64,000 bases of DNA from Candidatus Tayloriibacteriota bacterium (GTDB taxonomy: Bacteria > Patescibacteriota > Minisyncoccia > Phycocordibacterales > PALSA-1337). The stretch's first letter is position 1, and each line of letters begins with the position of its first letter. The notes below the pieces were generated by a model, which was given only the letters and a program-made list of their open reading frames with translations, did no database searches and was not told where the DNA came from. The DNA lies in the NCBI GenBank assembly GCA_943354385.1, contig CALRBR010000001.1:2942-66941 (forward strand). The letters are read 5' to 3'. Positions 1 to 64,000 of the stretch are shown piece after piece. The position numbers and the translations under genes are program-made.

Positions 1-724
1 GGAGTTCATTACTCGTCAGTTCGACCAGTACTCAATTGGTGCAATCGATAGTGCCAAAGAAGCAAGTCGTATCGATCCTCTCAACTATCAAAACAGGGCC
101 TCTCTCGGTCGTATTTTTGAAGCATTTGTTCCACTCGGAGTGACTGGAGCATATCAGGCTGCGACAAAAGTATATCTCGAGGCAGTAAAGCTCAATCCAA
201 ACAACCCAACACTTTTCCTCATTCTTGCTCGACTAGAAGTGACCAACAAAAAGCTAGCAGACGCTAAGAAATATATTGCTAAGGCTCTCGAAATAAAGCC
301 TGACTATGGTGAAGCGCTTTTCCTTAGGTCTCAGCTAGAATTATCAGAGGGGGATAGCAAGGCTGCAATTGCGACCATGATTACTGTGGCTTCTCTCTAT
401 CCAACAGATCCAAATGTGTTCTTCCGGCTTGGTCTATTGCAGTATAATAATAAAGACTATTCATCCGCAGTGCCATCTTTTGAGAGATCAGTCATTCTCT
501 ACAATTATTATTCCAACGCTCGATATTTCCTCGGACTTAGTTATGCAAATCTAAATCGGGACAAGGACGCGATCATCCAATTTGAAATTATTAAGAAAAT
601 TGATACGAATAGTAAGGGCGAAGTGGATCCAATTATCGCAAATCTAAAAGCCGGTCGCGCGGCTTTGGCAAAACCAGTAGTAGAAACAGTAGTAGAAACA
701 AAGACTAAGACCAAGAAAAATTAG
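1..724 (+). CDS. TPR-repeat protein, C-terminal part (reading frame open to window start)
   Basis: The frame is open from nt 2 with no stop codon. It contains repeated ~34-aa TPR-like units (AKALEIKPDYGEALFLRSQLEL etc.). The stop codon is at 722-724. Confidence 0.6.
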   Translation, partial: EFITRQFDQYSIGAIDSAKEASRIDPLNYQNRASLGRIFEAFVPLGVTGAYQAATKVYLEAVKLNPNNPTLFLILARLEVTNKKLADAKKYIAKALEIKPDYGEALFLRSQLELSEGDSKAAIATMITVASLYPTDPNVFFRLGLLQYNNKDYSSAVPSFERSVILYNYYSNARYFLGLSYANLNRDKDAIIQFEIIKKIDTNSKGEVDPIIANLKAGRAALAKPVVETVVETKTKTKKN

Positions 725-740
725 TTAGTTATCACAGATA

Positions 741-2423
741 ATGGTCAAAAAGATTTTAAATCTTTTGAGTAAAGAGATACGCGGACTCCATGAGGCTGCG
801 TATCTCTTAGGTTTTTGTGCTATTCTTGCCCAGCTTCTTTCTCTTGTTCGCGACAGGCTTTTCGCCTATTATTTTGGAGCAGGTCCAACACTAGATTTAT
901 ATTATTCTGCTTTTCGTATTCCAGACCTTATCTTTGTGACTATCGCGTCGATGGTTTCAATTTCAGTACTCGTGCCGTTTTTTATTGAGCGAGTGGAGAA
1001 AGATTTTGATGAAGGAAAACGCTTTATCAATAGTCTTTTTTCGACCTTCTGTATCAGTATCGTGCTTGTGAGTGTGATCGTGTTTTTCCTAGTGCCGTAC
1101 CTTTTACCGATATTTCTACCTGGCTTCAAGGGTAGTGCGCAGTTGCCAGAGCTGATCAATTTGACCCGTATATTATTACTTTCGCCAATACTTCTCGGTA
1201 TCTCAAATTTCTTGGCGAGTATTACGCAGATGTACAATAGGTTCTTTATATATGCGGTAAGCCCTCTTCTCTACAACTTTGGTATTGTATGCGGTACTGT
1301 GTTTTTATACCCACACTTTGGTGTATATGGGCTAGTGTATGGCGTTTTGTTTGGAGCTTTTCTCCATATGCTTATTCAGGTGCCTTTTGTAAAAAGTAAG
1401 GGTTTGCTCCCCTCATTTCGGTTTAAATTTGATTTAAAGCCGATTAAAGAAGTGGTCTTGGTTTCATTGCCTCGTACCCTTACTCTTTCCTCAAACCAGA
1501 TTGCTATCTTTTTCCTCATTGCCTTTGCGTCTCTTATGGGTATCGGTTCTATTTCTATTTTCAATTTTTCGCTCAATCTTCAGTCTGTCCCACTCGCTAT
1601 TATCGGAGTGAGCTATTCTTCGGCGGTATTTCCACTTTTAACCAGACTTTTTTCGGCCAAAAAATATGAAGAATTTGCCGAGCGCATGATCGTCTCGGCA
1701 CAGCATATTATTTTCTGGTCAGTGCCCGTCACGGTTTTGTTTATTGTGCTTCGTGCTCAGATTGTGCGCACTATTCTCGGCGCAGGGCAATTTAGTTGGT
1801 CAGATACTCGACTGACAGCTGCTTCACTCGCACTCTTTACGGTATCAGTAGTGGGTCAAAGCCTCGTGCTCCTTTTTGTCCGTGCATATTATTCTGGGGG
1901 AAAGACATGGAAGCCACTCGGTATCAATCTTTTTTCTTCGGCATTGATTGTGGTTTTGGCATACGGTCTCATCAAGCTTTTTGAGCAAGTCCCGCTATTT
2001 CAGTATTTTATAGAGTCATTGTTTAAAGTTTCTGATGTGTCGGGGACGGTAGTGCTCATGCTACCACTTGCATATTCTATCGGTGTCATGGTCAATACTG
2101 TTTTGCATTGGGTTGCTTTCCATCGAGATTTCAAAACCTCCTCAGCTCCCGTTGTCACTACTCTTTTTCAAAGTGTGTGTGCCTCGGTGATCATGGGGTA
2201 TGTGGCGTACTTGGGCTTAAATCTTTTTGACGCGATTTTCGACATCCGTACTTTGTGGGGTATTTTCTTGCAAGGTTTCTGTGCGGGTGTCATTGGTATT
2301 CTTGCTGGTGTTATTGTTTTGAAACTCCTGGACAGTAGGGAATTGGCAGAGGTGTGGAAGACGCTACATCAAAAGATTTGGAAAGTGAAGGTGCTTCCAG
2401 AAGAAGTTCACACATTGAGCTAA
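741..2423 (+). CDS. murJ: lipid II flippase MurJ/MviN family
   Basis: 560-aa polytopic membrane protein. Its N-terminus (LLGFCAILAQLLSLVRDRLFAYYFGAGPTLDLYYSAFRIPDLIF) matches the conserved MurJ N-terminal region. Confidence 0.85.
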   Translation: MVKKILNLLSKEIRGLHEAAYLLGFCAILAQLLSLVRDRLFAYYFGAGPTLDLYYSAFRIPDLIFVTIASMVSISVLVPFFIERVEKDFDEGKRFINSLFSTFCISIVLVSVIVFFLVPYLLPIFLPGFKGSAQLPELINLTRILLLSPILLGISNFLASITQMYNRFFIYAVSPLLYNFGIVCGTVFLYPHFGVYGLVYGVLFGAFLHMLIQVPFVKSKGLLPSFRFKFDLKPIKEVVLVSLPRTLTLSSNQIAIFFLIAFASLMGIGSISIFNFSLNLQSVPLAIIGVSYSSAVFPLLTRLFSAKKYEEFAERMIVSAQHIIFWSVPVTVLFIVLRAQIVRTILGAGQFSWSDTRLTAASLALFTVSVVGQSLVLLFVRAYYSGGKTWKPLGINLFSSALIVVLAYGLIKLFEQVPLFQYFIESLFKVSDVSGTVVLMLPLAYSIGVMVNTVLHWVAFHRDFKTSSAPVVTTLFQSVCASVIMGYVAYLGLNLFDAIFDIRTLWGIFLQGFCAGVIGILAGVIVLKLLDSRELAEVWKTLHQKIWKVKVLPEEVHTLS

Positions 2424-2489
2424 GTGGTCCCGATTATGATCTGAGAATGTTTGGTATTTTTACTCATTTCTGCTAGTATGAGTCCACTT

Positions 2490-4286
2490 ATGGAACTCAA
2501 GCATATACGCAATTTTAGTATTATTGCTCACATAGATCATGGCAAGTCGACTCTTGCCGATCGTATGCTTGAAATCACCAATACTATTGAAAAGCGCAAA
2601 ATGCAGGAGCAGGTGCTCGATAGTATGGAGCTCGAGCGGGAGCGAGGTATCACCATCAAAATGCAACCAGTACGCATGAAGTATCTTATGGATGGACAGG
2701 AATATATTTTGAACCTCATTGATACACCTGGGCACATCGACTTTTCGTATGAAGTGTCTCGAGCACTGAAGGCAGTAGAGGGTTCTATTTTGCTTGTCGA
2801 TGCAACACAGGGTGTGCAAGCGCAGACGATGACGACGCTCAACATGGCGCGAGAATCTGGGCTGACCATTATTCCCGTCATCAGTAAGATTGACTCACCG
2901 CTGGCCCGGGTGGCCGATGTGAAGGGAGAAGTGTCAAAATTACTCGGCGTCTCTTTCGACGACATTTTGGAAGTGTCTGGTAAGACGGGGCAAAATGTAG
3001 ACCTACTTTTGAAAGAGGTGATTCGCCGTGTGCCGGCGCCACATATTCCTGTAGGTGCGGAAAAAGCCTTTCAGTCCTTGGTGTTTGATTTTCAATACTC
3101 GAGCCATCGTGGGGTGATTGTGTATATTAGAGTGTTGTCGGGGAAAGTGTCTCGTAATACTGCACTGATTTTTAAGGTAGCAAATGAAACTTTTAATGCG
3201 ATCGAGGTGGGCATTTTTTCTCCACAGGAAGTGCCGATGGAATCTATTGGGGCAGGAGAGATTGGCTATATTGTGACAGGTATCAAACAGCCCGGTATTG
3301 CTTCGGTGGGAGATACGGTGGCATATGAGCGTGACACTTTGCCACCGCTTTCGGGATACATGAAGCCAAAGCCGGTGGTGTGGGCGTCGGTGTATCCTGA
3401 GGGGCAAGACGACTTCACTCTCCTCAAGCAGGCGCTCGGACGTCTCTGTCTTTCTGACTCATCGTTTACTCATGAGGAAGAGTCATCGGGCTCTCTTGGG
3501 AGAGGCTTTCGATGTGGTTTTCTCGGTATGCTTCATTTGGAGATCATCACTGAGCGTTTGCGACGAGAGTTTAACCTCGAGCTTATTGTCACCACGCCAA
3601 GTATTACTTATGAGATAGAATATCTAAATGGTAAAAGGGAGGTGGTCTATTCTCCCTCACGTTTTCCTGATGGTCATTTAATAAAGACGGTTTTTGAGCC
3701 GTGGGTGGATATTCGTATTATTGTCCCGGCTCAGTACCTTGGAGCTTTGATGCAGGCTTTGTATGAACACGAAGCGGAAATCGGTGATTCTGAAAACTTT
3801 GGAGACAATAGAAATGCGTTGACTATCAAAATGCCTTTGCGTGAGCTGATGCGTAACTTTTTTGATGAGGTAAAAAGTATTACATCTGGATATGCATCTA
3901 TTTCATATGAGCTCGGTGAGATGCGGGTGGCGGATGTTGTGCGACTAGATATCCTTGTGGCCGAGGAAGTGGTGGTGGCTTTTTCTCGAGTGGTGTCAAA
4001 GAGGCGGGTGCAGGAGGAGGCAGAGCAGGCGGTGGGGAAACTCTATAAAGTGCTTCCTCGGCAAATGTTTACTACTAAAATACAAGGTGTTGCGCTCGGC
4101 AGGATTCTTTCTTCCGAGACATTGACTGCGCTACGCAAAGATGTGACTCAGCATATGTACGGAGGAGATATTACTCGAAAAATGAAGCTTCGTGAAAAAC
4201 AGAAAAAAGGTAAAAAACGAATGCAAGAAAGTGGTAAGGTAAATATTCCCCATGATGTGTTTCTGAAGATGGTGAAGAGTGAGTAA
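2490..4286 (+). CDS. lepA: elongation factor 4 (LepA)
   Basis: MELKHIRNFSIIAHIDHGKSTLADR matches the E. coli LepA N-terminus. It has GTPase G-motifs (DTPGHIDF) and a LepA-type C-terminus. The start is moved to the ATG at 2490 within ORF 2451-4286. Confidence 0.9.
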   Translation: MELKHIRNFSIIAHIDHGKSTLADRMLEITNTIEKRKMQEQVLDSMELERERGITIKMQPVRMKYLMDGQEYILNLIDTPGHIDFSYEVSRALKAVEGSILLVDATQGVQAQTMTTLNMARESGLTIIPVISKIDSPLARVADVKGEVSKLLGVSFDDILEVSGKTGQNVDLLLKEVIRRVPAPHIPVGAEKAFQSLVFDFQYSSHRGVIVYIRVLSGKVSRNTALIFKVANETFNAIEVGIFSPQEVPMESIGAGEIGYIVTGIKQPGIASVGDTVAYERDTLPPLSGYMKPKPVVWASVYPEGQDDFTLLKQALGRLCLSDSSFTHEEESSGSLGRGFRCGFLGMLHLEIITERLRREFNLELIVTTPSITYEIEYLNGKREVVYSPSRFPDGHLIKTVFEPWVDIRIIVPAQYLGALMQALYEHEAEIGDSENFGDNRNALTIKMPLRELMRNFFDEVKSITSGYASISYELGEMRVADVVRLDILVAEEVVVAFSRVVSKRRVQEEAEQAVGKLYKVLPRQMFTTKIQGVALGRILSSETLTALRKDVTQHMYGGDITRKMKLREKQKKGKKRMQESGKVNIPHDVFLKMVKSE

Positions 4287-4489
4287 GTTGTCCGAAATTA
4301 TAAAATTCCTATAAATTTCTTTCTCAGCGTATCTTTCTAGTGGTACGAATAAATTCCTGCTGGAATTTTTCTCAGTCTCGGCTACCCGCCTTTCGAAGCC
4401 CACTAGAAAGATATGCTTTCGACGAAATTTATAAGAATTTTGTAATTTTGATAAGGGTGGTGGCAGAGGGGAGAATGCGACGATTTTAA

Positions 4490-4534
4490 GCCACGCTAAA
4501 CGGCTAAACACTGTGTTTAGCCGTTTAGCGTGGC
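4490..4534. repeat. perfect 45-bp palindrome (21-bp arms, 2-nt centre) with no following T-tract
   Basis: gccacgctaaacggctaaacac tg tgtttagccgtttagcgtggc, read directly. It lies in the 646-bp lepA-ftsB-like spacer. Confidence 0.8.
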
Positions 4535-4796
4535 TCTACTGAGACGTTTATAAAAAGTGACCTTGTTGAGCTATATTTGGCTATAGCCCCAGTCGTAAAA
4601 GGTGGACTTGGCTGTTTTAAATCGGGGATTTTTCTGTTTATCTATTGATACAAGAATGGAGAGTACAACATAATCATACTAATAATGATGAGTACACAGA
4701 TAATAATAGAAACGACATTGAGTACTTTCTTGGTTTTTTGGTGGAATAACATGGATATTTTTTTGGTATTATTGTAATAGATTCTAGTATATAATA

Positions 4797-4922
4797 TAGG
4801 ACTTACGCAATCGGCGCACTTCTTCGTTATTTCGGTCGTTTGCTCCCGTAACGTATTGTTATACGTTTTGGTCGCAAGCCTCGCTCGCGCCTCGAATTGC
4901 ATCCAATTACGTAAGTCCTATA
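4797..4922. other. 126-nt nested inverted-repeat structure (candidate structured RNA or attenuator)
   Basis: Outer arms are tataggacttacg...cgtaagtcctata. Second-level arms are gcaatcggcgc/gcgcctcgaattgc. There is an inner hairpin acgtattgttatacgt. Confidence 0.4.
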
Positions 4923-4932
4923 ATAACACATT

Positions 4933-5304
4933 ATGCTCGAATTTCAAGTTAAAAAACGAGTCAAAAAGATTCTCTATTCACGGGCGATGTTTGTGGTGCT
5001 AATTGTTCTCGTGGCGCTGGCTGGTCGGGCGACTTGGGGGGTGTATCAGAAAGAGAAGATTAGTCAGCTCAATCTGGATAGATTACAAGCAGAGATCACT
5101 GAGCTCAAAGGACGTGAAGAGTATATTACGTCTGGTATCGATCGTCTGGGCACAGACCGAGGAATTGAAGAGGAGATCCGGCAAAAATTTAAGGTGGTAA
5201 AAGATGGTGAGGTGATGGCTATTTTGATGGATGACGAAATGGCTATTACTGCTTCCTCGACTGAAAAAGGTTTTTGGTCTACAGTCGTTGATGTGTTTAG
5301 GTAA
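4933..5304 (+). CDS. septum formation initiator family protein (FtsB/DivIC-like)
   Basis: N-terminal TM helix, coiled-coil segment (LNLDRLQAEITELKGREEYI) and a C-terminal IEEEIRQKFKVVKDGEVMAIL motif resembling FtsB. Confidence 0.55.
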   Translation: MLEFQVKKRVKKILYSRAMFVVLIVLVALAGRATWGVYQKEKISQLNLDRLQAEITELKGREEYITSGIDRLGTDRGIEEEIRQKFKVVKDGEVMAILMDDEMAITASSTEKGFWSTVVDVFR

Positions 5305-5354
5305 GATGGCATGGTGACTCTGGCGGGCTTTGCTATGACGAAGCTTCAGCGAAG

Positions 5355-5425
5355 GCGAGTGTAGTATAGTGGTAATACGTGTGCTTCCCAAGCATATGAC
5401 GCGGGTCCGATTCCCGCCACTCGCA
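5355..5425 (+). tRNA. tRNA-Gly(CCC)
   Basis: Manual cloverleaf. Acceptor GCGAGTG/CACTCGC, D-arm GTAT-AGTGGTA-ATAC, anticodon loop TTCCCAA, T-arm GCGGG-TCCGATT-CCCGC, discriminator A. No encoded CCA. Confidence 0.85.
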
Positions 5426-5602
5426 CAAAATGAGCGTAGCGATTTTTAAGAGTAGCTGGAATCGGACCGGAAAGGGGTCGGGAAAAATGGCGTTTTCCCG
5501 TGGAGGAAGGATTGGGAGAACCTCGGCCCATCGGTAGATGATGTGCACCTGTAGACGGGGTTCCCCAGGCGTTCGATAATGAAATGTCCCGCCACTAGCA
5601 CA
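5426..5602 (+). repeat. tRNA-trailer composite element A (conserved core GGAAAGGGGTCGGG plus a hairpin plus GTGGAGGAA); ends in a 16-nt duplicate of the tRNA-Gly 3' end
   Basis: The core is shared with copies at 8718-8790, 13534-13613, 51896-51975(-) and 61240-61400(-). tcccgccactagcaca at 5587-5602 matches tcccgccactcgcaca at 5412-5427. Confidence 0.7.
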
Positions 5603-5639
5603 AAAAAGAGGAGTATTTTTTGCTATACTTACTCCACCA

Positions 5640-6899
5640 ATGTCCATCCAGTCTGAAATTAAAAAAGCTCGAAAAACAAAAGTAATTTTCCACATCGATG
5701 GAGATGCGTTTTTTGTCGGTGTTGAAGTTGCTAAAAATCCAAAGCTCAAAGGTCTCCCAGTAGTGACTGGAGAGGAAAGGGGGATTGTTTCCGCACTATC
5801 CTACGAGGCAAAGGCACTTGGTGTGTTGCGTGGTATGCCTATATTTAAAATTAAAAAAGATTTTCCAAAAGTAATTATTCTACCGGGTGACTATGCTTCA
5901 TATGCACGTTATTCAAGCCTTATGTTTGATATTGTGCGCCGATATGTGGATGATGTAGAAGAGTACAGTATTGATGAATGTTTCGGAGATCTCACCGGAC
6001 TTGATCGGCCATTAAAAATGACCTACCTGCAAATAGCTGAGAAAATTAAAAATGAAATAAATGCGGAGTTACAGCTCAGTGTATCTATCGGTATTGCGCC
6101 TACAAAAGTACTTGCCAAGCTGGCTTCAAAGTGGATAAAACCAAATGGTCTGACTTTGATAGACATAAAAACAGCCCAAGATTTTCTCGCAAAAACACCA
6201 ATAGAGAAGATCTGGGGTATCGGACCACAAACCTCAGATTTTTTAAAAAGACGAGGTATGGACACCGCGAAGGATTTTGTGAGCAAAGACCTTGCTTGGA
6301 TAAAACATAATCTCTCTAAACCATACGAGGTGATCTGGCAAGAACTTTCTGGTGTATCCATGATGCATATCGATCCGGTACAAAAGACGGTCTATTCTTC
6401 AGTGCAGAAAACTAGATCATTTCACCCTACTACCAATGATAAAGCCTTCCTTTTTTCACAGATTTCAAAACACATAGAAGATGCGTGCACCAAAGCTCGG
6501 CACTTTCACCTGGCCCCGAAAAAGATATCTATTTTTTTTAAGGACAAAAATTTTAAATTTACCACGGCTTCAATTCCTGTTTCGTCACCGACCAATGCTC
6601 CAGAGATATTGATTTCTCTTGTAAAAAAACAGTTTGAGAAAATGCATACCCCTAGGACTCTCTATCGTACTACTGGCGTTGTACTGCAAGACCTTGTTTC
6701 GGGTCTAGTATCGCAAAGCGACTTGTTTGGCGGTACTGACGAGGCCCACAAATTTGAACGCATACATGAGCAGATTGATTCACTCGAAAATAAATTTGGC
6801 CGACGAGTTGTTTATCTCGCGTCTACACACAAGGCTTTAAAGCAAAAGAAGGTGGGTACTGATTCTGATGACCTGGATAGAAACCTCTTGTTTCTATGA
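5640..6899 (+). CDS. dinB: DNA polymerase IV (Y-family, DinB)
   Basis: VIFHIDGDAFFVGVEV matches the DinB catalytic motif (HVDMDCFFAAVE). Palm, fingers and little-finger regions are present. Confidence 0.85.
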   Translation: MSIQSEIKKARKTKVIFHIDGDAFFVGVEVAKNPKLKGLPVVTGEERGIVSALSYEAKALGVLRGMPIFKIKKDFPKVIILPGDYASYARYSSLMFDIVRRYVDDVEEYSIDECFGDLTGLDRPLKMTYLQIAEKIKNEINAELQLSVSIGIAPTKVLAKLASKWIKPNGLTLIDIKTAQDFLAKTPIEKIWGIGPQTSDFLKRRGMDTAKDFVSKDLAWIKHNLSKPYEVIWQELSGVSMMHIDPVQKTVYSSVQKTRSFHPTTNDKAFLFSQISKHIEDACTKARHFHLAPKKISIFFKDKNFKFTTASIPVSSPTNAPEILISLVKKQFEKMHTPRTLYRTTGVVLQDLVSGLVSQSDLFGGTDEAHKFERIHEQIDSLENKFGRRVVYLASTHKALKQKKVGTDSDDLDRNLLFL

Positions 6900-6976
6900 C
6901 CCCCAATCAGCAAGGACAGTCCTTGCTAGCCAACAGAGTCTTTGGTATTTCAATTAGAAAATGCTAAAATAAGAAT

Positions 6977-8056
6977 ATGAAAAATTCACAAAAAGGGTTC
7001 ATTATGCTCTTGCCGATAATCATCGTAGTCGTAGTTGTAGGTGGTGGAATTTATTTATTCTCTCAAAACAGGCCTTTTGCAGGTACACCAAAAACACAAG
7101 TTTCTGGCACCACTCAAACGTCCCTGAGTTTCAATGACTCAGATTTAAGGATATTAGCTACGCGTATCTCAGATTCTGTAAATAGTGCCCCTGTATTTAA
7201 TACGATAAAGTCTGACGTAATCACAAAGACCGATCAAACCTTTCTAGTTAAATATTTGGGTAGATACTCATCCAATAGTCTTCCACCCATTGAGGAATCA
7301 CAAAAGATACTCGCCACATATTCCAACTTACTTGATATTTTTGATACCAATGTAAAAAAGCAATACCAATGTTTGTTCACATTGGGTGATGTTTGTTCAC
7401 TACAGTCGATAAGGAATATTCAAAACATTATAGGTCTTCGTGCAGTTACCTTTTTTCAGCAAAATAAATCTAGTGAGGCACAAAGCACAGCGTATGACAT
7501 TGTGTCTTTGGGTAGGAGTATAACTACTAATGCTGATAGTGCGAATACTTTGCTTGTTGGATGGTCTGTTCAAAATTTGGGCTATGATATTCTTACTACG
7601 ATCAAGCAAAAAGGAATAATTTCTGTAAATGACAAATTAGCTTTAATCGCCAATCTTCGAAAAGAGCAGAAAAAAGTTTTGCAGTATATGTATACAGGTA
7701 CGGCTGATGAAATTGATTACATTACTTCTCCGAACAATAAACCATCAAGACAACTTGATCATGACGAAGAAGATCTCGTAAATACTTATCGAAAAGGTGC
7801 TTCTGCAAATCCAACTGCTTGGAATCCCACAGAAACAAAAAAGTTTTTTTATTCCTCATACAAGATCGCTTTATCGAATGTTGATCTTGCTTGTGGGTCA
7901 ACTCCTGTGGACAGTATGCTAAATTTCGATTTTGATCCACAAAATCAACAGACTGAAAACTATGTAGGTAAGATGTTATATGCCACCACTTATGCTTCCT
8001 TAGACACCATGAGTCAAAAACGTTGTGTCATAGAGAATCTTATTCAGAATTTATAA
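6977..8056 (+). CDS. hypothetical membrane-anchored extracellular protein
   Basis: 359-aa ORF with an N-terminal TM helix (LLPIIIVVVVVGGGIYLF). The region is low-GC. No motif was recognised. Confidence 0.4.
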   Translation: MKNSQKGFIMLLPIIIVVVVVGGGIYLFSQNRPFAGTPKTQVSGTTQTSLSFNDSDLRILATRISDSVNSAPVFNTIKSDVITKTDQTFLVKYLGRYSSNSLPPIEESQKILATYSNLLDIFDTNVKKQYQCLFTLGDVCSLQSIRNIQNIIGLRAVTFFQQNKSSEAQSTAYDIVSLGRSITTNADSANTLLVGWSVQNLGYDILTTIKQKGIISVNDKLALIANLRKEQKKVLQYMYTGTADEIDYITSPNNKPSRQLDHDEEDLVNTYRKGASANPTAWNPTETKKFFYSSYKIALSNVDLACGSTPVDSMLNFDFDPQNQQTENYVGKMLYATTYASLDTMSQKRCVIENLIQNL

Positions 8057-8116
8057 AATACTAGGACGCCTATTAAAATCTTTGTGCTATAATATAATTA
8101 TATAAGCTAAAAATAT

Positions 8117-8350
8117 ATGAAAAAAATAACAATATACTCAACTCCAACGTGTCACTATTGCAATATGGCAAAAGATTTTTTTAAGGAAAATAAAATTGCA
8201 TATACAGAAGCTAATGTGGCGACTGATCTTGCAAAGAGAAGCGAGATGGTAGAGAGGAGTGGGCAGATGGGGGTGCCAGTGATAGATATTGATGGAGAGA
8301 TTATGGTGGGTTTTGATAAATCAGCTCTCTCGAAGGCTCTTGGGATGTAA
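8117..8350 (+). CDS. glutaredoxin-like small redox protein (CxxC)
   Basis: 77 aa. IYSTPTCHYCNMAKDFF carries a CxxC site in thioredoxin-fold context, and there is a C-terminal GVPVIDIDGE motif typical of Grx/NrdH. Confidence 0.7.
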   Translation: MKKITIYSTPTCHYCNMAKDFFKENKIAYTEANVATDLAKRSEMVERSGQMGVPVIDIDGEIMVGFDKSALSKALGM

Positions 8351-8363
8351 AAGGTGGAATAAA

Positions 8364-8400
8364 AGCCCCGCGGACGTACTCGTCCGCGGGGCTTTTAAAT
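8364..8400 (+). terminator. rho-independent terminator
   Basis: GC-rich hairpin agccccgcggacg-tact-cgtccgcggggct followed by TTTTAAATTT. Confidence 0.8.
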
Positions 8401-8450
8401 TTAGTAAAAAATGGTATAGTCTTGTGACAGAGCTTGTGTGTTCTGTACCC

Positions 8451-8590
8451 ATTCTCCCTTTAGGAAAGGCCGTCCACAGGTGTCGATCACAAACGATCGA
8501 CTCTGCACCGACAGTACTCTGGCGCGGAGGGATTTAAAATTTAAATCCCTCGGCTTGAAGCCTGCTCCCTTTAGAAAAGGGAGAATAATA
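8451..8590. repeat. modular hairpin repeat cluster R1 (CTCCCTTT..AAAGGGAG, GTCGATC..GATCGAC and GGAGGGATTT..AAATCCCTCC modules)
   Basis: The modules recur at 32243-32350, 33100-33313, 40963-41140, 50641-50672 and 56674-56805. Confidence 0.75.
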
Positions 8591-8596
8591 CAAATC

Positions 8597-8669
8597 GCTC
8601 CCGTAGTTCAATTGGATAGAACGGACCGTTCCTAATGGTTTGATGTCGGTTCAATTCCGGCCGGGAGCA
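8597..8669 (+). tRNA. tRNA-Arg(CCT)
   Basis: Acceptor GCTCCCG/CGGGAGC, D-arm GTTC-AATTGGATA-GAAC, anticodon loop TTCCTAA, T-arm GTCGG-TTCAATT-CCGGC, discriminator A. Confidence 0.85.
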
Positions 8670-8943
8670 CAGCATAAAAAGTATTTTTTGTGCTGTGCGA
8701 ATGGTCGGAATTGAACCGGAAAGGGGTCGGGAAAACAGGCGTTTTCCCGTGGAGGAAAACAACGAGTATTGGAGTGTTAGAAACCGTGGGCTGTACACCG
8801 AATGCTTGGAGGTGTACAGAGACGGAGACTGTCGAGTCGAGTCCGGGTCGGGGACATTTTTAGTAAAAAATGATTCCTGACTCGTAAGAGCCCTGAGTGA
8901 AGCGATGGGCGAGTTCAATAGCGAAGCGTCCGGCCGGGAGCAC
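8670..8943 (+). repeat. tRNA-trailer composite element B; bounded by a 15-nt duplicate of the tRNA-Arg 3' end
   Basis: It starts with an inverted copy of the tRNA T-arm (TCGGAATTGAACCGG). The conserved core is at 8718-8790. tccggccgggagcac at 8929-8943 equals 8656-8670. Confidence 0.7.
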
Positions 8944-8965
8944 CCAATTGTGTATTGTATTTCTT

Positions 8966-10267
8966 ATGCCCCACCTTAACCTAGAAAAAATCAAAAAAAT
9001 CTACTTCATCGGTATCGGCGGTATCGGTGTGTCTGCTATTGCTCGCATGATGGCACTTTCTGGAAAGGAAGTCAGTGGCTCAGATATGAGTCTCTCAGAG
9101 GTCACGCACGAGCTCACACAGTTCGGCATACATATAGACCACGGCCAGTCGATAGACCTCATACCAAAAGATACCGAGCTCGTGATCTATACTATCGCTG
9201 TGGCAACCTTTGATCCAAAGCTCATCGAAGCGATCGACGCTCGAGGTATTCCACGGAAAACCTATCCAGAAATGCTTGGTATTATTTCTGCTGACAGCTT
9301 CACTATCGCTATTTCCGGTACTCATGGAAAGACGACGACCACCGCTATGACAGCAAAGGTTTTTCTCGATGCAGGTCTCGATCCCACAGTCATTGTTGGC
9401 TCATTTTTGAAAGATCAAAAGAGTAATTTTATTGCCGGCAAAAGTAAATATTTCATCGTCGAAGCCTGCGAATATCGTCGCTCGTTTTTAAATCTCACTC
9501 CCACTATTTTAGTCATCACAAATATCGACAATGACCACCTCGACTATTACAAAGACATGGCGGATGTTCAGAGCGCGTTTGCAGAATTGATTGCAAAAAT
9601 CCCTCCGCACGGCGCGGTTATCTGTAATCCAAATGATCCAACTGTCGCTCCCGTCATTAAAAATGCGTCGTGTAAGATTATTGACTACACAGGTTATTTA
9701 TATCCAAACATCACCCTCAAAGTGCCCGGTATGCACAACAGAAAGAATGCTGGAGCTGTATCTGCGATAGCTGATTTGACCGGCATATCAGAGCGAGTTA
9801 CCAAAGCCTCGTTAGAAGCTTTTACTGGCACATGGAGACGGTTTGAGTACAAAGGTACTCTCAGCTCTGGGGCCATTGTCTACGACGATTATGGCCATCA
9901 TCCAACCGAGATAGAGGCTACTTTGGCAGGTACCAGGGAGCTCTTTAAAAAGGAGCGGATTATATTGGTTTTCCAGCCTCACTTATATAGTCGCACCAAA
10001 GACCACTTGGCTCATTTTGGCAAAAGTTTTAAAGAGGCGGATATGGTAATTATTCCTCCTATATATCCTGCTCGAGAAGTATTTGACCCAAGCATCACCT
10101 CAGAAATGGTAATGGAAGAAATAAATAAAAATGGAGGTAATGCGAAAGCTGTCGCAACTTTTGATGAAGTGATCACTCTACTCAAAAAAGAGGCAAAAAG
10201 TGGCGACGTGATTATGACTATGGGCGCGGGAGATGTGTATACGATAGGCGAAGCACTTTTGAAATAA
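8966..10267 (+). CDS. murC: UDP-N-acetylmuramate--L-alanine ligase
   Basis: IYFIGIGGIGVSAIARMMALSGKEVSGSD and a GTHGKTTTTAM P-loop. The start is moved to the ATG at 8966, because ORF 8897 begins inside the tRNA-trailer repeat. Confidence 0.85.
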   Translation: MPHLNLEKIKKIYFIGIGGIGVSAIARMMALSGKEVSGSDMSLSEVTHELTQFGIHIDHGQSIDLIPKDTELVIYTIAVATFDPKLIEAIDARGIPRKTYPEMLGIISADSFTIAISGTHGKTTTTAMTAKVFLDAGLDPTVIVGSFLKDQKSNFIAGKSKYFIVEACEYRRSFLNLTPTILVITNIDNDHLDYYKDMADVQSAFAELIAKIPPHGAVICNPNDPTVAPVIKNASCKIIDYTGYLYPNITLKVPGMHNRKNAGAVSAIADLTGISERVTKASLEAFTGTWRRFEYKGTLSSGAIVYDDYGHHPTEIEATLAGTRELFKKERIILVFQPHLYSRTKDHLAHFGKSFKEADMVIIPPIYPAREVFDPSITSEMVMEEINKNGGNAKAVATFDEVITLLKKEAKSGDVIMTMGAGDVYTIGEALLK

Positions 10268-10272
10268 ATTAT

Positions 10273-10962
10273 ATGGCTACTTTATACATCGTCGCAACAC
10301 CAATAGGTAATCTCAAAGATATCACTTTTCGCGCGGTGGAAATTTTAAAATCTGTTGATTGTATTTTATGTGAAGATACGCGCACGACAAAAGTGCTACT
10401 CAACGCATATGACATCCGTGTGCCGACCATGAGCTATCATGCGCAGAGCGCATTGTCTCGAACCGAGGAAATAATTCAAATGCTCAAGGAGGGTAAAAAT
10501 CTAGCTCTCGTGTCAGATGCGGGTACTCCGTGCATTTCTGACCCCGGTTCAGCACTACTTTCTCTGGTGCGAAAAGAATGTAATGAGGAAGAAGTTACTA
10601 TTGTACCTATTCCTGGAGCTTCAGCTTTCGTTACATTACTTTCAGCCGGAGGTCTAGACACTAGTGAGTTTGTCTTTCTTGGGTTTCTTCCACACAAAAA
10701 GGGTAGGAAGACTCTGTTTAAAGAAATCGCTGTTGCGCCTCGAACGGTGGTCTTTTATGAATCTCCACATCGTATTTTAAAAACACTAGCCTCGCTTGCG
10801 GAGGTTCTCATAGACAGTCCTCGAAAAGTTTTGATCGGTAGGGAGCTGACAAAAATGTTTGAGCAGATTATTTCAGGTACAGCATCAGAAATGATTACTT
10901 ATTTTGAAGAAAACTCAGATAAAGTACGCGGTGAGTTTGTAGTCGCTGTCGAGGCCATGTAG
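10273..10962 (+). CDS. rsmI: 16S rRNA (cytidine1402-2'-O)-methyltransferase
   Basis: LYIVATPIGNLKDITFRAVEILKSVDCILCEDTRTTKVLL matches the RsmI N-terminus. Confidence 0.85.
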   Translation: MATLYIVATPIGNLKDITFRAVEILKSVDCILCEDTRTTKVLLNAYDIRVPTMSYHAQSALSRTEEIIQMLKEGKNLALVSDAGTPCISDPGSALLSLVRKECNEEEVTIVPIPGASAFVTLLSAGGLDTSEFVFLGFLPHKKGRKTLFKEIAVAPRTVVFYESPHRILKTLASLAEVLIDSPRKVLIGRELTKMFEQIISGTASEMITYFEENSDKVRGEFVVAVEAM

Positions 10963-11283
10963 GTGCTATACTGTGTTCTGGAGCACCACATGAATATCCA
11001 GAAGGGAACTATAGAACGACTTCTTCTGAACAAGTGGTACGCTTTCGCTTTGCATTACGTGCATGATTTGCCCACCTCTACGGTGGCAGAGAGGTATCGA
11101 AAAGATAACTTTTTGATCTGTATCATTTCCGGATCACTTGCAAAGGATACAGAAGTAGATACACGCGTGGCAATACAAGCGGCGTATTTTTTGTCTGAAG
11201 TCGAGTCTGACAGCCGATTGAGAAAGAGGACGTATTTGGACGGACCGATAGCGACAAAGCGTATCAAACACCATCTTTTTTAA
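10963..11283 (+). CDS. hypothetical protein (GTG start abutting the rsmI stop); weak call
   Basis: 106-aa ORF with no recognisable motif. It may start at ATG 10990. Confidence 0.25.
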   Translation: MLYCVLEHHMNIQKGTIERLLLNKWYAFALHYVHDLPTSTVAERYRKDNFLICIISGSLAKDTEVDTRVAIQAAYFLSEVESDSRLRKRTYLDGPIATKRIKHHLF

Positions 11284-11358
11284 TCACTGCAATGAAGCTA
11301 GCACTCTCGTCATGAGAGTTTTTATTTTAGATTTAGAGCCAATGGTGATTTTTACAAA

Positions 11359-11643
11359 TTGTATTGTATACTATATGACATAGTAATAACTTCAATATAT
11401 TTTATGACAAGACAACAGACTCTCGGAATAATCGGTGTTTGGATGATTCTACTTCCTCTTTTGGGCATACCAAATGCATGGAAACTTAATTTGATGGTGC
11501 TAACTGGTGTAGTCGTCCTTGTTTTATACTGGCACATGAGAAGAGAATCTCAGTCAGTACCTAGTGTGAGTAAAAATGTGCACGGGCCAGACTTTATAGA
11601 AAACGTAGCTGTAGAAAAAAAGGAAGAAGTGACCGCGCAATAA
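11359..11643 (+). CDS. hypothetical small membrane protein
   Basis: 94 aa with two hydrophobic helices. Confidence 0.3.
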   Translation: MYCILYDIVITSIYFMTRQQTLGIIGVWMILLPLLGIPNAWKLNLMVLTGVVVLVLYWHMRRESQSVPSVSKNVHGPDFIENVAVEKKEEVTAQ

Positions 11644-11660
11644 TTTTTGATCATTACTAA

Positions 11661-12857
11661 ATGGTATTTATACAGAAACAAAAGCGAGATTTGTACACAA
11701 AGGGATCGATCACTTTTTTTTTGTTGTGTTTGGTAGGTATTTTGTTTGTGGGGTTTATTATTTTCTCCTATATTGGTGGCCCAGAGATTTTTTCGTATCA
11801 TTACAGGTCATCAACGAATGTACCTATCATTTTGCCTGAAGAACCAGCTGTGCAGAAACGTGTTGTTAAATACGTACCCACGCCACACGCAGTAAAGGGT
11901 ATATATATGACTGGTTGGGTGGCGGGTAGTAAAAAGTTGCGACAGCCACTGATTGATATTATAGATACAACAGAGATAAACTCAGTAGTGATGGACATCA
12001 AGGACTACACCGGCCGTATTTCTTTTGTAATGCAAGACGATATGGTAAAAAGCCTCGGTGCTTCAGAAAGACGTATCACAGACATAGAAGAGCTGATTGA
12101 TTCATTACATGCAAAGGGGGTATATGTGATCGGACGCATCTCCTCCTTTCAGGATGCGTATTTGGTAGTAAAAAGACCAGAGCTTGCAGTTCGTCGTAAA
12201 AGTGACAATGGGGTCTGGAAGGATTCCAAAGGCATCAGCTGGCTCGATCCTGGTTCGAAAGAGGTCTGGGATTATCTGATAGGAATTGGTGAAGAGGCTT
12301 ATAAGGTTGGTTTTGATGAACTCAATTTTGACTATATTCGTTTTCCATCTGACGGTAACATGAAGGATATTACATACCCACACAGTAACGGCAAATCGAA
12401 ACCGCAGGTGATAAAAGAATTTGGTGCGTATGTGATGGAAAAATTGGGTGGTACGGGAGCGGTACTCTCAGCGGATCTTTTTGGAATGACTACGACAAAT
12501 AAAGATGATTTGAATATTGGCCAGGTACTAGAAAACGCACTGCCGTATTTTGATTATGTAGCGCCGATGGTGTACCCATCTCATTATCCTACAGGCTTTA
12601 ACAATATTAAAAATCCTGCAACAAAACCATACGAGGTGATTAAATATTCGATGGACAAAGCGGTGGCAAGAGCGATAACGGCAAGCACTAGTCCACTCAA
12701 GCTCCGTCCTTGGCTACAGGATTTTAGTCTAGGTGCTGTGTATACTCCGGAAATGGTAAGGGCTCAAATACAGGCCACATATGACGCAGGGTTGACGAGC
12801 TGGATGCTTTGGAATGCTTCAAATCGGTATACCGTGGGGGCTTTGGAGAAGGAATAG
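11661..12857 (+). CDS. predicted TIM-barrel glycoside-hydrolase-like protein (GHL/DUF4015-like), membrane anchored
   Basis: N-terminal TM helix, then GIYMTGWVAGS...VMDIKDYTGRISF, which resembles the putative glycosyl-hydrolase-like family. The family assignment is from memory. Confidence 0.4.
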   Translation: MVFIQKQKRDLYTKGSITFFLLCLVGILFVGFIIFSYIGGPEIFSYHYRSSTNVPIILPEEPAVQKRVVKYVPTPHAVKGIYMTGWVAGSKKLRQPLIDIIDTTEINSVVMDIKDYTGRISFVMQDDMVKSLGASERRITDIEELIDSLHAKGVYVIGRISSFQDAYLVVKRPELAVRRKSDNGVWKDSKGISWLDPGSKEVWDYLIGIGEEAYKVGFDELNFDYIRFPSDGNMKDITYPHSNGKSKPQVIKEFGAYVMEKLGGTGAVLSADLFGMTTTNKDDLNIGQVLENALPYFDYVAPMVYPSHYPTGFNNIKNPATKPYEVIKYSMDKAVARAITASTSPLKLRPWLQDFSLGAVYTPEMVRAQIQATYDAGLTSWMLWNASNRYTVGALEKE

Positions 12858-12919
12858 AAAACTCTCATTTTAAAAAAGAGCAAATTATCATAAAATCACC
12901 AATATAGCCTCGAGCAGAG

Positions 12920-13047
12920 GCCTGTTTTGGCGGAAAGGCTCAACGGGCGAAGGCGAGGAAGATGTCGAGTTTAGTAAAACTCGCTACAAGCACGGTACGC
13001 CTTTGAGCTTATACCTCCCCGAAAATCTACCGATTTTCGGGGAGGTA
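12920..13047. repeat. composite repeat (GGCTCAACGG module, TTAGTAAAACTCGCTACA module, CCCCGAAAATC-N6-GATTTTCGGGG hairpin)
   Basis: The same modules occur at 31181-31321 and 45505-45626. The hairpin alone occurs at 22491-22526. Confidence 0.75.
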
Positions 13048-13135
13048 TTCCTATTCCCAAACCTTGTAAAACCATACTTTGTATATCAGTGCTAATAGGT
13101 CTTGGTTTTTCTTATTTTTATGCTATAATCACCCC

Positions 13136-13396
13136 ATGAATCCAGAAGATAAAGTTTTGTTACGGGAAGTACTTGAAATCTCAAAGGATAATCAAAATAT
13201 GCTCGAAAAGCTTCAGCGGAGTAACCGCTGGGCGGTCTTTTTTAAGATTGTGTACTGGACATTTATTATTATTGCTGCGGGTGGAGCGTACTATGCCATT
13301 AAGCCGTATACGGACCAGCTCGGCGATACATATACTGGATTCAAAACAGAACTTGAAGGGGTGCATACTGTCACGAATAAGATTTTAGGTCGGTAG
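13136..13396 (+). CDS. hypothetical small membrane protein
   Basis: 86 aa from ATG 13136 (MNPEDKVLL) with one TM helix (VFFKIVYWTFIIIAAGGAYYAI). Confidence 0.35.
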   Translation: MNPEDKVLLREVLEISKDNQNMLEKLQRSNRWAVFFKIVYWTFIIIAAGGAYYAIKPYTDQLGDTYTGFKTELEGVHTVTNKILGR

Positions 13397-13412
13397 TTTG
13401 GAAAATAATTTA

Positions 13413-13485
13413 GCCAAGATAGCTCAGTTGGTAGAGCATTCCCCTGAAGAGGGAAGGGTCCCCAGTTCGAACCTGGGTCTTGGCA
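13413..13485 (+). tRNA. tRNA-Phe(GAA)
   Basis: Acceptor GCCAAGA/TCTTGGC, D-arm GCTCAGTTGGTAGAGC, anticodon loop CTGAAGA, T-arm CCCAG-TTCGAAC-CTGGG. Confidence 0.85.
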
Positions 13486-13620
13486 CAGAAACGAACGCAG
13501 TGAGTCTGTGATAAGATCTAGGTTCGAACGTTGGAAAGGGGTCGGGAAAACCCTAGTTTTCCCGTGGAGGAAAACAACGAGTACTCGAGTGTTAGAAACC
13601 GTTGGTTTCTAAAGCATAGA
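13486..13620 (+). repeat. tRNA-trailer composite element C (core 13534-13613)
   Basis: ggaaaggggtcgggaaaaccctagttttcccgtggaggaaaacaacgagtactcgagtgttagaaaccgttggtttctaaag. A degenerate tRNA 3'-end-like stretch is at 13664-13690. Confidence 0.7.
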
Positions 13621-13622
13621 TA

Positions 13623-13658
13623 CTAAAAAGAAAAGGCTATGTAGCCTTTTCTTTTTAG
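13623..13658. terminator. bidirectional terminator hairpin between tRNA-Phe(+) and hsp20(-)
   Basis: ctaaaaagaaaaggctat/gtagccttttctttttag perfect inverted repeat flanked by A/T runs on both sides. Confidence 0.7.
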
Positions 13659-13697
13659 TATTGAGCAGTTCGATCTTGTTTTGGCGCCCGGTTTACC

Positions 13698-14156
13698 CTA
13701 CAAATTCGACTTCACCCGCACCTTTGTCTGTCTCCCCTTATCCACTTTAGTAAGTTTTAAAATAAGCAGCCCGTGCTTTTCTACAGCCTCGGCCGTGTCT
13801 ATTTCAACCTCCTGAGGTAGTGTAATAGTTCTAGAAAATGATCCCCAATAAAGCTCACGATAAAAGAAATCCTCATCTTTGACACTTCGCTCCTCCTCAC
13901 GCTTGCCACGAATAGTCACCATATCTCTGGTGATAGAAATATCAAGGTCTTCTGGACGTACTCCAGCGACCATCGTTTTTAATATGATTTTGTCAGCTGT
14001 CTGGTGTACATCTACAGTGAGTTCCCCCTCTTTTTCCTCCTCTAGCCAGTTGCCAGTTTGATTCTCAACTGCTATTTCAACCGCATCAGCAGTGTCCTCA
14101 TCGAGTCTGATGGTACCTGTTAATCTTTCAAAAAAAGATTTTTTTGTTTTTGACAT
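13698..14156 (-). CDS. Hsp20/alpha-crystallin family small heat-shock protein
   Basis: 152 aa. The alpha-crystallin domain fits: ELTVDVHQT...ILKTMVAGVRPEDLDISI...WGSFSRTITLPQEVEIDTAEAV. Confidence 0.8.
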   Translation of the reverse strand: MSKTKKSFFERLTGTIRLDEDTADAVEIAVENQTGNWLEEEKEGELTVDVHQTADKIILKTMVAGVRPEDLDISITRDMVTIRGKREEERSVKDEDFFYRELYWGSFSRTITLPQEVEIDTAEAVEKHGLLILKLTKVDKGRQTKVRVKSNL

Positions 14157-14172
14157 AATTGCAAATAAATAA

Positions 14173-14898
14173 TTAGATTGTAGTCGCTAAAGGCTTCGGT
14201 GAATCAATCGATCGTGCTTTTTCAAAAAATAGCAAGAGAAAGATAACACCAACCCATACTGAGGCGAATACTTTAAATGTATCCATCCCACTCGACTCTA
14301 TTATAAATAAATTAAAGGCGGTATGCAATGTGGTGGCAAGGATAACTCCACAAAAAACACTAAACTTTTTGAGCCACTTGCTCTTGTAGAAAGTTAGCGC
14401 GATACAAAAACCGATCGATGCTGAAGCAATCACATGAAGTAGCGTAGCTCCGATAAAACGCATATTTCCACTAATAAACGCTTGTATCGCATCACCAGTT
14501 TCAATGGGCTTTAGTATAAAAAAAGCATTTTCCATTGCTGCAAAACCAAGCGCCGCAGTGATGAGATAGATCATGGCATCCACAGGCTCATCGAGGAAGC
14601 GACTTCGTAAGGCAATAAAATATACCACAAGAAGTTTGATGATTTCTTCAATTCCTGCCCAGATCGTATATTTTAAGGAGACAGCATAGGGAATGGTGGA
14701 TCCGTCGAGCAGATTTAGTGTCCATTTTTGTAATGGCAAAACTAGTGCGACCGAAATCATGCCCCCGATAAAAGCGAGAAAAATGAGGAGCCGTGGTTCA
14801 GGGTGAAGATTATCTTCTTTAAGCCAAAACCAAAGCCAAAGGAGGGCGGGTAAAATACCGGCTATTAAAGCATAAATAAAAGCTGTGTAAGTATCCAT
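14173..14898 (-). CDS. PrsW-family intramembrane protease-like protein
   Basis: Polytopic membrane protein with EEIIK (EExxK), FAAME (FxxxE) and HTAFN (HxxxN) motifs. Confidence 0.6.
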   Translation of the reverse strand: MDTYTAFIYALIAGILPALLWLWFWLKEDNLHPEPRLLIFLAFIGGMISVALVLPLQKWTLNLLDGSTIPYAVSLKYTIWAGIEEIIKLLVVYFIALRSRFLDEPVDAMIYLITAALGFAAMENAFFILKPIETGDAIQAFISGNMRFIGATLLHVIASASIGFCIALTFYKSKWLKKFSVFCGVILATTLHTAFNLFIIESSGMDTFKVFASVWVGVIFLLLFFEKARSIDSPKPLATTI

Positions 14899-15024
14899 GA
14901 AGATAGTATACCCCGAATTTAGATTTTTGTAGAAATCTTTTCTCTACGGTATTTGCTGCACAGCTCTTGATTCTGGAATCTTATTTATTACTTGTCCCGC
15001 CGTAGCTTTAGTGATGGGGAAAAT

Positions 15025-17226
15025 CTACCTTATAATAGGCCACTTTTCTACCATGAGTAATTTTTGGTCGGTATTGTGGGGGAGAGTCAGCCAGATTTCT
15101 TCGGTCACAAAAGGGATGAATGGATGGAGAGTTTTGAGCACAATATGGAGAGTGTGGAGAAGAAACTGTGCTCGAGATTTTTTCTCAGCATCAGTACCTT
15201 TACCTTCGGCGACACCAGGAGTGCCTAGTAGTGGTTTACTTTCCTCGAGGATTTTGTCGGCGAGTGTGTGCCAAACATAGTGATAGAGTTTTTCACTCAC
15301 TAGGTAGAGTTTATATTCTTCCATTTCTTGGGTAATATCGACGATAAGTGCATCTCGCTCGGCCGTCAGTGTCTTATCGGTTTCAGTCCATTTGGAAAAG
15401 TCTGGATCAAATGAGTGTCCCTCAGTACTTGTGAGAATAAATCTTGTGATGTTCCAGAGCTTGTTGGCAAAGTTTTTATAGCCTTTGATTTTATTTTCAT
15501 CAAAGTTTATATCATTCCCAATAGCGGTACCTGTCAAAAGACCCATGCGCAATGCGTCAGCACCATATTTAGAAATCATATCGATTGGGTCGATACCGTT
15601 GTTTAGAGATTTGCTAAATTTCTGCCCATTTTTTGCTCGCACGAGGCCGTGAATCATAACTGTGCGAAAGGGGACTTGACCAAGATGGAAACCGCTCATC
15701 ATAATCATGCGCGACACCCACAAATTCAAAATCTCATACGCCGGTGACATAAAAGAGGTCGGGTGAAGTGTCTGCAAATCCTTGGTTTTTTCAGGCCAGC
15801 CCATGGTCGAAAATGTCCACAACCCAGATGAAAACCAGGTGTCTAGCACGTCTGCTTCCTGTACCCAGCCGACACCTTTTGGCGATTCCAATCCTACATA
15901 TATTTTAGAGTCTCGGTACCACACAGGAATACGATGTCCAAACCAGATTTGTCGAGAAATACACCAATCGTGGAGGTTTTCGATCCAGTGGAAATAGGCT
16001 TTTTGAAAACCTTCTTGCGGTATGCTTATTTCGCCACTGGCTACTGCGGTGCGCATAATTTCTTTTAGCGTCGTTTGGGAGCCACTCGCAATGCCGGGGA
16101 TTTCTGAGTGGGGAATGGCAAAGGATTTATTTACGGCCACCCACCACTGTTTCATAATTTGTGGTTCAATAGTAGCGCCAGTTCTTTCGGCCGTAGCGAT
16201 GTTGTGGGTATAGTCCTCTTCTTTTACCACCAAACCTTTGGCTCGGAGTTTTTCGACAATTTTTGGTCGCGCGTCGGTGATTTTTGTCCCTGCAAATTCT
16301 CCGGCGATCGCCAAAAGTTTTCCATATTTGTCGATGATCTGCTCTCTTTGTAGTTTATGTCTCTCGGCGATTTCAAAGTCTACTGCACTATGCCATGGGG
16401 TAATAGTCATGACGCCGGTACCAAATTCCATATCAATCGCAGTGTCCTTGATAACAGTCGCAATCAGTGGACCGTTGATCCATTCGATCTCTATTTTCTG
16501 ACCATGTTTGTATTCAGCATATCGAGCGTCGTCCGGATACATCACCACATATTTATCACCAAATTTGGTTTCTGGCCGAGCGGTCCCGATAGTAAAAGGT
16601 CCATATTTTAAATAATAAAATTTAGTCTTTTCTTCTTTGTATTCTATTTCGTCATCGGAAATAGTCGTCTGACCTTTTGGATCCCAGTTTACGATGCGAT
16701 CGCCCTGGTAAATGAGCCCGGCTTTGTACATGTTTACAAACGCAGTGGTCACGGCTTTGGTGCGAGTTTCATCGAGTGTATAGGCATAGCGAGACCAGTC
16801 GAGAGATGACCCCATCTTTCGTACCTGGCTTAAAATAGTGTTTTCGCTTTCTTTGGCAAATTTTTCTATACGTTTGACCAGCTCCTCCCGACCAAGATCG
16901 TGGCGACTTTTACCTTCTTCTTTTTGAATGTTTTTTTCAACACGAGCTTGGGTGGCGATGGCGGCTGAGTCGGTGCCAGGAATCCAAAGTGATTTTTTTC
17001 CACGCATGCGTTGAAAACGGATTACCGCGTCCTGAAGTGAGTCCTCGTAGGCGTGGCCGAGATGAAGTATGCCGGTCACATTTGGAGGGGGGAGGACGAC
17101 AGTGAAATGTTCGGTGGGTTTCCCAGGTAGATTGTCTGGATTAAAAAAACCACTTTCTTCCCAGAGCTTGTAGATTTTGTCCTCGGTTTCTTGAGGGTTA
17201 TATGGCTTGAGAAATTTGTCGTGCAT
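15025..17226 (-). CDS. valS: valine--tRNA ligase (short form, no C-terminal coiled coil)
   Basis: PPPNVTGILHLGHA (HIGH motif) and GQKFSKSLNN (KMSKS motif), with a ValS-type editing domain. Confidence 0.9.
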   Translation of the reverse strand: MHDKFLKPYNPQETEDKIYKLWEESGFFNPDNLPGKPTEHFTVVLPPPNVTGILHLGHAYEDSLQDAVIRFQRMRGKKSLWIPGTDSAAIATQARVEKNIQKEEGKSRHDLGREELVKRIEKFAKESENTILSQVRKMGSSLDWSRYAYTLDETRTKAVTTAFVNMYKAGLIYQGDRIVNWDPKGQTTISDDEIEYKEEKTKFYYLKYGPFTIGTARPETKFGDKYVVMYPDDARYAEYKHGQKIEIEWINGPLIATVIKDTAIDMEFGTGVMTITPWHSAVDFEIAERHKLQREQIIDKYGKLLAIAGEFAGTKITDARPKIVEKLRAKGLVVKEEDYTHNIATAERTGATIEPQIMKQWWVAVNKSFAIPHSEIPGIASGSQTTLKEIMRTAVASGEISIPQEGFQKAYFHWIENLHDWCISRQIWFGHRIPVWYRDSKIYVGLESPKGVGWVQEADVLDTWFSSGLWTFSTMGWPEKTKDLQTLHPTSFMSPAYEILNLWVSRMIMMSGFHLGQVPFRTVMIHGLVRAKNGQKFSKSLNNGIDPIDMISKYGADALRMGLLTGTAIGNDINFDENKIKGYKNFANKLWNITRFILTSTEGHSFDPDFSKWTETDKTLTAERDALIVDITQEMEEYKLYLVSEKLYHYVWHTLADKILEESKPLLGTPGVAEGKGTDAEKKSRAQFLLHTLHIVLKTLHPFIPFVTEEIWLTLPHNTDQKLLMVEKWPIIR

Positions 17227-17269
17227 GGGTTGTATAGTAGCAAAATAGAGTGGTTTTTGAAAGCCTCAG

Positions 17270-17400
17270 ATTTATAAGGAGCGGATCGACTATATAAATC
17301 GAGAACACCGAGGTATTTCCCTCGGTGCCGGTCAATAGAGCAAAGCAACCTTATTTCTTTCTTCTCCGTATGAGTCAAGACGATACCCTTTTTAAAGCAA
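17270..17400. repeat. repeat family C copy (GATTTATAAGGAGCGGATCGACTATATAAATCGAG plus GGTCAATAGAGCAAAGCAACCT)
   Basis: Homologous copies at 26875-27020 (+) and 31325-31490 (-). Confidence 0.7.
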
Positions 17401-17499
17401 TTAGGACAATTTTTAAAAATAAAAAGGTGTAAAAGTAATTCAGGCCCACCTCGCAAATTGCTTGGTGGGCCTGTATAGGGGAGGGATGGTCCAAGAATT

Positions 17500-17770
17500 G
17501 AACTGTGACGGACAAGATTGGTCTCGTGCCGTTCCGTTTTTCACTAGCTAGTGTTGCGGTCCCAGACCTCGTGCCTTGGGCATTTCGGTGGGATTTGTCT
17601 TCGTTGCCAATGACGCTGCCACACCTGAGTCAACACGTTTTTGTCTGTGTGTCCCTTCGAAGCTCTAGACCAGTTGCGAGCACTACTGTGTCGCGTTCGG
17701 TAGCTCCTACAGTGGGGCGTATGACCAATTGCCAATGAAGGGTGTGTTTTCCGGATACCCAAGAATTTCT
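17500..17770. other. GC-rich (~52%) non-coding stretch, candidate structured ncRNA of unknown class
   Basis: Overlapping short ORFs on both strands, which is typical of GC-rich noncoding DNA. Many local stems, and a direct repeat TATCCGGAA x2 on the - strand. Confidence 0.3.
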
Positions 17771-17868
17771 TAAACCATCCCCAAAAGTACTTCCGGATAC
17801 ACTATAGCATACCTTGGAAAAAAACCAAGCGTTTTGCTAGAAGGCATCAAAATACACTTGTTACAGCC

Positions 17869-19080
17869 TTATTTCGACAGTCGTAGATTTCCTTCCGCTC
17901 TCAGTGTAGTCGTATCGCCCCTTACTCCTGCTATATATCTATGATAGCCGGCAATACCGATCATAATGGCATTATCAGTGGTATGGGAGATACTAGGGAT
18001 TTGTAATTTTAGTCCAGGCAATGTGTCCGCTAGTATTCCAAATGACTTTCGTATGTAAGTATTTGCAACCACGCCACCACCGAGTATGAGGGTCTGTGCG
18101 CCGGTATGCTCGAGAGCTTTTTTAGTTTTGGAAATGATGACTTCAGTGACCGCGTCCTCAAATTGTCGTGCGATTTGCATTTGTATATCTGGGGTCATGG
18201 TCGGTATCTTTTGTGCCATATAGAGGACGGCGGTTTTAATTCCTGAAAAAGAAAAATCAAAATCTTTTGAATGGATCATTGGTCGAGGTAGAATGTATTC
18301 TGAAATTGTTCCATTTGGACGCACGTTTCTATCTTTTTCTGCAAGTTTCGAAATCTCTGGCCCACCAGGATAGGGAAGTCCGAGTATACGTGCGACTTTA
18401 TCAAAGGCTTCACCGAGTGCATCGTCTCGGGTTTGTCCGATGAGATCGTATTTTCCAGATTCAGGTATCAGTACAAGCTCGGTATGTCCTCCCGAGATGA
18501 GTATAGCGAGGGCGGGGTAGGAGACTGGTTTGATAGTAAAAGTTGGTTGACTCTTTTTTTCTGGTCTTTTTTCTTCGAGTAATGCCACAGCAACATGTCC
18601 CTCCATGTGATTGGTTGGAATGAGAGGAATATCCCAAAGTTTTGAAAGAGCTTTTGCAAAACCTACACCGACCCAAAGTGCTGGCTCGAGACCCGGACCA
18701 TGAGTGACCGCGATAGTGTCGATGGGCGGTTTTTCGATAGTGGGGATATATGCTAAAAAATGTTCCAGTAGACCGGATTCTCTTTCTAAAATTTGTTTGA
18801 TTTTTTCGAGTTGTGTATCCTGTTTGGTTATTGTTTCTTGTTTCTTGGTGTTTTCAAAACCCGCTTCCTCCAGCGCTTTTTTCATGAGTGGAATCAGGTT
18901 TCGACAATGCTCCCTCTTTGCAAGCATCGGAAAAACCCCGCCATATTCTTTGTGAATATCGACTTGAGAAAAAAGTGCATTACCGAGAATGGTGACGGTA
19001 GTCTCGCCAGCTTGCCCATCAAATTTAAGCAAGCTCACCGCCGTCTCGTCGCAGGATGTTTCGATTGAGAGGATTATCAT
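17869..19080 (-). CDS. tsaD: tRNA N6-adenosine threonylcarbamoyltransferase (Kae1/TsaD family)
   Basis: MIILSIETSCDETAVSLL N-terminus and the metal-binding NHMEGH motif. There is an insertion of ~60 aa relative to E. coli TsaD. Confidence 0.85.
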   Translation of the reverse strand: MIILSIETSCDETAVSLLKFDGQAGETTVTILGNALFSQVDIHKEYGGVFPMLAKREHCRNLIPLMKKALEEAGFENTKKQETITKQDTQLEKIKQILERESGLLEHFLAYIPTIEKPPIDTIAVTHGPGLEPALWVGVGFAKALSKLWDIPLIPTNHMEGHVAVALLEEKRPEKKSQPTFTIKPVSYPALAILISGGHTELVLIPESGKYDLIGQTRDDALGEAFDKVARILGLPYPGGPEISKLAEKDRNVRPNGTISEYILPRPMIHSKDFDFSFSGIKTAVLYMAQKIPTMTPDIQMQIARQFEDAVTEVIISKTKKALEHTGAQTLILGGGVVANTYIRKSFGILADTLPGLKLQIPSISHTTDNAIMIGIAGYHRYIAGVRGDTTTLRAEGNLRLSK

Positions 19081-19084
19081 TTTG

Positions 19085-19156
19085 TGACCCCACGGAGAGT
19101 CGAACTCCGCTTAACAGATTGAAAACCTGCTGTCCTAACCGATAGACGATGGGGCC
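19085..19156 (-). tRNA. tRNA-Glu(TTC)
   Basis: The reverse complement is GGCCCCATCGTCTATCGGTTAGGACAGCAGGTTTTCAATCTGTTAAGCGGAGTTCGACTCTCCGTGGGGTCA. Anticodon loop TTTTCAA. T-arm CGGAG-TTCGACT-CTCCG. It ends 4 nt before the tsaD start codon. Confidence 0.8.
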
Positions 19157-19236
19157 TTATTTGCAACAGGAACACTATAGCATTTTTTGTATATTTTGCA
19201 AAAAAGTGTTATTGTTTGTAAGCTGAAATAGAAAAA

Positions 19237-19329
19237 GGAAAGGTACCGAAGAGGTTATAACGGCGCCGATTCGAAATCGGATGGTCGGGTCAAACCGGCA
19301 CGAGGGTTCGAATCCCTCCCTTTCCGCCA
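19237..19329 (+). tRNA. tRNA-Ser(CGA), type II with long variable arm, encoded CCA
   Basis: Acceptor GGAAAGG/CCTTTCC, anticodon loop TTCGAAA, variable arm GGTCGGGTCAAACCGGCAC, T-arm GAGGG-TTCGAAT-CCCTC, then G-CCA. Confidence 0.75.
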
Positions 19330-19358
19330 ACACAAAAATCTGCTATCCTGAAGTTCTT

Positions 19359-19432
19359 GGGCGGTTAGCTCATTTAGCTAGAGCGCATCGTTGACGTCGA
19401 TGAGGTAATAGGTGCAATTCCTATACCGCCCA
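19359..19432 (+). tRNA. tRNA-Val(GAC) with an unusual T-loop (TGCAATT)
   Basis: Acceptor GGGCGGT/ACCGCCC, D-arm GCTCATTTAGCTAGAGC, anticodon stem-loop CATCG-TTGACGT-CGATG. The T-loop has G at the position that is normally U55. Confidence 0.7.
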
Positions 19433-19443
19433 CAGAAAGTATT

Positions 19444-20052
19444 TTGGAGATTGAAAAACATATGGAAGAATTAACTTTACTTTTTGCAGAATATAAACAG
19501 GTCTCTATTGGAGTACATGTCTTGGCGGTGGTTATCGGTATGGGCTCCGCTTTGATTTCGGACGCACTATTTAATCGGTTTATTGCAGATTTTAGGATTG
19601 ATAAAATCGAACACCGTGCATTTTCAACACTTTCAAAAATAATCTGGACTAGCCTGGTCATCATTGTAATAAGTGGGGTGGCTATTTTTCTGTCCGATGT
19701 GGCTGGATATAGTAGTTCCGATAAATTTCTTGCCAAGATGACTATTGTTCTTTTTATTATTATTAACGGACTTTTTTTTCGATTCCGTATCGACCCATCA
19801 TTAAAGAAAATTGATTTCTCTGATACTAACAATCGTCACAAGTATGTGAAAATAAGGAAATTATCTTTTGCTTTTGGTGCGATATCCGTCGTCTCGTGGC
19901 TATATGCTTGTGCTTTAGCTCTTTATAAAAACAACCAGTTCTCTTACGGCACCATTATGCTTGCATATCTTGCTTTTGTTGCTGTGGGTGTTTTATGTAG
20001 CCAGGTTTTGGATAGGATAATTGTGAAGAGGGCGATAAAAAATCAAAGATAA
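19444..20052 (+). CDS. hypothetical polytopic membrane protein
   Basis: 202 aa with four or five predicted TM helices. The region is low-GC. No motif was recognised. Confidence 0.4.
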   Translation: MEIEKHMEELTLLFAEYKQVSIGVHVLAVVIGMGSALISDALFNRFIADFRIDKIEHRAFSTLSKIIWTSLVIIVISGVAIFLSDVAGYSSSDKFLAKMTIVLFIIINGLFFRFRIDPSLKKIDFSDTNNRHKYVKIRKLSFAFGAISVVSWLYACALALYKNNQFSYGTIMLAYLAFVAVGVLCSQVLDRIIVKRAIKNQR

Positions 20053-20062
20053 GGAGAAAGGT

Positions 20063-20500
20063 CTATTTATGCTGTACGGTATGTCTCTTCTTCAAATCTG
20101 CAAACATACTGGCGGCGAGGCCGATGATGACTATGTTTTTTATAATGTATTGCCCCTCGAGAGTGGGGACAAGGAAACCTTGCCATGCGATTTCAGGTAG
20201 TAGAAAAAGTGGCATAATTGTCACGACCATGTGCGGGATGAGGAGTATCAGTGCCACCTTTTCCATTTTGGGAATGATAAAGAGAACACCGATGAGTACC
20301 TCCCAGGCACCCAAAAACATTATAAAGCTGTGAAAAGATATAAACGGCAAGGTTCGGTTGAGTAGAGCTTCGACAAGGGGATTGGCTGGACTGAGATCAA
20401 AAAACTTGAGCGAACCAAACCAAACAAACACAACAAACAGCGCAAAATGTGCAAACACAAACGCAATGTATTCTTTTTTCCTCATCATATCTGATGTCAT
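20063..20500 (-). CDS. DoxX-family-like small membrane protein
   Basis: 145 aa, about 4 TM helices. WFGSLKF...AWEVLIGVLFIIP resembles DoxX. The family assignment is from memory. Confidence 0.4.
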   Translation of the reverse strand: MTSDMMRKKEYIAFVFAHFALFVVFVWFGSLKFFDLSPANPLVEALLNRTLPFISFHSFIMFLGAWEVLIGVLFIIPKMEKVALILLIPHMVVTIMPLFLLPEIAWQGFLVPTLEGQYIIKNIVIIGLAASMFADLKKRHTVQHK

Positions 20501-20713
20501 ATCTACTAGTATAAAATGATTGGTGGATTATAGCTAGGAAGAAGTTGTGTATATGTCGTTTGGCGTTGATTTCAAGTCGAGGTATACTATAGAGTGAACT
20601 ATGAACCTCTCTCAAAAAAGATTATTGTGGACATTTTTCATCTGTGTGTGTTTTTCTATTTTCTACGCTTACTACAATCTAGTTGTATTGCAGAATTTTA
20701 ACGTTATCTACCC

Positions 20714-22462
20714 ATGATTGATTTCACTCAATTTTGTCAGTGGGAGCCGGTAAAGGCATTACTCTTCTCGGAAAATGTTCCTGACGCGCTCGTTTATTAT
20801 TCACATTTTACTTCCTTTGTTGCTGGAATAGCATATGCTGTTTGGTTTTATATAAAAAGTAAGGGAAGTGTGTCTGCAAAAATACTGGTAGTAGCGCTGG
20901 GAGCATTTTGCCTCTGGAACTTTTCTGATATGGTGCTTTTTGCAACCGACAGGCCAGAGTACGTCATGTTTTTTTGGTCGCTACTTTCACTTTTTGAGCC
21001 ACTCATTTATGCTGGGTTATTTTTCTTTTTTTACACCTACGCACTAAAGAGACCAGTTCCGTTTAAGGCACTCGAGGCAACATTTTTGGCTTTTATCCCG
21101 ATACTCATTCTTTTGGGCACAGCATACAACCTTGAGTCATTTGATCTGTCTTCGTGTGACCGTGACGCTATTGAGGGAGGGCTTATTGAGTATGTTTATT
21201 TTCTCGATATAATTTTCGCTTCAGCGATAATGATTACTGCGGTCTATGCGTATCGAAAGATGGAGGCGGTTATGCGACCAAAGATTTTGACTGTCGGTAT
21301 TGCCCTCGCTTGTTTTATGATTGTATTTGGGCTTGGAAATTTGATTGGTTCGTATACTGAGTTTCAGTGGCGTTTTGCTCAGTATGGACTGCTCGGGCTT
21401 CCGCTCTTTATTCTAATTATTTTGTTTGTATCGACGAGAATAAAGATTTTTGCTGGACAGACGATACGCCCGCTTTTGCTCGTGGCCATCATGTGGTTTA
21501 CCGTCTTCTCGCTTTTGTTTGCTGATCTGAGTTTGTTTACTCGAGTTTTGGTAGCGGTACTTTTGATTTTGGTCTCAATGTCATCATATGTTTTTGTAAA
21601 GGTATTGCGTGAAGATTCAAAAAAGTCACAAGAAATTAAAAAGCTTAACGCACAGCTTGGGAACCTCAATACACACCTTGAAGATAAGGTGAAGGAGCAA
21701 ACTCGGGAACTCCTCGGTGCGTATGAAATTGAAAAGAAAGCCAGAATAGAGCTCCAGAGAATTAGTGAGGAAAAGGATCGGTTTATAATGATTACTCAAC
21801 ATGAGCTTCGCACACCGTTGACTGCGATAAAATGGGGGATGGAGACAATGCTCTCTGGTGGGTTTGGGGAGATTAGCCAGGCACAGACCGACTATGGAAC
21901 CTCAGCAAAGGATAGTGCAGACCGGCTGATCAGGGTGGTAAACAAGATGGCAAACAGTAATGAAAAAAATCTCTATAGTGCAACGGGTTCTGTAGAGCAA
22001 TCATTCTTTGCCCCAGTGCTCGAGCGTGTTATGAGTGCATTTGAACTGTATAGGGAAGAAAAGAAAATCGAGATTAAAAAGGACATTCGTGTCAGTCGGG
22101 ATGTGGCACTTAAAATATCTTCAGAAAAGTTGTATCAGATCGTTTCAAACCTGATAGATAACTCACTAAAGTATACTCCAGTGGAGGGGAAGATCGCAGT
22201 TAGTCTATATAGTGAGGATCCAAAGACAGTGACCATGAAAATTTCTGATAATGGTATTGGTATTCCGCCTGAAGCAAAGGAGATGCTTTTTTCAAAGTTT
22301 TATCGTGCAAATAATGCGATGGCAATGCATCCAAACGGCTCTGGTCTAGGACTCTGCATTATCAAATCTCTGGTAGAACAGACAGGAGGCAAAATAGATG
22401 TGATAAGTGAAGGCGAGGGTAGAGGGACAACAGTGGTTATAGTGTTTCAGAGAGTTGTTTAA
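20714..22462 (+). CDS. sensor histidine kinase (membrane-embedded sensor region, HisKA, HATPase_c)
   Basis: ITQHELRTPLTAIKWGMETM (H-box). ISDNGIGIP...GSGLGLCIIKSLVEQTGGKI (N, G1, G2 boxes). About 8 TM helices at the N-terminus. Confidence 0.8.
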   Translation: MIDFTQFCQWEPVKALLFSENVPDALVYYSHFTSFVAGIAYAVWFYIKSKGSVSAKILVVALGAFCLWNFSDMVLFATDRPEYVMFFWSLLSLFEPLIYAGLFFFFYTYALKRPVPFKALEATFLAFIPILILLGTAYNLESFDLSSCDRDAIEGGLIEYVYFLDIIFASAIMITAVYAYRKMEAVMRPKILTVGIALACFMIVFGLGNLIGSYTEFQWRFAQYGLLGLPLFILIILFVSTRIKIFAGQTIRPLLLVAIMWFTVFSLLFADLSLFTRVLVAVLLILVSMSSYVFVKVLREDSKKSQEIKKLNAQLGNLNTHLEDKVKEQTRELLGAYEIEKKARIELQRISEEKDRFIMITQHELRTPLTAIKWGMETMLSGGFGEISQAQTDYGTSAKDSADRLIRVVNKMANSNEKNLYSATGSVEQSFFAPVLERVMSAFELYREEKKIEIKKDIRVSRDVALKISSEKLYQIVSNLIDNSLKYTPVEGKIAVSLYSEDPKTVTMKISDNGIGIPPEAKEMLFSKFYRANNAMAMHPNGSGLGLCIIKSLVEQTGGKIDVISEGEGRGTTVVIVFQRVV

Positions 22463-22490
22463 AGACTGTGAAGATTTGTGTTTTGGAATA

Positions 22491-22526
22491 ATCCCCCGAA
22501 AATCAGTAGATTTTCGGGGGATTATG
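22491..22526. terminator. bidirectional terminator hairpin (member of the CCCCGAAAATC hairpin repeat family) between the convergent HK and trxB genes
   Basis: atcccccgaaaatcagtagattttcgggggat flanked by A/T runs. Confidence 0.6.
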
Positions 22527-22576
22527 ATTCTATTAAAATAAGGCTCTACAGCATTATTTTAATATTGTCAGTAAAG

Positions 22577-23548
22577 TTATTTTGTGTGTAAAAAGTTGTA
22601 TATATCCTCGATTGCTTTTACAGCGTCTCCTGCCGCGATATTGTTTTGATGGAAGAGGCCATCCGTGCAGTCTCCCGCAGCCCAAATAGCGCCACCCCCT
22701 GAAACACCCTCACTTGCTGATGTTATTAAGTGCGCTCGTTGTGTTCGTGGATCTACAATAATATGATTCCTTTTGTCGAGTGTTACTACCTCTTTTGCAA
22801 AACTAGTGTTGGGAAGAAGACCGATTTCCACAAAAATACCGGTGGCTGGGATCTCTACTTTTTTTCCTGTTTTTGTGTCGGTATATAAGAAAGCATTTAC
22901 AAATTTATTACCTTTTACTTCGGTAGGGATAGAGTCGGTAATAGCGCGCATTTTTGGATTTGCAAGCACTCGTTCGACGGTGATGGGGTCAGCTCGAAAA
23001 ACTTCACTTCGGTTTACCAGAGTCACACTTTTGCAGTAGGCGAGAAGCTGGGACGCACTTTCAAAAGCAGCATTACCTCCGCCTACGACCACTACATCCT
23101 GATCAGCAAAAAGAGGTCCGTCACAGGTAGCGCAATAGGTAAGCCCTTTATGTTCAAAAATATCGGCTCCAGGCACCGTGAGCTTTTGGCGGTAACTACC
23201 GGTGCAGACTAGGATAGTTTTTGCGTTGTATTCTGTCCCTGATGTTTTCACTATAAATCCCCACTCAGTTTTCTTAATAGATTCACAGAGCTCACCTTCT
23301 TTGATGCTGAGTATTTCTCCCGCATACGATTTGAGGTGATTTTCAAGATTTTTAGCAAGATCATTGCCAGAAATTCGAATATTTCCGATCCAATTTTCAA
23401 TACCTTCAGATACAGCACTTTGACCCTGAAAGTCCTTGGTGATAAAAAGAGTTTTGAGTCGCTTGCGCGCTGCATAAACACCAGCCGCTACACCAGCAGG
23501 CCCCCCACCAACAATTATTAGATCGTATTGAGTAGAATCAAGATTCAT
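22577..23548 (-). CDS. trxB: thioredoxin reductase
   Basis: YDLIIVGGGPAGVAAGVYAARK FAD-binding fold, the redox CATCDG motif, and a second GGGNAA nucleotide-binding motif. Confidence 0.85.
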   Translation of the reverse strand: MNLDSTQYDLIIVGGGPAGVAAGVYAARKRLKTLFITKDFQGQSAVSEGIENWIGNIRISGNDLAKNLENHLKSYAGEILSIKEGELCESIKKTEWGFIVKTSGTEYNAKTILVCTGSYRQKLTVPGADIFEHKGLTYCATCDGPLFADQDVVVVGGGNAAFESASQLLAYCKSVTLVNRSEVFRADPITVERVLANPKMRAITDSIPTEVKGNKFVNAFLYTDTKTGKKVEIPATGIFVEIGLLPNTSFAKEVVTLDKRNHIIVDPRTQRAHLITSASEGVSGGGAIWAAGDCTDGLFHQNNIAAGDAVKAIEDIYNFLHTK

Positions 23549-23637
23549 GATAATTATGGGTAGAATTTATATTTAAGATTCATGAATATGGACAGGGAGA
23601 TGGTACATTTTTAATTCTTAAATCTGTTTTCGGGCCT

Positions 23638-24795
23638 CTATTTTTTATTTCTTCTCAAAAAAGCTGGTACTGCACCCCAATCATCGTCTACTTCAGGAGT
23701 TTCCTTTCTCTCTTCTGGTTTGTTTTGCATCACAATAGCAGATGGAACTGGTACTTGAGGTAGAGAGTTAAAGATTCTAAGCTTTTTTTCTTCATTTTGT
23801 GCGAGTGCGGGAGTCTGGAAGAGTGTTTTTTTGGTAGGAGATTCTGGGAAGCCAGATGCGATAACAGTAACCTTGATCTCGTTTTTCTTGAGCTTGTCAT
23901 CTTTTACTGTACCGAAAATAACTTTTGCTTGTGGGTCGATAGATTCAGTAATAACCTTTGCAGCATCCTGGATTTCAAACATGGTAAGGTCGTCTCCACC
24001 GGCGATAGAAAAGAGCACACCTTTTGCACCTGCAATTGAAAGATCAAGCAATGGTGAATTGATAGCCATTCGAGCAGCTTCTTCTGCACGTTTTTCACCG
24101 CTGGCACAGCCGATACCCATGAGCGCCGACCCAGCATTTTCCATAACAGCGCGAATATCTGCAAAATCGATGTTGATAATACCTGGAGTAGTGATGAGGT
24201 CAGAAATACCCTCGACTGCTGATTTGAGGATTTCATCACACATAGCAAAGGCGTTTTTAGCAGTGGTGTTTTTGTCGATAGTGCTGAGTAGACGGTCATT
24301 AGGAATGATAATAATAGCATCTACTTCTTTTCGTAGTTCCTCGAGAGCTTGCTCAGCTATTTTCATTCTCTGGAGACCCTCAAAAAAGAAAGGCTTGGTA
24401 ACTACCGCCACAGTAAGTGCCCCGAGTTCCTTTGCTGTGCGTGCTACGGCTGGGCTAGCACCAGAACCAGTACCTCCGCCGAGTCCACAAGCAATAAAGA
24501 CCATGTCGGCACCCTTGATAGCTTCTTGTACCTCTTCTTTTGTTTCCTCTACTGCTCTTTTGCCCAGCTCCGGATTCATTCCAGTACCGAGACCTCGGGT
24601 GAGATTTTTACCAATGTGGATTTTCTTTTTCGCTAGAGAATAGTGCAAGTCCTGCGAGTCAGTGTTGATCGCAATAAAATCAACCCCTTTCACTTTTGAA
24701 TTGATCATGTGATTAACTGCATTTTTTCCTGAACCACCGCAACCGAGTACTTTGATACGGGCGAAGGCTTCGATTTCTGGTGTGATGTGTGGCAT
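23638..24795 (-). CDS. ftsZ: cell division GTPase FtsZ
   Basis: IKVLGCGGSGKNAVNHM and the tubulin signature GLGGGTGSGASPAVA. Confidence 0.9.
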   Translation of the reverse strand: MPHITPEIEAFARIKVLGCGGSGKNAVNHMINSKVKGVDFIAINTDSQDLHYSLAKKKIHIGKNLTRGLGTGMNPELGKRAVEETKEEVQEAIKGADMVFIACGLGGGTGSGASPAVARTAKELGALTVAVVTKPFFFEGLQRMKIAEQALEELRKEVDAIIIIPNDRLLSTIDKNTTAKNAFAMCDEILKSAVEGISDLITTPGIINIDFADIRAVMENAGSALMGIGCASGEKRAEEAARMAINSPLLDLSIAGAKGVLFSIAGGDDLTMFEIQDAAKVITESIDPQAKVIFGTVKDDKLKKNEIKVTVIASGFPESPTKKTLFQTPALAQNEEKKLRIFNSLPQVPVPSAIVMQNKPEERKETPEVDDDWGAVPAFLRRNKK

Positions 24796-24903
24796 ATGAT
24801 TACGGTTAAGTTCCTAAATATAATATGAGTTCAATGATATCAAACTGCTGGAAAAAGGGAAGTATACAGATTTGTAATATATGGCCAGTGTTTTATGTCG
24901 GTC

Positions 24904-26091
24904 CTATGGTAAAAAAGGCCTGAGCCAAGAGCTAATCGTTCTTCCAATATTACCAATAATTTTTACACCTGGTCTTTTAATACCTGGAGCATCACCAGCA
25001 TTAAGTCCAAGGATACATAGTCCATAAGCTACTGCAGAAGAGGCATCCTTTATTTCTTGATTACTTTCCTTGAAATGAATACTCGCGATACGAGAAGGAA
25101 GTTTGAGTGCAACTCGAGCGAGGTCTTCAATAGTACCTATACCAGATCCACCCCCAGTGATAACGATTCCGGCAGGCAATAAACCATTTCGATTTATTTT
25201 TTTTAGATGGACCTCGATTAACTCAAAGATATCGGATAGCCGTGCGACAATAATTTCCTCTAGCTTTTTTCGCGGATAAGTCGCACTTGTGATAGCACCT
25301 ACTTTTACCTGTTCAGCTTCCTCGAGTGGAATCTTGAGTCCAAGGGCAATGTCGTTGGTAATGTCAGTACTGCCGATCGGTAATACCTCGAGGGAGATGG
25401 GAATATTGTTTTCGAATACAGCGATTGAGACCGTTTCAGCTCCAATATTGGCAAGCATGCAACCGGCTACTTTTTGCTGTTTTGTAAGGGTAACGAGGCT
25501 TGCCGCGATTGGGGATGGTATAATATCTTGTACTTCTACACCAGCTTCCTCTACTGCTTCTATAAGGTCATTTAAGTGGTGCTCAAGGCAGGTAATAAAA
25601 AGCGTTCGTACTTCAAGTTTGGTTCCCTTGGTACCTTCTGGTCGGCCGAGTACGGCTTTACCATCCACCTTGTATTGAAGTGGAATAGTGTGAATAATTT
25701 TCTTATTAAGGGACGCAGAATGAGGGATTTCGCTCTCGCTCGCTTCAATTACTTTTTGAATATCGAGCTCGCTTATTTCTGAATCTGCCCGAGAGATAAT
25801 GACGGAACCCTGAGATACGATACTAGAAAGCCCTATACCACCAACAGACAAGAAAGCTTTTCTTATTTTTATTTTGGCAATTTTCTCAGCCTCAGCAATT
25901 GCGGCTTTGATACTAGCTACAACTTCGTTTGGGTGGGTAATGTATCCGTGTCGTACGCCGTGTGTTTCAGCTGCTGCAGCCGCAATGATGCGAGGCATAC
26001 CATTAGAGTTTTTATCCACACGCTCCGCGACCAAGATTTTTACCTGGTAGGTGCCGATATCGATGCCGGTGACAATGGTGGTACGACTCAT
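24904..26091 (-). CDS. ftsA: cell division protein FtsA
   Basis: Actin-fold ATPase, IVTGIDIGTYQVKILVAE N-terminus. It sits immediately upstream of ftsZ in the same orientation. Confidence 0.85.
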   Translation of the reverse strand: MSRTTIVTGIDIGTYQVKILVAERVDKNSNGMPRIIAAAAAETHGVRHGYITHPNEVVASIKAAIAEAEKIAKIKIRKAFLSVGGIGLSSIVSQGSVIISRADSEISELDIQKVIEASESEIPHSASLNKKIIHTIPLQYKVDGKAVLGRPEGTKGTKLEVRTLFITCLEHHLNDLIEAVEEAGVEVQDIIPSPIAASLVTLTKQQKVAGCMLANIGAETVSIAVFENNIPISLEVLPIGSTDITNDIALGLKIPLEEAEQVKVGAITSATYPRKKLEEIIVARLSDIFELIEVHLKKINRNGLLPAGIVITGGGSGIGTIEDLARVALKLPSRIASIHFKESNQEIKDASSAVAYGLCILGLNAGDAPGIKRPGVKIIGNIGRTISSWLRPFLP

Positions 26092-26151
26092 GATGGGTGA
26101 TGGGAGTTGTCTCGAGGGAGCGCATTAAAAATCTAGTAATTCTGTGACGGA

Positions 26152-26547
26152 CTAGATGCTAAATTGCTTTCGGATTTTCTCCTCTTCATCCTCCATTGTA
26201 CTACTATGATCGAATCCTTTCAAATGGGTCAAACCGTGGATAAATAAAAAGGCCAGGAAATTCTCGTATTCACGGTCAAATTTTAACGCCTCTTTTTTGG
26301 TTTCTTCGAGGTTAATAAAGATTTCCCCCTCCGTAACTGAGATAGGAAAACTCAAAATATCTGTTGGCTTATTTAATTTTCGGTACTGAAGATTGAGTGC
26401 GGTCATATGGTCTATGTCAACAAACACCACACTGAGTTCATATTTCTTGCCGAGCACGGCTTCCTTCATTTCAACAAAAGACACGCGTGGAAGCGTGTCT
26501 TTTGTTGTGTTCTGGATACTGCAGTTTTTGTTACCCAATACAGCCAT
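26152..26547 (-). CDS. ybeY: endoribonuclease YbeY
   Basis: HGLTHLKGFDH zinc-binding motif (HGxLHLxGYDH). Confidence 0.85.
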   Translation of the reverse strand: MAVLGNKNCSIQNTTKDTLPRVSFVEMKEAVLGKKYELSVVFVDIDHMTALNLQYRKLNKPTDILSFPISVTEGEIFINLEETKKEALKFDREYENFLAFLFIHGLTHLKGFDHSSTMEDEEEKIRKQFSI

Positions 26548-26554
26548 CTTTTAG

Positions 26555-26809
26555 CTAACGTTTTGGAGCTCCGCGTCGTTCTGGCTTCTCTGGCATCTTT
26601 CCTAGCTTAATTAATTCTTGGATACCTTTCTTGTACTCAATACTCTCGAGAGTCTTCATTTTGGTTTTGTAATGGGAAAGTACTCGCTGATTGTAGCGAA
26701 GCGAGCGTACCTTTGGGAGAATACCTGATCCCTGGACACGTTTGGTAAACCTTCGGATAAGGTTGATTGGGTTTTCGTTGCTGTTCTTTGTTACTTCTAC
26801 ATTTATCAT
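26555..26809 (-). CDS. rpsU: ribosomal protein bS21
   Basis: From the internal ATG, MINVEVTKNSNENPINLIRRFTKRVQGSGILPKVRSLRYNQ aligns to the S21 N-terminus (V.V..NE...ALRRFKR....G.L.EVR....Y). Confidence 0.6.
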   Translation of the reverse strand: MINVEVTKNSNENPINLIRRFTKRVQGSGILPKVRSLRYNQRVLSHYKTKMKTLESIEYKKGIQELIKLGKMPEKPERRGAPKR

Positions 26810-26874
26810 AGTGGGATACATACTACCATGGTGGAATAAAAAAGGCAATCTTATAGTACTGGATTTATGATTTA

Positions 26875-27062
26875 TGTCCCCGATTTATAACGAGCGGACA
26901 CTGATTTATAAAGAGTGGAACGACTATATAAATCAAGTGGGCCTAACTACCTTCTTCGGCCAAGGCCAATAGAGAGGAGCAACCTCATAAATTCTGTTCT
27001 TCCGAGAAATTCCACAAATTTTCAGTTGAAAGGCTCAACGGTGCACCGTTGAGCCTTTCCGC
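26875..27062. repeat. repeat family C copy plus a GGCTCAACGG hairpin module
   Basis: ggatttatgatttatgtccccgatttataacgagcggacactgatttataaagagtggaacgactatataaatcaag ... ggccaatagagaggagcaacctc ... ggctcaacggtgcaccgttgagcc. Confidence 0.7.
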
Positions 27063-27144
27063 CAAACCAAGCCTTTGTTCAAAGCTATTTTTGCTATTTT
27101 ATATGATTCGTGAAGCTTAAATCATACTTCGTAAATCAAGAGTC

Positions 27145-28413
27145 TTATGCCCCCAATTTCTTCACGTACTGAACCAATTTTGAAAGTGGTACCGTCTCCT
27201 GTGATCTCGTACTCATATCTCGAACGATCGCAGATCCTTCCATGGCCTCTTTTTTACCAATCAAGATCATGTACGGCGTCTCTATTCGCTCGGCTACTGA
27301 AAACTGCCCAGCCAACTTATCTTTTGAAAGGGCCTGATGCACCATTACATTTTCCTTTCTTAAAATATTGATTACCTCGAGACTAAAGAGCTTTGCTTCA
27401 AATCCTAACTGTACAAAGTATAGGATTGGGCGCTTGATTTTTGCTACCACTTTCTCACGAGCAGGTCTTTTAAGGAGAAGTGAAATACCAACCCCAGAGA
27501 CTTCTTTTTTGAGTCCAATTTTTTTGGCTAGTCCATCATAGCGCACACCGAGTGCGAGTGTTTGACATTCAGGATGTTTCTTTCCTTCCGCGTGACTAAT
27601 TATTTCGAAGATGGTTTCTGAGCAGTATTTTCTATTACCAACCAAATGATGATTGATTTTGTAGGGGATATTTAATTTTTCTAAAAATTCGAGTACCTCT
27701 TTGAAGTGGATACGACTAGGTTCAGAAAGAAAGGTAATAGACTTGGGCGCATCTTCTTTTAGAGCCTCACTTTTTTTATCAGCAAGGCTAATAAGTTCAA
27801 AAACATCTTTTTTGAGCAATTGTCTGCCGTGAGCAGAAAGACCCTCGATATTTTTTCGGTAATAAGCAGTGAGTTCACGGGTAAATTTTGAAATACTTTC
27901 ACGGTCACCAATGCTATTTATCTCAACACACAAATTTTTATAGCCATATTCTTCAAGGATCGCAAGAGCTGTTTTGATTAGAGTTGCCTCGGCAATGCTT
28001 TTTGGATTACCTATAATCTCTAGATCACCATAGCGCGGATATGAATGGCTTTTTTTGCTCAGGGATCCCTTGAAAGGGCCTTTGAAATACATCATCACTG
28101 GCTGCGGCAAGCTGTACATATTTCGGTCAATGTATGTACGTAAGACAGAAATCTTTTCCTCCACATGTAGAGGAAGCAATGCTCCATTTTCACCTTCATT
28201 TTCAACAAAATCACCCTCAAGAAGAGCTTTTGAGTGATCGAGGTCTACTTTTTTTATTTCAGGTGTTTCATTTGGTGTAAAACCATAATGAAGTGCAATA
28301 CTTCCGCCAAGGTCAAGATTTTTATAAGGAAAATATTTCGATTCCTTTTCCATTTTTTGCCTTGGAACGCTCTTTTGCTCTATTTTACCGTGGCGTTGTG
28401 TGTATGGTGACAT
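27145..28413 (-). CDS. hisS: histidine--tRNA ligase
   Basis: RYGDLEIIGNP...VEINSIG (compare E. coli RQFHQLGCEVFG...LELNSIG). GVRYDGL motif 3. C-terminal anticodon-binding domain. The N-terminus is shorter and divergent. Confidence 0.75.
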   Translation of the reverse strand: MSPYTQRHGKIEQKSVPRQKMEKESKYFPYKNLDLGGSIALHYGFTPNETPEIKKVDLDHSKALLEGDFVENEGENGALLPLHVEEKISVLRTYIDRNMYSLPQPVMMYFKGPFKGSLSKKSHSYPRYGDLEIIGNPKSIAEATLIKTALAILEEYGYKNLCVEINSIGDRESISKFTRELTAYYRKNIEGLSAHGRQLLKKDVFELISLADKKSEALKEDAPKSITFLSEPSRIHFKEVLEFLEKLNIPYKINHHLVGNRKYCSETIFEIISHAEGKKHPECQTLALGVRYDGLAKKIGLKKEVSGVGISLLLKRPAREKVVAKIKRPILYFVQLGFEAKLFSLEVINILRKENVMVHQALSKDKLAGQFSVAERIETPYMILIGKKEAMEGSAIVRDMSTRSQETVPLSKLVQYVKKLGA

Positions 28414-28445
28414 GGATGATGTGTGAATAAATGACTGTGAATAAA

Positions 28446-29072
28446 CTACTCTATGTATCGGCCTGGGAATGTATTTACTTTTGTAAATGGAAATAGGCGG
28501 ACGAGCGGTCTACCTATCATAAGATCTCTTTTGACTGGTCCCCAAATGCGTGAGTCAGAGCTTTCTGCACGGTTGTCACCCATTAAAAAATACTCATCAT
28601 CTCCAAGTCTCATAGACATGCTGTCAGATTTTTTGTTGGCCGAGTCGATGTAGGGCTCTTTTAAAAGATGGCCCCTCGGATATTCTGGGCCAGTAACAGT
28701 GACAGCACCGCCCTCGATATTTACGGTCTCTCCAGGCAGACCCACAACCCTTTTGATGTAGAAGCGCTTGGTATCAAGTGGGTACTTAAAAATTACAACC
28801 TCTCCACGTTTAGGTGCGTTAAAATGATAGGATAGCTCGTCAACTATGAGGTATTGGCCATTTAAAAAAGTGGAATCCATTGATGCGCCGGAGACGACGA
28901 ATGGTCCGATGATATAAGTACGGATGAGGAGGACGATGGGCACAGCTATTAACGCAAACTTTAAGAGTTCCTTGAATTCATTTTTTTTCTTTGGTTCAGG
29001 AGTAAGGTTTTGTGGAGCGGAATTTTCTACACTTTCTAAATGATCAAGTTTTTTTTCTGTGAAATTTTCCAT
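28446..29072 (-). CDS. lepB: signal peptidase I
   Basis: GASMDSTF (Ser box) and GDNRAESSDSRIWGPV (box E). The start is moved to MENFTEKK (ATG 29072), because the longer ORF runs across the divergent pth promoter region. Confidence 0.8.
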   Translation of the reverse strand: MENFTEKKLDHLESVENSAPQNLTPEPKKKNEFKELLKFALIAVPIVLLIRTYIIGPFVVSGASMDSTFLNGQYLIVDELSYHFNAPKRGEVVIFKYPLDTKRFYIKRVVGLPGETVNIEGGAVTVTGPEYPRGHLLKEPYIDSANKKSDSMSMRLGDDEYFLMGDNRAESSDSRIWGPVKRDLMIGRPLVRLFPFTKVNTFPGRYIE

Positions 29073-29149
29073 ATTTTTATTTCTAGACCTATTGTATCTT
29101 GCACAGGTGGTTTGACGCAATAGATAGAAGCGATGTACAATGTTTTTAT

Positions 29150-29767
29150 ATGACATATATAATCGTTGGACTCGGAAATCCAGGAGAGGAATACAAAGAC
29201 ACACGGCATAATGCTGGAAGAATGGTGTTGGAGGAGTTTGCGCGAGCGATCGGTGCAGATGATTTTGTGTTTGATAAAAAAAGAAATGCATTGGTTTCAG
29301 AGGGAATGGTTAAAAAAGAAAAAGTAATGCTTTCGTCGCCAGAAACATTTATGAATAAGTCGGGCAGTGCGCTCGGGAAGCTTGTGAAAGTCACAAAGTC
29401 AAAGACATATAAAAAAGGTGTGGCGGGAAATCTAGTGGTGATACACGATGATCTCGACATACCGCTCGGTAAATTCAAAATTTCTTTTAATAAAAGCTCA
29501 GGCGGACACAAGGGTGTGGAGTCTATTATAAAAGCAGTGGGGACGGAGGCTTTTGTACGAGTGCGTATGGGTATTTCTCCAGAGACTGCGGGGGGTAAAT
29601 TAAAGAAGCCGACGGGAGGGGAAGTAGTCGGGGATTTTATTGTGGCACCGTTTAAAAAAGCCGAGCTCGAGCTGATCAAAAAGACCGCAAAAAAGGTGAG
29701 TGAAGGGCTTTCTGTACTAGTAGAGCATGGTCGGGAGAAGGCGATGAGTGAGTTTAATGGGTTGTAA
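29150..29767 (+). CDS. pth: peptidyl-tRNA hydrolase
   Basis: MTYIIVGLGNPGEEYKDTRHNAG matches the Pth N-terminus. The start is moved to ATG 29150. Confidence 0.85.
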   Translation: MTYIIVGLGNPGEEYKDTRHNAGRMVLEEFARAIGADDFVFDKKRNALVSEGMVKKEKVMLSSPETFMNKSGSALGKLVKVTKSKTYKKGVAGNLVVIHDDLDIPLGKFKISFNKSSGGHKGVESIIKAVGTEAFVRVRMGISPETAGGKLKKPTGGEVVGDFIVAPFKKAELELIKKTAKKVSEGLSVLVEHGREKAMSEFNGL

Positions 29768-29822
29768 AAATCCCCCAACAAAAAACCGCCTTTTGGGGCG
29801 GTTTTTTGTTGGGGGATTTTTT
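29766..29822. terminator. bidirectional terminator between pth(+) and rpsA(-)
   Basis: Nested perfect palindrome aaaaatcccccaacaaaaaaccgcc ttttgg ggcggttttttgttgggggattttt. Confidence 0.8.
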
Positions 29823-31035
29823 ATTTCTTCCCTCCCACAAACGACAACGCCATCTTCTGCTCCTTTGGATCAAAGAGAGTGATCTTGAAGCTGTACGTTT
29901 TGCCGAGTTCAAGTGTAGCCTTCATCTTTGCTTCGGTACCAAATTCAGAAATATGGACGAGACCTGCGATACCTTCTTCCACACTCGCGAGCGCGCCGTG
30001 CTTGTTGAATTTGATAATCACACCGTCTACCACACTATCCTTCTTGTACTTTGTTGAAGCCTCTACCCATGGATTTTCCTTGAGGGCTTTGAGTGATAAG
30101 GAGATTTTATTTTCTCTAATCTCTATAATCTTCACCTGCACTTTTTCACCAACTTTAAAGAGCAGTCGTGGGTCCTCCACGAGTGACCAGTTGATCTCCG
30201 AGATGTGCACGAGACCTTCGAGACCTTCTTCGAGCTTTACGAATACTCCAAAGTCCACCATGCCAGTGACAGTCCCTGAAACTTCGTCGCCGATTTTGTA
30301 TTTACCGATGATCTTTTCCTTTTCTTTGTGTTCAGGACTCTTTTCAGAGAAGATGAGCTTGCCTTCTTTTGGTAGTGCAGAAATCATACATACAGAAATC
30401 TTCTGACCTACCATTTTCTTGAGCTCTTCGAGGATTTTATCCTTGTCTCCATCAGCTACGCGAGGGTAGTGCTCAGTTTTGAGCTGAGATGCGGGGAGGA
30501 ATCCGACGATACCTTGCCATGAGATGATGAGACCTCCTTTGTTTGCTTCCTGTACAGGAAGCTCGAGGGCTGTTTTGTTCTTTATCAGCTCTTCTGCCTC
30601 ACTCCAGATGAGCGCTTGCCGAGCTTCCTTGAGGGAAAGTTCGATATAGCCCTCTTTGTTGTCTACGTCGACGACTTTGGCGCTCACTTTGTCGCCAATG
30701 TTCATTTTCTTTACGACATCTCGAGCACTGATGTATTCACGTCCGTAAATAATACCAGTACCGTATGGTGGCAAGTCGATATAGACGCCAGACTTTTCGA
30801 TGGCGATGACAGGACCTTCTACAATATCTCCAATACCTGGAGGGGTAACACTATCACTGACGATTTTTGACATCACAGTGTCCTTCTTGAGACGAAGCTC
30901 TTTTTCGGCTTCGGTTCCCTCATCAGCAACCATCTTTTTTGTCGAGACTTTTTTTGCGACAGTTTTTTCTTCAACTACTTCTTCTACTTTTGTACCTTTA
31001 ATGCCTGCGAGCTTCTCTTTTAATTTTTCTAACAT
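29821..31035 (-). CDS. rpsA: ribosomal protein bS1 (four S1 domains)
   Basis: Repeated S1 OB-fold units (GDIVEGPVIAIEKSGVYIDL, GQKISVCMISALPKEGKLIFSEK, etc.). Confidence 0.85.
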   Translation of the reverse strand: MLEKLKEKLAGIKGTKVEEVVEEKTVAKKVSTKKMVADEGTEAEKELRLKKDTVMSKIVSDSVTPPGIGDIVEGPVIAIEKSGVYIDLPPYGTGIIYGREYISARDVVKKMNIGDKVSAKVVDVDNKEGYIELSLKEARQALIWSEAEELIKNKTALELPVQEANKGGLIISWQGIVGFLPASQLKTEHYPRVADGDKDKILEELKKMVGQKISVCMISALPKEGKLIFSEKSPEHKEKEKIIGKYKIGDEVSGTVTGMVDFGVFVKLEEGLEGLVHISEINWSLVEDPRLLFKVGEKVQVKIIEIRENKISLSLKALKENPWVEASTKYKKDSVVDGVIIKFNKHGALASVEEGIAGLVHISEFGTEAKMKATLELGKTYSFKITLFDPKEQKMALSFVGGKK

Positions 31036-31180
31036 GTTTTTAGGGCAAATGCTCCGCTTTTTATTTAAAACAAGCCCGATTGGTATGTTTTATTGCTAAT
31101 AATCAAATGTGCGGGGTTACATCTACCGGTTGTTAATAACAGGAGGAGTATATACTAAAAGTGGGGGGATGTCTATGATA

Positions 31181-31490
31181 GCGATTTTAGCAAAACTCGC
31201 TACAGGCCAAGAGCTAGGTTCCAACGGCTCAACAGGCCTGTTGAGCCGTTGAGCGCTCCTATACTGAGCCGTTTTGACAAAATAGCTAATCCCCCCGAAA
31301 ATCAGTAGATTTTCGGGGGGAGGAATTTCGAGAAACAGGGTTTATGTGGTCGCTTCACCCCATTGGCCAACAGCTTAGGGGATACCTCGGTGTATAGGAG
31401 CCACGACGGTGGCGGACATACTGAGCTCAACAGAGCTAAGTGCTCGATTTATATAGTCGTTTCGCTCCTTATAAATCGAGGACATAAATC
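31181..31490. repeat. composite repeat block: GGCTCAACGG/CCCCGAAAATC-hairpin family copy (31181-31321) followed by a family C copy in reverse orientation (31325-31490)
   Basis: ttagcaaaactcgctaca, ggctcaacaggcctgttgagcc, ccccccgaaaatcagtagattttcgggggg. The reverse complement of 31440-31490 matches family C. Confidence 0.75.
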
Positions 31491-32192
31491 CTAAATATTC
31501 CTTCTTTTCTTCAAATACGCCAGCCAAAAGTTGCGTTTGTAGCTTTGATTATTGAACCTCGTATACTGAGTACTTTTTTCGAGTGATTGAATAGTAAAAA
31601 GAGGTGAGTAGGTGGCAAGAAAATCTTCGCGACTCCAGACTCTTTCGAAAAGATCGAGCTCCGGCATGTAATAGGTCTCTGGCTCTGGCCCAGGACTCTG
31701 TTTTAAAAGATTCTTTGCATTTTCATCTCCATCTTTGCAGAGGGCGCGGACAAAAAAGTGACCACCAGGGGCGAGGACACGATGACATTCTTTTAGATAG
31801 ATAGAGCGCTCACTTTGGTCGAGAGAGTTGGAGGAGGTGATATCGAGAAGGACATCGAAAGAGTGGTCGGTAAATGGATACGGTGCGCCAATAGAGTGCT
31901 TGAGAAAAGTGATAGATGAGATAGGGAGCCCGAGCTCGCGTACGCGAGCTCGGGCCTTTTCGATAGCTGTATCAGCGATCTCCATGCCCGTTACGATAGC
32001 TCCATGCTCAGCTAGGTAGACACTATTTTTACCTCCACCCGAGCCGAGGTCGAGGACCCGTAGTCCATCTAGATTTACCTTTTCTTCTTTTCTCAAGAAC
32101 CTCACAAAATCTTTCACGCACGTCTGAGGCTCGTCACCGCCGGTGACGAGTTTTGGTTTGCGATATTCTTTTTCCCAAGCCTTTTCTTGCAT
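31491..32192 (-). CDS. class I SAM-dependent methyltransferase
   Basis: VLDLGSGGGKNSVYLAEHGAIVTGMEI (motif I, GxGxG) and a post-I acidic residue. Confidence 0.6.
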   Translation of the reverse strand: MQEKAWEKEYRKPKLVTGGDEPQTCVKDFVRFLRKEEKVNLDGLRVLDLGSGGGKNSVYLAEHGAIVTGMEIADTAIEKARARVRELGLPISSITFLKHSIGAPYPFTDHSFDVLLDITSSNSLDQSERSIYLKECHRVLAPGGHFFVRALCKDGDENAKNLLKQSPGPEPETYYMPELDLFERVWSREDFLATYSPLFTIQSLEKSTQYTRFNNQSYKRNFWLAYLKKRRNI

Positions 32193-32242
32193 GTGTTTGT
32201 TGCTAGATTTACGAGGTACGATTCATGATTCACGAATAATTC

Positions 32243-32350
32243 AAAATCCTCCACCTGGAGTACCAGGCACCTCCTTTAAAAAAGGAGGAATGGGGATGGA
32301 TTATTCTCCCTTGGTAAAGGGAGTACCCGTAGGGGGAGGGATTTCTCTAT
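32243..32350. repeat. modular hairpin repeat cluster R6
   Basis: aaaatcctccacctggagtaccaggcacctcctttaaaaaaggagg...attctcccttggtaaagggag...gggagggatttc. Confidence 0.7.
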
Positions 32351-32428
32351 TCATGAATCTTGAATCGTAAATCATGAATCTGTTCAAGTATTCTTGAATC
32401 TCCTTCCATTTCTGCTATACTGTACCGC

Positions 32429-33064
32429 ATGATTATAACACATCACGGTGGCGAGTTTTTCAAAGTGCAGTTTGGCGACATCACGCTCGCGCTCAATCCG
32501 ATTTCCAAAGATTCAAAATTAAAGCCAAGTCGCTTTGGTGCGGATATCGCTTTGGTGACGACTAATCACCCCGATTTCAATGGTACCGATCAGGTAGCAC
32601 ACGGAGATAAAGAGCCTTTTGTGATTTCTGGTCCCGGAGAATATGAGACCAAGGGCGTTTTTATCAAAGGCTTTCTTTCCTCATCCGAATACGGGGGTGA
32701 AAAAAAGGTCAACACTATTTATTCTATTGCACTTGAGGGAATGAATATTTGTTTTCTCGGAGCACTAACGTCAAAGGATTTGAAAAGCGAGACTAAGGAG
32801 GCGTTTGATGAAATAGATGTTCTTTTTGTGCCGATCGGAGGTGCGGGGGTGCTCGCCCCAGCAGATGCTTACAAGCTCGCTGTGTCACTCGAGCCCAAAC
32901 TCATCATACCAATGAACTACGAAAGTGCTGGAGACAAAGATGCACTTAAACATTTCCTAAAAGAGGCGGGGGAAAATCCAGCTCCGGTGGAAAAGCTAAC
33001 CCTGAAGAAAAAAGACCTCGATGGCAAAGAGTGTGATGTGATTGTTCTTAGTTCGGTTGTTTGA
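32429..33064 (+). CDS. MBL-fold (metallo-beta-lactamase superfamily) hydrolase-like protein
   Basis: 211 aa. MIITHHGGEFFKV...VTTNHPDFNG and a general MBL-fold topology. The assignment is tentative. Confidence 0.45.
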   Translation: MIITHHGGEFFKVQFGDITLALNPISKDSKLKPSRFGADIALVTTNHPDFNGTDQVAHGDKEPFVISGPGEYETKGVFIKGFLSSSEYGGEKKVNTIYSIALEGMNICFLGALTSKDLKSETKEAFDEIDVLFVPIGGAGVLAPADAYKLAVSLEPKLIIPMNYESAGDKDALKHFLKEAGENPAPVEKLTLKKKDLDGKECDVIVLSSVV

Positions 33065-33099
33065 TATAATTTAGGTACTGTCACTAATATATTATTCTC

Positions 33100-33313
33100 C
33101 CTTTTTTAAAGGGAGCACCGCTAGTACTCTAGCGTGGAGGGATTTGAAATCCAAAATCCTCCGTCTCGAGTACGAGCCACCTCCTTTAGAAAAGGAGGAA
33201 TAAATCCCTCGACTAACGTCTGCTGAGTCGATCGTTTATGATCGACACCTGTAGACGGGCACATCGGTAGATGATGTGCACTTGTAGACAGCCTTTAGGA
33301 AAGGGAGAATAAG
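33100..33313. repeat. modular hairpin repeat cluster R2 (all five module types)
   Basis: attctcccttttttaaagggag, ggagggatttgaaatccaaaatcctcc, cctcctttagaaaaggagg, gtcgatcgtttatgatcgacacctgtagacgg, catcggtagatgatgtgcacttgtagac, ending in aaagggagaataag. Confidence 0.8.
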
Positions 33314-33341
33314 AAAAACACATCCTTAAATCTATCAAAAC

Positions 33342-33605
33342 ATGCTCCACAATCTTCGTCAAAAAACAGAATATCAAAAGAGAAAAATCGCAGTAGTGAC
33401 ATCTATTTTGGTCACAGGGGTTATTTTTGTATTCTGGATTTCTAGCACAATTCATTCTTTCTCGGCACTGGATGCTGAACCAGGTGAAGTAGCTGTTGTT
33501 TCAGAAAGCCCATTTAATATGGTCAAAGAAAATATTGCTTCGGTGTACGAAAGTATGACAAAAGAGGTGGTGAAGGTGAAACAACAGATTTTGAAAGAAG
33601 AGTAG
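33342..33605 (+). CDS. hypothetical small membrane-anchored protein (upstream partner of the giant gene)
   Basis: 87 aa with an N-terminal TM helix (VVTSILVTGVIFVFWISSTI). Confidence 0.4.
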   Translation: MLHNLRQKTEYQKRKIAVVTSILVTGVIFVFWISSTIHSFSALDAEPGEVAVVSESPFNMVKENIASVYESMTKEVVKVKQQILKEE

Positions 33606-33647
33606 TTTTTGAATAGGGGTAAAAAGTTTGTCGAGTATTGATTAAAA

Positions 33648-33694
33648 TAACTACAGCCCTAAAATTTTCAGTAGAAAATTTTAGGGCTGTAGTT
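33648..33694. promoter_or_regulatory. perfect 20-bp-stem hairpin in the leader or promoter region of the giant gene
   Basis: aactacagccctaaaattttc agtaga gaaaattttagggctgtagtt. No T-tract follows. tatataat lies 12 nt upstream of ATG 33746. Confidence 0.5.
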
Positions 33695-33745
33695 ATCCAC
33701 ACATACACACAGACTTTTCCTATTATTAGGTATATAATTGTACCT

Positions 33746-36700
33746 ATGCGTTTAGCAAAGTTATTTTTTGCTTCTATCCTTTTTATTTTCGGCTCGTTGT
33801 TTTTTGTATCTACGGCATCGGCGCAGTCTTTTCAGAATCCTCTTCTGTTTGTTCCATTCGAATTGGATTATGTCGACTATAGCTCCAATAAGCTCTATAG
33901 CAACTGGTTTACAGGAGGAGCTCCGGCCGACATTGATACAAGTATAAAAAAATTCGGTTCCGCTTCCGGCCATTTTCCAGCTACGGGAATAGATAGGGAG
34001 ATGTTATACAAAAGCCCTAATTTTGATTTCTCTAATCAAGATTTCACCATCGATTTCTGGTGGTATCCAACCACCCAAAGCGTGGGTTTTTTTAATAAAC
34101 CACTACTTTCTTTTTGGGATCTCAATGGAAGTGGTGGCATCAATAATGTTAAGTGGGCTTTAATCTATTTTAGTGAATATGATTTTTTTGCGGTGGTTGA
34201 TTACAATAAGGGAGTAATTCTACGTTCGATTGATAGTGGTGGACTATTAAATTTTAACCAATGGAATCATATATCTGTACAATGGAAGCAGGGGACAGGG
34301 GGTACCGATGGTGGCAGTGGGCTGGGTATTTCTATAAATGGCAAGATGCGTTCGTCAAACTCTTTTTATAACAATGGCATGATCCCGTCTGGGGTGGGTG
34401 CTATGGTGGTTGGAGACAGTGGTTCATCCTGGCCACGCGTCGATTATTATCTGGATGAACTTCGTGTTACAAAAGGTACAGCTCTATGGGGAAGCGTCGC
34501 CAATCAGAACGGTTCCTTTACCACTCCATCTATTAATGATTATCCAAAAATTGAAAACAAGACAGCGGAATCTGTTATAAGTACTACCGCTACACCCATG
34601 GTTCAAGGTACCATACCTCTTCTACTCGCGCATTTTGATAATAATTATTATGATAATAGTATAAATAATATTTACAGCAATTGGTTTATTGGCGGGGGAC
34701 CGTCTGAGATTGATTCGGCTATAAAAAAGTTTGGGATTGGGTCGGGACATTTTTCTGCAACAGGAATAGATAAGGAGAATCTATACCAAGACCCTCGGTT
34801 AGACCTTGCGAGCGGCGATTTTACTGTAGATTTCTGGTGGCGTCCGACAGGTGATTTGACTAGCTTTAATAAAATCCTATTGAGTTTTTGGGGTCTTGAT
34901 GCAAATAGTCTCATAAAAGATCGGAAGTGGTATCTAAAATATGACGGGAGTGGGGCGAACCCAGGTTTTGAAGTGGTTAATGATCAGGGTAGAATGCTTC
35001 GCTGGATGGGTAGCGATTCGCTTTTGAAGGTCAACGAATGGAATCATATTTCTCTACAAAAGAAACAGGGATCAGGGGGTAGTGATGGTGGTAGTGGTCT
35101 CGGTCTTTCTATCAATGGATATATGCGACCGTCCAATTCTTTCTATAACTACGGCACCCTTCCAGGAGGGGTTGGTGCGATGGTCCTAGGGTATAAAGAT
35201 ACAAGTTTCCCGAGAGTTGATTACTATATTGACGAACTTCGTGTCACAAAAGGTACAGCTCTCTGGGGGAATGTTAGTAATCAGAATGGTTACTTTGCTC
35301 CGCCCACAAAAGGTGATTATTCCAATCTAGTAGTAGATCAAAATAAAGTAACTACTCCTGTCGCTGGTCATATTGATACGCATACTGTCTCCCTTGGTAA
35401 CACCACTGATACTACTGAATCAAATGTTGCCTATTCTGCATGCCCTCCTGGATCGACCAGGCCATCTACACGCGAAGAGTATTTGATCAAACTCGACGGC
35501 ACCCCAAAGTTCACGAGCTATCTTGATATAAACAATAAGCTGATCTGTACGACGTATTGGGCAGGTAATGCGACAACCACTACCAGTAGTAAGCTAAAGC
35601 GTTTTGAGTACGATACTGATGGTCAGATCGCTCGAGAGATCTATTATGGTTTGGACGGTGCAAGTATTACTGATGTGGTGACTTATTTTTCAAAATCTGC
35701 CGGAGGTGCTCGTCAAAAGGAGATTCAAAATCGAAGCGGTACCGAATATTACAAGCGCTACTCGACTACCGGCAGACTTCTCTATGAGCACGAATATAAA
35801 AATAGTCAGTATGTAGTGTCGCGTAACTTTACGTATGATGGGGCAGGTAGACTCGCAAGCGAACTTATCTTTAACTCATCGGTTCAATATGAAAAAGTCG
35901 TTTATATACGAAATGGCAGTGGAGTCGTAACACAGACAGATAGTTACAGAGCGTATGCACCGATAGGTACAGATACGGCAAATTATGTCCACACCACCTC
36001 TACCTACGCAGGTACGGTGGTGACAGGTATTACTCGTACTTATTTCAATAAAGATGCTGGCTCACCGACGGCTTTGCGCACTGAAATAGCCCGATATAAT
36101 ACTTCCGGTGTAGCGATAGATCAGAGGACATTTGACTACGCTCAAAATAAACAAAAGTTGAGTACCTACATCACTACTGGCACAGCATCATTGCTTGGGC
36201 GACTGAAGACAGACGAGGAGTGGTCTACTGTGGATTATTCATACGCCTCATCTTCTCTTGCGTATAACACGACTACCGGCGAGCTCCTTTCTTGGACTAA
36301 AACCAACTATGACGATATGAGTGCTCAGGGCGCAAAAGCTGGATACTACGGGAAAAAATACACGGTGTATAACCCTAAAACAGGCTTACCCAAAACGGAG
36401 GATTTTATTGACTACTATTTACCTAGCTTAAATTGGAAACAATCCAACTCTGTTAAGTATGATGAAAAAGGTTTGGTGGATGCACGTCGGGTTCATCAGT
36501 ACAGAGATTCTGCTGCTGCAAGATTTAACTACATATCTACAGTATATTCAAAAGACGGGCTCATAAATGCGATTTCAAAGTATGACGATGTGACTGGTAA
36601 TGTTCTTTCTAACGAAACATATTATGGAAATGGCGAGCCTTGGTATCTTCAAAAATATAAGTACAATACTGCCGCTGGCCAATACGAAGTCAGTTCTTTC

Positions 36701-39700
36701 AGGGTAAATTATAGGGATGCTCTTTCTACCAGTACGGCGAGTGATCTTGTAGCTGACGGTACTGCCGTGAATACAAATCTCCTTGTTTTTGTGAGTCAGT
36801 CAGTCCCGAGAGACCCACTTAGTCAAAAGAAAATAGGTGATAAGATCTTGGCTAATATTTCTGATGTGTCTCTTCGTGGCCAAGCGGAGGGCGGTACTGA
36901 AAAGTTGGCTATTCGTGCGGTGCTCAAGGCTCTCTTACCAGAGTATAAAAACGCCCTCGTTACTGTTTCTGAAAGTGATCCACTCAAAAAGGAAAAACGT
37001 TACGAGATCTACGTGGCGTATTCCTCGAGAATATCTAGAGCGATTTATGCAATAGAGTATCGTATCCATAATATATCAAAAAATCTTAATACAGATAAGT
37101 CCTTAGAGGACACGGTGGTGGGATGGTATGGTATAGACGGTACTGATCTTTCAGGCAACACAGAATTCTGGGGTCTATATATACGACCGGGGGCAGTGGC
37201 GTATGCAGATCCAGAAGCTGTCTATGTAGACATGAGTATCATAGATCCATCTGCGGTTGATTTTGCCACAAACGCTTCTTCCTACGATGACCTCAAGAGT
37301 ACTGCAAAGAAAATAGAAAAATGGGACGCGCTCAGCCAGGGTGCGGGTGTCTCATATTCGAATAGTACTCTATCATTGTCATTGTTCAACCTATCCGGCG
37401 GCGACGGTAGATACATCACACTTGATGATATGACAAAAGCTGACCCAACAGTAAATCTTACATTGGATAGGTTTGAGGAGGACATGAAGACTTCGGGGGT
37501 AACACTCTCCACTCTTAGTGAGTCGGCGCTCATAGATAAGATGTATGAATACTTTAATAAACAAAGCTATTTCAGCTATTCGTACGACCTATCACAAGTA
37601 TCACAGACAGTAAATCAAACCTTGGTACGTAAAGGTGGAGATTGTGAAGATTTTGGTCTATTCTTCCTTAGTTTATTGAGGGGTGAATTTGCTAGACTCG
37701 GTAACACATCTATCACAAGCAGACTTGGTTTGGCGTTTGCGAATGTTGATAATAACGCTGCTATTTCGTCGAGTAACCGCGGAGGAGGTCATGCGTCTAT
37801 TGTGTATAGAAGTAATGCAGACAATCAGTACTACTATATTGATGCAAGCTTTATATTTTTGGGATCAGGGGCGGATCCTGCGAGACCTGTACCAGTAGCA
37901 CGTAATCTTGTAAACTCTGCCGGTGCCAGTACCGCAGGTGTATTGGGTCAGGGTGGCTGGTATGTAAAGGTTGCTGACTTCTTCCCAATAAACGGCCCAC
38001 TTGTCCCTTTTAATTCAGGACGTATTAGTACTTTCCACGATAACACCAGCCAGACTAATTCCGTAGATACCATTGTCGCCCAAGTTTCAAATATCTACAC
38101 CAAACTAGAACCATACAATCCGCTAGTCACCACACTTGCTTCGAGTACAGTCCAGACTATTCCTAACTTCAAAAATCAGTCAGCGGAGTTTGTGGTAGAA
38201 AGTACGCACAGCTTCTTTAATAAACTGAAAGATTACAGAGCCGATCAGGGAGCAGATATCTGGAGTGGTGTAGGTCAGACATTGCCAGCGGTTATAAAAG
38301 CAGACGGCACAGTCAATCTCGCTGGGAAGATTTCTGGCGACTGTGAGGACCTGGCTTTTGCTGAAGCGAGCCTCCTTGAAAATGTGCTTCTACGATATTA
38401 CCTTGCTGGTGGTGCCGTGCCACAAAATGCCGCCAATCAGGCAAAAAGTAATGTCATAATACTCGCTGAAAAGAATTACGGCTCATCGACAGGTCCCTCA
38501 CATCTCTATGTCGGCTATGTGACCCCTAAGACAGATACTTCTCCAGCTGTTGTCCGTCTCATTGATCCACAGCTCGGCACTATCGGCGCACCTCAGCTCA
38601 TGAGCGATTTGTATAACGACAAGTATCTATTCTTTTCTGACCGGGAAAAGGTGAGTGCGATTACTCCATACGATTGGAGTGCACTCAATTTTTCTTCTGC
38701 TGTAGCTGCCGCTGCTGCAAATGGTATCGTGTTAAATCCTGGTCCGGTAGATCCAAAGGCTCCGGTAAAGCAGAATCTCACCCCTAATCAACAGGAAGCG
38801 ATCATTAATGCGATAGTCACTGCAGACCCACCAAAGCCAAGTGCATTCAGTACATTTATTAGTTTTGTGTACGAAAAATCCGGACTAAAATCGATACTAG
38901 AGGCGAGTACTATTACAGAAACTTTTGTCCGAGCAGCAGCAACTTTGGCAGTGATGATAGGTGGTGGACCAGTAGGGACAGTAGTCACAGCATCTGGCAC
39001 TATTATTAATACAGCCTCAGGGTCACCAGCAGATAAGCCTATCATTCCTAGCGTAGGTGATGCAGCGGTTTCTGTTATAAATACTGCAGGGCGAGTCGTG
39101 GCGAGTGTTTTCGGTATCTTTACGGCACCAGGTGGACCATCTGATATGTCTGACGCACGAATGAACGCTGAGGCAGCTTTTGCTGCTGGGAGAATCAGTC
39201 CAGCTGGACCAATGAATTTCGGTTCCGGTGCTGGAGATGTAGGTTGCTCCGCGGCTTCATGCGGTACTGTTTTTGTCCAAAGAAATAATACTACAAATGT
39301 GGTATCTGCGATTGGCTATGGTGAAACATCTCGTACTAATCAGACTAGGTCGTATAACGAGTCTACTAATGTGATGACCATTACTACCAATACCACGATT
39401 GTACTACCTCTGTCGCCATATTTTCAGTCGCCAACAGCCCGTCTTATACCGCCAAAACCTACATGCCCCCTAGGCACCCAACTTTGTTCCGAGGTAACCA
39501 ATGAGATAGTTAGAGCTCCAGCAAACGCCACTCTTTCCGGTCCTCTGGCTACCTGCTATGTTTCTGGTGAAGCACCGTCTTGTCAGACGCGTCAGTACAA
39601 TACACAGTGGTCGTGCAATAACTCACTTTTGTATAAAAAAGATGCTACAGGTACAGGCTGTATCTGTGATGATCCAACAGCAACTGGTGTTAGTCCAGCG

Positions 39701-40576
39701 GGTGAGTGTCAGTACGGCGCGACGATATCCTGTGTGGGGGGTATTGATCCAAACGCCATACCGTCACCAGTAGGTGTTGGTGCGAAAGGGGTCAGTTCAT
39801 TCCCTGCTCCAGCTGGCCGAATTTCTTCTCCGCTAGCGTGGACACTTTCTAGTACAGCTGTTGCGGACGGTAATACCGAATGTAAATGGTCGTGTGGTAC
39901 CGGGTTTACTTTTGACGCTGGATTTTGTAAATCGAGTCAAGTATTTTCTTGCACGGATCCTGTCGGAGTTACACCGATGAATAGTCCAAAGATGACTTTG
40001 TGTCCAGAAGATCAGAGAGATCTTTCTTCAGACACACAAGGTGTAATTGTCACTAGCTGTACCATCCCTAAAAAATGTGAGTATACATGCAATCTTCCTA
40101 CGTATACACGTTCCTCGACACCACCATTTTCTTGTGTTTGCTCGATAGGGACAAACCCTGATGGATCGTGTACACTGCCCACCGTGACTTCTTCTAACGT
40201 GAGTATCTTTGCTACCCCTGGAACAAAAGTTACTGGTAATATTGTAACTCAATATCTGGATACTAATAAATCAACCGCTATTAATAAAAAGATTACCGTA
40301 AAAAAGAACCAGGAGTTTAAATTGAATTGGGAGCATACTACACCAAGCGCCTCAGGTAAATGTACGCCAACATTTACCAGTCCTATTACTGGCACTGGTG
40401 CGGAAGCACTATGGAAAGAAGTCCTACCTACTGGAGTGAATGGTTCAAAGGAGGGTTTGAAACTAGATAAAACCGGCCAGTATATCTTTGGAGTTTCTTG
40501 TGATTCAGGAGGTATAACTTCTGCAGATTCCGTAACTGTACAAGTAGCACCATCCGGTTCATTTGAAGAATTTTAA
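33746..40576 (+). CDS. giant secreted multidomain protein: signal peptide, 2x LamG-like (Laminin_G_3-type), YD/RHS repeats, 2x transglutaminase-like cysteine-protease cores, Cys-rich region, C-terminal beta domain
   Basis: Signal peptide MRLAKLFFASILFIFGSLFFVSTASA. Two ~230-aa units ending in LDELRVTKGTALWG (LamG-type). FEYDTDGQIAREIYYG and FTYDGAGRLASE YD repeats. GGDCEDFG...GGGHASIVYRS...YYIDAS and GDCEDLAFAEASLL...HLYVGY...IDPQ (transglutaminase-like Cys/His/Asp cores). More than 30 Cys between nt 39470 and 40190. Confidence 0.85.
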   Translation: MRLAKLFFASILFIFGSLFFVSTASAQSFQNPLLFVPFELDYVDYSSNKLYSNWFTGGAPADIDTSIKKFGSASGHFPATGIDREMLYKSPNFDFSNQDFTIDFWWYPTTQSVGFFNKPLLSFWDLNGSGGINNVKWALIYFSEYDFFAVVDYNKGVILRSIDSGGLLNFNQWNHISVQWKQGTGGTDGGSGLGISINGKMRSSNSFYNNGMIPSGVGAMVVGDSGSSWPRVDYYLDELRVTKGTALWGSVANQNGSFTTPSINDYPKIENKTAESVISTTATPMVQGTIPLLLAHFDNNYYDNSINNIYSNWFIGGGPSEIDSAIKKFGIGSGHFSATGIDKENLYQDPRLDLASGDFTVDFWWRPTGDLTSFNKILLSFWGLDANSLIKDRKWYLKYDGSGANPGFEVVNDQGRMLRWMGSDSLLKVNEWNHISLQKKQGSGGSDGGSGLGLSINGYMRPSNSFYNYGTLPGGVGAMVLGYKDTSFPRVDYYIDELRVTKGTALWGNVSNQNGYFAPPTKGDYSNLVVDQNKVTTPVAGHIDTHTVSLGNTTDTTESNVAYSACPPGSTRPSTREEYLIKLDGTPKFTSYLDINNKLICTTYWAGNATTTTSSKLKRFEYDTDGQIAREIYYGLDGASITDVVTYFSKSAGGARQKEIQNRSGTEYYKRYSTTGRLLYEHEYKNSQYVVSRNFTYDGAGRLASELIFNSSVQYEKVVYIRNGSGVVTQTDSYRAYAPIGTDTANYVHTTSTYAGTVVTGITRTYFNKDAGSPTALRTEIARYNTSGVAIDQRTFDYAQNKQKLSTYITTGTASLLGRLKTDEEWSTVDYSYASSSLAYNTTTGELLSWTKTNYDDMSAQGAKAGYYGKKYTVYNPKTGLPKTEDFIDYYLPSLNWKQSNSVKYDEKGLVDARRVHQYRDSAAARFNYISTVYSKDGLINAISKYDDVTGNVLSNETYYGNGEPWYLQKYKYNTAAGQYEVSSFRVNYRDALSTSTASDLVADGTAVNTNLLVFVSQSVPRDPLSQKKIGDKILANISDVSLRGQAEGGTEKLAIRAVLKALLPEYKNALVTVSESDPLKKEKRYEIYVAYSSRISRAIYAIEYRIHNISKNLNTDKSLEDTVVGWYGIDGTDLSGNTEFWGLYIRPGAVAYADPEAVYVDMSIIDPSAVDFATNASSYDDLKSTAKKIEKWDALSQGAGVSYSNSTLSLSLFNLSGGDGRYITLDDMTKADPTVNLTLDRFEEDMKTSGVTLSTLSESALIDKMYEYFNKQSYFSYSYDLSQVSQTVNQTLVRKGGDCEDFGLFFLSLLRGEFARLGNTSITSRLGLAFANVDNNAAISSSNRGGGHASIVYRSNADNQYYYIDASFIFLGSGADPARPVPVARNLVNSAGASTAGVLGQGGWYVKVADFFPINGPLVPFNSGRISTFHDNTSQTNSVDTIVAQVSNIYTKLEPYNPLVTTLASSTVQTIPNFKNQSAEFVVESTHSFFNKLKDYRADQGADIWSGVGQTLPAVIKADGTVNLAGKISGDCEDLAFAEASLLENVLLRYYLAGGAVPQNAANQAKSNVIILAEKNYGSSTGPSHLYVGYVTPKTDTSPAVVRLIDPQLGTIGAPQLMSDLYNDKYLFFSDREKVSAITPYDWSALNFSSAVAAAAANGIVLNPGPVDPKAPVKQNLTPNQQEAIINAIVTADPPKPSAFSTFISFVYEKSGLKSILEASTITETFVRAAATLAVMIGGGPVGTVVTASGTIINTASGSPADKPIIPSVGDAAVSVINTAGRVVASVFGIFTAPGGPSDMSDARMNAEAAFAAGRISPAGPMNFGSGAGDVGCSAASCGTVFVQRNNTTNVVSAIGYGETSRTNQTRSYNESTNVMTITTNTTIVLPLSPYFQSPTARLIPPKPTCPLGTQLCSEVTNEIVRAPANATLSGPLATCYVSGEAPSCQTRQYNTQWSCNNSLLYKKDATGTGCICDDPTATGVSPAGECQYGATISCVGGIDPNAIPSPVGVGAKGVSSFPAPAGRISSPLAWTLSSTAVADGNTECKWSCGTGFTFDAGFCKSSQVFSCTDPVGVTPMNSPKMTLCPEDQRDLSSDTQGVIVTSCTIPKKCEYTCNLPTYTRSSTPPFSCVCSIGTNPDGSCTLPTVTSSNVSIFATPGTKVTGNIVTQYLDTNKSTAINKKITVKKNQEFKLNWEHTTPSASGKCTPTFTSPITGTGAEALWKEVLPTGVNGSKEGLKLDKTGQYIFGVSCDSGGITSADSVTVQVAPSGSFEEF

Positions 40577-40584
40577 ATAAAATT

Positions 40585-40959
40585 ATGAAACAATCACCAA
40601 AAATTATTGTAGGAAGCATCATTACACTACTTGTTCTTATTATTATTGCCTGTATTATTTATTACTTTTTTCTTTTGAAACCAGATCCAGTACTACTCCA
40701 TCAGCCAGAATTTCGCCTATCAGAAGAGGTAGAAAAAGAAATAGAGAACACAGTGGCACAGATTGAGGTAATAGAAGATACGCAAGAAAAAACTGTTGCG
40801 GAGCAGGAACAACAACTTCAGCAAAATAGACAGGCTGTAAAAACTATTAATACAAAACAGTTTGTCGAACAGCAGAGAAGGGTAGAGCAGACGCAACAGG
40901 CTATGGATCGACAGGAAGCCGTACTGCCTGGTGGTCGTTTCGACTTTAACCCAAAGTAG
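40585..40959 (+). CDS. hypothetical TM plus Gln-rich coiled-coil protein (downstream partner, 9 nt after the giant gene stop)
   Basis: 124 aa. TM helix IIVGSIITLLVLIIIACIIYYFFLL, then EQEQQLQQNRQ coiled-coil. Confidence 0.5.
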   Translation: MKQSPKIIVGSIITLLVLIIIACIIYYFFLLKPDPVLLHQPEFRLSEEVEKEIENTVAQIEVIEDTQEKTVAEQEQQLQQNRQAVKTINTKQFVEQQRRVEQTQQAMDRQEAVLPGGRFDFNPK

Positions 40960-40962
40960 ATA

Positions 40963-41140
40963 AAATCCCTCGACCTGCTGGTCTGCTCCCTTTAAAAAAG
41001 GGAGAATGGATGCAGACCCCTTCATTCTTTGATAAGGTGGGCCGTCTACAGATGTCGATCAGCGAATGATCGACTTGTTTGCGTATCATTCTCCCTTTTT
41101 TAAAGGGAGCACCGCCAGTAATCTGGCGTGGAAGGATTTC
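40963..41140. repeat. modular hairpin repeat cluster R3
   Basis: aaaatccctcgacc, ctccctttaaaaaagggagaatgg, gccgtctacagatgtcgatcagcgaatgatcgac (inverted module), cattctcccttttttaaagggagcaccgcc. Confidence 0.75.
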
Positions 41141-41254
41141 GTCTTTTCTATACCTAAAGAGAAATACTTAAAATCTTTGACATTTATGTTTAATGGGTGT
41201 ATAATAGGGTTTGAAGTATAGGAATGGTTTCTATACGCACTCTTACATGTTTTT

Positions 41255-41665
41255 ATGAAAATAATGTTCTCGGCACTTGTTGCCACGGTCATGATCGGCC
41301 TCGGCACCGGCTGTGTTACAGCTGATCGCACCTCTTTGGTCGGTCTCCCAGTCCACACCACTCCTGTTGGCTCTACGGTTAAGACCAACGGAGTCGCTGT
41401 TGGAGTCACTCCGGTTACTATCACCTTGCCTAGAATGGCAGGGAAGAAAGGGAACGAAGTCGCGGTCACGGTGATCCTCGAAGGTTACCAGACACAGGAC
41501 TTCGTCATGCGGTCCCGCATATCCTGGGAGGGTTTCTTTTTCCTCCTTCAACGCTTCCCAGTCACACTTATTTTCGGGAAGTCAGCCTCCGAGCCAGGGT
41601 CAGCACTTGACCTGGTCCCTAGGCAAATAGACACAGTGCTTATCCCACTTCGTCCCGCAGATTAA
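41255..41665 (+). CDS. PEGA-domain lipoprotein
   Basis: Lipobox LGTGC. VHTTPVGSTVKTNGVAVGVTPVTITLP...VAVTVILEGYQ fits the PEGA consensus. Confidence 0.6.
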   Translation: MKIMFSALVATVMIGLGTGCVTADRTSLVGLPVHTTPVGSTVKTNGVAVGVTPVTITLPRMAGKKGNEVAVTVILEGYQTQDFVMRSRISWEGFFFLLQRFPVTLIFGKSASEPGSALDLVPRQIDTVLIPLRPAD

Positions 41666-41696
41666 GCTCGGTGAGAGGCTCATATCTCACCAAACT

Positions 41697-41728
41697 CCCG
41701 CGTACCCCAAGGTCGCGGGTTTTGTTTT
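41697..41728 (+). terminator. rho-independent terminator
   Basis: cccgcg-taccccaaggt-cgcggg followed by TTTTGTTTT. Confidence 0.7.
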
Positions 41729-41859
41729 ATCAATTTATGTATACATATACTTAAGACACAGGGCGCTATATGAATAGCTTGCCCAGTAAATAGACGCGCA
41801 CCTCGAGTGAGCGCCGCATTTTTAATTCTAAATATTTTTAACATAACACCTGCACCTAG

Positions 41860-41903
41860 TTCTTCTACATTAATATTGCGACCGCAATATTAATGTAGAA
41901 GAG
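41860..41903. repeat. 44-bp palindrome IR-L (21-bp arms, centre AC) immediately 3' of the PaaX-like gene
   Basis: ttcttctacattaatattgcg ac cgcaatattaatgtagaagagg. It is the reverse complement of the copy at 42589-42634. Confidence 0.9.
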
Positions 41904-41911
41904 GCGTGTAG

Positions 41912-42502
41912 TTAATTTTTTAAATTAAAATACTTACAAATCATCTTGTCACCCTCGAGTTGATCGACTATCATATAGAGAACATCTTTGCCGATACGCA
42001 AATCTGCCTTCAAAAGAGACACGAGTTTTTCGCACGGATATGGGTATATCCAGACGCTGTTCTGAAGTTTTATAAAGCCGATTGACATTAATGTTGATCG
42101 AAGTTTTTCCCGAATAAACTTCTTTCTTTCTGGAATATCGAAAATAATCACACGCCACTTCTTATCCCACCTTGGCGGATGGTTATTTTGTTTTGAAAAA
42201 AGAATTGCTCGGTCGAGCATCTTTTTGCCCCTTTCTGTGAGTTGAAGTACCTTGCCATGAACTGTGACCTCAACTTTCAGGAAGCCATTTTTGATAAGAT
42301 TATCTTTCGTTCTCAGTATACTTTTGTGTTTGTAATTATAGGCTTTCCTGTCTCCAGAACCGATCTTCAATAATTTTAAGGCATTTGGAGCAAGAAGTCC
42401 GAGTGCAAGTATTCCGGTGGCAGATACAGTTCCAAGTATTATCTGTTGGAGTTTTGTTGTTCGTATCTTGTTCCTCTCCCGTTTTTCTAGTAAGTTGTTC
42501 AT
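41912..42502 (-). CDS. membrane-anchored wHTH plus Cas2-fold (PaaX-family-like) putative regulator
   Basis: N-terminal hydrophobic helix. wHTH-like LIKNGFLKVEVTVHGKVLQLTERGKKML. C-terminal VIIFDIPERKKFIREKLRSTLMSIGFIKLQNSVWIYPYP resembles the Cas2/PaaX C-domain (VxxYDI...RR...L...G.R.Q.SV). Confidence 0.45.
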   Translation of the reverse strand: MNNLLEKRERNKIRTTKLQQIILGTVSATGILALGLLAPNALKLLKIGSGDRKAYNYKHKSILRTKDNLIKNGFLKVEVTVHGKVLQLTERGKKMLDRAILFSKQNNHPPRWDKKWRVIIFDIPERKKFIREKLRSTLMSIGFIKLQNSVWIYPYPCEKLVSLLKADLRIGKDVLYMIVDQLEGDKMICKYFNLKN

Positions 42503-42588
42503 TTTTGTATATAATTTTTCAGCTAAGACATCTTATGTACATATGTGCATATAAATGTTGCTGATACTAATACATAAAGTATATCATA

Positions 42589-42634
42589 CCTCTTCTACAT
42601 TAATATTGCGGTCGCAATATTAATGTAGAAGAGG
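42589..42634. repeat. 46-bp palindrome IR-R (22-bp arms, centre GT), 87 nt upstream of the PaaX-like gene start
   Basis: cctcttctacattaatattgcg gt cgcaatattaatgtagaagagg. Confidence 0.9.
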
Positions 42635-42734
42635 TAATTTTTAATTTTGTCGGACTAGAAGAGGGACGAGAAGAGTTTTGGATCCCATATTACTCTTGTA
42701 ATACGGGTGTTATTTTGCTATAATGGGTGATACT

Positions 42735-45227
42735 ATGGCTAAAGAAAAAGACGAGAAAGCAGTTCCCGAAATCAATCCAAAATTTGTACCCACTCGAGGA
42801 GTAATCGACCGAAACATCACGACCGAAATGCGTGAGTCATACCTAGACTACGCGATGTCCGTGATCACTTCTCGTGCACTTCCAGATGTTCGTGACGGTC
42901 TTAAACCTGTACATCGACGCATTCTTTTTGCGATGAATGAAATGGGTCTCACCTCGTCTTCTCGTTTTAGGAAATCAGCGACAGTTGTAGGAGAGGTGCT
43001 CGGTAAGTATCATCCACACGGCGATGTGGCTGTGTATGAGTCCATGGTAAAAATGGCTCAGACTTTTTCATTCAGGTACCCGCTTATTCTCGGTCAGGGA
43101 AATTTCGGCTCAATCGATGGAGATGGTGCCGCAGCCCATCGATATACCGAGGCAAAAATGTCTCGCCTTTCGAGTGAGCTTTTAAAGGACATAGACAAAG
43201 ATACAGTAGATTTTCGACCCAACTATGACAATACCAAAAAAGAGCCGACCGTACTTCCTTCGGCTGTGCCAGCACTTCTTTTAAACGGTACTCTCGGTAT
43301 TGCTGTCGGTATGGCGACCAACATCCCTCCACACAATCTAAGGGAAGTGGTGGATGCGACCGTACACCTCATCGAGAACAAAGAAGCAACCACTGATGAC
43401 CTCCTTCAGTTCATCAAAGGCCCAGACTTTCCAACTGGCGCTATTATTTACGGAGAAAAAGATATTCATCATGCTTACTCTACTGGACGCGGAGGTATTG
43501 TGGTGCGTGGCGAAGCTGAAATTATTGAAGACAAAAAAGAGAATTTTCAAATCGTCATTACCTCCATTCCATATCGCGTCAACAAGGCCGAGCTTATTAT
43601 GCGCATCGCAGACTTGGTACGAGAAAAAGAAATCGAAGGCATCAAGGGTCTTCGTGATGAGTCCACAAAAGATATTCGCATCGTGATCGATCTAAAAGGT
43701 ACCGCACACCCTCAAAAAGTTCTCAACTTTATTTACAAACATACTCAGCTCGAGGAGAAGTTTCACTTCAATGTGGTGGCTCTTGTCGACGGTGTGCCAA
43801 AAACTCTGTCCCTCAAATCTATTCTTGAGGAGTTCGTATTACATCGACAGATTGTGGTGCGTCGTCGCACTCAATTTGATTTAAATAAAGCAGAAGAGCG
43901 AGAGCATATCCTTCTTGGCCTAAAAAAGGCACTCGATTTTATCGACAGGATTATTAAGATAATCCGTGCTTCAAAAGATGCACCAGAGGCACATGTAAAT
44001 TTGATGAAGGAGTTCAAGTTTTCAGATAAACAGGCTACTGCTATCCTTGAAATGCGTTTACAAAAGCTCGCTGGCCTTGAGCGATTGAAAATAGAGGATG
44101 AGTTGAACGAGGTACAAGCACTGATTGTCGCTCTCAAGGATATACTTGGTAGTGCAAAAAAGATTTTGAGCATTATTAAAGACGAGCTCAAAGAAATTGC
44201 TGATAAATATGGGGACGATCGACGTACCAAGGTTATAAAAAGAGCAGTACAAGAAATGTCAGATGAGGACCTTATTCCTGATGTTGACTCAGTACTTGTT
44301 TTGACCTCAGGTGGATATATCAAGCGCACCGCTCCAGAGGAGTATCGCAGACAAAAAAGAGGTGGTGTTGGTGTGGTAGACCTTGATACCAAGGAGGAGG
44401 ATTTTATTACACATATTATCAATACAAATACCCACGCTGATCTTCTTTTCTTTACAGACAAAGGTAAAGCGTATCAGATAAAGATGCACGAGATTCCTGA
44501 AGGAAAGCGTGCCACAAAAGGGAAGTCAGTGGTCAACTTTATTCAGATTGCGGAAGATGAGCGAGTCACCTCTATTTTACCAATGTCAAAAGAGGTAAAA
44601 AAGAGTAGCCTCAGTCTTTTTATGGTGACTAAAAACGGCGTAGGTAAAAAGTTGAAAGCAGAATCATTCCATGATGTGCGTCGAAGTGGGCTCATCGCTA
44701 TTGGTCTCGATGCTGGTGACAGTCTGGTGTCAGTTCGATTTGTAGAAAAGGGAGATGATATGGTGCTTGCGTCTAGCGAAGGTCAGTCTATTCGATTTAA
44801 AGAATCCGATGTGCGAGAAATGGGCCGTACTGCCATGGGTGTGATCGCAATGCGTCTCGAAAAGGGTGATACGGTGATCGGTGCTGATGTGGTCAGAAAA
44901 AACATGAAAAATCCTGCGCTTCTCGTAATCATGTCAAATGGTTATGGCAAGCAGACTGAGCTTTCAGAATACAAAACACAAAAGCGCGGAGGTTCGGGTA
45001 TTCTTACCGCAAAGATTACAGATAAAACAGGGAAGGTGATTACCTCAAGTGTGGTAGAAGGCGACGTACCAGAAGAAGAGTCTGCTGAGCTTGTGGCTAT
45101 TTCAAAAAAGAGTCAGGTGATCCGATGTACAATTAAAGAAATACCGGTGCTCGGAAGACAGACTCAGGGGGTACGTATCATGAGACTGAGAGATGGAGAC
45201 TCTTTGGCTAGCGCCGTGTGCCTCTAG
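42735..45227 (+). CDS. gyrA: DNA gyrase subunit A
   Basis: [34 protein letters not shown] is near-identical to the GyrA N-terminal signature. The active-site Tyr is in context. The start is assigned to ATG 42735 (MAKEK), which has a GGGTGA SD-like motif upstream. The alternative start is 42723. Confidence 0.9.
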
Positions 45228-45504
45228 AAGAATGTCCAAAATTAGCTCATCTGCTTTGTCGCCGATTCCGTATTCTTCCGCAATGTCGATTTCGCGAAAT
45301 CGCGTCGCGCACCGTCCACTGAGACGCGACGTACATTTTGGTCGCATTACTCATCAGCTTCGCGCAGCTAATTTAATTTTGGGCATTCTTGATTCCCACC
45401 ATAGAATAAATTAAACGAGACTCCCACGAAATTTGCTAATACAAACTTCGGGAGATTTTCGCTCAAAACACAAAAATAGCCTCACGCAGTGGCCTAGTTT
45501 GGTG

Positions 45505-45626
45505 GAAGGGCTCAACGGTACTGTTGTGCTGATAATGAGTCTTGCTGGAATCGTTATCTTCGTCGTCTCCTCTTCGGGCCTTTTAATTAGAATTCCCCGA
45601 AAATCTGCTGATTTTCGGGGAGACTG
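45505..45626. repeat. GGCTCAACGG plus CCCCGAAAATC-hairpin family copy
   Basis: gggctcaacggtactgttgtgc ... ttccccgaaaatctgctgattttcggggag. Confidence 0.7.
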
Positions 45627-45701
45627 TCCTGTCTTTAGCTTTCCAAACCTATCCCCATTTTTCAGTAGCACTTCGCACGTGACTGCGTTATACTATGATA
45701 T

Positions 45702-46220
45702 ATGTTTTCCAATCCAGAACGGAATATTGAGCAGTTTGACATACAGTCTGGTATGTCCGTCGCTGATTTTGGCGCCGGATCGGGTTTCTATACTATTGCC
45801 TCGGCAAAAGCAGTGGGCGGTGCTGGCAGGGTTTTTGCCGTAGAGGTACAAAAAGAGCTTTTGGAAAAGCTCAAGGCACAGACAAAGCAACTTCATCTCG
45901 GTAATGTAGAAGTAATCTGGGGCGATATCGAAAAAATGGGAGGCACCAGACTTAAAGATTCATCTATAGACCGTGTCATTGCATCAAATGTTCTTTTTCA
46001 GCTTCATGATGCTCAATCATTTTGTAATGAAGTAAAGCGAGTACTAAAACCAGGTGGCAAAGTTCTTTGTATTGATTGGTCAGATACTAGCCCGCTCGGG
46101 CCAAAGTCTCTCGTCACCCCAGACTCAGCAAAAGCACTTTTTCACACTGCAGGATTTACCTACGGTACGTCTATTATCGCTGGCGAGCATCATTATGGAC
46201 TTATTTTTATAAAACAATGA
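45702..46220 (+). CDS. class I SAM-dependent methyltransferase (type 11-like)
   Basis: VADFGAGSGFYTIASAK (motif I) and VLKPGGKVLCIDW (motif III/IV region). Confidence 0.65.
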   Translation: MFSNPERNIEQFDIQSGMSVADFGAGSGFYTIASAKAVGGAGRVFAVEVQKELLEKLKAQTKQLHLGNVEVIWGDIEKMGGTRLKDSSIDRVIASNVLFQLHDAQSFCNEVKRVLKPGGKVLCIDWSDTSPLGPKSLVTPDSAKALFHTAGFTYGTSIIAGEHHYGLIFIKQ

Positions 46221-47503
46221 GTAATTTTCAAACAATTCTTCTCGGTATCTTTATCTTTTTTATTGTTATTGGTGTGGCTATATTTGCTACTTTAAAAGGC
46301 TCGTCAAATAAGGAGTCGATCGGTATCGTGATGTGGGGCACGGTCCCATCAGACACTTTTGGGCCATTTGTAAATAAAATAAACGAAGGTTTGGAAAAAC
46401 AACTTAAAATTACATACATTGAAAAAAGACCCGACACTTTTGATCAGGAGTATATCGAAACACTAGCAAAAGGTGGCGGACCAGACGCTATCCTGCTCTC
46501 GCAAGATTTAATTTTGCGACATCGGGACACGATTATTCCTGTTTCGTACGCCACATTCCCAGAGCGTGATTTTAGAGATACGTTTATTGCAGAAGGGGAG
46601 CTTTATCTTGCGCCACAGGGAATTATTGCTTTTCCATTTAGTATTGATCCTCTCGTGATGTATTGGAACAGAGATAGTTTTACTAATGCCGGTCTCGCTA
46701 CCTATCCTCGGACATGGTCTGATATAGCCGCCCTGACTGGTTTTTTGACCACACGAGACGCTGCTTCAAATGTTAGTACCAGCGCGGTCGCTCTCGGTGA
46801 GTTTAGAAATATAAATCATGCAAAGGAAATCCTTGCAGCTCTGATTATTCAAGCGGGTAATCCAATCACCAGCTATACCGCTGAGGGTGGGGTAGACAAT
46901 CTATTTGCAGACAGACTCAGTTTTGCTACTGCACCGACCGAGACCGCGCTATCTTTTTATACTAAATTTTCAAATCCTACAGATCAGCTATATTCATGGA
47001 ATCGCGCGCTACCTACTTCAAAAACCTATTTCTTGAGTGGCAACCTCGCAACCTATTTTGGTTTCGCTTCAGAACTTTCAGATATTCGTACCAAAAATCC
47101 AAATCTCAACTTTGATGTGGCTGTACTCCCACAGGCACTTTCAGGTAAAAATCGTGCGACATTTGGAAATATGTTAGGTTTGGCTATTTCAAAGAGCACA
47201 AAAAGTCCAGATAACACTCTCTCTGTGCTTGCAGGTCTTTTCAACAGAGAAGCGATCGCTATTTGGTCTGAGTCTACAAAGCTTCCTCCGGTACGACGTG
47301 ATCTGCTACTCACTCGTCCACAGGATCCATATCTTTCTATTTTTTATGATTCAGCTCTTATTTCAAAAGCATGGCTCGATCCTCGACCAGAATCGACGGA
47401 CACTATTTTCAGGGATATGATCGAGTCGGTCACTAGTGGCAAAAGTCGAGCAGGAGAAGCTGTCAGCACGGCGGGTATACAGATAGATAATTTGTTACAA
47501 TAA
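46217..47503 (+). CDS. extracellular solute-binding-protein-like (SBP family 1-like), membrane anchored
   Basis: N-terminal TM or signal anchor. GGGPDAILLSQD, PLVMYWNRDSF and TWSDIAAL resemble the SBP_bac_1 hallmarks. It overlaps the MTase stop by 4 nt. Confidence 0.5.
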   Translation: MSNFQTILLGIFIFFIVIGVAIFATLKGSSNKESIGIVMWGTVPSDTFGPFVNKINEGLEKQLKITYIEKRPDTFDQEYIETLAKGGGPDAILLSQDLILRHRDTIIPVSYATFPERDFRDTFIAEGELYLAPQGIIAFPFSIDPLVMYWNRDSFTNAGLATYPRTWSDIAALTGFLTTRDAASNVSTSAVALGEFRNINHAKEILAALIIQAGNPITSYTAEGGVDNLFADRLSFATAPTETALSFYTKFSNPTDQLYSWNRALPTSKTYFLSGNLATYFGFASELSDIRTKNPNLNFDVAVLPQALSGKNRATFGNMLGLAISKSTKSPDNTLSVLAGLFNREAIAIWSESTKLPPVRRDLLLTRPQDPYLSIFYDSALISKAWLDPRPESTDTIFRDMIESVTSGKSRAGEAVSTAGIQIDNLLQ

Positions 47504-47507
47504 AACT

Positions 47508-48002
47508 ATGAATATATTTGTTCTCACAAATACGCAAAAAACTTTTTTTAAGACTGGTGTGGTTTTTTGTTTAGCCCTTGTTCTTTTGGCAGTGCCTGTG
47601 TTGGCACTTGCTCAAGGTCCTTTACCTGGAGATCCAGACTTTGTGGGTCCAGTACAGCGTGGGGGACTCGTACCATGTGACGGGCCTTCTTTAGATAAGC
47701 CCGGATTGGTGTCACCACCCGGCTATGTTCCATGTGATTTTAAAGCTCTACTCAATGGTATCAACGGCATTATCAACTGGCTCTTTATTATTGCAATACC
47801 TGTCTCACTTGTCGCTTTTACTTATGCTGGTATTCTTTTTATGTCAGGCAAGGAGGGCAATATCACCGAGGGAAAAGAGATTTTCCTAAAGGTGGTGCAA
47901 GGAATAGCGATCATGGCGGTCGGGTGGCTTTTGGTTCACACGATTATCAGAGCCCTTCTCAATCCCAAGGCGGATCTGGGAGCGTATTTATTTGGGTTAT
48001 AG
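47508..48002 (+). CDS. small secreted 2-TM protein, paralog 1 (VirB2/TrbC-like architecture)
   Basis: Signal peptide (VLALAQG), Pro-rich linker, then two hydrophobic helices (WLFIIAIPVSLVAFTYAGILFM / GIAIMAVGWLLVHTII). Confidence 0.55.
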   Translation: MNIFVLTNTQKTFFKTGVVFCLALVLLAVPVLALAQGPLPGDPDFVGPVQRGGLVPCDGPSLDKPGLVSPPGYVPCDFKALLNGINGIINWLFIIAIPVSLVAFTYAGILFMSGKEGNITEGKEIFLKVVQGIAIMAVGWLLVHTIIRALLNPKADLGAYLFGL

Positions 48003-48048
48003 TGGGAAAAGGAGGAATAAGACCAAAAAGATTAAGCTTTAAATAACA

Positions 48049-48414
48049 ATGAAAATCACACAAAAATATAAGAGCATGTTATTGGCGACGGCAGTGATGG
48101 CAATGTTGGTTTCGGTGAGTATCGTCTCGGCTCAAAGCACAGGCTCGTTTACGCTACCCAATCCAATCAAAGCCAACAATATCCAAGATCTCGTTTTTCA
48201 GATTACCGATATTGTTTTGATCATCGCGATACCTATATCAGTTCTTCTACTCATTTATTCGGGTTTCCTTTTTGTAAAGGCACGGGGCAATGAGACTGAG
48301 GTCACTGAGGCAAAAAAAACATTTTACTACACCATCATCGGTATTGCGGTGCTTTTTGGTGCCCGTTTCTTGTCAGAAATAGTCCGTGGTACAATTGAGC
48401 AATTAAAGGGTTAA
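48049..48414 (+). CDS. small secreted 2-TM protein, paralog 2
   Basis: Signal peptide (VSIVSAQS). DIVLIIAIPISVLLLIYSGFLFV / YTIIGIAVLFGARFL. Confidence 0.55.
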   Translation: MKITQKYKSMLLATAVMAMLVSVSIVSAQSTGSFTLPNPIKANNIQDLVFQITDIVLIIAIPISVLLLIYSGFLFVKARGNETEVTEAKKTFYYTIIGIAVLFGARFLSEIVRGTIEQLKG

Positions 48415-48429
48415 TTATTATTAAGAAAT

Positions 48430-49029
48430 ATGAAAAAAAATACTTCATTTTTAGGGAAGGTAGCTATGCTAGGGGGAGCGCTCATGCCAGCGCTAGTTTT
48501 TGCTCAGGGCAAGATTACGACTTTTGAGGGTTTGGTAAATAAATTTATTTCGATTATCAAATATGTAGTACCACTTATTTTTGCTATTGCTCTCGTCGCC
48601 TTCCTTTGGGGGGTTTTCCAGTATTTCTTTTCTGGTGCAGAGAAAAAGGAGGAGGCCAAGGATTTTCTACTCTACGGTATTATCGGGCTGTTTATTATGG
48701 TTTCGGTGTGGGGACTAGTGCGAATATTGACCGGTACTTTTCTTTTAGAGAATGCTCAGCCGAATTTACCCGGCCTGGGTGCCGGTAGTAGTTCTTCTGG
48801 ATCTGGTAGCGGTGGATATTATCAGGGTTATCCAGGGGGTGAGAACTACCGACCTACTTCTGGAGCTGGTAGCGGGGCGTCTCCGTTTGATTCAAATGCG
48901 CCTATTAGTGGATCTGGATCAACAAGTGGCGGCAGTGGTGATGGTAGTGCTGACGGATCGGGAAGTGGGTCCAGAGATAACCCCGGAACAGCTGAATTGG
49001 ATAAGGCGGCAGGGGATTTTCCCAGATAG
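48430..49029 (+). CDS. small secreted 2-TM protein, paralog 3, with Gly/Ser-rich C-terminal tail
   Basis: Signal peptide (ALVFAQG). VVPLIFAIALVAFLWGVFQYFFSG / LYGIIGLFIMVSVWGLVRIL. The tail is GSGSGGYYQGYPGG...GSGSTSGGSGDGSADGSGSGS. Confidence 0.55.
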   Translation: MKKNTSFLGKVAMLGGALMPALVFAQGKITTFEGLVNKFISIIKYVVPLIFAIALVAFLWGVFQYFFSGAEKKEEAKDFLLYGIIGLFIMVSVWGLVRILTGTFLLENAQPNLPGLGAGSSSSGSGSGGYYQGYPGGENYRPTSGAGSGASPFDSNAPISGSGSTSGGSGDGSADGSGSGSRDNPGTAELDKAAGDFPR

Positions 49030-49134
49030 CTTATCCACAACAGTGTTTGTCGATAGGTCCCAGTATGCTACAATTAGTCCACAGACCTCGTGTCTCATTA
49101 ACAGATTTTATTATTAAGAAGTAATATATACAAT

Positions 49135-49494
49135 ATGAAAAAAGCGTTTATTGCACTTTCAGCGTTTGCACTTCCTGCCCTAGCTCTTGCTCAGGCAGTA
49201 CGAGATGCAAACACCCTTTTTAGTAAAGCGACCAACATTTTGAATGCAATCATCCCGATTGTTATTTCACTGGCGGTAGTAGTGTTTATTATAGGTATCT
49301 TCCGATACATCATTGCAGGAGATGAAGAGTCAAAAAAAGGAGCAAAAAGCTTGATTCTTTACGGTATTATCGGTATTTTTGTGATGATTTCTGTCTACGG
49401 GCTTGTGCGAGTATTGGTAAACACTTTTGGACTAGAGAAACAGCTCGATAACTCAGATATACCACAAGTGCTGCCATTCCGAGGAGGACTCTAA
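49135..49494 (+). CDS. small secreted 2-TM protein, paralog 4
   Basis: Signal peptide (ALALAQA). IIPIVISLAVVVFIIGIFRYIIAG / LYGIIGIFVMISVYGLVRVL. Confidence 0.55.
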   Translation: MKKAFIALSAFALPALALAQAVRDANTLFSKATNILNAIIPIVISLAVVVFIIGIFRYIIAGDEESKKGAKSLILYGIIGIFVMISVYGLVRVLVNTFGLEKQLDNSDIPQVLPFRGGL

Positions 49495-49498
49495 AGAT

Positions 49499-49777
49499 AT
49501 GTTTGAGTTAGTACCTATAACCAAAGCGAGTATGGTGTCTGACCTCATGGGTCGGGTCAATCAGTTTGTCTTGGGGCCGATTATGCAACTTCTGTTTGCC
49601 CTGGCTTTTATCTATTTTCTCTATGGTGTGCTAGTTTATTTTATAAACCCACTGGATACGGAGAAGCGAGCGGAGGGTAGACAGCATGTGATGTGGGGAT
49701 TGATCGGGCTATTTATAATGTTTTCGGTTTATGGGATTATACGCCTTGTGTTGGGGACATTTGGGATTTCTTATTAG
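49499..49777 (+). CDS. small 2-TM protein, paralog 5 (no signal peptide)
   Basis: LLFALAFIYFLYGVLVYF / MWGLIGLFIMFSVYGIIRLVL shares the family core YG(I/L)IG(L/I)F(I/V)M.SVYG(L/I)(V/I)R. Confidence 0.5.
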   Translation: MFELVPITKASMVSDLMGRVNQFVLGPIMQLLFALAFIYFLYGVLVYFINPLDTEKRAEGRQHVMWGLIGLFIMFSVYGIIRLVLGTFGISY

Positions 49778-49805
49778 AGAAAAGACTAGCAGGAGAAATA
49801 CAAAA

Positions 49806-49834
49806 CCCCCGCGACGTAGTCGCGGGGGTTTTGT
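49806..49834 (+). terminator. rho-independent terminator after the 2-TM array
   Basis: cccccgcgacg-ta-gtcgcggggg followed by TTTTGT. Confidence 0.7.
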
Positions 49835-49927
49835 ATTATGTGTTTATATATATCTAGCAAAAAATAAAAAACCAGGGTCTGAACAAATTCAGATGCACCT
49901 GGCTCGCGTTGTTTGGGGGACTCACAG

Positions 49928-50530
49928 TCAGAGGCCGGTAAAGACGACCCGGACTTCTTCCCGCTCGGTGCCGGAAGTGAATCGGAGTGCCCGCAGGACC
50001 TTGGGGTGTGACTCTCCCCGGTTATGGGTGTGCCACACAAGGTCGAAGTCCTGCCACTCGTTCAGCACCGTCCGCTGGGTTTCCCATCGAGCACTTGCTC
50101 CGAGGGGGACTACGACCTCGACGCTACTGTTTGGCGCCAGTTTCAGTGTTTCCCGAGAGGTCGACTTGACCTCGTGGGCGTTGGGATTGATGATCACATT
50201 CCGGCTAATGGCGTTACCATTGCCTGCTGTGAAAACGTCTCCTTCCGTGAAGTGCACCGTGGGCGTGGGTGGGACCTCGGCCTTGGCTGGCGCCGGAGGG
50301 TTTGTGGCCAACTGCTGAGTCGGTGCCGGTGACTGAGCCTGGGCACTCGCTCCCCACGAGGGGAGGGGCCCTTCATAAGACGACACCCTCCAGAGGAACA
50401 TCCACCAGAGGCATCCTGCCAGGACAATGCCCAGGAGTATTGCAACTCCTTGTGCGTTGTTGTGTTGCACCGCGGGCACTGCGATGACCGCCGGCTTTCC
50501 ACCGCAGATCCAAATCCAGATTTTTTTCAT
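49928..50530 (-). CDS. hypothetical membrane-anchored or secreted protein (GC-rich island)
   Basis: Start at MKKIWIWI. TM helix GVAILLGIVLAGCLWWMFLW, Pro/Ala-rich linker, then an unknown ~110-aa C-terminal domain. Confidence 0.45.
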   Translation of the reverse strand: MKKIWIWICGGKPAVIAVPAVQHNNAQGVAILLGIVLAGCLWWMFLWRVSSYEGPLPSWGASAQAQSPAPTQQLATNPPAPAKAEVPPTPTVHFTEGDVFTAGNGNAISRNVIINPNAHEVKSTSRETLKLAPNSSVEVVVPLGASARWETQRTVLNEWQDFDLVWHTHNRGESHPKVLRALRFTSGTEREEVRVVFTGL

Positions 50531-50640
50531 AGGCTTTTTTTTGAGTTTGATTTCCTCCGACACTGCCACGATGGACAGCCCTAATTCTGCGTGTGTATTG
50601 CCCACAGATATAGGAGAGGGGACGCTTCGTTGAGAGCGTA

Positions 50641-50672
50641 TCATTCCCCCTTTTCTAAAGGGAGAATGACTC
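50641..50672. repeat. single hairpin module (ATTCCCCCTTTTCTAAAGGGAGAATG) of the modular repeat family
   Basis: cattcccccttttctaaagggagaatgactcg. Confidence 0.6.
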
Positions 50673-50978
50673 GTCTGAAGTGCCTCTTCTTCTATATCTG
50701 TGACTTGTGTGCCAAAGAACTGTAATTTACCTCTACCTTCAATTATAGCATACTATGTATACATTTGTCAAGTGTTTATGTATAATATGGCTCAAATAAG
50801 CCAAAAAGCTTTGTTTTTAGGGGGGGGTAGAACTACTCTAAGAGAAAATAAGCAAAGCTTTTTTCAACTTCGACTCGAACGCTGTAAACGAGAGTACTCG
50901 CTTACGCGCTTCTCGCTTGTTGAAATAAAAAAGCCAACACTCGGGGCGTTGACCTGGGGGAAAGAAGAGTGGATCGGT

Positions 50979-51386
50979 CTAGGCCTGGGCCATGGCTGGC
51001 GTCGACCCTATGAGGCGGTCAGGAATTAGTATTGCAAAAGATTCGATGAGTTCGGCAAATGCGACCGGCTTCGTGAGGAGGAGATCCGCCTCATGTCCTT
51101 CGGCGTTATTTGGTCGACCAGTCCACATCATGACTGGCGTGTTCGGTGCGATGACCTTGATACGAGCCGCAAGCTCAATGCCATCCATTACCGGCATTTC
51201 CATGTCAGTTAAAACGGCATGGAATGGCTCACGTTGTTCAAGGATCGCCACTTTGGCCAACTGACCATTTTCTGCACAGACAACTGTGGCGCCACACATC
51301 TCCAGCATTCTTCTGGCGTTGACCCTGAGCGCATCATCGTCGTCAACGATGAGCAACCTTGTTCCTTCTACGAATCTTCTGGGCAT
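50979..51386 (-). CDS. single-domain response regulator receiver (CheY-like)
   Basis: LLIVDDDDALRVNARRMLEMCG...VLTDMEMPVMDGIELAARIK...TKP carries the phospho-acceptor Asp, the acidic pocket and the conserved Thr/Lys. Confidence 0.75.
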   Translation of the reverse strand: MPRRFVEGTRLLIVDDDDALRVNARRMLEMCGATVVCAENGQLAKVAILEQREPFHAVLTDMEMPVMDGIELAARIKVIAPNTPVMMWTGRPNNAEGHEADLLLTKPVAFAELIESFAILIPDRLIGSTPAMAQA

Positions 51387-51486
51387 AGTTTTGATTGAGT
51401 CGATTGTTTACCAATTTTGTAGACCGGCCATTTGTCAGTAAATCATGGATAAGGTATAAAGTCAAGTTTCGAAGAGCGAAATAAAA

Positions 51487-51527
51487 GTGGTGAGATGGAT
51501 ATGCTCTACCAGCTGAGCTATGGGCGC
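51487..51527 (-). pseudogene. tRNA 5' fragment (acceptor plus D-arm only)
   Basis: The reverse complement is GCGCCCATAGCTCAGCTGGTAGAGCA followed by a non-tRNA sequence. No anticodon or T arm is present. Confidence 0.4.
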
Positions 51528-51751
51528 ATAAAATAAGCTAGAGAATATAGCAGGTTTTACAAGAATTGGCAATCTAGCTGGGTGTAACTTTTCGGTTCTT
51601 GGAGGCGGGAAGTTCGAAACTTACAGTTTCAGTACCCCGATTGGATTTTTTCTTCATGTTTCGCAATTGAAAAAACGCTCAATCGGGCTTCGATTCCCAC
51701 CGAAAGCGTCCCCACGCTTTCTCCCGAGTACAATATCACTGCGTTCGTCTG

Positions 51752-51835
51752 TGCTCGGGGTGGGAATCGAACCCACACGGCCTTGCGGCCAACAGATTTT
51801 AAGTCTGGCGCGTATACCAATTCCGCCACCCGAGC
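51752..51835 (-). tRNA. tRNA-Leu(TAA), type II
   Basis: The reverse complement is GCTCGGGTGGCGGAATTGGTATACGCGCCAGACTTAAAATCTGTTGGCCGCAAGGCCGTGTGGGTTCGATTCCCACCCCGAGCA. The anticodon loop is CTTAAAA. Confidence 0.85.
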
Positions 51836-51859
51836 GTATGAATTTTGAAATTTAAAAAA

Positions 51860-52024
51860 GAGGCTTAAGGCGGGTATCTCACTCGGAGCAAAGCTCCTCT
51901 TTAGAAACCCACGGTTTCTAACACTCGAGTACTCGTTGTTTTCCTCCACGGGGAACTCCCGTTCCCCGACCCCCTCCCACGGTTCGAGACCGGCCTAGGG
52001 GCGGTAAACCGAACGGTTTACTTG
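51860..52024 (-). repeat. tRNA-trailer composite element D (3' of tRNA-Cys on the - strand); its core hairpin carries a compensatory change
   Basis: On the - strand: GGGGGTCGGGGAACgggaGTTCCCCGTGGAGGAAAACAACGAGTACTCGAGTGTTAGAAACCGTGGGTTTCTAAAG. A terminator-like hairpin gtaaaccgttcggtttac lies right after the tRNA-Cys. Confidence 0.7.
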
Positions 52025-52098
52025 AGGCGTAGGCCGGGATCGAACCGGCGCATAACAGTTTTGCAGACTGTCGCGTTAACCAGCTTCGCCACTACGCC
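52025..52098 (-). tRNA. tRNA-Cys(GCA)
   Basis: The reverse complement is GGCGTAGTGGCGAAGCTGGTTAACGCGACAGTCTGCAAAACTGTTATGCGCCGGTTCGATCCCGGCCTACGCCT. The anticodon loop is CTGCAAA. Confidence 0.85.
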
Positions 52099-52119
52099 GT
52101 GGTTGCACAGAGTATAGCA

Positions 52120-52446
52120 CTACTGAACACTATTTGAAATACGGTCAATCTTCTGACGGTTTTTCTCGCCAATATCAATAACAAAGTCGAAAAAGGGAAT
52201 ACGCATGAGGCGCGAGTTATCCTTTACATACTGACGAAACTCGCTTCTCTTGCGTCTAACAAAATCGAGTACACCCTCTTCCTTATTTTCAGGAAAGACC
52301 GAAAAAAGAATCTTGGCAGACTTACCATCATCAGAGATAATTACATCGGTGACAGTGATGAGTGAGGTGCGGTTGGACTCTATCTGCAAGAACTTTGCAG
52401 CAAGTATTTTGATAATATCTTTTATTTTTTCAGTTCGTACTTCCAT
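52120..52446 (-). CDS. rbfA: ribosome-binding factor A
   Basis: 108 aa. ITVTDVIISDDGKSAKILFSV and RIPFFDFVID fit RbfA. It lies immediately downstream of infB, as in the conserved operon. Confidence 0.75.
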   Translation of the reverse strand: MEVRTEKIKDIIKILAAKFLQIESNRTSLITVTDVIISDDGKSAKILFSVFPENKEEGVLDFVRRKRSEFRQYVKDNSRLMRIPFFDFVIDIGEKNRQKIDRISNSVQ

Positions 52447-52450
52447 AGTA

Positions 52451-53977
52451 TTATTTAGTTATTGTTCGGTAGGATTCTATTTTATCACCGACGGCTATTT
52501 CTATCTTTGACTCAATCATTGCACCAAACTCATAGCCTAATGCTACTTCCTCTGCACGTACTTTTTGTTGCTGTAATTCCTTAATCTTACCTCGGCCTAT
52601 CTCCGCGTCCCGTCGTAGAATGATCACGTCCCCACCGAGTGTAATACTACCTTCCTGGACTTTACCCCCGAGGATCTGACGGTCTTTGTTTTTGCTAAAG
52701 ACACGGAGGATTTTTGCTTTGCCAGTGACTTCTTCTATTTGGACTTTGGGAGTACGAGCAAGTATTACCCCCTCTAGATATTCTACAAGTTTGTAAATGA
52801 TTGTAAAAGATTCAACTTTAATCCCAAGTCTCTCCTGAGCGCTTTGAGCCTTTGGGTCAGTTTTTACGTTGAAGCCGAGAATAAGGGTCCCTGCGGTACT
52901 ACTTGCAGTTTTGATATCATTTTCCGAAACTTCGCCGATACCGGCGTGAACGATCTTTACGATTACTGGGCTATCTTTGATTTGTCTATCCGCAATCTTT
53001 TTAAATTCACTTTGAATTGCTTCGAGACTACCTCCTGCATCGGCTTTGATAACTAGAGGTATAAGGATTTTAGAATCATCGGTGGCAGAGATGTCCCTCG
53101 ATGTATTGACCTGACAGACACAGCCTTCATTATATTTCTCAGCTTCTTTTTTAGTAGCAAAAGCTCGAAATGGTGCACCTGCAGATGGCATGGTACTAAG
53201 GCCAATGACTTTTACTGGCATCGATATGGTTGCTTCAGATACTGTTTTACCCTGGGCGTTTTCGAGCATGCGGATAGGGGAGACAGCACAGTCGATGACC
53301 GTAAACATTTGAGTTTTTAGTGTTCCTTCTTTTACTATGAGCGTAGCAGAAACACCCTTTCGTTTGTCGAGTGTGGCTTCGAGTACTACTCCGTGTGTTT
53401 CGGCGCTTGCATCAGCGGTAAGTCCTTCGAGCTCGGCCATGAGTACGATCATATCGAGTAGGGCGGGAATACCTTCGCCAGTGATAGCGGATACTGGTAC
53501 TGCGGGAACGGTACCACCATATCCTTCGATATAGATTTCATTTTCAGCGAGCGCTTGTTTTGTGCGCTCAATATTTGCCCCAGGCTTGTCTATCTTTGTC
53601 ATTGCCACAATATATGGCGTGTTGCTTTCGGTGATACATTTTAGTGCTTCGAGAGTTTGCTTTTTGACACCATCTTCAGCGGAGACTACTAGAATAGCAA
53701 TATCTGCCACTTGGACTCCACGAGACCGTATACCACTAAAAGCTTCGTGACCTGGAGTGTCGAGAAAGGTGATGGTCTGGGCTTTGTCAGCTTCTCCAGG
53801 GTGCGCGACTTCATAAGCACCGAGATGTTGGGTGATCCCGCCCGCTTCCTTGTCCGTGATATTTATTTTTTTGATGTAGCCGAGAAGGGTAGATTTGCCA
53901 TGATCAATATGCCCCATGATAACTACCACAGGTGGTCGAGGAGAGAGCGTCGGCTTTTGTGCGGGAGTTTTTTTCAT
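52451..53977 (-). CDS. infB: translation initiation factor IF-2 (short form lacking N-terminal domains)
   Basis: PRPPVVVIMGHIDHGKSTLLGYI G-domain, DTPGHEAF, and the IF2 C-terminal beta-barrel domains. Confidence 0.9.
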   Translation of the reverse strand: MKKTPAQKPTLSPRPPVVVIMGHIDHGKSTLLGYIKKINITDKEAGGITQHLGAYEVAHPGEADKAQTITFLDTPGHEAFSGIRSRGVQVADIAILVVSAEDGVKKQTLEALKCITESNTPYIVAMTKIDKPGANIERTKQALAENEIYIEGYGGTVPAVPVSAITGEGIPALLDMIVLMAELEGLTADASAETHGVVLEATLDKRKGVSATLIVKEGTLKTQMFTVIDCAVSPIRMLENAQGKTVSEATISMPVKVIGLSTMPSAGAPFRAFATKKEAEKYNEGCVCQVNTSRDISATDDSKILIPLVIKADAGGSLEAIQSEFKKIADRQIKDSPVIVKIVHAGIGEVSENDIKTASSTAGTLILGFNVKTDPKAQSAQERLGIKVESFTIIYKLVEYLEGVILARTPKVQIEEVTGKAKILRVFSKNKDRQILGGKVQEGSITLGGDVIILRRDAEIGRGKIKELQQQKVRAEEVALGYEFGAMIESKIEIAVGDKIESYRTITK

Positions 53978-53994
53978 TGTGGTAGGCTTTTTTA

Positions 53995-54507
53995 TTATTC
54001 ATGACGAATCGACTTTTTTGCTGAAGCGATAGCCTCTTTTTCTTCCTTGGTGAGCTCGTATTCAGATGCGTGTTTTTTTAATGGTTTAGCAAAGATACTG
54101 CTGTGTTCGCGAGTATAAATCGTAGAGAGTACCGCACCGTCACCCTTTTCATCGATAAGAGCAGTAGCAAAGCTTTGATTGCCTCCTGATCCGGTACCTT
54201 TGAATGGGTTGAAACGGATGGTCTGTACACTTTGAATACTTCTACTGAGTCGTTTTTCTACATCTATTAGGTATGTTTCAAGTGATTTACGAAAATCAGC
54301 AACGTCTTTGAGCTCGCCTCTAAAGTGTTTGAGGGAGTCTTCGAGGTTCTTAGCTCCCCCGCCAGCGAGGAGTCGATGAATACGTATTTCCAAACAAATA
54401 ACCCAAATAAGGAGAAGGAAAGCGAGTATCCCAAGTCCTATTTCCACAATCTGTGTAGTATCAAAAATCATACTAAATGAGTGTACCATGTTTTTAGGAT
54501 TTTGCAA
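53995..54507 (-). CDS. hypothetical membrane-anchored protein (possibly DUF4446-like)
   Basis: N-terminal TM helix. RFNPFKGTGSGGNQSFATALIDEKGDGAVLSTIY. The family assignment is from memory only. Confidence 0.35.
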   Translation of the reverse strand: MQNPKNMVHSFSMIFDTTQIVEIGLGILAFLLLIWVICLEIRIHRLLAGGGAKNLEDSLKHFRGELKDVADFRKSLETYLIDVEKRLSRSIQSVQTIRFNPFKGTGSGGNQSFATALIDEKGDGAVLSTIYTREHSSIFAKPLKKHASEYELTKEEKEAIASAKKSIRHE

Positions 54508-54535
54508 AAAGTGTGATTATGACTATAATGGCGGG

Positions 54536-55744
54536 ATGAAACAGGTATATCTGGATAATGCTTCGATTACTCCCACCGATAAAAGGGTGTTAAGGGTGAT
54601 GAAAAAATACTATGGAGCGGAATATGGCAATCCGTCATCTATTCACAGTGTCGGGGTAAAAGCGAAGATTGTGGTAGAAGAAGCCCGCAAAAAGTGTGCT
54701 CACTTTTTGCGGGCCCATGCTGACGAAATTATTTTTACCGCGTCCGGTACGGAGGCGAATGTTTTGGCGATCGAGGGTACGGTGCGAAAGCTTTTTGAAA
54801 GTGGCCGAGCCTATGACGACATGCATATTATTACTTCGAGGGTTGAGCATCAGTCTATTTTGGAACCGGTAGCATATCTAGCACGTCTTGGGGTACAAGT
54901 AGATTATGTTGGGGTGGATCAAATGGGTCTTTTTGATCTCGTTGATTTGAAAAACAAACTTCGACCAGAGACGGTACTGGTATCACTCATGATGGTGAAT
55001 AATGAAATAGGTGCGATACAGCCGATTCGAGAGATTGCAAAAGTGATCCGACGTTTTTGTACTCACGACTCAGGACCTACAACTTTCGAATCAGGTATTT
55101 TGAACCCAAAACCCATTCTCCATACTGACGCTAGCCAGGCGCCACTTTACCTGGAGCTCGATACGAATATACTCGGGGTAGATATGATTACTCTCGACGG
55201 GCACAAGGTTTATGGGCCAAAGGGCATCGGTATGCTGTATATAAAGAGAGGTGAAGAGCTCGCGCCGATCATCTCTGGTGGTGGGCAGGAAAGTGGTCTG
55301 CGCTCGGGTACTGAAAATGTTCCGGCGATTGCAGGCCTTGCTGTCGCATTTGAAATCGCCGAAAAAGAAAGAGGAAAAGAATCTGCGCGACTTACTATTC
55401 TACGTGAGCTAGCTATCTCAAATATTATTTCTGAAATCCCTGGAGCAGTTTTAAACGGAGATAAAATTCATCGATTATCAAATAATATAAATATCTCTAT
55501 TCCCAATATCGACGCAGAATTTTTGGTTCTTCAGCTCGATGCTCGAGGGATATCTTGCTCGACAAAAAGTTCTTGTCTCAAAGATGAAAGCGAATCGTAT
55601 GTGATACGGGAGCTTGGGGGTGAACATTGGCGAGCCAAAAATTCTATTCGTCTTTCCATTGGCCGAAAAACAACAAAAAGCGATGTTGAGTATGTGGTAA
55701 AGGAGTTGGTGAAGGCGGTGCGGAAGCAGAATATTAAAAAGTAG
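54536..55744 (+). CDS. cysteine desulfurase (class V aminotransferase, IscS/NifS family)
   Basis: VYLDNASITP N-terminus. The PLP-lysine motif ITLDGHKVYGPKGIGMLYIKRG matches SGHKIYGPKGIGALYVRR. The start is moved to ATG 54536. Confidence 0.8.
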   Translation: MKQVYLDNASITPTDKRVLRVMKKYYGAEYGNPSSIHSVGVKAKIVVEEARKKCAHFLRAHADEIIFTASGTEANVLAIEGTVRKLFESGRAYDDMHIITSRVEHQSILEPVAYLARLGVQVDYVGVDQMGLFDLVDLKNKLRPETVLVSLMMVNNEIGAIQPIREIAKVIRRFCTHDSGPTTFESGILNPKPILHTDASQAPLYLELDTNILGVDMITLDGHKVYGPKGIGMLYIKRGEELAPIISGGGQESGLRSGTENVPAIAGLAVAFEIAEKERGKESARLTILRELAISNIISEIPGAVLNGDKIHRLSNNINISIPNIDAEFLVLQLDARGISCSTKSSCLKDESESYVIRELGGEHWRAKNSIRLSIGRKTTKSDVEYVVKELVKAVRKQNIKK

Positions 55745-55789
55745 TACATTTCCCTTGCACTTCGCTCCCCACTACTCTATTATAGTGGT

Positions 55790-56650
55790 ATGGAAGATCT
55801 CACAAAACAACAAGTTGTACTGCTTACACTTTTGGTGAGCATCATCACTTCTATTGCGACCGGTATTGTGACGGTTTCTCTCATGGATCAAGCACCGACT
55901 GGTGCTACTCATGTGATCAATCGTGTGATTGAAAAAACGGTAGAAAAAGTAATTCCGGCACAACAGGGTGCTGCAGTGATTACAAAAGAAACCATAATAG
56001 TGAAGACTGAGGACCAAGCGGTAGCAGTAGTAGAAAACATTACACCGAGTTTGGTAAAAATCTTTTCTAAAACCGAATCAACCGCAAAAGAGGTGTTTGT
56101 GGGGATGGGGCTGGTGATTTCGAGAGATGGCGTGATTGTAACAGATGGCACCCTTGTCTCGGCTACTGGTGGTGAGTATGTGATCGTAACTTCTACAGGT
56201 ACTAGGCACATGGTGTCTTCAGTACAGATCGAAAAAGATACTTTGGTCGCACGACTTATAGCCTCGAGTACTCCACTGGTGTCTGTAGATTTAGCCACTT
56301 CAACAAAACAAATTAAATCTGTGGTCTGGAAGCCAGCTGTTTTGGCAGGAAGTGAAGGGCTAAAACTCGGTCAAAGCATTATTACTCTGAGTGGAAGTGA
56401 AAATCTATCAGTATCACTGGGTAATATAAGAGCATTACAGGAAAAAGAAAATGTCGCTGGTGTAAAAGAAATTACATCAATACAAGTGAACGCTGATTCG
56501 TATGACGCAGTAACTGGCGGACCACTACTCAACCTCTCTGGTGAGGTGATAGGTCTCAAAGTTTCTCTCGGGGTGGACGGCACAAAGGATTATTATGTAC
56601 CGGTGAGTAGTATCAAAAGTCTAATTACAAGTTCTTCGAAAAAGCCTTAA
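55790..56650 (+). CDS. membrane-anchored trypsin-fold (HtrA-like) domain protein with substituted catalytic residues
   Basis: GMGLVISRDGVIVTDGTLV (where HtrA has ...TNNHVV) and DAVTGGPLLNLSGEVIGLKVS (where HtrA has GNSGGPLVNLNGEVIGIN). Both the His and the Ser positions are replaced. Confidence 0.5.
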   Translation: MEDLTKQQVVLLTLLVSIITSIATGIVTVSLMDQAPTGATHVINRVIEKTVEKVIPAQQGAAVITKETIIVKTEDQAVAVVENITPSLVKIFSKTESTAKEVFVGMGLVISRDGVIVTDGTLVSATGGEYVIVTSTGTRHMVSSVQIEKDTLVARLIASSTPLVSVDLATSTKQIKSVVWKPAVLAGSEGLKLGQSIITLSGSENLSVSLGNIRALQEKENVAGVKEITSIQVNADSYDAVTGGPLLNLSGEVIGLKVSLGVDGTKDYYVPVSSIKSLITSSSKKP

Positions 56651-56673
56651 GTAAGGTGTTGAGTTATTCTCCC

Positions 56674-56805
56674 TTTGTAAAGGGAGCACTTCACTACTGT
56701 GAAGGAGGGATTTCCTCAGTACTCAAAATCCTCCGCTCTCTATGGGGCACCGAGTCGATCGTTTGTGATCGACACCTGTAGACGGCCCTTAGGAAAGGAG
56801 GAATT
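56674..56805. repeat. modular hairpin repeat cluster R5
   Basis: attctccctttgtaaagggagcac, ggagggatttcctcagtactcaaaatcctcc, gtcgatcgtttgtgatcgacacctgtagacgg, ccttaggaaaggaggaat. Confidence 0.75.
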
Positions 56806-56853
56806 GAATACTCTACCCTTGCCGACACTAGACATTTAATGTATAAATAAACT

Positions 56854-59532
56854 ATGCCTCCATTCAATCATTTTACAACTAAAGCCAAAGAAGCCATCAG
56901 ACGAGCTCATGAGCTTGCCATAGAACGTGGCCAAAATCATGTCAGTCCGATGCACCTCCTTCTTTCCCTTATCTTACAGGAAGAAAGTATGGTCAACTCT
57001 ATCCTCGAAAAGCTCGAAGTGGATACTATCTTGTTGACAGACTCTATTCTTGAGACTATCGAAGCACCCCAGACTTCACAGACAGTTTCGCAATCATACC
57101 AGATATTTCTCACCCCTGACTTAGCTCAGATTATTGAGAACGCAAGCAAGGTGGCAGCAACCCTAAAGGATGAGTTTATCTCTACTGAACATCTCTTTAT
57201 ATCTATTTTTGACGTGGCTGGTGCGACACGTGATTTGGTGGGTAAATTTAAAATTGACCGCTCAGCTATCATTCGTGTAATCGATGAGCTCAAAACAAGT
57301 AAGGTGGCCGAAGTAGTACATCCAAAAAAGTTTCGAACACTTTCAAAGTATGCTAGAAGTCTCACCAAGCTTGCCAAGGAAAATAAACTCGATCCAGTCA
57401 TAGGTCGGGACAATGAAATTCTTCGTATCATTCAAATACTTTCTCGTCGTACTAAAAATAATCCGATATTAATCGGTGAAGCTGGCGTGGGAAAAACCGC
57501 TATTGTCGAGGGGCTAGCAATCCGTATCGCTATGGGTGACGTACCCGAGTCTCTCAAAGACAAGGAGCTCGTGTCACTCGATCTAGGCTCACTTATTGCG
57601 GGTACTAAATATCGCGGAGAATTTGAGGAGCGTCTCAAGAACATTTTGAAAGAAATCGAAAAATCGGACGGTAAGATTATTCTTTTTATTGATGAGATTC
57701 ACACTCTTGTCGGTGCAGGAGCTTCTGAGGGTTCAATGGATGCGTCAAATATGCTAAAGCCAGCACTCGCTAGGGGTGAGCTCCGTGCTATCGGTGCGAC
57801 CACTCTCAAAGAATATCAGAAACATATTGAAAAAGACCCTGCACTTACTCGCCGTTTTCAGCCGGTCTATGTCAACGAACCGTCACTTGAGGATGCCACT
57901 GCTATTTTGCGAGGGCTGAAAGAAAAATACGAACTATTCCACGGCGTGCATATTACCGACGACGCTATTTTGTCAGCGGTCAATCTAAGTAGTCGATATA
58001 TCACGGATCGATTTTTACCTGATAAAACAGTAGACCTTATTGATGAGGCGTCTTCGGCATTAAAAATATCTCTTGAAAATATGCCTCCTGTACTCGAAGA
58101 AACTCGCCGAAAAGTATTGCGTCTTGAGATAGAGCGAGAGTCTCTCAAAAAGGAAACAGGTAAGGTGGCAAAAGCACGCACAGCAAAAATAGACAAAGAA
58201 ATCGCCGATCACAAAGAACAGACCAGCGAGCTTGAGCTAAAATGGAAAAATGAAAAGGCGACAATTGCTGAAATAAAAGATATCAAAAAAGAATTAGAAA
58301 AACTACGTCTGGAGGCTGAGTCTGCTGAAGCGCACGTAGATCTAGCAAAAGCAGCGGAAATACGGTATGGCAAAATTCCCGCACTCGAAAAGGATCTCGA
58401 TTTAAAAGCCAAGCGCCTCAAAAAACTTCAGAGCTCTCGTCGTATCCTCAAAGAGGAAATCAACGAGCAAGATATTGCTGATGTTGTATCTCGCTGGACA
58501 GGTATTCCAGTATCCCGAATGCTCGAGGAGGAGGCGGTCAAGCTCACTCGCATGGAAGAGGATTTGAAAAAGCGTATCGTTGGTCAAAATGAAGCGGTCA
58601 AAAAGATCGCCGATACCATCAAACGTTCCCGGGCAGGTATTGCAGATCCCAATCGGCCGATCGGCTCGTTTATGTTTCTTGGTCCGACTGGTGTGGGTAA
58701 AACTGAACTTACGAAAGCTCTCGCTGAGTTCCTTTTCAATGATGAAAAATCACTTGTACGTATAGATATGTCTGAATATATGGAAAAGCATTCGGTTTCA
58801 AAGCTCGTCGGTGCGCCTCCAGGTTATGTTGGACACGATGAGGGTGGAGGACTCACAGAGATTGTACGACATCGACCGTACTCAGTGATTCTCTTTGATG
58901 AAATAGAAAAGGCACATCCAGAGGTGTTTAACATACTTTTACAGGTGCTCGATAACGGCCGATTGACTGATGCAAAGGGGCGAGTGGTAAACTTTAAAAA
59001 CAGTGTCATAATCATGACCTCAAATATCGGTGCCCAGTATATTCAAAGAATGGAAAAAATGGGTTTTGGCCATAGTAATGACGAAAAGAAAAATTATGAT
59101 GATGTAAAGACAAAGGTGACGAACAATCTCAAGGATTATTTCCGTCCAGAGTTTTTAAACCGTATTGATGACATTATTATCTTTGATATTCTTTCTCCTC
59201 ACGCGGTGGCAGATATCGTAAAGATTCAGGTGGAACTGGTAAAAGAACGTCTTGCCCTAAAAGAGATTTCGCTTGAGGTGACGCCAGAAGTCTTGGCGTA
59301 TCTTGCAAAAGAAGGATATGATCCCCAGTACGGTGCCCGACCACTCAAGCGACTCATACAAAATAAAATACTGACTCCAGTCGCATCTCTCATGGTTTCT
59401 CGTGGAGTGATGCAGGGAGGAACTATCGCAGTGACCCTCAAGGGTGAAGAATTTATGTTTGAGGTAAAAAAAGTAAAAAAGAATGGTAGGGAAGTGAGGG
59501 TTTTTGAGAGTAAGGAAACGGTGAGAGCATAA
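56854..59532 (+). CDS. clpB: ATP-dependent chaperone ClpB
   Basis: Clp_N repeats. Two AAA+ modules ([15 protein letters not shown]; [15 protein letters not shown]) separated by a long coiled-coil M-domain. C-terminal ClpB_D2-small domain. Confidence 0.9.
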
Positions 59533-59580
59533 AAGTGGAATTTAGCTAAAAAGTGTGCTATTTTAGTATGGTGCACTTTT

Positions 59581-59665
59581 GCGCCGGTCGAATAGCGGCC
59601 ATTTCAGGAGACTGTAAATCTCCCGCCTTCGGGCATCGTCGGTTCGAGTCCGACCCGGCGCACCA
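59581..59665 (+). tRNA. tRNA-Tyr(GTA), type II, encoded CCA
   Basis: GCGCCGG acceptor. Anticodon stem-loop GGAGA-CTGTAAA-TCTCC. Long variable arm CCGCCTTCGGGC. T-arm GTCGG-TTCGAGT-CCGAC. Then ACCA. Confidence 0.85.
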
Positions 59666-59667
59666 AA

Positions 59668-59693
59668 TAAAAAAACACCCTAAGGTGTTTTTT
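59668..59693 (+). terminator. rho-independent terminator after tRNA-Tyr
   Basis: aaaaaaacaccc-taa-ggtgttttttt. Confidence 0.75.
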
Positions 59694-59697
59694 TATT

Positions 59698-59849
59698 TGC
59701 GCCCGGAGAAACTGCTGGGGAGCAGTTTTGTGTTGGGCTTGAAGCCTCGCTGAGTACTTTTTTGAGTGTACTCATGAAGAAAAAGTCCAGCGACGGGGAC
59801 TGAAACTGTAAGTTTCGAGAAATGTAATCATGGTCCGACCCGGCACCCA
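59698..59849 (+). repeat. tRNA-trailer element F; bounded by a 17-nt near-duplicate of the tRNA-Tyr 3' end
   Basis: gtccgacccggcaccca at 59833-59849 matches gtccgacccggcgcacca at 59648-59665. The module GAAGCCTCGCTGAGTACTTTTTTGAGTGTACTCATGAAGAAAAAGTCCAGCGA (59739-59795) is shared with element E. Confidence 0.7.
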
Positions 59850-59892
59850 GTATTTTATTTTTCTTTCCCCGTGCTATAGTAATCTCATCTTT

Positions 59893-60732
59893 ATGAAAAC
59901 AAATTACTGCTATCTGAACGGAAAAATACTGCCAGTCCAAGACGCTATGGTTTCAGTGTACGATATCGGATTGCTTCGAGGATATGGTATCTATGAAGGT
60001 ATTACTACTTATAAAAACAAGCCATTTCGGCTTGCGGATCATCTGGCACGTTTCCGTTCGTCCGCAAAGGAACTCGATCTCGCGATTCCATCTTCTGATG
60101 AGGAAATAGAAAAAGCAGTCCTATCCTTGGTTGAAAAAAACGGTTTCGAGAGGACAAATTTACGTGTAATTCTCACTGGCGGAAACACAATTGCTGGGAT
60201 TGAGTTTGATGCAGATAAACCAACTTTCTATATTCTTGCAGAGGAGTATAAATCATTACCGAGTGAGATGTATGCTTCCGGTGCATCTCTCATTACTCAC
60301 GAGCACCAGCGAGCCTTACCAGAATACAAGACGATAAATTACATCACTGCAGTACAGGTACAGAATGAACGAAAGGCAAAAGGTGCTATTGAAGTGCTCT
60401 ATGTTTCAAACGGTAAAGTTCTTGAGGCTGCGACAAGTAATATTTTTATAGTAAAAGACGGTGTGGTAATTACGCCTAAAAATAATGTATTGGCTGGCAT
60501 TACTCGTAATGTGGTGATTGAAGTTGCTCAGAAAAAATATAAAGTGATTGAAAGGGAAGTGACCATCACTGATCTTTTGTATGCCGACGAAGTTTTTCTA
60601 ACGGCGAGTTATAAAGAAATCGTTCCAATAGTAGAGATTGACGGTAAAAGGATTGCTCAAGGAAGTGTCGGCAAGGTGACGCTGGTACTGATGAAAGATT
60701 TTCAAGAATATACCGAAAAAGGTGACTGGTAG
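59893..60732 (+). CDS. class IV aminotransferase (branched-chain / D-amino-acid aminotransferase family)
   Basis: LRGYGIYEGI, ERTNLRVILTGG, ATSNIFIVKDGVVITP and VLAGITR are class IV AT hallmarks. The start is moved to ATG 59893 (MKTNYCYL). Confidence 0.8.
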   Translation: MKTNYCYLNGKILPVQDAMVSVYDIGLLRGYGIYEGITTYKNKPFRLADHLARFRSSAKELDLAIPSSDEEIEKAVLSLVEKNGFERTNLRVILTGGNTIAGIEFDADKPTFYILAEEYKSLPSEMYASGASLITHEHQRALPEYKTINYITAVQVQNERKAKGAIEVLYVSNGKVLEAATSNIFIVKDGVVITPKNNVLAGITRNVVIEVAQKKYKVIEREVTITDLLYADEVFLTASYKEIVPIVEIDGKRIAQGSVGKVTLVLMKDFQEYTEKGDW

Positions 60733-60788
60733 GCAGAACAGTTGATTTTTCTAACTATATGCGGTAGACTATACCGACAAATAAATTT

Positions 60789-60953
60789 ATGTCACAAGAC
60801 CGACTATTAAGACTAAAGTGTAAGGATTGCAAGGAGGCAAACTATTACACCTCAAAAAATAAGAAACTCGTTGAGCGAAAAATCGAGCTCAAGAAGTTTT
60901 GTAAAACATGTAAGAAGACAACGATGCACAAGGAAGCGAAGATTACGGGGTAG
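60789..60953 (+). CDS. rpmG: ribosomal protein bL33 (54 aa; below the ORF-track length cutoff)
   Basis: Translated by hand: MSQDRLLRLKCKDCKEANYYTSKNKKLVERKIELKKFCKTCKKTTMHKEAKITG. The YxTxKNK...ELKKF...H.EAKI pattern matches L33. A terminator follows. Confidence 0.7.
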   Translation: MSQDRLLRLKCKDCKEANYYTSKNKKLVERKIELKKFCKTCKKTTMHKEAKITG

Positions 60954-60970
60954 GGAGGGGAGACGATTAC

Positions 60971-60997
60971 AAAAAAACCGCCTAGGCGGTTTTTTTG
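60971..60997 (+). terminator. rho-independent terminator after rpmG
   Basis: aaaaaaaccgcc-ta-ggcggttttttt. Confidence 0.8.
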
Positions 60998-60999
60998 TT

Positions 61000-61435
61000 G
61001 TCTTATAAATATGAATGCGGGCCCACCTAGACTCCTGGGGAACCCACGGTTGATAGTCCGCTGAGTACCATCCTTACAGGAGCTGTACACCTTTCGCTCT
61101 CTTTGGAGTACAAAGCGCTCAAGGTCTTGCGAAGCTCCAGGTATTCGCTTCTCACCTTACATGAGTAGTATCCATCGCTGGACTTTTTCTTCGCGAGTAC
61201 ACTTAAAAAAGTACTCAGCGAGGCTTCGAGTCTCAGACACCTCGTAAACCCACGGTTTTCCGACGCTCGTCGGGCTCGCTGCCTTCCTCCACGGGAAAAC
61301 GCCATCTTCCTTACAGGAACTGTACACCTTTCGCTTTTTGAATACAAAATACTCAAGGTCTTGCGAAAGTGTCCCACACTTTCTCACCCGACCCCTTTCC
61401 ATGTCTCATCGTCCATTTGTTCGCTTCGCTCTCTG
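61000..61435 (-). repeat. tRNA-trailer composite element E (3' of tRNA-Trp on the - strand), with an interrupted core and two ~62-nt internal direct repeats
   Basis: On the - strand: GGAAAGGGGTCGGG (61386-61399 on +) ... inserted unit ... GGCGTTTTCCCGTGGAGGAAGG. Units are at 61062-61124 and 61301-61360. The module shared with element F is at 61184-61240. tgcgggccc at 61016-61024 duplicates the tRNA-Trp 3' end. Confidence 0.7.
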
Positions 61436-61507
61436 CGGGCCCGCTGAGACTCGAACTCAGAACTTCAGTTTTGGAGACCGATGTTTTACCATTGAAACTA
61501 CAGGCCC
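61436..61507 (-). tRNA. tRNA-Trp(CCA)
   Basis: The reverse complement is GGGCCTGTAGTTTCAATGGTAAAACATCGGTCTCCAAAACTGAAGTTCTGAGTTCGAGTCTCAGCGGGCCCG. Anticodon loop CTCCAAA. T-arm CTGAG-TTCGAGT-CTCAG. Confidence 0.85.
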
Positions 61508-61723
61508 AGTAGGGCAATCATAGCATGTATTTGCTCTGTATCACAAGGGATATTTTACTAAATGGCTCATTAGAAGCCTATTTTGAGTAAATAAGGGAGC
61601 TGTCCTTGACTTTATAATTCAAGTATGCTATATTTAGGTTTGACAACACAGGGTCGGAGGATCCTGATTTTTGTTGGCTCATTGTCAGTTCATGTCGGTA
61701 AACGTTGTTTGAAGAAAAAGCCT

Positions 61724-61939
61724 ATGAAAAAATCGCTGTTGGCGCTGGGAACCATTGTGTTCCTGGCAATAATCGTTCTGATCGCCCGAAAGCATCAGAC
61801 GAAGCCACCCATCGCACTGGCCCAGCCCGCAAAGATTGCGGTCGGCAAGGGCGAATACATGCGGCCGCAGCGGACGAATTCCGTCCCGGCTCAAAACGGT
61901 CCGGTGGAGATTCACTCCAAGGTGCGCGTCACGCAGTAA
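61724..61939 (+). CDS. hypothetical small membrane-anchored protein (island 2)
   Basis: Start at MKKSLLALGTIVFLAIIVLIA (TM helix). 71 aa. GC-rich codon usage unlike its neighbours. Confidence 0.35.
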   Translation: MKKSLLALGTIVFLAIIVLIARKHQTKPPIALAQPAKIAVGKGEYMRPQRTNSVPAQNGPVEIHSKVRVTQ

Positions 61940-61996
61940 AAATGTCGGTAAAAGAAATAAACACAGAAACTCGGGAAAACAAAAAGAACTCAGAAA

Positions 61997-63001
61997 ATGA
62001 AAGCAAAACTCCTTGCAGTCCTCACACTGCTCAGTCTCATAACGGTCACTGCCTTCGCGCAGAACGACTTCACCATGATCACCTCGCCGGCCGCATTGCG
62101 GTCTTACGCCTACAGTCAGGTGGCTCGTGGGCAGGTCAGCATTGGCTCGCAGAGCATGTTGAACGGCAGTAAGAACTACGTCAACACCGAACCCCTCTCT
62201 GGAGGGGCCACGGTGGTGATGGACAGTCTGAACTCCCTCGCGGAGTTCAAATACTCGGTGGCGGATGTTCGCGACCCGGTCGGCTACTACGGTTATCTCA
62301 TGAATGAAGAGTGGGACACGCTGTTTAGTGGTGGCCAGCAAGGCAACTTTCAGTTTGACAAGGGACAGGGCCGGTGGGTTGTCCCTCCGGAACTGGAAAA
62401 CCTTAAACTCTCAACGATGGTCTCGCAAGTGCCTATCAAGGTGAAAGGAGTTCTCTCTGCTCGTGTCATTGTTCGCGATGCGAAGGGTAACGTCATCCGT
62501 GACGATTATCTGAATGTGCGGAATGAGAAGGTTTACTATCCTGAGGGTTATACCGAAAGGACTGGGGAAATCATTCTCACTAAGCGCGGTGCTGATGGTT
62601 CAGTCGTTGACGAGGTTTACGACCTCAAGACTGGCCAGCAGAACACGCCGACGTCGGTCTCAAGTCGGGCTTATGTCTCGATTGAAGGAGTGTTGAACTT
62701 TTACAACTCCTCGGTCATGCTGAATCAGCAGCCGAAAGACACATTGTCGATACTCACCGTCACGGTGGAGTCGATGATTGCTGCATTTTCGGCAACTGCT
62801 CCTGGCGGTGAAACTCCTCGAGCCGTGTTGATTCGCAAGTCTGATGGCCAGCGATGGTATCGTCAGGCTATCGAGATTGGCAACATCACCTGCATCAAGA
62901 TCCCTGCCGGCGAATGGCACGTGATCTTCGAATGGATCACGGATGAATATCGGGAACTGCCCATCGTCGAACACTGGGATTACGATGGTGGTCGGGGTTA
63001 A
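61997..63001 (+). CDS. hypothetical secreted protein (island 2)
   Basis: Signal peptide MKAKLLAVLTLLSLITVTAFAQ. 334 aa, beta-rich composition. No motif was recognised. Confidence 0.5.
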   Translation: MKAKLLAVLTLLSLITVTAFAQNDFTMITSPAALRSYAYSQVARGQVSIGSQSMLNGSKNYVNTEPLSGGATVVMDSLNSLAEFKYSVADVRDPVGYYGYLMNEEWDTLFSGGQQGNFQFDKGQGRWVVPPELENLKLSTMVSQVPIKVKGVLSARVIVRDAKGNVIRDDYLNVRNEKVYYPEGYTERTGEIILTKRGADGSVVDEVYDLKTGQQNTPTSVSSRAYVSIEGVLNFYNSSVMLNQQPKDTLSILTVTVESMIAAFSATAPGGETPRAVLIRKSDGQRWYRQAIEIGNITCIKIPAGEWHVIFEWITDEYRELPIVEHWDYDGGRG

Positions 63002-63111
63002 AATCCCAAGAAACAAACGCAAGCTGATGTACGCAAGTGCATCGGCTTTTTTATTTAGATAAATGTTATGTGTTTTTTTATGTTACATACATTCTAGTAC
63101 AATATATCGTA

Positions 63112-64000
63112 CTAGAATGTATGATTCAAAGGCTCAGTCCTTAAAAATAGTTTGACTTCTGTTTCCATTTTTTCCATTTCCCTCGGATTAAACCACTGAA
63201 TTCGTTTATCTTTTCTAAACCATGTCCTTTGTCTTTTCGCATAATGCCAGATTTCAGATAGAAGCTTTTCTTTCATTTCGCTTTCAGAGATTTCTTTTTT
63301 CAGGAAGCTTGCAACAGAGCGGTACTCGAGTCCAAAGGTGTGAAGGCGTTCCCATGAGACTCCTTGCTCGACGAGCTTCTCGACTTCCTCAACCATTCCT
63401 CTAGCCAGTCTTTTTTCTAGACGAGTTTTTATTTTTTCTTTGAGCTCTTCGTCAGGTAAATCGATACCGACTTGGAGAACATTGTGGGGTGAATTGTTGG
63501 AGATTGGAGGTACTTTTCCTAGTGCAGTTGCTATTTCTATAGCACGGATCAGCCGGACCGAGTTTTGAGCGTCTATACTATCAGCACGGTCTGGGTCGAG
63601 AGTTTGTAAGAGAGAAAATAGATCGGCTGGAGTTTTTTTAGATAGTTTCGATCGTAGAGTTTCATTTTGGGACACTTCGACCACAGATACATTATCAATG
63701 ACGTAATGTATATAAAAGCCCGTGCCACCACAAATGATGGGGAGCTTTTTTCTAGAAATAATATCGGCGATGGCTTTTTGGGCGAGAGTTTTAAACTTGT
63801 CTACACTAAAAATATCCTTTGGATCAGCTACATCGAGTAGGTGATGTGAGATGCCACCCATTTCTTCCTTAGTTATTTTCCCACTTCCAATATCTAGACC
63901 TCTATATACCTGACGAGAGTCGGCGCTGATTATTTCGCCATTAAATTTCTGTGCTAATTCTACCGCTAGGTCACTTTTTCCGGTAGCGGTGGGGCCACAT
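63112..64000 (-). CDS. miaA: tRNA dimethylallyltransferase (partial; N-terminus beyond the window end)
   Basis: The reverse-strand reading of 63862-64000 continues in frame with GPTATGKSDLAVELAQKFNGEIISADSRQVYRGLDIGSGKIT (P-loop), upstream of the ORF-track start. The HHLLD motif is present. Confidence 0.85.
   Translation of the reverse strand, partial: CGPTATGKSDLAVELAQKFNGEIISADSRQVYRGLDIGSGKITKEEMGGISHHLLDVADPKDIFSVDKFKTLAQKAIADIISRKKLPIICGGTGFYIHYVIDNVSVVEVSQNETLRSKLSKKTPADLFSLLQTLDPDRADSIDAQNSVRLIRAIEIATALGKVPPISNNSPHNVLQVGIDLPDEELKEKIKTRLEKRLARGMVEEVEKLVEQGVSWERLHTFGLEYRSVASFLKKEISESEMKEKLLSEIWHYAKRQRTWFRKDKRIQWFNPREMEKMETEVKLFLRTEPLNHTF

Follow-up and report, generated by a model that had tools for sequence, protein, structure and literature searches.

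A giant secreted protein with LamG-like heads and two predicted LapG-like peptidase domains: a candidate surface adhesin-enzyme of Patescibacteria

Genes and features of the locus

The window analyzed here, a 64-kb stretch of DNA from a Candidatus Taylorbacteria-related member of the Patescibacteria, contains a giant gene that is accompanied by several small envelope genes, a hairpin and repeat modules. The main features of the locus are as follows.

33092-33312 and 40984-41111: repeat modules
33342..33605, forward strand: 87-aa protein with a single transmembrane (TM) helix, adjacent at this locus but not shown to be a partner
33647..33696, no strand assigned: perfect hairpin with a 23-bp stem, upstream of the giant gene
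33746..40576, forward strand: giant gene, 2276 aa, uninterrupted open reading frame (ORF) including the stop codon
40585..40959, forward strand: partner gene, 124 aa, starting 8 nt past the stop of the giant gene
41177-41205: promoter of the PEGA gene, TTGACA-17-TATAAT, 12/12 sigma-70 consensus
41255..41665, forward strand: probable lipoprotein with a PEGA domain, 136 aa (Pfam PEGA, PF08308)

The giant gene was described in the first-pass annotation as a single gene of 6.8 kb, and one intact ORF indeed extends from the ATG at 33746 to the stop at 40576. An identical protein is present in public data (P0001), along with five orthologues of 60-89% identity, and collinear orthologues of ~2000 aa are encoded on eight independent contigs. 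Base composition is uniform across the gene.

The only true partner of the giant gene is the 124-aa membrane coiled-coil gene, which is translationally coupled to it. A TM protein with a Gln-rich coiled coil had been reported 9 nt downstream; the protein is there, with its start at 40585 and a gap of 8 nt. It comprises a basic N-terminus, one TM helix (..IIYYFF..), a PEF.LSE motif and a Gln/Glu-rich coiled coil, and terminates in LPGGRFDFNPK, the end motif of the family being [LI]PG..F.[FL]NP[KR]-COOH. In every lineage examined, the partner starts 5-21 nt 3' of the stop of the giant gene, and the alignment indicates that its architecture and end motif are kept in all lineages; in relative L014 it directly follows a core-bearing gene, and in L008 a 976-aa FQEF-tailed protein. 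The 124-aa protein matches no PilN/PilO model of Pfam or NCBIfam and is similar to these proteins in architecture only.

The proposed operon and the proposed co-conservation of partners hold for this gene pair, and do not extend to the other two small genes. The 87-aa TM protein is encoded upstream as had been noted, but it is placed outside the operon because an AbiEii/DUF6922 toxin-antitoxin pair is inserted between it and the giant gene in L002 and L003 and because it is missing beside distant relatives. The PEGA lipoprotein was also correctly recognized (PF08308 at 22.5 bits against a gathering cut-off of 20.8, and a lipobox-like site, GLGTGC, with the Cys kept in orthologues), but its gene is excluded from the operon by its own 12/12 sigma-70 promoter. 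The gene is present in L001, L002, L004, L006 and L007. It is a close-lineage neighbour, and at this range conservation of neighbours says little given the conserved housekeeping synteny.

The hairpin is perfect, as claimed, although its stem is 23 bp and not 20 bp long; at seven loci, the stems differ in sequence while pairing is always kept. It is followed by an invariant AGTTATCCACA (box at 33693-33701) and by a TATAAT at 33733-33738, 7 nt ahead of the ATG of the giant gene. Repeat modules do occur on both sides of the giant gene but do not bracket the block as it was originally delineated, because the downstream copy falls in the interval that separates the 124-aa gene from the PEGA gene, and further copies are located at about 8565 and 50646. 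These repeats are generic dispersed elements.

Domain architecture of the giant protein

The giant protein is a multidomain protein, in which the following parts were delineated.

33746..33823, forward strand: Sec signal peptide, aa 1-26, with predicted cleavage between ...STASA and QS (sequence reading, hydropathy 2.26)
33827..34531, forward strand: LamG-1 (Laminin_G_3, ConA-like lectin fold), aa ~28-262, Pfam PF13385
34613..35305, forward strand: LamG-2, aa ~290-520, PF13385
35468..36775, forward strand: Tyr-rich beta-hairpin repeats, divergent YD-like, aa ~575-1010
36803..37495, forward strand: helical and small beta subdomain, aa 1020-1250, before the predicted catalytic cores and within the conserved core of ~630 aa
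37496..37990, forward strand: TG1, predicted LapG-like transglutaminase-fold cysteine peptidase domain; codons of C1300 at 37643-37645, H1349 at 37790-37792 and D1366 at 37841-37843
38063..38695, forward strand: TG2, second homologous core; codons of C1533 at 38342-38344, H1586 at 38501-38503 and D1607 at 38564-38566
38696..39244, forward strand: linker rich in Ala, Gly, Pro and Ser; two moderately hydrophobic, Gly-rich segments occupy aa 1730-1754 and 1773-1793
39245..40195, forward strand: Cys-rich region, 24 Cys at aa 1834-2252, extending into the next domain
40196..40573, forward strand: C-terminal beta-rich domain, ending in PSGSFEEF-COOH (tail at 40550-40573)

The N-terminus, MRLAKLFFASILFIFGSLFFVSTASA followed by QS, is the Sec-type cleavable signal that had been recognized before, and it is kept in the orthologues. 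The two tandem LamG-like domains are likewise corroborated, with PF13385 matching two stretches at 51.1 bits (gathering cut-off 27.6, E 2e-13), and orthologues of the giant protein carry the same annotation. LamG-1 and LamG-2 share 55% identity, and among close orthologues only the protein from the window contains this second copy. More generally, the head domains of relatives differ in number and kind, that is, one or two LamG domains or InlB B-repeats.

The following region had been taken for canonical YD/RHS repeats, an assignment that is not upheld. A regex scan detects two clean xYDxxG motifs alone (FEYDTDGQ and FTYDGAGR), RHS_repeat (PF05593) and YD_repeat_2x (TIGR01643) do not match the giant protein in Pfam and NCBIfam scans, and RHS_repeat matches neither the isolated segment, even at E<=10, nor any of seven orthologues. 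There are weak Pfam matches to DUF2963 and MORN_2, a low-confidence structure model displays a beta-hairpin pattern of secondary structure, and a bona fide RHS_repeat protein, P0029, is hit by the family profile over six stretches (E 3.9e-6). In its sequence, the region is thus distantly YD-like, and the giant protein is not of the RHS type, given the lack of an RHS_repeat match, of the Rhs core autoproteolysis motif PxxxxDPxGL (regex scan of the giant protein) and of a toxin/immunity pattern.

The conserved core of ~630 aa consists of the helical subdomain, which is kept in distant relatives (AF2 model of aa 1020-1250, pLDDT mostly 80-97), and two tandem, mutually homologous domains (hhalign probability 97.3%, E 2.6e-11). 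The two C...H...D sets were located as reported, and both are conserved in eight orthologues; in the model of either core, the Cys would be positioned at the N-terminal end of a helix, and the His and Asp would lie on two strands that follow one another. In TG1, 17 diverse family members all keep the Cys and the His; most relatives have Glu as the acid residue. The TG2 Cys and His are jointly lost in P0016, P0018, P0022, P0023 and P0026, as would be expected if a genuine active site had degenerated in part of the family; judging by these residues, TG2 is clearly a pseudo-enzyme in several relatives, and its catalysis appears to be dispensable for the family. Transglut_core (PF01841) matches all seven orthologues scanned (best E 4.6e-4) and DUF553 (PF04473) matches three of the seven in TG1; in the protein from the window, Transglut_core reaches 16.6 bits, below the gathering cut-off of 23 bits, and the matches listed by Pfam for the giant protein and its orthologues do not include BTLCP (PF06035). 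A profile search of the PDB yields weak matches of TG1 to LapG (E 0.01-0.06), and a structural search with the model of the two domains points to the papain/transglutaminase fold, LapG being the closest solved structure and the pseudomurein endoisopeptidases PeiW/PeiP being included among the matches; the search does not distinguish which of the two cores was matched. Taken with the motifs, this profile and fold evidence substantiates the earlier claim of two papain/transglutaminase-fold cores with intact triads, for which "LapG-like (BTLCP-like) cysteine peptidase fold" is a more apt label than "transglutaminase".

The linker is the least conserved stretch of the giant protein (24% identity to L007). 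In the Cys-rich region, orthologues have every Cys at the same position, and similar modules are found in P0014, P0015, P0018, P0019, P0020 and an 896-aa protein of L007; the count of more than 30 Cys given for a region in the first-pass annotation is an overestimate, the whole protein having 28, of which 24 belong to this region. There are faint Pfam hints that the C-terminal domain is Ig-like, and a query with this domain returned nothing from a large protein database. Its tail is conserved in eight orthologues, and the motif P-x-[FY]-x-E-[FI]-COOH also terminates unrelated large secreted proteins in L007, L008, L013 and L014, and is common to at least seven non-orthologous large secreted proteins; it ends 18 of 235 ORFs, against 0.07 expected. 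The giant protein contains no LPXTG and matches no NCBIfam CTERM model, and it ends at FEEF, with no TM helix after the motif.

Relatives and genomic setting

The family is very rare, with 19 representatives among 1.84 billion proteins, and all named members come from Patescibacteria. In all close relatives, the giant gene occupies the same place, in a neighbourhood of conserved synteny that includes FtsA/FtsZ, signal peptidase, MurJ, Mur ligase and gyrA. The giant protein is 47-66% identical to its relatives, diverging most at its ends (24-45%), whereas the neighbouring housekeeping genes are 88-97% identical; the small envelope neighbours also change much faster than the flanking housekeeping genes. 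This fast change of the giant protein and its small envelope neighbours fits a role in surface interaction. In L009, P0020 and its small partner are encoded between pilM and pilN-like/pilO/pilB genes (matches to PilM_2, PilO with E 5.9e-7, and T2SSE), and in L011 a T2SSE ATPase (pilB) is encoded 3.3 kb downstream of the relative; the surroundings of the giant gene contain no pilus gene in the window, nor do they in L001-L008, L010, L013 and L014.

Proposed role and comparison with known systems

Most likely, with a probability of roughly 0.55, the giant gene encodes a Sec-exported adhesin-enzyme that is anchored on the surface of a Patescibacteria cell, probably that of a tiny symbiotic bacterium, and functions in cell-cell contact. 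This reading draws on the intact ORF with a signal peptide and LamG domains above the cut-off, the recurrence of Transglut_core and DUF553 across orthologues, the invariant Cys and His of TG1, the homology of TG1 and TG2 with the joint loss of the TG2 Cys and His, the partner gene that is always close downstream, the tail shared beyond expectation, the fast divergence compared with housekeeping neighbours and the two pilus-linked relatives. Counted against it are the Transglut_core score below the cut-off, the unmatched PF06035, Glu as the TG1 acid in most relatives, the non-catalytic TG2 of several relatives, the failure to find a recognized anchoring signal, the conserved housekeeping synteny, which makes shared neighbours of close relatives poorly informative, and the empty database search with the C-terminal domain. 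Co-occurrence suggests that the giant protein may be kept at the cell envelope by its C-terminal module together with the 124-aa membrane protein, whose coiled-coil stalk would anchor or receive the tagged C-terminus. Glycans of a partner or host cell would be the ligands of the LamG heads, which evolve fast, and the cysteine peptidase cores would cut surface proteins, cross-linking being less likely; they might act on a protein of the partner cell or on the giant protein, in whose release or maturation they would then function, comparable to the action of LapG on LapA in trans. An attachment or effector system had been proposed in the first-pass annotation: the very large, secreted, fast-evolving multidomain protein agrees with this proposal, but the "effector system" is still conjecture.

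Several alternatives were weighed. It is unlikely, although worth considering, that the protein builds or maintains the cell's own envelope, its cores cross-linking or trimming the cell's own wall or S-layer and its LamG domains binding the cell's own glycans, without contact with a host. The housekeeping setting, the constant position in close relatives and a fold that includes true cross-linkers along with PeiW/PeiP would suit such an enzyme, but a core envelope function would be widespread, so the rarity of the family counts against it, as do the rapid divergence relative to neighbours and the variable heads. Still less probable is a type IV pilus accessory, that is, either an adhesin associated with the pilus or a protein that the PilMNO platform takes as substrate or partner, with the 124-aa protein as a PilN/PilO-like adaptor. 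The arrangement in L009 and L011, the TM and coiled-coil layout shared by the partner with PilN/PilO, and the mediation of episymbiosis by type IV pili in Saccharibacteria (PMC11623550) argue for it; against it stand the lack of pilus genes near the giant gene in the window and in the other loci listed above, a Sec rather than a prepilin signal, and a partner without a Pfam PilN/PilO match.

An Rhs/YD polymorphic toxin, in which the variable C-terminus would be the toxin and the small downstream gene would encode the immunity protein, appears highly improbable. The two YD-like motifs, the profile match to a true RHS_repeat protein, the variable C-terminal third and the small gene directly 3' are what such a toxin would have; however, the RHS_repeat and YD models and the Rhs core are missing, the repeat region is just ~440 aa long, and the C-terminal end motif is kept in distant relatives and common to other secreted proteins, the opposite of a polymorphic toxin tip. 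Moreover, the downstream protein sits in the membrane with its coiled coil facing outward, and neither its architecture nor its end motif changes in any lineage. That the gene is chimeric by misassembly, or is decaying into a pseudogene, is hardly credible: the gene is very long, the data are of the metagenome type and the tandem LamG copy is found in the genome of the window alone, but the frame is unbroken over 6.8 kb, composition is uniform, eight independent contigs encode collinear orthologues, and the LamG copies are so dissimilar that their duplication cannot be a collapsed or expanded repeat.

Beyond the adhesin-enzyme reading, we tentatively suggest, as a possibility with the odds against it, a novel surface-display system in this group of Patescibacteria, in which several large secreted proteins, tagged by a C-terminal beta-rich domain with the tail motif, would be received and anchored by a dedicated small bitopic coiled-coil membrane protein, in some lineages with a type IV pilus platform, and the giant protein would be a self-contained adhesin with its own LapG-type release or maturation proteases. 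If so, the adhesin would contain, as a fused part, a regulatory module that in Proteobacteria forms an enzyme of its own.

Both protease-like domains resemble the Pseudomonas enzyme that cuts giant adhesins off cells. LapG is a C-H-D cysteine protease cleaving the giant adhesin LapA (PMC3032545). LapG/BTLCP (PDB 4fgo, 4u65; peptidase C93) is a free periplasmic enzyme of ~200 aa in diderms, controlled by LapD and c-di-GMP, that cuts an RTX adhesin exported by a type I secretion system (T1SS); in contrast, the two cores, of marginal sequence similarity to LapG, are fused within the 2276-aa protein itself, and the 64-kb window contains no LapD or T1SS genes. Compared with the transglutaminase-like superfamily (PF01841, DUF553 PF04473; TG2/TG3, PNGase, Rad4, TglA, PeiW), the cores score below the Pfam gathering cut-off and form a tandem duplicate with a second copy that is degenerate in several relatives. 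With Rhs/YD-repeat proteins and Tc-toxin shells, the giant protein appears to share Tyr/Gly-rich beta-hairpin repeats with a few xYDxxG motifs, and its tie to an RHS_repeat protein is at the profile level alone; unlike them, it lacks the RHS_repeat match, the Rhs core, an aspartyl autoprotease motif and an encapsulated toxin, and its repeats, at ~440 aa, are not long enough to form a closed shell.

As with the T9SS CTD, LPXTG, PEP-CTERM and MYXO-CTERM domains, several secreted proteins that are otherwise unrelated carry a common C-terminal module within these genomes, a pattern that is the hallmark of sorting or anchoring tags. The tail would be a functional analogue only, differing from these signals in that the protein stops exactly at ...F-x-E-F, with no following TM helix, and in matching no Pfam or NCBIfam model. 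Large lineage-specific proteins have already been proposed as Patescibacteria adhesins (PMC11809585). Like the giant exoproteins of Patescibacterium danicum (FhaB/DUF2341; PMC11809585), the giant protein is very large, secreted, lineage-restricted and fast-evolving, with ConA/LamG-type domains and a presumed role in adhesion or host contact; unlike them, it has no FhaB domains and, besides a conserved, predicted enzymatic core, has a motif at its C-terminal tail and a small partner gene dedicated to it.

The giant secreted protein and its family

The giant gene, its upstream hairpin and its partner gene are arranged as follows:

33647-33745 region, 5' of the giant gene: hairpin with a 23-bp stem
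33746-40576 (+): giant gene, encoding a 2276-aa secreted protein
40585-40959 (+): partner gene, encoding a 124-aa protein with a TM helix and a coiled coil

From the ATG at 33746 to the stop at 40576, the giant gene is a single unbroken ORF; its product has at the N-terminus a signal typical of Sec export, MRLAKLFFASILFIFGSLFFVSTASA|QS, and two stretches match Laminin_G_3 (Pfam) well over the cut-off, which bears out the single very large secreted gene with two LamG domains described in the first-pass annotation. The LamG copies are 55% identical to each other and so represent an old tandem duplication, not a mis-assembly. Among the six close orthologues, the second copy is found only in the window's protein; two LamG domains are also present in the distant relatives P0014 and P0017 (here and below, P00xx denotes related database proteins and L0xx loci in related genomes).

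The core of the giant protein marks out a rare family that had not been annotated before. In 5.8 billion proteins, a word-indexed search picked up the protein itself and five orthologues of ~2000 aa and nothing else; an HMM search run exhaustively through 1.84 billion representatives with a profile of aa 545-1700 returned just 19 proteins. Seven of these 19 contain the whole ~1100-aa core, comprising a YD-like region, a helical subdomain and the tandem transglutaminase-fold cores TG1 (C1300/H1349/D1366) and TG2 (C1533/H1586/D1607), and several contain only the ~630-aa part with the helical subdomain, TG1 and TG2, following unrelated N-terminal regions. Pfam holds no model for this core; word-indexed protein searches yielded one fragment (P0013) with the TG region and no match with the C-terminal domain. 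The loci of the relatives belong to organisms labeled "Patescibacteria group bacterium" and "Candidatus Taylorbacteria bacterium".

The Pfam model Transglut_core matches TG1 of the window's protein under the threshold and is matched in 7/7 orthologues; DUF553, another transglutaminase-like model, is matched in three of the seven. An alignment of aa 1020-1660 from 17 diverse sequences (A9) was used as input to AlphaFold2, and the resulting model (mean pLDDT 84, pTM 0.75) had Pseudomonas LapG (4u65_E, E 9e-4) as its top Foldseek match in the PDB. A profile search of PDB sequences gave weak matches to LapG chains, aligned on ..W..P.E.l..GGDCEDFA; searches of PDB sequences using shallow profiles gave no matches, and a search of a viral fold library gave nothing meaningful. 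In the AlphaFold2 model, C1300 and C1533 are at helix starts, H1349 and H1586 in strands, and D1366 and D1607 close the next strands, so that the papain/transglutaminase arrangement is predicted to occur twice in the protein. TG1 and TG2 are homologous to each other by hhalign with deeper alignments (97.3% probability, E 2.6e-11, 64 columns; 41% probability with shallow alignments). The two papain-fold cores, each with a C...H...D triad, that were noted at first pass are thus upheld by canonical placement in the predicted model and by the TG1/TG2 homology.

The Cys and His of TG1 are kept in 17/17 sequences of A9, with the acid residue usually Glu. In six members, S, G, E or T stands in place of the TG2 Cys, and in five of these the His is gone as well; such a joint loss is an argument for TG2 being a real active site where Cys and His are both present, as in the window, and a pseudo-enzyme in the other lineages. 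The short stand-alone or fragmentary TG2-like proteins P0013 and P0027 have a replaced nucleophile (GDSEDLAF and GGANLAF, respectively), again showing that conservation in TG2 is strongest in the LAF.EAS helix, not at the Cys. TAAG at aa 975, considered as a LapG cleavage site, was rejected, as it is not conserved in orthologues.

The region that had been read as canonical YD/RHS repeats does not hold up as such: RHS_repeat and YD models match neither the window's protein nor the orthologues, even at permissive thresholds, DUF2963 and MORN_2 give only weak matches, and there are only two xYDxxG motifs. With P0029, a genuine RHS_repeat protein, the family profile does give a match, over six stretches (E 3.9e-6), and a low-confidence AlphaFold2 model of aa 545-1700 (pLDDT 33, from an alignment of five sequences) has a run of beta hairpins in this region. 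Given the lack of RHS_repeat/YD matches and of the Rhs core motif, which a motif scan did not find in the giant protein, the reading of the protein as an Rhs toxin was rejected, and the description that fits the region best is that of a divergent YD-like beta-hairpin spacer, not of an Rhs toxin shell.

The conserved partner, the neighborhood and the upstream region

A small gene lies 5-21 nt downstream of the giant gene in every lineage examined (the window and close relatives, L007, L009, L010/L016, L011, L013 and L014); in the window, it starts 8 nt past the stop of the giant gene, where the first-pass annotation gave 9 nt. In an alignment of the encoded proteins (A11), the architecture is constant: the N-terminus is always basic and is followed by a single TM helix, a PEF.LSE-like motif and a coiled coil, and the C-terminus carries [LI]PG..F.[FL]NP[KR]. 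What is conserved as a unit is thus the giant gene together with the gene of a small membrane protein, and the TM coiled-coil protein proposed at first pass stands as a partner. In L014 (63-7216), the architecture is split, with a core-bearing protein that stops right after TG2, followed by the small partner gene and a separate 840-aa tailed protein, so that the partner gene occupies the very point at which the two parts are joined in the window's protein. In L008, the small partner gene comes after a different large tailed protein.

The gene order of the close lineage, namely Lactamase_B_3, a TM gene of 86-89 aa, the giant gene, a 125-aa gene, a PEGA (lipoprotein-like) gene, one gene and gyrA, says little alone, because the flanking housekeeping genes (in the window FtsA/FtsZ, HisRS, signal peptidase, MurJ and gyrA) keep their order too. 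The operon with three partners suggested earlier is not sustained: the upstream gene (87 aa in the window) is separable, with a DUF6922/AbiEii pair between it and the giant gene in L002/L003, and the PEGA gene has its own perfect TTGACA-17-TATAAT promoter. No 86-89-aa gene was found beside distant relatives. The synteny check thus leaves the TM coiled-coil gene as co-conserved and removes the 86-89-aa and PEGA genes as partners. The inserted pair, which includes the nucleotidyltransferase toxin AbiEii (L002 2167-3060, L003 706-1599), sits, in this one lineage, immediately 5' of the hairpin and promoter of the giant gene.

The hairpin is present in seven loci (the window, L001, L002 and L004-L007) with differing stem sequences; as it is kept nevertheless, the changes are compensatory. 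The earlier description of the hairpin was correct as to its presence and not as to its perfect 20-bp stem, the stem being 23 bp. It is always followed by an invariant AGTTATCCACA, identical to the DnaA-box consensus of E. coli. TATAAT ends 7-8 nt 5' of the giant gene's ATG, and no Shine-Dalgarno sequence was found ahead of this ATG, which suggests that the transcript may be leaderless or near-leaderless; the upstream region may hold a conserved regulatory site. In L002, the hairpin/box block stays with the giant gene and not with the 86-aa gene. We rejected the hairpin as a plus-strand intrinsic terminator, since a T-run is found only on the minus-strand side. No enrichment of TTATCCACA was found in the window. 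Between the HisRS and signal-peptidase genes, at 28422-28444 (-), there are two TTATTCACA boxes that differ from the DnaA-box consensus at one position each and start 14 nt apart.

The modular repeats said to bracket the block are real:

33092-33312, 40984-41111, ~8565 and ~50646: dispersed modular intergenic repeat, built on CTCCCTTTTTTAAAGGGAG and neighboring short hairpins

They do not bracket it, being copies of a dispersed element (nine matches versus 0.04 expected), of which one adjoins tRNA-Arg and the downstream one lies inside, between the 124-aa and PEGA genes. The element resembles REP or MITE elements.

Elsewhere in the window, four tandem T4SS_pilin/TrbC-like genes (47508-49494) follow methyltransferase and solute-binding-protein genes, an arrangement kept in L002. 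A gene for a 196-aa protein with PaaX_M, a Cas2-like domain (41912-42502, -), is bracketed by copies of a 44-nt palindrome (41861-41904 and 42589-42634); since relatives carry the gene of a 307-aa secreted protein at this position, the region 41861-42634 has the look of a small cassette that arose by insertion or replacement.

The C-terminal tail and sequence divergence

The giant protein has a conserved ..LNFSSAVAAAAANG.. linker. Two Gly-rich segments of moderate hydrophobicity, ..AVMIGGGPVGTVV.. and ..AAVSVINTAGRVVASVFGIF.., lie past TG2 and ahead of the Cys-rich region, at 38933-39124 (aa 1730-1793), and P0005, P0006, P0018, P0019 and P0020 have similar segments at an equal relative position. 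These are borderline as TM helices and were not called as such, given scores under a threshold commonly used for TM helices and the presence of GGGP; they may form an element that interacts with the membrane or resembles a glycine zipper. We counted 28 Cys in the protein, 24 of them within aa 1834-2252, fewer than the more than 30 reported earlier.

All orthologues of the giant protein end in P[ST]G.F.E[FI]-COOH, in the window's protein ...FEEF, and of the 235 ORFs with 100 aa or more in the whole of the DNA retrieved, 18 end in [FY].E[FI], versus 0.07 expected. P0015 also ends with the same kind of tail, as do the following proteins.

Tailed large secreted proteins encoded in related loci
L007 18041-20731: 896 aa; also shares Cys-rich and beta-rich C-terminal domains with the giant protein; has a Gly_rich_2 domain
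L008 2686-5616: 976 aa
L013 4974-12644: 2556 aa
L013 13080-15641: 853 aa
L014 4694-7216: 840 aa

An LPXTG or known CTERM anchor was rejected, as no known sorting-signal model matches the giant protein and no TM helix follows the tail. P-x-[FY]-x-E-[FI]-COOH may be a new C-terminal tag. Because unrelated secreted proteins with a common C-terminal module are the usual look of sorting or anchoring tags, we infer by analogy that the shared module works as such a tag here.

Compared with their counterparts in L001, L002 and L007, the window's flanking enzymes share 88-97% identity and the three small envelope genes 40-74%; for the giant protein the values are 64%, 66% and 47%, respectively. Relative to L007, the core (aa 540-1660) is the best kept part of the giant protein at 51-64% identity, and the LamG heads, linker and C-terminal third go down to 24-45%. 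This pattern would suit exposed, interaction-driven surfaces, and relaxed constraint may also lie behind the fast divergence.

Proposed role and comparison with known systems

To our knowledge, the leads on how ultrasmall Patescibacteria recognize, hold and exploit partner cells are as yet limited to type IV pili and a few giant proteins. The locus belongs to a rare family in which the enzymatic core is conserved, the Cys and His of TG1 are always kept, and the binding heads are modular and diversify fast. The giant protein has a secretion signal, heads of lectin type and a LapG-like double core in which both triads are intact, together with a conserved partner, a shared tail and fast evolution. 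The C-terminal module and the coiled-coil membrane protein would hold it on the envelope, the LamG heads might bind glycans of the partner cell, and the cysteine-peptidase cores might cleave surface proteins of that cell or the giant protein itself. The catalytic Cys, the tail and the partner offer testable handles on surface display and cell-cell contact in hard-to-culture organisms and, if the tail and the partner are a sorting system, could serve to predict the surface proteome of these genomes. The first-pass annotation was largely right in what it observed and partly right in how it interpreted the locus, with "RHS", the three-partner operon and the bracketing repeats falling away.

Type IV pili drive episymbiosis in Saccharibacteria (PMC11623550). 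In L009, P0020 and the small partner lie between pilM and pilN-like/pilO/pilB, and in L011 a PilB-type ATPase is encoded 3.3 kb downstream; neither the window nor any other locus examined has pilus genes nearby, and the pilus link of the family is suggestive, not general.

As a functional parallel, LapG fits well: this C-H-D cysteine protease releases the giant adhesin LapA (PMC3032545, PMC4359373). The giant protein's cores are likewise predicted C-H-D cores, but their membership in the LapG (BTLCP) family is not established, since the matches at sequence level are marginal and LapG works in an altogether different context. Large, lineage-specific, fast-changing exoproteins of Patescibacteria have already been reported and proposed to be adhesins (PMC11809585); two new leads go beyond these, namely the module formed by tail and partner, and the LapG-like cores fused as a pair.

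Follow-up and report, generated by a model that had tools for sequence, protein, structure and literature searches.

A gene for a 196-aa protein, located on the minus strand (41912-42502) of the window (the whole 64-kb stretch of DNA analysed here), is bracketed by two almost identical palindromes. What do these palindromes do for the gene they enclose? The initial annotation offered two answers: terminal inverted repeats of a mobile cassette or a pair of operators for autoregulation by the encoded protein. We consider it probable that the palindromes are private operators of the encoded protein, a small PaaX relative which would bind them and repress its own gene. This reading is strongly supported, because the sites are linked to the gene throughout the family, the upstream site lies on the promoter, and protein and DNA covary; binding itself is what we infer from these data.

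The locus and its product

Palindrome A, the putative downstream operator (D site), occupies 41861-41904. It has perfect 20-nt arms (41861-80 and 41883-902) and an AC centre, which reads GT on the gene's strand and lies 30 nt past the stop codon; no promoter element was found beyond it. Palindrome B, the putative upstream operator (U site, 42589-42634), has perfect 22-nt arms and a GT centre (AC on the gene's strand) located 109 nt 5' of the ATG, within the divergent intergenic region common to the 196-aa gene and gyrA. Neither palindrome is assigned to a strand. The bracketing of the gene was thus described correctly from the outset, with coordinates off by 1-3 nt, and the two copies are indeed exact reverse complements, matching at 44/44 positions as inverted repeats and at 42/44 as direct repeats.

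The palindromes are restricted to this gene. In the 64-kb window there are four matches to the 19-nt half-site, against a chance expectation of 0.02, and these are the four arms. Scanning the same 64 kb for further copies of the 38-nt site found none, the next best match (22/38) being at the level of shuffled sequence. A generic REP-like dispersed palindrome that flanks the gene by accident is therefore hardly credible. Size and perfect dyad symmetry do recall REP/BIME elements, but both copies present in the window flank the 196-aa gene, the GTDB representative genomes (the source genome is not among them) contain a single chance match to the half-site, in Winogradskyella, and the gene-flanking layout with locus-specific sequence recurs in homologous loci (see below).

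A candidate extended -10 element, TGaTATACT, can be read from the sequence on the minus strand at 42578-42586. It begins 3 nt beyond palindrome B, with the TATACT hexamer 6 nt beyond, and the matching place is occupied by TGnTATACT or TGnTATAAT in L090, L091 and L093, which are close relatives. An alternative -10 element, TATATA (42508-42513, minus strand), is located at -11..-6 from the ATG. The gyrA promoter, TTGTAA-17-TATAAT (42696-42724), is divergent from the 196-aa gene and precedes the gyrA ATG at 42736. None of the sampled loci has its U site at a greater distance from the ATG than the window (-109). The overlap of this site with the promoter hinges on the predicted extended -10 element.

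Besides gyrA, the neighbours of the gene encode a giant surface protein and a PEGA lipoprotein. The GC-rich stretch 41210-41720, considered as a candidate non-coding RNA, turned out to encode the PEGA-domain lipoprotein, whose gene has a promoter and a terminator of its own.

The encoded protein consists of an N-terminal winged helix (approximately residues 2-106, with the recognition helix at 52-71 and the wing at 75-88) and a Cas2-like ferredoxin-fold domain (residues 116-191). The latter includes, as invariant positions, D122, R131, R135 and the Q147-x-S149-V150-W151 motif. Pfam PaaX_M (PF20803) matches residues 110-182 with E = 1.3e-21 and 76.9 bits (cut-off 24). Cas2 models respond more weakly: TIGR01573 passes marginally (25.6 against a cut-off of 24.5), Pfam CRISPR_Cas2 stays below its threshold (17.4 against 23.8), and the PADLOC Cas2 models, like the alignment to Cas2 models in general, cover residues 117-151 only. 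The PaaX equivalog model TIGR02277 scores 35.8 bits, far from its cut-off of 264.55, and aligns to residues 68-164 only. In the AlphaFold2 model (pLDDT 78) the best Foldseek match is E. coli PaaX (8a39, 171 columns). Pfam, HMM and Foldseek searches of the protein found no transposase or recombinase fold, the winged helix and the Cas2-like domain being the only folds recognised.

The winged-helix and Cas2-fold calls of the initial annotation were right. The C-terminal region, taken there for the C-domain of PaaX, matches the PaaX middle domain (PaaX_M) instead; the Pfam search gave no match to PaaX_C, and the chain ends directly after the Cas2-like domain. A membrane anchor had also been proposed. 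This is probably wrong, as the hydrophobic N-terminal stretch is modelled as helix 1, strand 1 and helix 2 of the winged helix. Most likely, the protein is a 'mini-PaaX', in which the winged helix is followed by a Cas2-like domain for dimerisation and DNA contact, while the C-domain that binds the ligand in PaaX is missing.

Flanking sites and promoters across the family

The family comprises about 1,700 clusters at 50% identity. Similarity between the upstream and downstream flanks exceeded the 99th percentile of mismatched-locus controls in 57 of the 72 testable homologous metagenomic loci and stayed within it in the remaining 15. A palindromic site was found on both flanks in 52/72 loci and was absent from one or both flanks in 20/72. 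Bracketing of the gene by paired palindromes is a family trait and not an oddity of a single locus. We found no description of the mini-PaaX family in the literature.

A typical family site is a palindrome of about 36 bp. A spacer separates its locus-specific outer box from the GC(T/G)R|Y(A/C)GC core, which is conserved. When the four arms of one locus are compared, identity amounts to about 90% both for the outer box (-19..-13) and for the core (-5..-2); in the spacer it is about 70%, and beyond -20 it drops to background. Across loci, the symmetry within a site equals the identity between sites. This pattern corresponds to four equivalent half-sites. The mean G+C content of the sites is 34%.

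Some loci depart from this scheme. In L083 the whole site-gene-site unit is duplicated in tandem. In three loci a third site is located 0.4-2.5 kb away, so the regulon may exceed the gene itself. The footprint of a dimer would require neither the length nor the perfection (44/44 here) of the palindromes in the clade of the window. In L090, an 81% relative, the U and D sites are not identical to each other, yet each is internally symmetric. Together this suggests an additional homogenising process or a structural constraint. Eight same-species contigs from other assemblies (L001-L008) barely differ from the window and are therefore uninformative on sequence evolution.

The U site overlaps or abuts the -10 element. 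In 15/50 loci its centre is placed at precisely -17 relative to the ATG, with TAnnnT at -12..-7; this hexamer is found at the same position in 25/50 loci altogether, against a background of 1.9% per position. Most of the remaining loci have a -10-like hexamer inside the right arm of the U site or shortly past it. Half of the genes look leaderless. Since the U site lies on or against the -10 and -35 elements, we propose that its occupancy turns off transcription of the gene, i.e., that mini-PaaX acts as an autorepressor.

D sites of the homologues are located +10 to +72 nt past the stop codon and are promoterless. They are not operators of the next gene, which is convergent in about 40% of the loci, and a good -10 element follows the D site in only 6/50. 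Most likely, the D site is an auxiliary operator, which would either cooperate with the U site via a loop of about 600-730 bp or block transcription entering from the 3' side. The helical phasing of U-D distances expected of looping is not significant: p is about 0.05 at 10.5 bp, and at the best period, 11.5 bp, R (0.30) does not reach the 95% level of jittered controls. Pairs made of a promoter operator and a second operator hundreds of bp away are familiar from lambda CI (OR/OL), LacI (O1/O2) and GalR (OE/OI). Unlike in these systems, almost all members have the second mini-PaaX site just after the stop codon, both sites carry the same locus-specific sequence, and looping is only proposed.

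Could the same layout be that of a mobile element of about 775 bp, moved by the encoded protein and with the palindromes as its terminal inverted repeats? Insertion sequences, whose terminal repeats overlap the transposase promoter and stop, are bounded just as tightly by two copies bound by the gene product (for mini-PaaX, presumably bound). Their promoter lies within the upstream copy, as it does in mini-PaaX loci, and in other loci of the family the U site reaches into the start codon and the D site into the stop codon, as in many insertion sequences. Neighbours vary between distant genomes, the tandem duplication in L083 involves the whole unit, and one metagenomic contig breaks within palindrome B. 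Against this, the outer flanks lack target-site duplications (the longest direct match averages 3.2 nt, compared with 3.5 nt in controls), and the 64 kb contain no second copy of the cassette. Among the eight same-species contigs the position next to gyrA is unchanged wherever the flanks reach. In 80 other loci, inspection by eye of cluster representatives showed mainly housekeeping genes as neighbours (gyrA, glycyl-tRNA synthetase-like, SHMT-like), and synteny is retained inside subclades although the arms diverge. The protein has no transposase fold, and each end of a mini-PaaX unit is a full palindrome by itself, which is not the case for insertion sequences. Finally, the opposite orientation of the AC and GT centres, noted at first in the window, holds there but not in the family, in which asymmetric centres have the same orientation in six loci and opposite orientation in three. 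The transposition reading is thus unsupported, and we regard it as highly improbable.

The palindromes could also act as stem-loops independent of any protein, serving as intrinsic or bidirectional terminators or as mRNA-stabilising hairpins. Their single-strand folding is far more stable than that of shuffled sequences (z of -8.8 and -13.7), palindrome B has a terminator-like score on the plus strand with a T-run present, and in L091, L093 and L038 a T-run comes after an extended downstream site. The genes on either side of palindrome B are divergent, however, and call for no terminator between them. On the gene's strand the D site of the window is followed by no T-run and does not qualify as an intrinsic terminator; in the family, a T-run follows only 18% of the downstream sites. 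In the leaderless class (the 15/50 loci described above) the U site ends at the start codon of the mRNA, so it is not transcribed, and an RNA-level hairpin role of the U site was rejected for this class. Moreover, spacer symmetry within a site is no greater than the likeness between sites, and base identity covaries with protein residues. A purely structural role is accordingly very unlikely.

Covariation between protein and site

Positions -18..-14 of the outer box covary with residues 57, 60, 61 and 64, which lie on one face of the recognition helix; z reaches 12, in statistics corrected for phylogeny in part only. Individual combinations of these residues go with definite boxes: RE[IV]R with ATACAC, RE[IV]S with ATACAT, REYS with ATACGT, QQGK with GTATGA, WYNH with ATTGT and NYSR with TTCCCC. 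The clearest single pairing is that of R64 with C at -14 (18/18 loci).

Bases of the core covary, under the same partial correction for phylogeny, with the Cas2-like domain, namely with residues 128, 132 and 148. Core position -4 covaries with residue 128. At position -2, D148 goes with T in 32/34 loci and N148 with G in 8/8. On a tree built with these columns excluded, the T/G state at -2 requires about 12 changes; labels assigned at random require a similar number, and the pairing with residue 148 therefore recurs in scattered lineages. The window conforms to both rules, having R64 with C at -14 and N148 with GCG.

Judging from the topology of the AlphaFold2 model, residues 128 and 148 share one end of the fold with D122. 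The core-covarying surface corresponds to the Cas2 surface which contacts duplex DNA in E. coli Cas1-Cas2, where the contacts are made by N10, R14 and R16, located where strand 1 ends and helix 1 begins (PMC6395717). The covariation indicates that sequence recognition on DNA can involve a domain of the Cas2 fold, and the contact appears to be sequence-specific in mini-PaaX, not limited to the backbone as in Cas2.

From these pairings a geometry of the complex can be suggested. A symmetric mini-PaaX dimer would lie along about 36 bp of the palindrome. About 16 bp from the dyad, each winged helix would read an outer box specific to the locus (TCTACA in the window), while the pair of Cas2-like domains would read the conserved core at the dyad (GCG-RY-CGC in the window).

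Does the Cas2-like domain do anything besides reading? D122, located at the position of the catalytic Asp of Cas2, does not vary among 110 family sequences, and neither does the Q-x-SVW motif; the aligned PaaX proteins lack both. The core-covarying residues 128 and 148 are placed at D122's end of the fold, the Cas2-like half of the family alignment is more conserved than the DNA-reading helix, and the palindromes in the clade of the window stay internally perfect. All this would fit an enzyme that cuts or nicks at the dyad, so that the locus would be a self-directed DNA-processing unit, with the palindromes serving for excision or inversion or as a signal in replication or repair, instead of or besides a repressor. 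We consider this unlikely. Cas2 itself can do without its nuclease activity in CRISPR adaptation, the asymmetric centres of the sites are randomly oriented, and the position of the cassette is stable. A slightly broader version, still fairly unlikely, treats the Cas2-fold domain as a sequence-reading and possibly catalytic module on the dyad, so that the repeat-gene-repeat unit would recognise and perhaps nick or process its own repeats. If this is true, mini-PaaX would be a relative of Cas2 that is intrinsically specific for palindromic repeats. It would then have a bearing on how Cas2 and repeat recognition came together and could represent a new self-directed DNA element.

Relation to PaaX and Cas2, and annotation of the family

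PaaX is a GntR-like repressor of phenylacetate catabolism in E. coli and Pseudomonas (structures 8a39, 3l09, and 3kfw). It shares with mini-PaaX the N-terminal winged helix and the Cas2-like PaaX_M domain. E. coli PaaX recognises the operator TGATTC-N27-GAATCA and autorepresses its own promoter Px (PMC9493321). This operator is a widely spaced inverted repeat covering about three helical turns, and the sites which mini-PaaX presumably binds are similar, with a box-to-box spacing of about 31 bp as compared to about 33 bp in PaaX. The differences are substantial as well. Mini-PaaX lacks the C-terminal ligand-binding domain but retains the Cas2 signature (FDI, QxSVW) which the aligned PaaX proteins do not have. 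Its sites contain a conserved central core covarying with the Cas2-like domain, and there is a second putative operator after the gene. No paa catabolic genes were found among the neighbours in the window or in the 80 other loci.

With Cas2 of the CRISPR adaptation machinery, mini-PaaX shares the ferredoxin-like fold, the acidic residue ending strand 1 and the QxSV(F/W) motif. Unlike Cas2, its Cas2-like domain is fused to a winged helix. The 64-kb window contains no CRISPR array, and no neighbour family is recurrent in the 80 loci.

Patescibacteria have tiny genomes with few recognisable regulators, and to our knowledge next to nothing is known about their transcription control. If the palindromes are private operators, each family member comes with a predicted operator and a promoter model, often a leaderless one, and the residue-to-base recognition code can be tested with a few point mutants. 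A regulator of itself alone is puzzling in a minimal genome, and the purpose of a self-bracketed autoregulator with a second operator and no other visible targets is a question that the family raises.

The data also bear on existing annotation. Several family members are named 'CRISPR-associated endonuclease Cas2' in database records and are probably misnamed; several public 'Cas2' and 'PaaX' annotations in Patescibacteria genomes are misleading.

Paired palindromes and the genes around them

The 196-aa ORF studied here (41912-42502, minus strand) lies between two palindromes. Palindrome A, downstream of the gene (41861-41904), has perfect 20-nt arms around the centre AC, and palindrome B, upstream (42589-42634), has perfect 22-nt arms around the centre GT. 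They match at 44/44 positions as inverted repeats and at 42/44 as direct repeats, confirming the initial annotation of two inverted copies around a reverse-strand gene. Across 64 kb, the 19-nt half-site CTTCTACATTAATATTGCG has four occurrences, one for each arm (0.02 expected by chance). When the 38-nt site was slid along the window, the best match elsewhere was 22/38, the same as the top score of shuffled sequence. On the gyrA side of palindrome B, just past it, the outermost arm motif recurs in part at two places, TAGAAGAGG (42656-42664) and GAGAAGAG (42668-42675); both lack the core and may be remnants or chance matches. The same-species contig k141_1495296 (L007:1-40) begins within palindrome B. 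Its assembly break falls at the palindrome although 44 nt is shorter than the k-mer, and may be an artefact of the perfect inverted repeat.

The gyrA promoter TTGTAA-17-TATAAT (42696-42724) precedes the true gyrA start, ATG 42736; mechanical ORF calling puts the start too early, at 42723, and gene calls in same-species contigs give 830 aa. As the -10 element (42719-42724) ends 11 nt ahead of this ATG, gyrA has hardly any leader. On the other side, convergent to the regulator gene, lies a gene for a 136-aa PEGA-domain lipoprotein (41255-41665, lipobox LGTGC) with a perfect consensus promoter TTGACA-17-TATAAT (41177-41205) ahead of it and a strong terminator-like hairpin with a T-run (~41696-41722) past it. 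The G+C-rich appearance of 41177-41722 had raised the possibility of a non-coding RNA, which was ruled out, the stretch being this gene with its promoter and hairpin. Beyond it, 33638-40576 codes for a 2312-aa secreted or surface protein with two Laminin_G_3 (concanavalin-like) domains near the N-terminus and long Cys-rich C-terminal repeats. Giant proteins of this kind are typical of Patescibacteria.

A winged helix joined to a Cas2-like domain

Pfam assigns residues 110-182 of the 196-aa protein to PaaX_M, the "central Cas2-like domain" of PaaX (1.3e-21), with a sub-threshold match to Cas2. The NCBIfam cas2 model is passed narrowly (25.6 vs a cut-off of 24.5, residues 117-151), PADLOC Cas2 models match the same residues, and the PaaX equivalog model fails clearly (35.8 vs 264.55). 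In an AlphaFold2 model built with 110 homologues as input (pLDDT 78), the N-terminal part consists of helix 2-29, strand 31-33, helix 34-44, helix 52-71, hairpin 75-88 and helix 90-106, a predicted topology corresponding to the canonical winged helix (residues 2-106), and residues 116-191 form a strand-helix-strand-strand-helix-strand domain. Among PDB structures, Foldseek ranks E. coli PaaX (8a39, 171 columns) first, followed by small winged-helix proteins (~90 residues aligned) and then by Cas2 structures. The Pfam hit, the predicted topology and the PaaX match support the winged-helix and Cas2-like assignments made initially. The membrane anchor proposed alongside them is less likely: given the model and the Foldseek matches, the uncharged residues 21-42 are most likely helix 1, strand 1 and helix 2 of the winged helix, at moderate confidence (pLDDT 56-74).

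We refer to the protein as mini-PaaX. Its family keeps a Cas2 signature of two parts, FD122I closing strand 1 and, in the hairpin, Q147-x-SVW. Neither part varies in 110 sequences, and the aligned E. coli PaaX and Rv0674 lack them. Conservation is stronger in the Cas2-like half than in the DNA-reading helix, and the Asp at the catalytic position is kept; an enzymatic role of this half at the dyad is possible but unlikely. No CRISPR array was found within the 64-kb window, so mini-PaaX is not a CRISPR Cas2.

In a word-indexed search, relatives at E < 0.001 numbered over 1,200; an exhaustive search gave 1,674 clusters at 50% identity (E <= 1e-10). Nearly all are ~190 aa long, and the named ones come from Parcubacteria/Patescibacteria metagenome bins. 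Public records name them inconsistently ("CRISPR-associated endonuclease Cas2", [quoted passage not shown], "PadR family regulator", "hypothetical"), and none of the functional names suits the genomic context of the family.

Site plan, position and competing readings

For comparison, the gene was located in 80 metagenomic loci with homologues 36-51% identical. The 200 nt upstream and the 200 nt downstream of each gene were compared in either orientation, the threshold being the 99th percentile of a control that paired each upstream flank with the downstream flank of another locus. Flank similarity exceeded it in 57 of the 72 testable loci (mean 23.4 vs 9.5; the window, with 44, is the extreme of the set), and 52 of the 72 carry a palindrome on both flanks. 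This linkage of sites to the gene contradicts the reading of the palindromes as a REP-like element. The half-site spans ~18-19 bp: an outer box at -19..-13 from the dyad (often ATACAC or ATACAT, with many loci deviating), an A+T-rich spacer of 7 bp and a core G-C-(T/G)-(A/G) beside the dyad, with C at -3 in 99% of arms. Most loci have the core GCTA|TAGC, and the group of the window has GCG(R)|(Y)CGC. The four arms of one locus are ~90% identical in the outer box and core and ~70% in the spacer, falling to background past -20, while arms from different loci are 39-57% identical. Symmetry within a site is no greater than identity between the two sites of a locus, so the constraint acts on four equivalent half-sites and not on hairpin formation as such. 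The inverted AC/GT centres noticed in the window are no family rule (same orientation in six loci, opposite in three).

In 15 of 50 non-redundant loci the upstream dyad lies exactly 17 nt ahead of the ATG, which places the start codon within the outer arm (...GTGTATG). These loci have a TAnnnT hexamer (TATAAT, TATACT or similar) at -12..-7 from the A of ATG, as do 25/50 loci overall, against a background of 1.9% per position. This half of the loci has no space for a ribosome-binding site, and together with the hexamer position this implies that leaderless mRNAs would be common for this gene in Patescibacteria. A terminator or RNA hairpin is thereby excluded for the upstream site of leaderless loci. 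Most remaining loci have a -10-like element, often TG-extended, inside or soon after the right arm. The window carries the candidate extended -10 TGaTATACT (42578-42586, minus strand), which begins 3 nt past palindrome B; relatives with 81%, 57% and 55% identity share this arrangement. Thus, the upstream site covers the promoter or its -35 side.

The downstream dyad is found 10-72 nt past the stop codon in nearly all loci, with the stop within the arm in three, and occurs with co-directional and convergent next genes alike. A good -10 hexamer accompanies it in only 6/50 loci. A T-run follows it in only 18%, which argues against termination as its general role. Looping between the two sites is attractive but unsupported, the helical phasing expected from it not being significant; the site may just as well stop antisense or read-through transcription that comes in.

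Gene linkage, promoter position and the covariation described below give good support to the palindromes acting as an operator pair for the encoded protein. The other initial proposal, a mobile cassette bounded by the palindromes, could draw on two insertion-sequence-like features only: start and stop codons packed tightly into the arms, and a tandem duplication of the whole unit in one locus. It is not supported. Target-site duplications were looked for and not found, the window holds no further copy, and the location is the same in same-species contigs wherever their flanks extend there. Most neighbour clusters are singletons (146/174); recurrent neighbours look housekeeping, as judged by eye from representative sequences, and synteny is held within subclades as the arms diverge. 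In the duplicated locus (L083:1019-2700), upstream site, gene and downstream site are repeated in tandem; the near-identical proteins each have their own site pair of the same sequence type, with an extra ~70-aa ORF between the copies.

Covariation of protein and sites

We compared the majority base over the four arms at each position with each protein alignment column, correcting only partly for phylogeny. The strongest outer-box associations link positions -18..-14 with residues 57, 60, 61 and 64; spaced i, i+3, i+4, i+7, these share a single face of the predicted recognition helix. For the core, positions -5, -4 and -2 are associated with residues 128 and 132 (helix 1 of the Cas2-like domain) and 148 (its beta-hairpin). 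The contingency tables read like a putative recognition code. R64 goes with C at -14 in 18/18 loci and S64 mostly with T (7/9 scorable loci). Position -15 is A with I61 or V61 and G with Y61, and position -16 is C with E60 and A with Q60. In the core, D148 pairs with T at -2 (32/34 loci), N148 with G (8/8) and K128 with G at -4; the few scorable loci with K, H or Q at 148 mostly have G at -2. The window obeys these rules (R64 with C at -14, N148 with a GCG core). Outer-box and core types assort independently, REIR proteins, for example, occurring with four different cores. On a tree built with the covarying columns left out, parsimony requires ~12 changes of the T/G state at -2, close to the 13.2 for labels assigned at random. 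The state thus shows scatter over the tree, and its pairing with residue 148 recurs in many lineages instead of being inherited once, although a parsimony count so near its ceiling documents scatter and does not prove coincident changes. Descent alone would hardly produce such structural coherence among the covarying residues.

The published E. coli PaaX site is TGATTC(N27)GAATCA, and PaaX shuts down its own promoter by blocking RNA polymerase (PMC9493321). Its boxes are ~33 bp apart and those of mini-PaaX sites ~31 bp, both near three helical turns, a spacing that would fit two winged helices with a Cas2-like dimer as separator. Cas2 in the E. coli Cas1-Cas2-protospacer complex touches the duplex as a dimer via N10, R14 and R16, which lie where strand 1 ends and helix 1 begins, and via R77 and R78 (PMC6395717). 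This DNA-contact end is matched in mini-PaaX by residues 128 and 132, near the invariant D122, and, by fold topology, also by residue 148. Unlike PaaX, mini-PaaX has no effector domain, and no paa genes were seen nearby; with the equivalog model failed as well, it is not a PaaX orthologue. Judged from sites and sequence, the system would be PaaX-like in its working, and the protein with its operators a probable variant of the PaaX-type repressor/operator. As far as our literature searches show, three features are undescribed: a gene bracketed by two identical private operators throughout a large Patescibacteria family, a residue-to-base code that can be read, and the apparent reading of sequence by a Cas2-fold domain.

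In the clade of the window, the palindromes exceed the family footprint in both length and perfection. L090, a relative with an 81% identical protein (gene 194-784), has two sites that diverge from one another at three positions in each arm; internally, however, its downstream palindrome has no mismatch (22/22) and its upstream palindrome only one (23/24). The arms of one palindrome may thus be homogenised faster than the two sites, perhaps by template switching. Three loci have a third copy of their own palindrome 0.4-2.5 kb upstream of the regulator (L046:~492, L052:~1021, L071:~1691), which brackets a neighbouring gene or operon as well, so some members may control more than themselves. The third site of L071 has the outer box CACGAC, as in the related L056, and not the CCCACC of L071 itself.

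What the first reader, a model, noticed from the sequence alone, without database searches (positions are those of the whole stretch)
47508..49777. Tandem array of five divergent small 2-TM (VirB2/TrbC-like) secreted proteins behind a solute-binding-like gene
There are five consecutive + strand genes of 92-199 aa, all with the same architecture. Each has a signal peptide ending AxA (absent in the fifth), a short mature N-segment, a first hydrophobic helix, a charged loop (G.EE.KK.AK), and a second helix with the shared core LYGIIG(L/I)F(I/V)M.SVYGL(V/I)R(I/V)L. The C-terminal tails vary, and one is a long Gly/Ser-rich tail. The spacers are tiny, and a strong terminator follows the last gene. 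This is the topology of T4SS pilins (TrbC/VirB2). The fifth member has no signal peptide and could be VirB3-like. No VirB4 or VirD4 is in the window. The array is immediately followed by a GC-rich island, which could have displaced neighbouring genes. Tandem diversification of a surface-exposed small protein is notable. The identity as pilins is inference from architecture only.
Basis: inference. Interest (0 to 1): 0.65.

Follow-up and report, generated by a model that had tools for sequence, protein, structure and literature searches.

The report
Ordered pilin-like gene array in Patescibacteria
Five neighbouring genes for small membrane proteins of the conjugation-pilin (VirB2/TrbC) family sit behind a sugar-binding-protein-like gene in an ultrasmall Patescibacteria bacterium; such arrays are already published, but this one is a fixed, ordered gene set welded to the binding-protein gene in every related species examined.

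Summary
There are five same-strand ORFs: 47508-48002, 48049-48414, 48430-49029, 49135-49494 and 49499-49777. Each encodes a two-helix membrane hairpin; four have an AxA↓Q signal peptide and the fifth does not. A 19-bp terminator follows. Four of the five pass the Pfam threshold for PF18895 (T4SS_pilin). Gene 2 also passes TrbC/VirB2. Gene 1 is a member by profile-profile comparison. The pilin reading is therefore supported, and the VirB3 idea for gene 5 is not.

The genome is a Paceibacteria (Patescibacteria). VirB2-like arrays of 2-11 genes in this phylum are already published (PMC12102498, PMC10633639), so the kind is known.

What I add:
- In 72 of 72 related species the MalE-fold, membrane-anchored binding-protein gene is followed directly by such an array.
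- The positions are orthologous across species (first 97%, second 98%, penultimate 79%, last 88%), and each class has its own invariant residues.
- Selection is purifying.
- A promoter-like gap splits the array before the penultimate gene.
- No VirB4-like gene lies within 10 kb.

It looks like a fixed set of specialised subunits, not a variation cassette. The 'GC-rich island' is an old resident, not a recent insertion. Function is inferred only.

The parts
45702..46220 (+). Class I SAM-methyltransferase gene (172 aa). Its stop overlaps the start of the binding-protein gene. It is often but not always part of the conserved module, and its role is unknown.
   Evidence: Methyltransf_31/11/25 hits. 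A homologue lies directly upstream of the binding-protein gene in 58 of 71 related loci.
46217..47503 (+). Membrane-anchored MalE-type solute-binding-protein-like gene (428 aa), with an N-terminal TM helix at residues 3-28. No ABC permease or ATPase gene lies beside it. It is the invariable upstream partner of the array.
   Evidence: SBP_bac_8 at 47.6 bits and SBP_bac_1 at 36 bits. The AF2 model has pLDDT 90.7. Foldseek against the PDB gives E~1e-20 to maltose/maltodextrin- and sugar-binding proteins. In 72 of 72 related species a pilin gene follows, at a median gap of 1 nt.
47508..48002 (+). Pilin-like gene 1 (164 aa), class 'first position'. It has a signal peptide (ALA|Q), a mature N-segment with an invariant Cys pair (C57, C76; VPCxG...C.F), then the two-helix hairpin.
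   Evidence: PF18895 at 23.2 bits, below the cut-off. 44 of 45 orthologues hit PF18895. hhalign to the class of gene 4 gives 98.6%. Both Cys are invariant in 45 orthologues. 97% of best cross-genome hits are at the same position.
48049..48414 (+). Pilin-like gene 2 (121 aa), class 'second position'. It has a signal peptide (VSA|Q), an invariant N38-P39 and a TARGN-type loop.
   Evidence: PF18895 at 36.3 bits and PF04956 TrbC at 34.3 bits, both above their cut-offs. 98% of best cross-genome hits are at the same position.
48430..49029 (+). Pilin-like gene 3 (199 aa), 'middle' class, whose copy number varies from 1 to 4 between species. It has a signal peptide (VFA|Q), the hairpin, and a ~95-aa Gly/Ser-rich C-terminal tail predicted to be extracellular.
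   Evidence: PF18895 at 39.4 bits. Middle positions show only 26-45% same-position best hits, and array size ranges from 2 to 8.
49030..49134 (+). 105-nt intergenic gap with a promoter-like site at 49047-49074 (TTGTCG-16-TACAAT, TG-extended). It is the likely start of a second transcription unit, gene 4 plus gene 5.
   Evidence: Site found. The gap before the penultimate gene has a median of 99.5 nt in 56 arrays, against 6-16 nt elsewhere. 61% of gaps have a match of at least 9 of 12, against 28% of shuffles, with a peak 31-43 nt before the start codon. In L093 a foreign gene sits exactly in this gap.
49135..49494 (+). Pilin-like gene 4 (119 aa), class 'penultimate'. It has a signal peptide (MKK...LP..ALA|Q) and the hairpin, and is the best-conserved member. 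It is the candidate major subunit.
   Evidence: PF18895 at 41.2 bits. It is 89% identical to its orthologue in the closest relative, with dN/dS 0.06. AF2 gives a signal-peptide helix plus helices 25-60 and 64-97. 79% of best cross-genome hits are at the same position.
49499..49777 (+). Pilin-like gene 5 (92 aa), class 'last'. It is a two-helix hairpin without a functional-looking signal peptide, and starts 4 nt after gene 4.
   Evidence: PF18895 at 33.3 bits, with no VirB3 or PrgI hit. hhalign to the class of gene 4 gives 99.8%, E 8e-28, with its N-terminus aligned to the signal-peptide cleavage region. 88% of best cross-genome hits are at the same position.
49797..49837 (+). Intrinsic terminator closing the operon. 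It is a perfect 19-bp stem with A-run and T-run flanks, so it is probably bidirectional with the convergent minus-strand gene.

Best explanation
This is a chromosomal operon of a Paceibacteria (Patescibacteria/CPR) bacterium. A membrane-tethered MalE-fold binding protein is followed by an ordered set of five VirB2/TrbC-superfamily (Pfam PF18895) pilin-like paralogues.

Shown here:
- Family membership of all five genes.
- A Sec-type signal peptide with an AxA|Q site on genes 1-4, and a two-helix hairpin with a short charged loop on all five.
- Strict linkage to the binding-protein gene.
- Positional orthology, with class-specific invariant residues.
- Purifying selection.

Inferred:
- The proteins are inserted by Sec/YidC and trimmed by signal peptidase I, which is encoded in the window at 28446-29291. 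They then sit as membrane hairpins with both ends outside.
- They are assembled into one heteromeric pilus-like filament or envelope-spanning conduit. The assembly machine would be the monoderm-type T4SS that most Patescibacteria carry (VirB4, VirB6, VirB3/PrgI-like, TrsD-like), encoded elsewhere in the genome.
- The conserved penultimate gene has its own promoter-like site and would give the major subunit.
- The first (disulfide loop), second, middle (surface Gly/Ser tail) and last (no signal peptide, probably membrane-retained) classes would be specialised minor, tip or base subunits.
- The binding protein acts with this structure at the cell surface, in ligand capture or host-surface recognition.
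For: - Pfam and profile evidence for membership.
- Hairpin model and hydropathy.
- The top 80 relatives are all Patescibacteria/Paceibacteria.
- In 72 of 72 loci with enough sequence the array follows the binding-protein gene at a median of 1 nt, and array size is 2-8.
- The linkage survives in 15 loci where the upstream gyrA synteny is broken.
- Positional orthology is 97/98/79/88%.
- dN/dS is 0.06-0.20.
- An internal promoter-like gap is conserved.
- The binding protein has a MalE fold and a TM anchor.
- Signal peptidase I is in the window.
- Literature: VirB2-like pilins and arrays are widespread in Patescibacteria. They lie near virB4 in 1,135 of 1,948 assemblies and are essential in Southlakia epibionticum (PMC12102498; PMC10633639; PMC12857230).
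- VirB4 is recorded in 3 of the 4 genomes of my related loci that appear in that paper's Table S1.
Against: - No T4SS ATPase or VirB6 is in the 64-kb window.
- In the +-10 kb flanks of 80 related loci, no recurrent family of ORFs of at least 400 aa carries a Walker A motif, so physical linkage to a T4SS is absent in this clade.
- Whether this genome has VirB4 at all could not be tested.
- Structure searches with the pilin model return only generic helical hairpins. A profile search of PDB sequences finds the pKM101 pilin TraM only at E=0.4.
- No pilus of this family has been seen in any Patescibacterium.
- The heteromeric-assembly idea and the role of the binding protein are inference only.
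Confidence: 0.6

Rival explanations
1. Variation cassette. The paralogues would be interchangeable versions of one pilin, kept to vary the exposed surface or to match different host strains. The literature proposes this for patescibacterial arrays by analogy with Bartonella and Anaplasma VirB2 paralogues.
For: - Identity between paralogues is low (mean 26%).
- The middle of the array varies in copy number, from 1 to 4.
- Genes 1 and 3 evolve fastest (60% and 73% identity where gyrA is 92%).
- The idea is stated in PMC12102498.
- Two independent assemblies break right after the array.
Against: - The first, second, penultimate and last positions are orthologous across 53 species.
- Each class has its own invariant residues, such as the Cys pair, the NP motif, or the loss of the signal peptide.
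- For nearly every gene the best cross-genome match beats the best within-array match.
- Gene-wide dN/dS is well below 1.
Confidence: 0.15
2. T4SS-independent membrane complex. The hairpin proteins would stay in the membrane and, together with the tethered binding protein, form a dedicated uptake or sensing device. The pilin fold would have been co-opted, with no VirB4 involved.
For: - The linkage to the binding-protein gene is absolute (72 of 72), and the genes are spaced as if translationally coupled.
- No VirB4-like gene lies within 10 kb in 80 species.
- No ABC permease lies next to the binding-protein gene.
- The last member lacks a signal peptide.
- One related genome is listed without VirB4, although it is only scaffold-level.
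Against: - There is no precedent for such a device.
- The family is homologous to bona fide TrbC/VirB2.
- In other Patescibacteria the same family lies beside virB4 and is essential together with it.
- Most genomes of the phylum have VirB4.
Confidence: 0.2
3. Holins, bacteriocins or toxin-immunity membrane peptides.
For: The proteins are small and have two TM helices. Gene 4 has a weak Phage_holin_4_1 hit (E 0.027, 15 bits).
Against: - That hit is below the family cut-off of 22.2 bits, and the other four genes have none.
- There are no phage, lysin or bacteriocin-processing genes nearby.
- The module sits in a conserved housekeeping neighbourhood across a whole class.
Confidence: 0.02

Closest known systems
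VirB2-like pilin arrays of Patescibacteria (Quinonero-Coronel et al. 2025, PMC12102498; the essential six-pilin array in the T4SS locus of Southlakia epibionticum ML1, Wang et al. 2023, PMC10633639; the 'Sec secreted array' of TM7x)
   Same: It belongs to the same Pfam family (PF18895/PF04956) and the same phylum. It is a tandem array of 2-11 sequence-divergent but structurally alike paralogues, and my mean identity of 26% matches their 25%. It is chromosomal and has no relaxase context.
   Different: This array is not in or near a virB4 cluster, neither in the window nor within 10 kb in 80 relatives. It is welded to a MalE-fold binding-protein gene, which none of the papers found by my library searches mentions next to these arrays. 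The paralogues have a fixed order, with orthology across species and an internal promoter-like break. The published work reports arrays as most abundant in Microgenomatia and Saccharimonadia; this one is in Paceibacteria.
TrbC/VirB2 conjugative pilins of diderm T4SSs (Agrobacterium VirB2, RP4 TrbC, F TraA, pKM101 TraM)
   Same: They share the signal peptide plus two hydrophobic helices joined by a short charged loop. Gene 2 passes the Pfam TrbC threshold.
   Different: Those systems have a single major pilin per system, encoded beside virB3/virB4, in a diderm envelope. They have no binding-protein partner. Cyclisation or acetylation signals were not examined here.
Multiple VirB2 paralogues of Anaplasmataceae and Bartonella
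   Same: Several divergent virB2 copies lie in tandem in a host-dependent bacterium.
   Different: Those are thought to be alternative surface variants. Here the copies form conserved positional classes under purifying selection.
Minor-pilin / pseudopilin operons of type IV pili and T2SS (e.g. GspG-H-I-J-K)
   Same: By analogy only: an ordered operon of one major and several specialised minor subunits of the same fold.
   Different: It is an unrelated protein family, with no prepilin-peptidase motif and no N-methylation signal.
Mycoplasma ICE 'Mbov_0395 family pilin-like conjugal transfer protein' (NCBIfam NF045849)
   Same: Genes 2-5 give consistent weak similarity (23-26 bits, E 4e-6 to 4e-5). 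It is a monoderm T4SS context.
   Different: All scores are below the curated cut-off of 40, and that protein is a single gene inside an ICE.

Membership tests
Pfam PF18895 T4SS_pilin | Score at or above the gathering threshold of 26.6 bits | tested here: met
   Genes 2-5 score 36.3, 39.4, 41.2 and 33.3 bits. Gene 1 scores 23.2, below the cut-off. It is still a member: 44 of 45 of its orthologues hit the family at E<=0.01 (best 1.2e-14), and hhalign to the gene-4 class gives 98.6%, E 8.7e-16.
Pfam PF04956 TrbC/VirB2 pilin | Score at or above the gathering threshold of 27.9 bits | tested here: inconclusive
   Only gene 2 passes (34.3 bits). Genes 1, 3 and 4 score 15.4, 21.6 and 15.2, and gene 5 has no hit. 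Among first-position orthologues, 7 of 45 hit at E<=0.01.
VirB2-type pilin (architecture) | Cleavable signal peptide, two hydrophobic helices, short charged connecting loop | tested here: met
   Shown by hydropathy, the alignment and AxA|Q motifs read from the sequence. The AF2 model has helices 25-60 and 64-97 after a signal-peptide helix. Gene 5 lacks the signal peptide.
VirB2-type pilin (structure) | Specific structural match to solved T4SS pilins | tested here: inconclusive
VirB2-type pilin (system context) | Encoded with, or in a genome with, VirB4 and other T4SS assembly proteins | tested here: inconclusive
   None is in the window. In the +-10 kb flanks of 80 related loci, no recurrent family of ORFs of at least 400 aa carries a Walker A motif. 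VirB4 is listed as present in 3 of 4 related genomes in Table S1 of PMC12102498.
VirB2-type pilin (function) | Polymerises into an extracellular pilus | not testable with these tools
   This needs microscopy or biochemistry. It has not been shown for any patescibacterial member.
Patescibacterial VirB2 array (PMC12102498) | Two or more pilin genes in tandem, with low identity between copies | tested here: met
   There are five genes, with mean identity 26% and maximum 41%. The published figures are a mean of 25% and a maximum of 54%.
VirB3 / PrgI (proposed for gene 5) | Profile match to VirB3 or PrgI families | tested here: not met
   No such hit appears at E<=1 in Pfam or NCBIfam. Gene 5 is instead a PF18895 paralogue (33.3 bits; hhalign 99.8%). 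CONJScan profiles were not available.
ABC-transporter substrate-binding protein (upstream gene) | Type II periplasmic-binding-protein fold | tested here: met
   SBP_bac_8 and SBP_bac_1 score above their cut-offs. The AF2 model has pLDDT 90.7. Foldseek gives E~1e-20 to MalE and sugar-binding proteins.
ABC-transporter substrate-binding protein (upstream gene) | Partner permease and ATPase genes | tested here: not met
   None is adjacent in the window or in the annotated related loci. A partner elsewhere in the genome cannot be excluded.
Holin / bacteriocin | Profile match above threshold, or a lysis or bacteriocin gene context | tested here: not met
   The only hit is Phage_holin_4_1 for gene 4, at 15 bits against a cut-off of 22.2. 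The surrounding genes are housekeeping.

The most novel reading that the evidence does not exclude
The binding-protein-plus-ordered-pilin module could be a nutrient- or signal-capture apparatus. A VirB2-derived heteromeric conduit on the surface of an epibiotic cell would work with a tethered sugar-type binding protein to take up host-derived molecules. That would give the long-speculated 'T4SS pilus as uptake conduit' of Patescibacteria a concrete component whose ligand can be tested. An even stranger version has the hairpin proteins and the binding protein forming a VirB4-independent importer.
Probability: 0.15. Interest if true: 0.8.

Novelty: new variant of a known kind. Interest (0 to 1): 0.4.

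Why it matters
Patescibacteria make up a large share of uncultured bacterial diversity, and they depend on host cells for most building blocks. Their unusual T4SS and its pilin array are essential in the one species tested, but what they do is unknown.

The array here is a class-wide, fixed set of specialised subunits. It is co-transcribed with a highly conserved sugar-type binding protein and separated from the ATPase genes. That turns a vague 'variable pilins' picture into a testable one. The questions become which subunit is the major one, what the binding protein binds, and whether the structure is a heteropolymer.

The finding as originally framed (a pilin-like tandem array) is not new.

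Tried and rejected
- **Profile search of PDB sequences with the pilin alignment.** It gave no significant hit; pKM101 TraM came up at E 0.4.
- **Extending the contig beyond the window to look for T4SS genes.** I used exact-protein look-ups of the end genes. One end gave only transketolase, a TPR protein and MurJ. The other end gene is not on record.
- **dN/dS against the two closest relatives.** dS is 1.1-3.2, or undefined, so it is saturated. The values show only that there is no gene-wide positive selection. Site-level tests were not possible.
- **VirB4 near the array in relatives.** I looked for recurrent families of ORFs of at least 400 aa with a Walker A motif in the +-10 kb flanks of 80 loci and found none. 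This is a crude test.
- **Genes downstream of the array in relatives.** They are mostly without Pfam hits and have no T4SS link.
- **GC-rich island as a recent insertion at tRNA-Leu.** Rejected, because L089 and L091 carry a positional counterpart with the same high GC, and no direct repeats flank the region.
- **Literature searches.** I looked for a link between binding proteins and VirB2 arrays in Patescibacteria and found nothing.
Full report
**1. The observation**

The five + strand ORFs are at the stated coordinates: 47508-48002 (164 aa), 48049-48414 (121), 48430-49029 (199), 49135-49494 (119) and 49499-49777 (92).

Hydropathy gives an N-terminal hydrophobic segment plus two further hydrophobic helices in genes 1-4, and only the two helices in gene 5. 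The predicted cleavage sites, read directly from the sequence, are ALA|Q, VSA|Q, VFA|Q and ALA|Q. Gene 5 cannot be extended upstream, because the ORF list starts at the first start codon after a stop.

Mean pairwise identity among the five is 26%, with a maximum of 41% (genes 3 and 4). The strongly shared second-helix core holds for genes 3-5 only. The spacers are 4 nt (binding-protein gene to gene 1), then 46, 15, 105 and 4 nt. A perfect 19-bp stem-loop with a T-rich tail follows at 49797-49837.

An HMM built from the five proteins finds no further copy in the 64-kb window.

**2. What family the genes belong to**

Genes 2-5 pass the gathering threshold of PF18895 (T4SS_pilin, cut-off 26.6 bits) with 36.3, 39.4, 41.2 and 33.3 bits. 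Gene 2 also passes PF04956 (TrbC/VirB2) with 34.3 bits against a cut-off of 27.9.

Gene 1 scores 23.2 bits, below the threshold. Two results still place it in the family. First, 44 of 45 of its orthologues in other species hit PF18895 at E<=0.01, the best at 1.2e-14. Second, a profile of its class aligns to the profile of the gene-4 class with hhalign probability 98.6%, E 8.7e-16.

Gene 5 has no VirB3 or PrgI hit at E<=1. Its class aligns to the gene-4 class at 99.8%, E 8e-28, and its short N-terminus lies over the signal-peptide cleavage region. It is therefore a pilin paralogue with a vestigial signal peptide, not a VirB3.

Genes 2-5 also give consistent sub-threshold hits to the Mycoplasma ICE 'pilin-like' family NF045849.

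No holin or bacteriocin family reaches its threshold.

**3. The organism and the neighbourhood**

The window is ordinary chromosome of a reduced genome. It encodes MurJ, LepA, DinB, a Mur ligase, a class I tRNA synthetase, TsaD, FtsZ/FtsA, HisRS, signal peptidase I, S1, GyrA, IF2, ClpB, MiaA and ten tRNAs. No VirB4, VirD4 or VirB6 family was hit.

The same array, 100% identical at the protein level, is in GCA_943356385.1 and in other assemblies.

A scan of one genome per GTDB species with the upstream 428-aa protein found 437 relatives. The best 80 are all Patescibacteria of the Paceibacteria/Parcubacteria group: Taylor-, Zambryski-, Campbell- and Wolfebacteria and unnamed lineages.

**4. The upstream gene**

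It has an N-terminal TM helix and a full MalE-type binding-protein fold:
- SBP_bac_8 and SBP_bac_1 score above their cut-offs.
- PDB sequence hits are to MalE and to a mannobiose-binding protein.
- The AF2 model has pLDDT 90.7.
- Foldseek gives E~1e-20 to maltose/maltodextrin- and other sugar-binding proteins.

The protein is unusually well conserved: about 50% identity across the clade, with 35 invariant columns that include many aromatic residues. No ABC permease or ATPase gene lies next to it.

**5. The module is conserved, ordered and bipartite**

- **Linkage.** In 72 of 72 related loci with more than 600 bp downstream of the binding-protein gene, pilin-family ORFs follow directly on the same strand, with a median gap of 1 nt. 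The 63 complete arrays hold 2-8 genes, most often 6 or 5.
- **Flanking synteny.** The order gyrA - methyltransferase - binding protein - pilins ... rbfA - infB is common. The binding-protein/pilin link also holds in the 15 loci where gyrA is not upstream. The methyltransferase is adjacent in 58 of 71 loci.
- **Positional orthology.** In 53 arrays of at least 5 genes, the best match of a gene in another genome is at the same position in 97% of cases for the first gene, 98% for the second, 79% for the penultimate and 88% for the last. For middle positions the figure is only 26-45%, and their copy number varies. For almost every gene the best cross-genome match beats the best within-array match.
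- **Class signatures.** Each class has its own invariant residues:
  - first: two Cys (VPCxG...C.F);
  - second: N-P and a TARGN-type loop;
  - penultimate: MKK..LP..A.AQ;
  - last: no or a vestigial signal peptide, and an invariant Pro.
- **A conserved break.** The gap before the penultimate gene has a median of 99.5 nt, against 6-16 nt elsewhere. In 61% of arrays it holds a sigma-70-like site matching at least 9 of 12 positions, against 28% of composition-matched shuffles. These sites peak 31-43 nt before the start codon; the window's site is at 49047-49074. In one relative a foreign minus-strand gene sits exactly in this gap. The array is therefore probably two transcription units.

**6. 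Rates of change**

Against the two closest relatives, identities (closest / second closest) are:

| Gene | Identity (%) |
|---|---|
| gyrA | 92 / 92 |
| binding protein | 85 / 71 |
| gene 1 | 60 / 56 |
| gene 2 | 79 / 73 |
| gene 3 | 73 / 60 |
| gene 4 | 89 / 59 |
| gene 5 | 83 / 75 |

dN/dS for the pilin genes is 0.06-0.20. dS is saturated, so this excludes only gene-wide positive selection.

**7. Link to a T4SS**

None is in the window. In the +-10 kb flanks of the 80 related loci, no recurrent family of ORFs of at least 400 aa carries a Walker A motif.

Published work found VirB4 in most Patescibacteria, and VirB2-like pilins in 1,948 assemblies that have VirB4, near virB4 in 1,135 of them. 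It also reported 441 arrays of 2-11 pilin genes in 383 assemblies, with a mean identity of 25% (PMC12102498).

In Southlakia epibionticum the pilin series lies inside the T4SS cluster and is essential (PMC10633639; PMC12857230).

Four genomes of my related loci appear in that paper's Table S1. Three are listed as having VirB4, including the complete Campbellbacteria genome. One scaffold-level genome is not.

Whether this particular genome has VirB4 could not be tested.

**8. Interpretation**

Membership of the patescibacterial VirB2-like pilin family is secure. Fixed order, positional orthology, class-specific invariant residues and purifying selection all argue for a set of specialised subunits of one structure, rather than interchangeable antigenic variants.

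The most likely mechanism, by inference, is as follows. The proteins are inserted by Sec and cleaved by signal peptidase I. They reside in the membrane as hairpins. The distant T4SS then assembles them into a heteromeric pilus-like filament or conduit. Gene 4 would supply the major subunit, and the binding protein would act at the same surface.

A T4SS-independent complex with the binding protein remains possible. I rate the variation-cassette reading low and the holin/bacteriocin reading negligible.

**9. The 'GC-rich island'**

The 238-aa minus-strand gene (GC 0.58) and the response-regulator gene beyond it have positional counterparts in relatives. Those counterparts have a GC of 0.56-0.59 (238-aa gene) and 0.46 (response regulator), and only 31-36% identity. 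An independent assembly reads through the junction at 100% identity. The region is old and fast-evolving, not a recent insertion that displaced neighbours.

**10. Novelty**

The kind is known: it is a Pfam family, described in two primary papers and a review. The parts I did not find in the searched literature are:
- the strict coupling to a binding-protein gene;
- the positional orthology;
- the bipartite transcription layout;
- the separation from virB4 across a whole class.

I therefore rate it a new variant of a known kind, of moderate interest.

Noticed in passing
window 33638-40576 (+): A 2312-aa ORF whose only Pfam hit is Laminin_G_3 (concanavalin-like lectin). It lies between the Lactamase_B_3 gene and gyrA, which sit about 1 kb apart in most relatives. 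It looks like a lineage-specific giant surface protein.
   Followed up: partly
window 49928-50644 (-) and 50979-51386 (-): A 238-aa ORF with GC 0.58 (TM segment, Pro/Ala-rich linker, no Pfam hit) and a stand-alone response-regulator receiver with GC 0.53, in a genome of about 0.43 GC. Positional counterparts in L089 and L091 keep the high GC of the 238-aa gene but are only 31-36% identical. A perfect TTGACA-18-TATAAT promoter lies at 50771-50742 (-). A 26-nt inverted repeat (50603-50628 / 50677-50702) sits between it and the ORF.
   Followed up: partly
window 49782: Contigs from two other assemblies (GCA_943356385.1 and ENA ERZ27280257) both end exactly here, 5 nt after the last pilin gene's stop codon and just before the terminator hairpin. 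A third assembly reads through at 100% identity. This could reflect strain heterogeneity downstream or an assembly problem at the hairpin.
   Followed up: partly
window 51686-51701 vs 51759-51774: A 16-nt inverted copy (94% complementary) of the T-arm/3' end of tRNA-Leu lies about 50 nt beyond the tRNA's 3' end. It may be a tRNA fragment or an old attachment-site scar.
   Followed up: no
window 61700-63000: A second GC-rich patch (GC 0.53) lies next to tRNA-Trp (61435-61507, -). It has overlapping ORFs on both strands (218 and 334 aa) with no Pfam hit.
   Followed up: no
L093 4190-5176 (-): In a distant relative, a 328-aa minus-strand gene of unknown family is inserted exactly in the gap before the penultimate pilin gene. 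It splits the array into the binding-protein gene plus three pilin genes, and two pilin genes.
   Followed up: partly
window 48049-49777 (genes 2-5): Genes 2-5 give consistent sub-threshold similarity (23-26 bits, cut-off 40) to NCBIfam NF045849, the Mycoplasma ICE 'Mbov_0395 pilin-like conjugal transfer protein'. This hints that monoderm T4SSs of Tenericutes carry a related small hairpin protein.
   Followed up: no
L014 8890-9396 (-) and L033 8875-9441 (-): Some relatives carry one extra pilin-family ORF (168-188 aa) on the opposite strand, just upstream of the methyltransferase gene.
   Followed up: no
window 41912-42502 (-): A 196-aa protein with a PaaX_M (Cas2-like) domain lies upstream of gyrA. 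A homologue appears downstream of the array in L094.
   Followed up: no
L095 15407-18225 (-): In a Nomurabacteria relative, type IV pilus genes (T2SSE ATPase, T2SSF platform, N_methyl pilin) lie 5-8 kb downstream of the array. This was not seen in the window.
   Followed up: no
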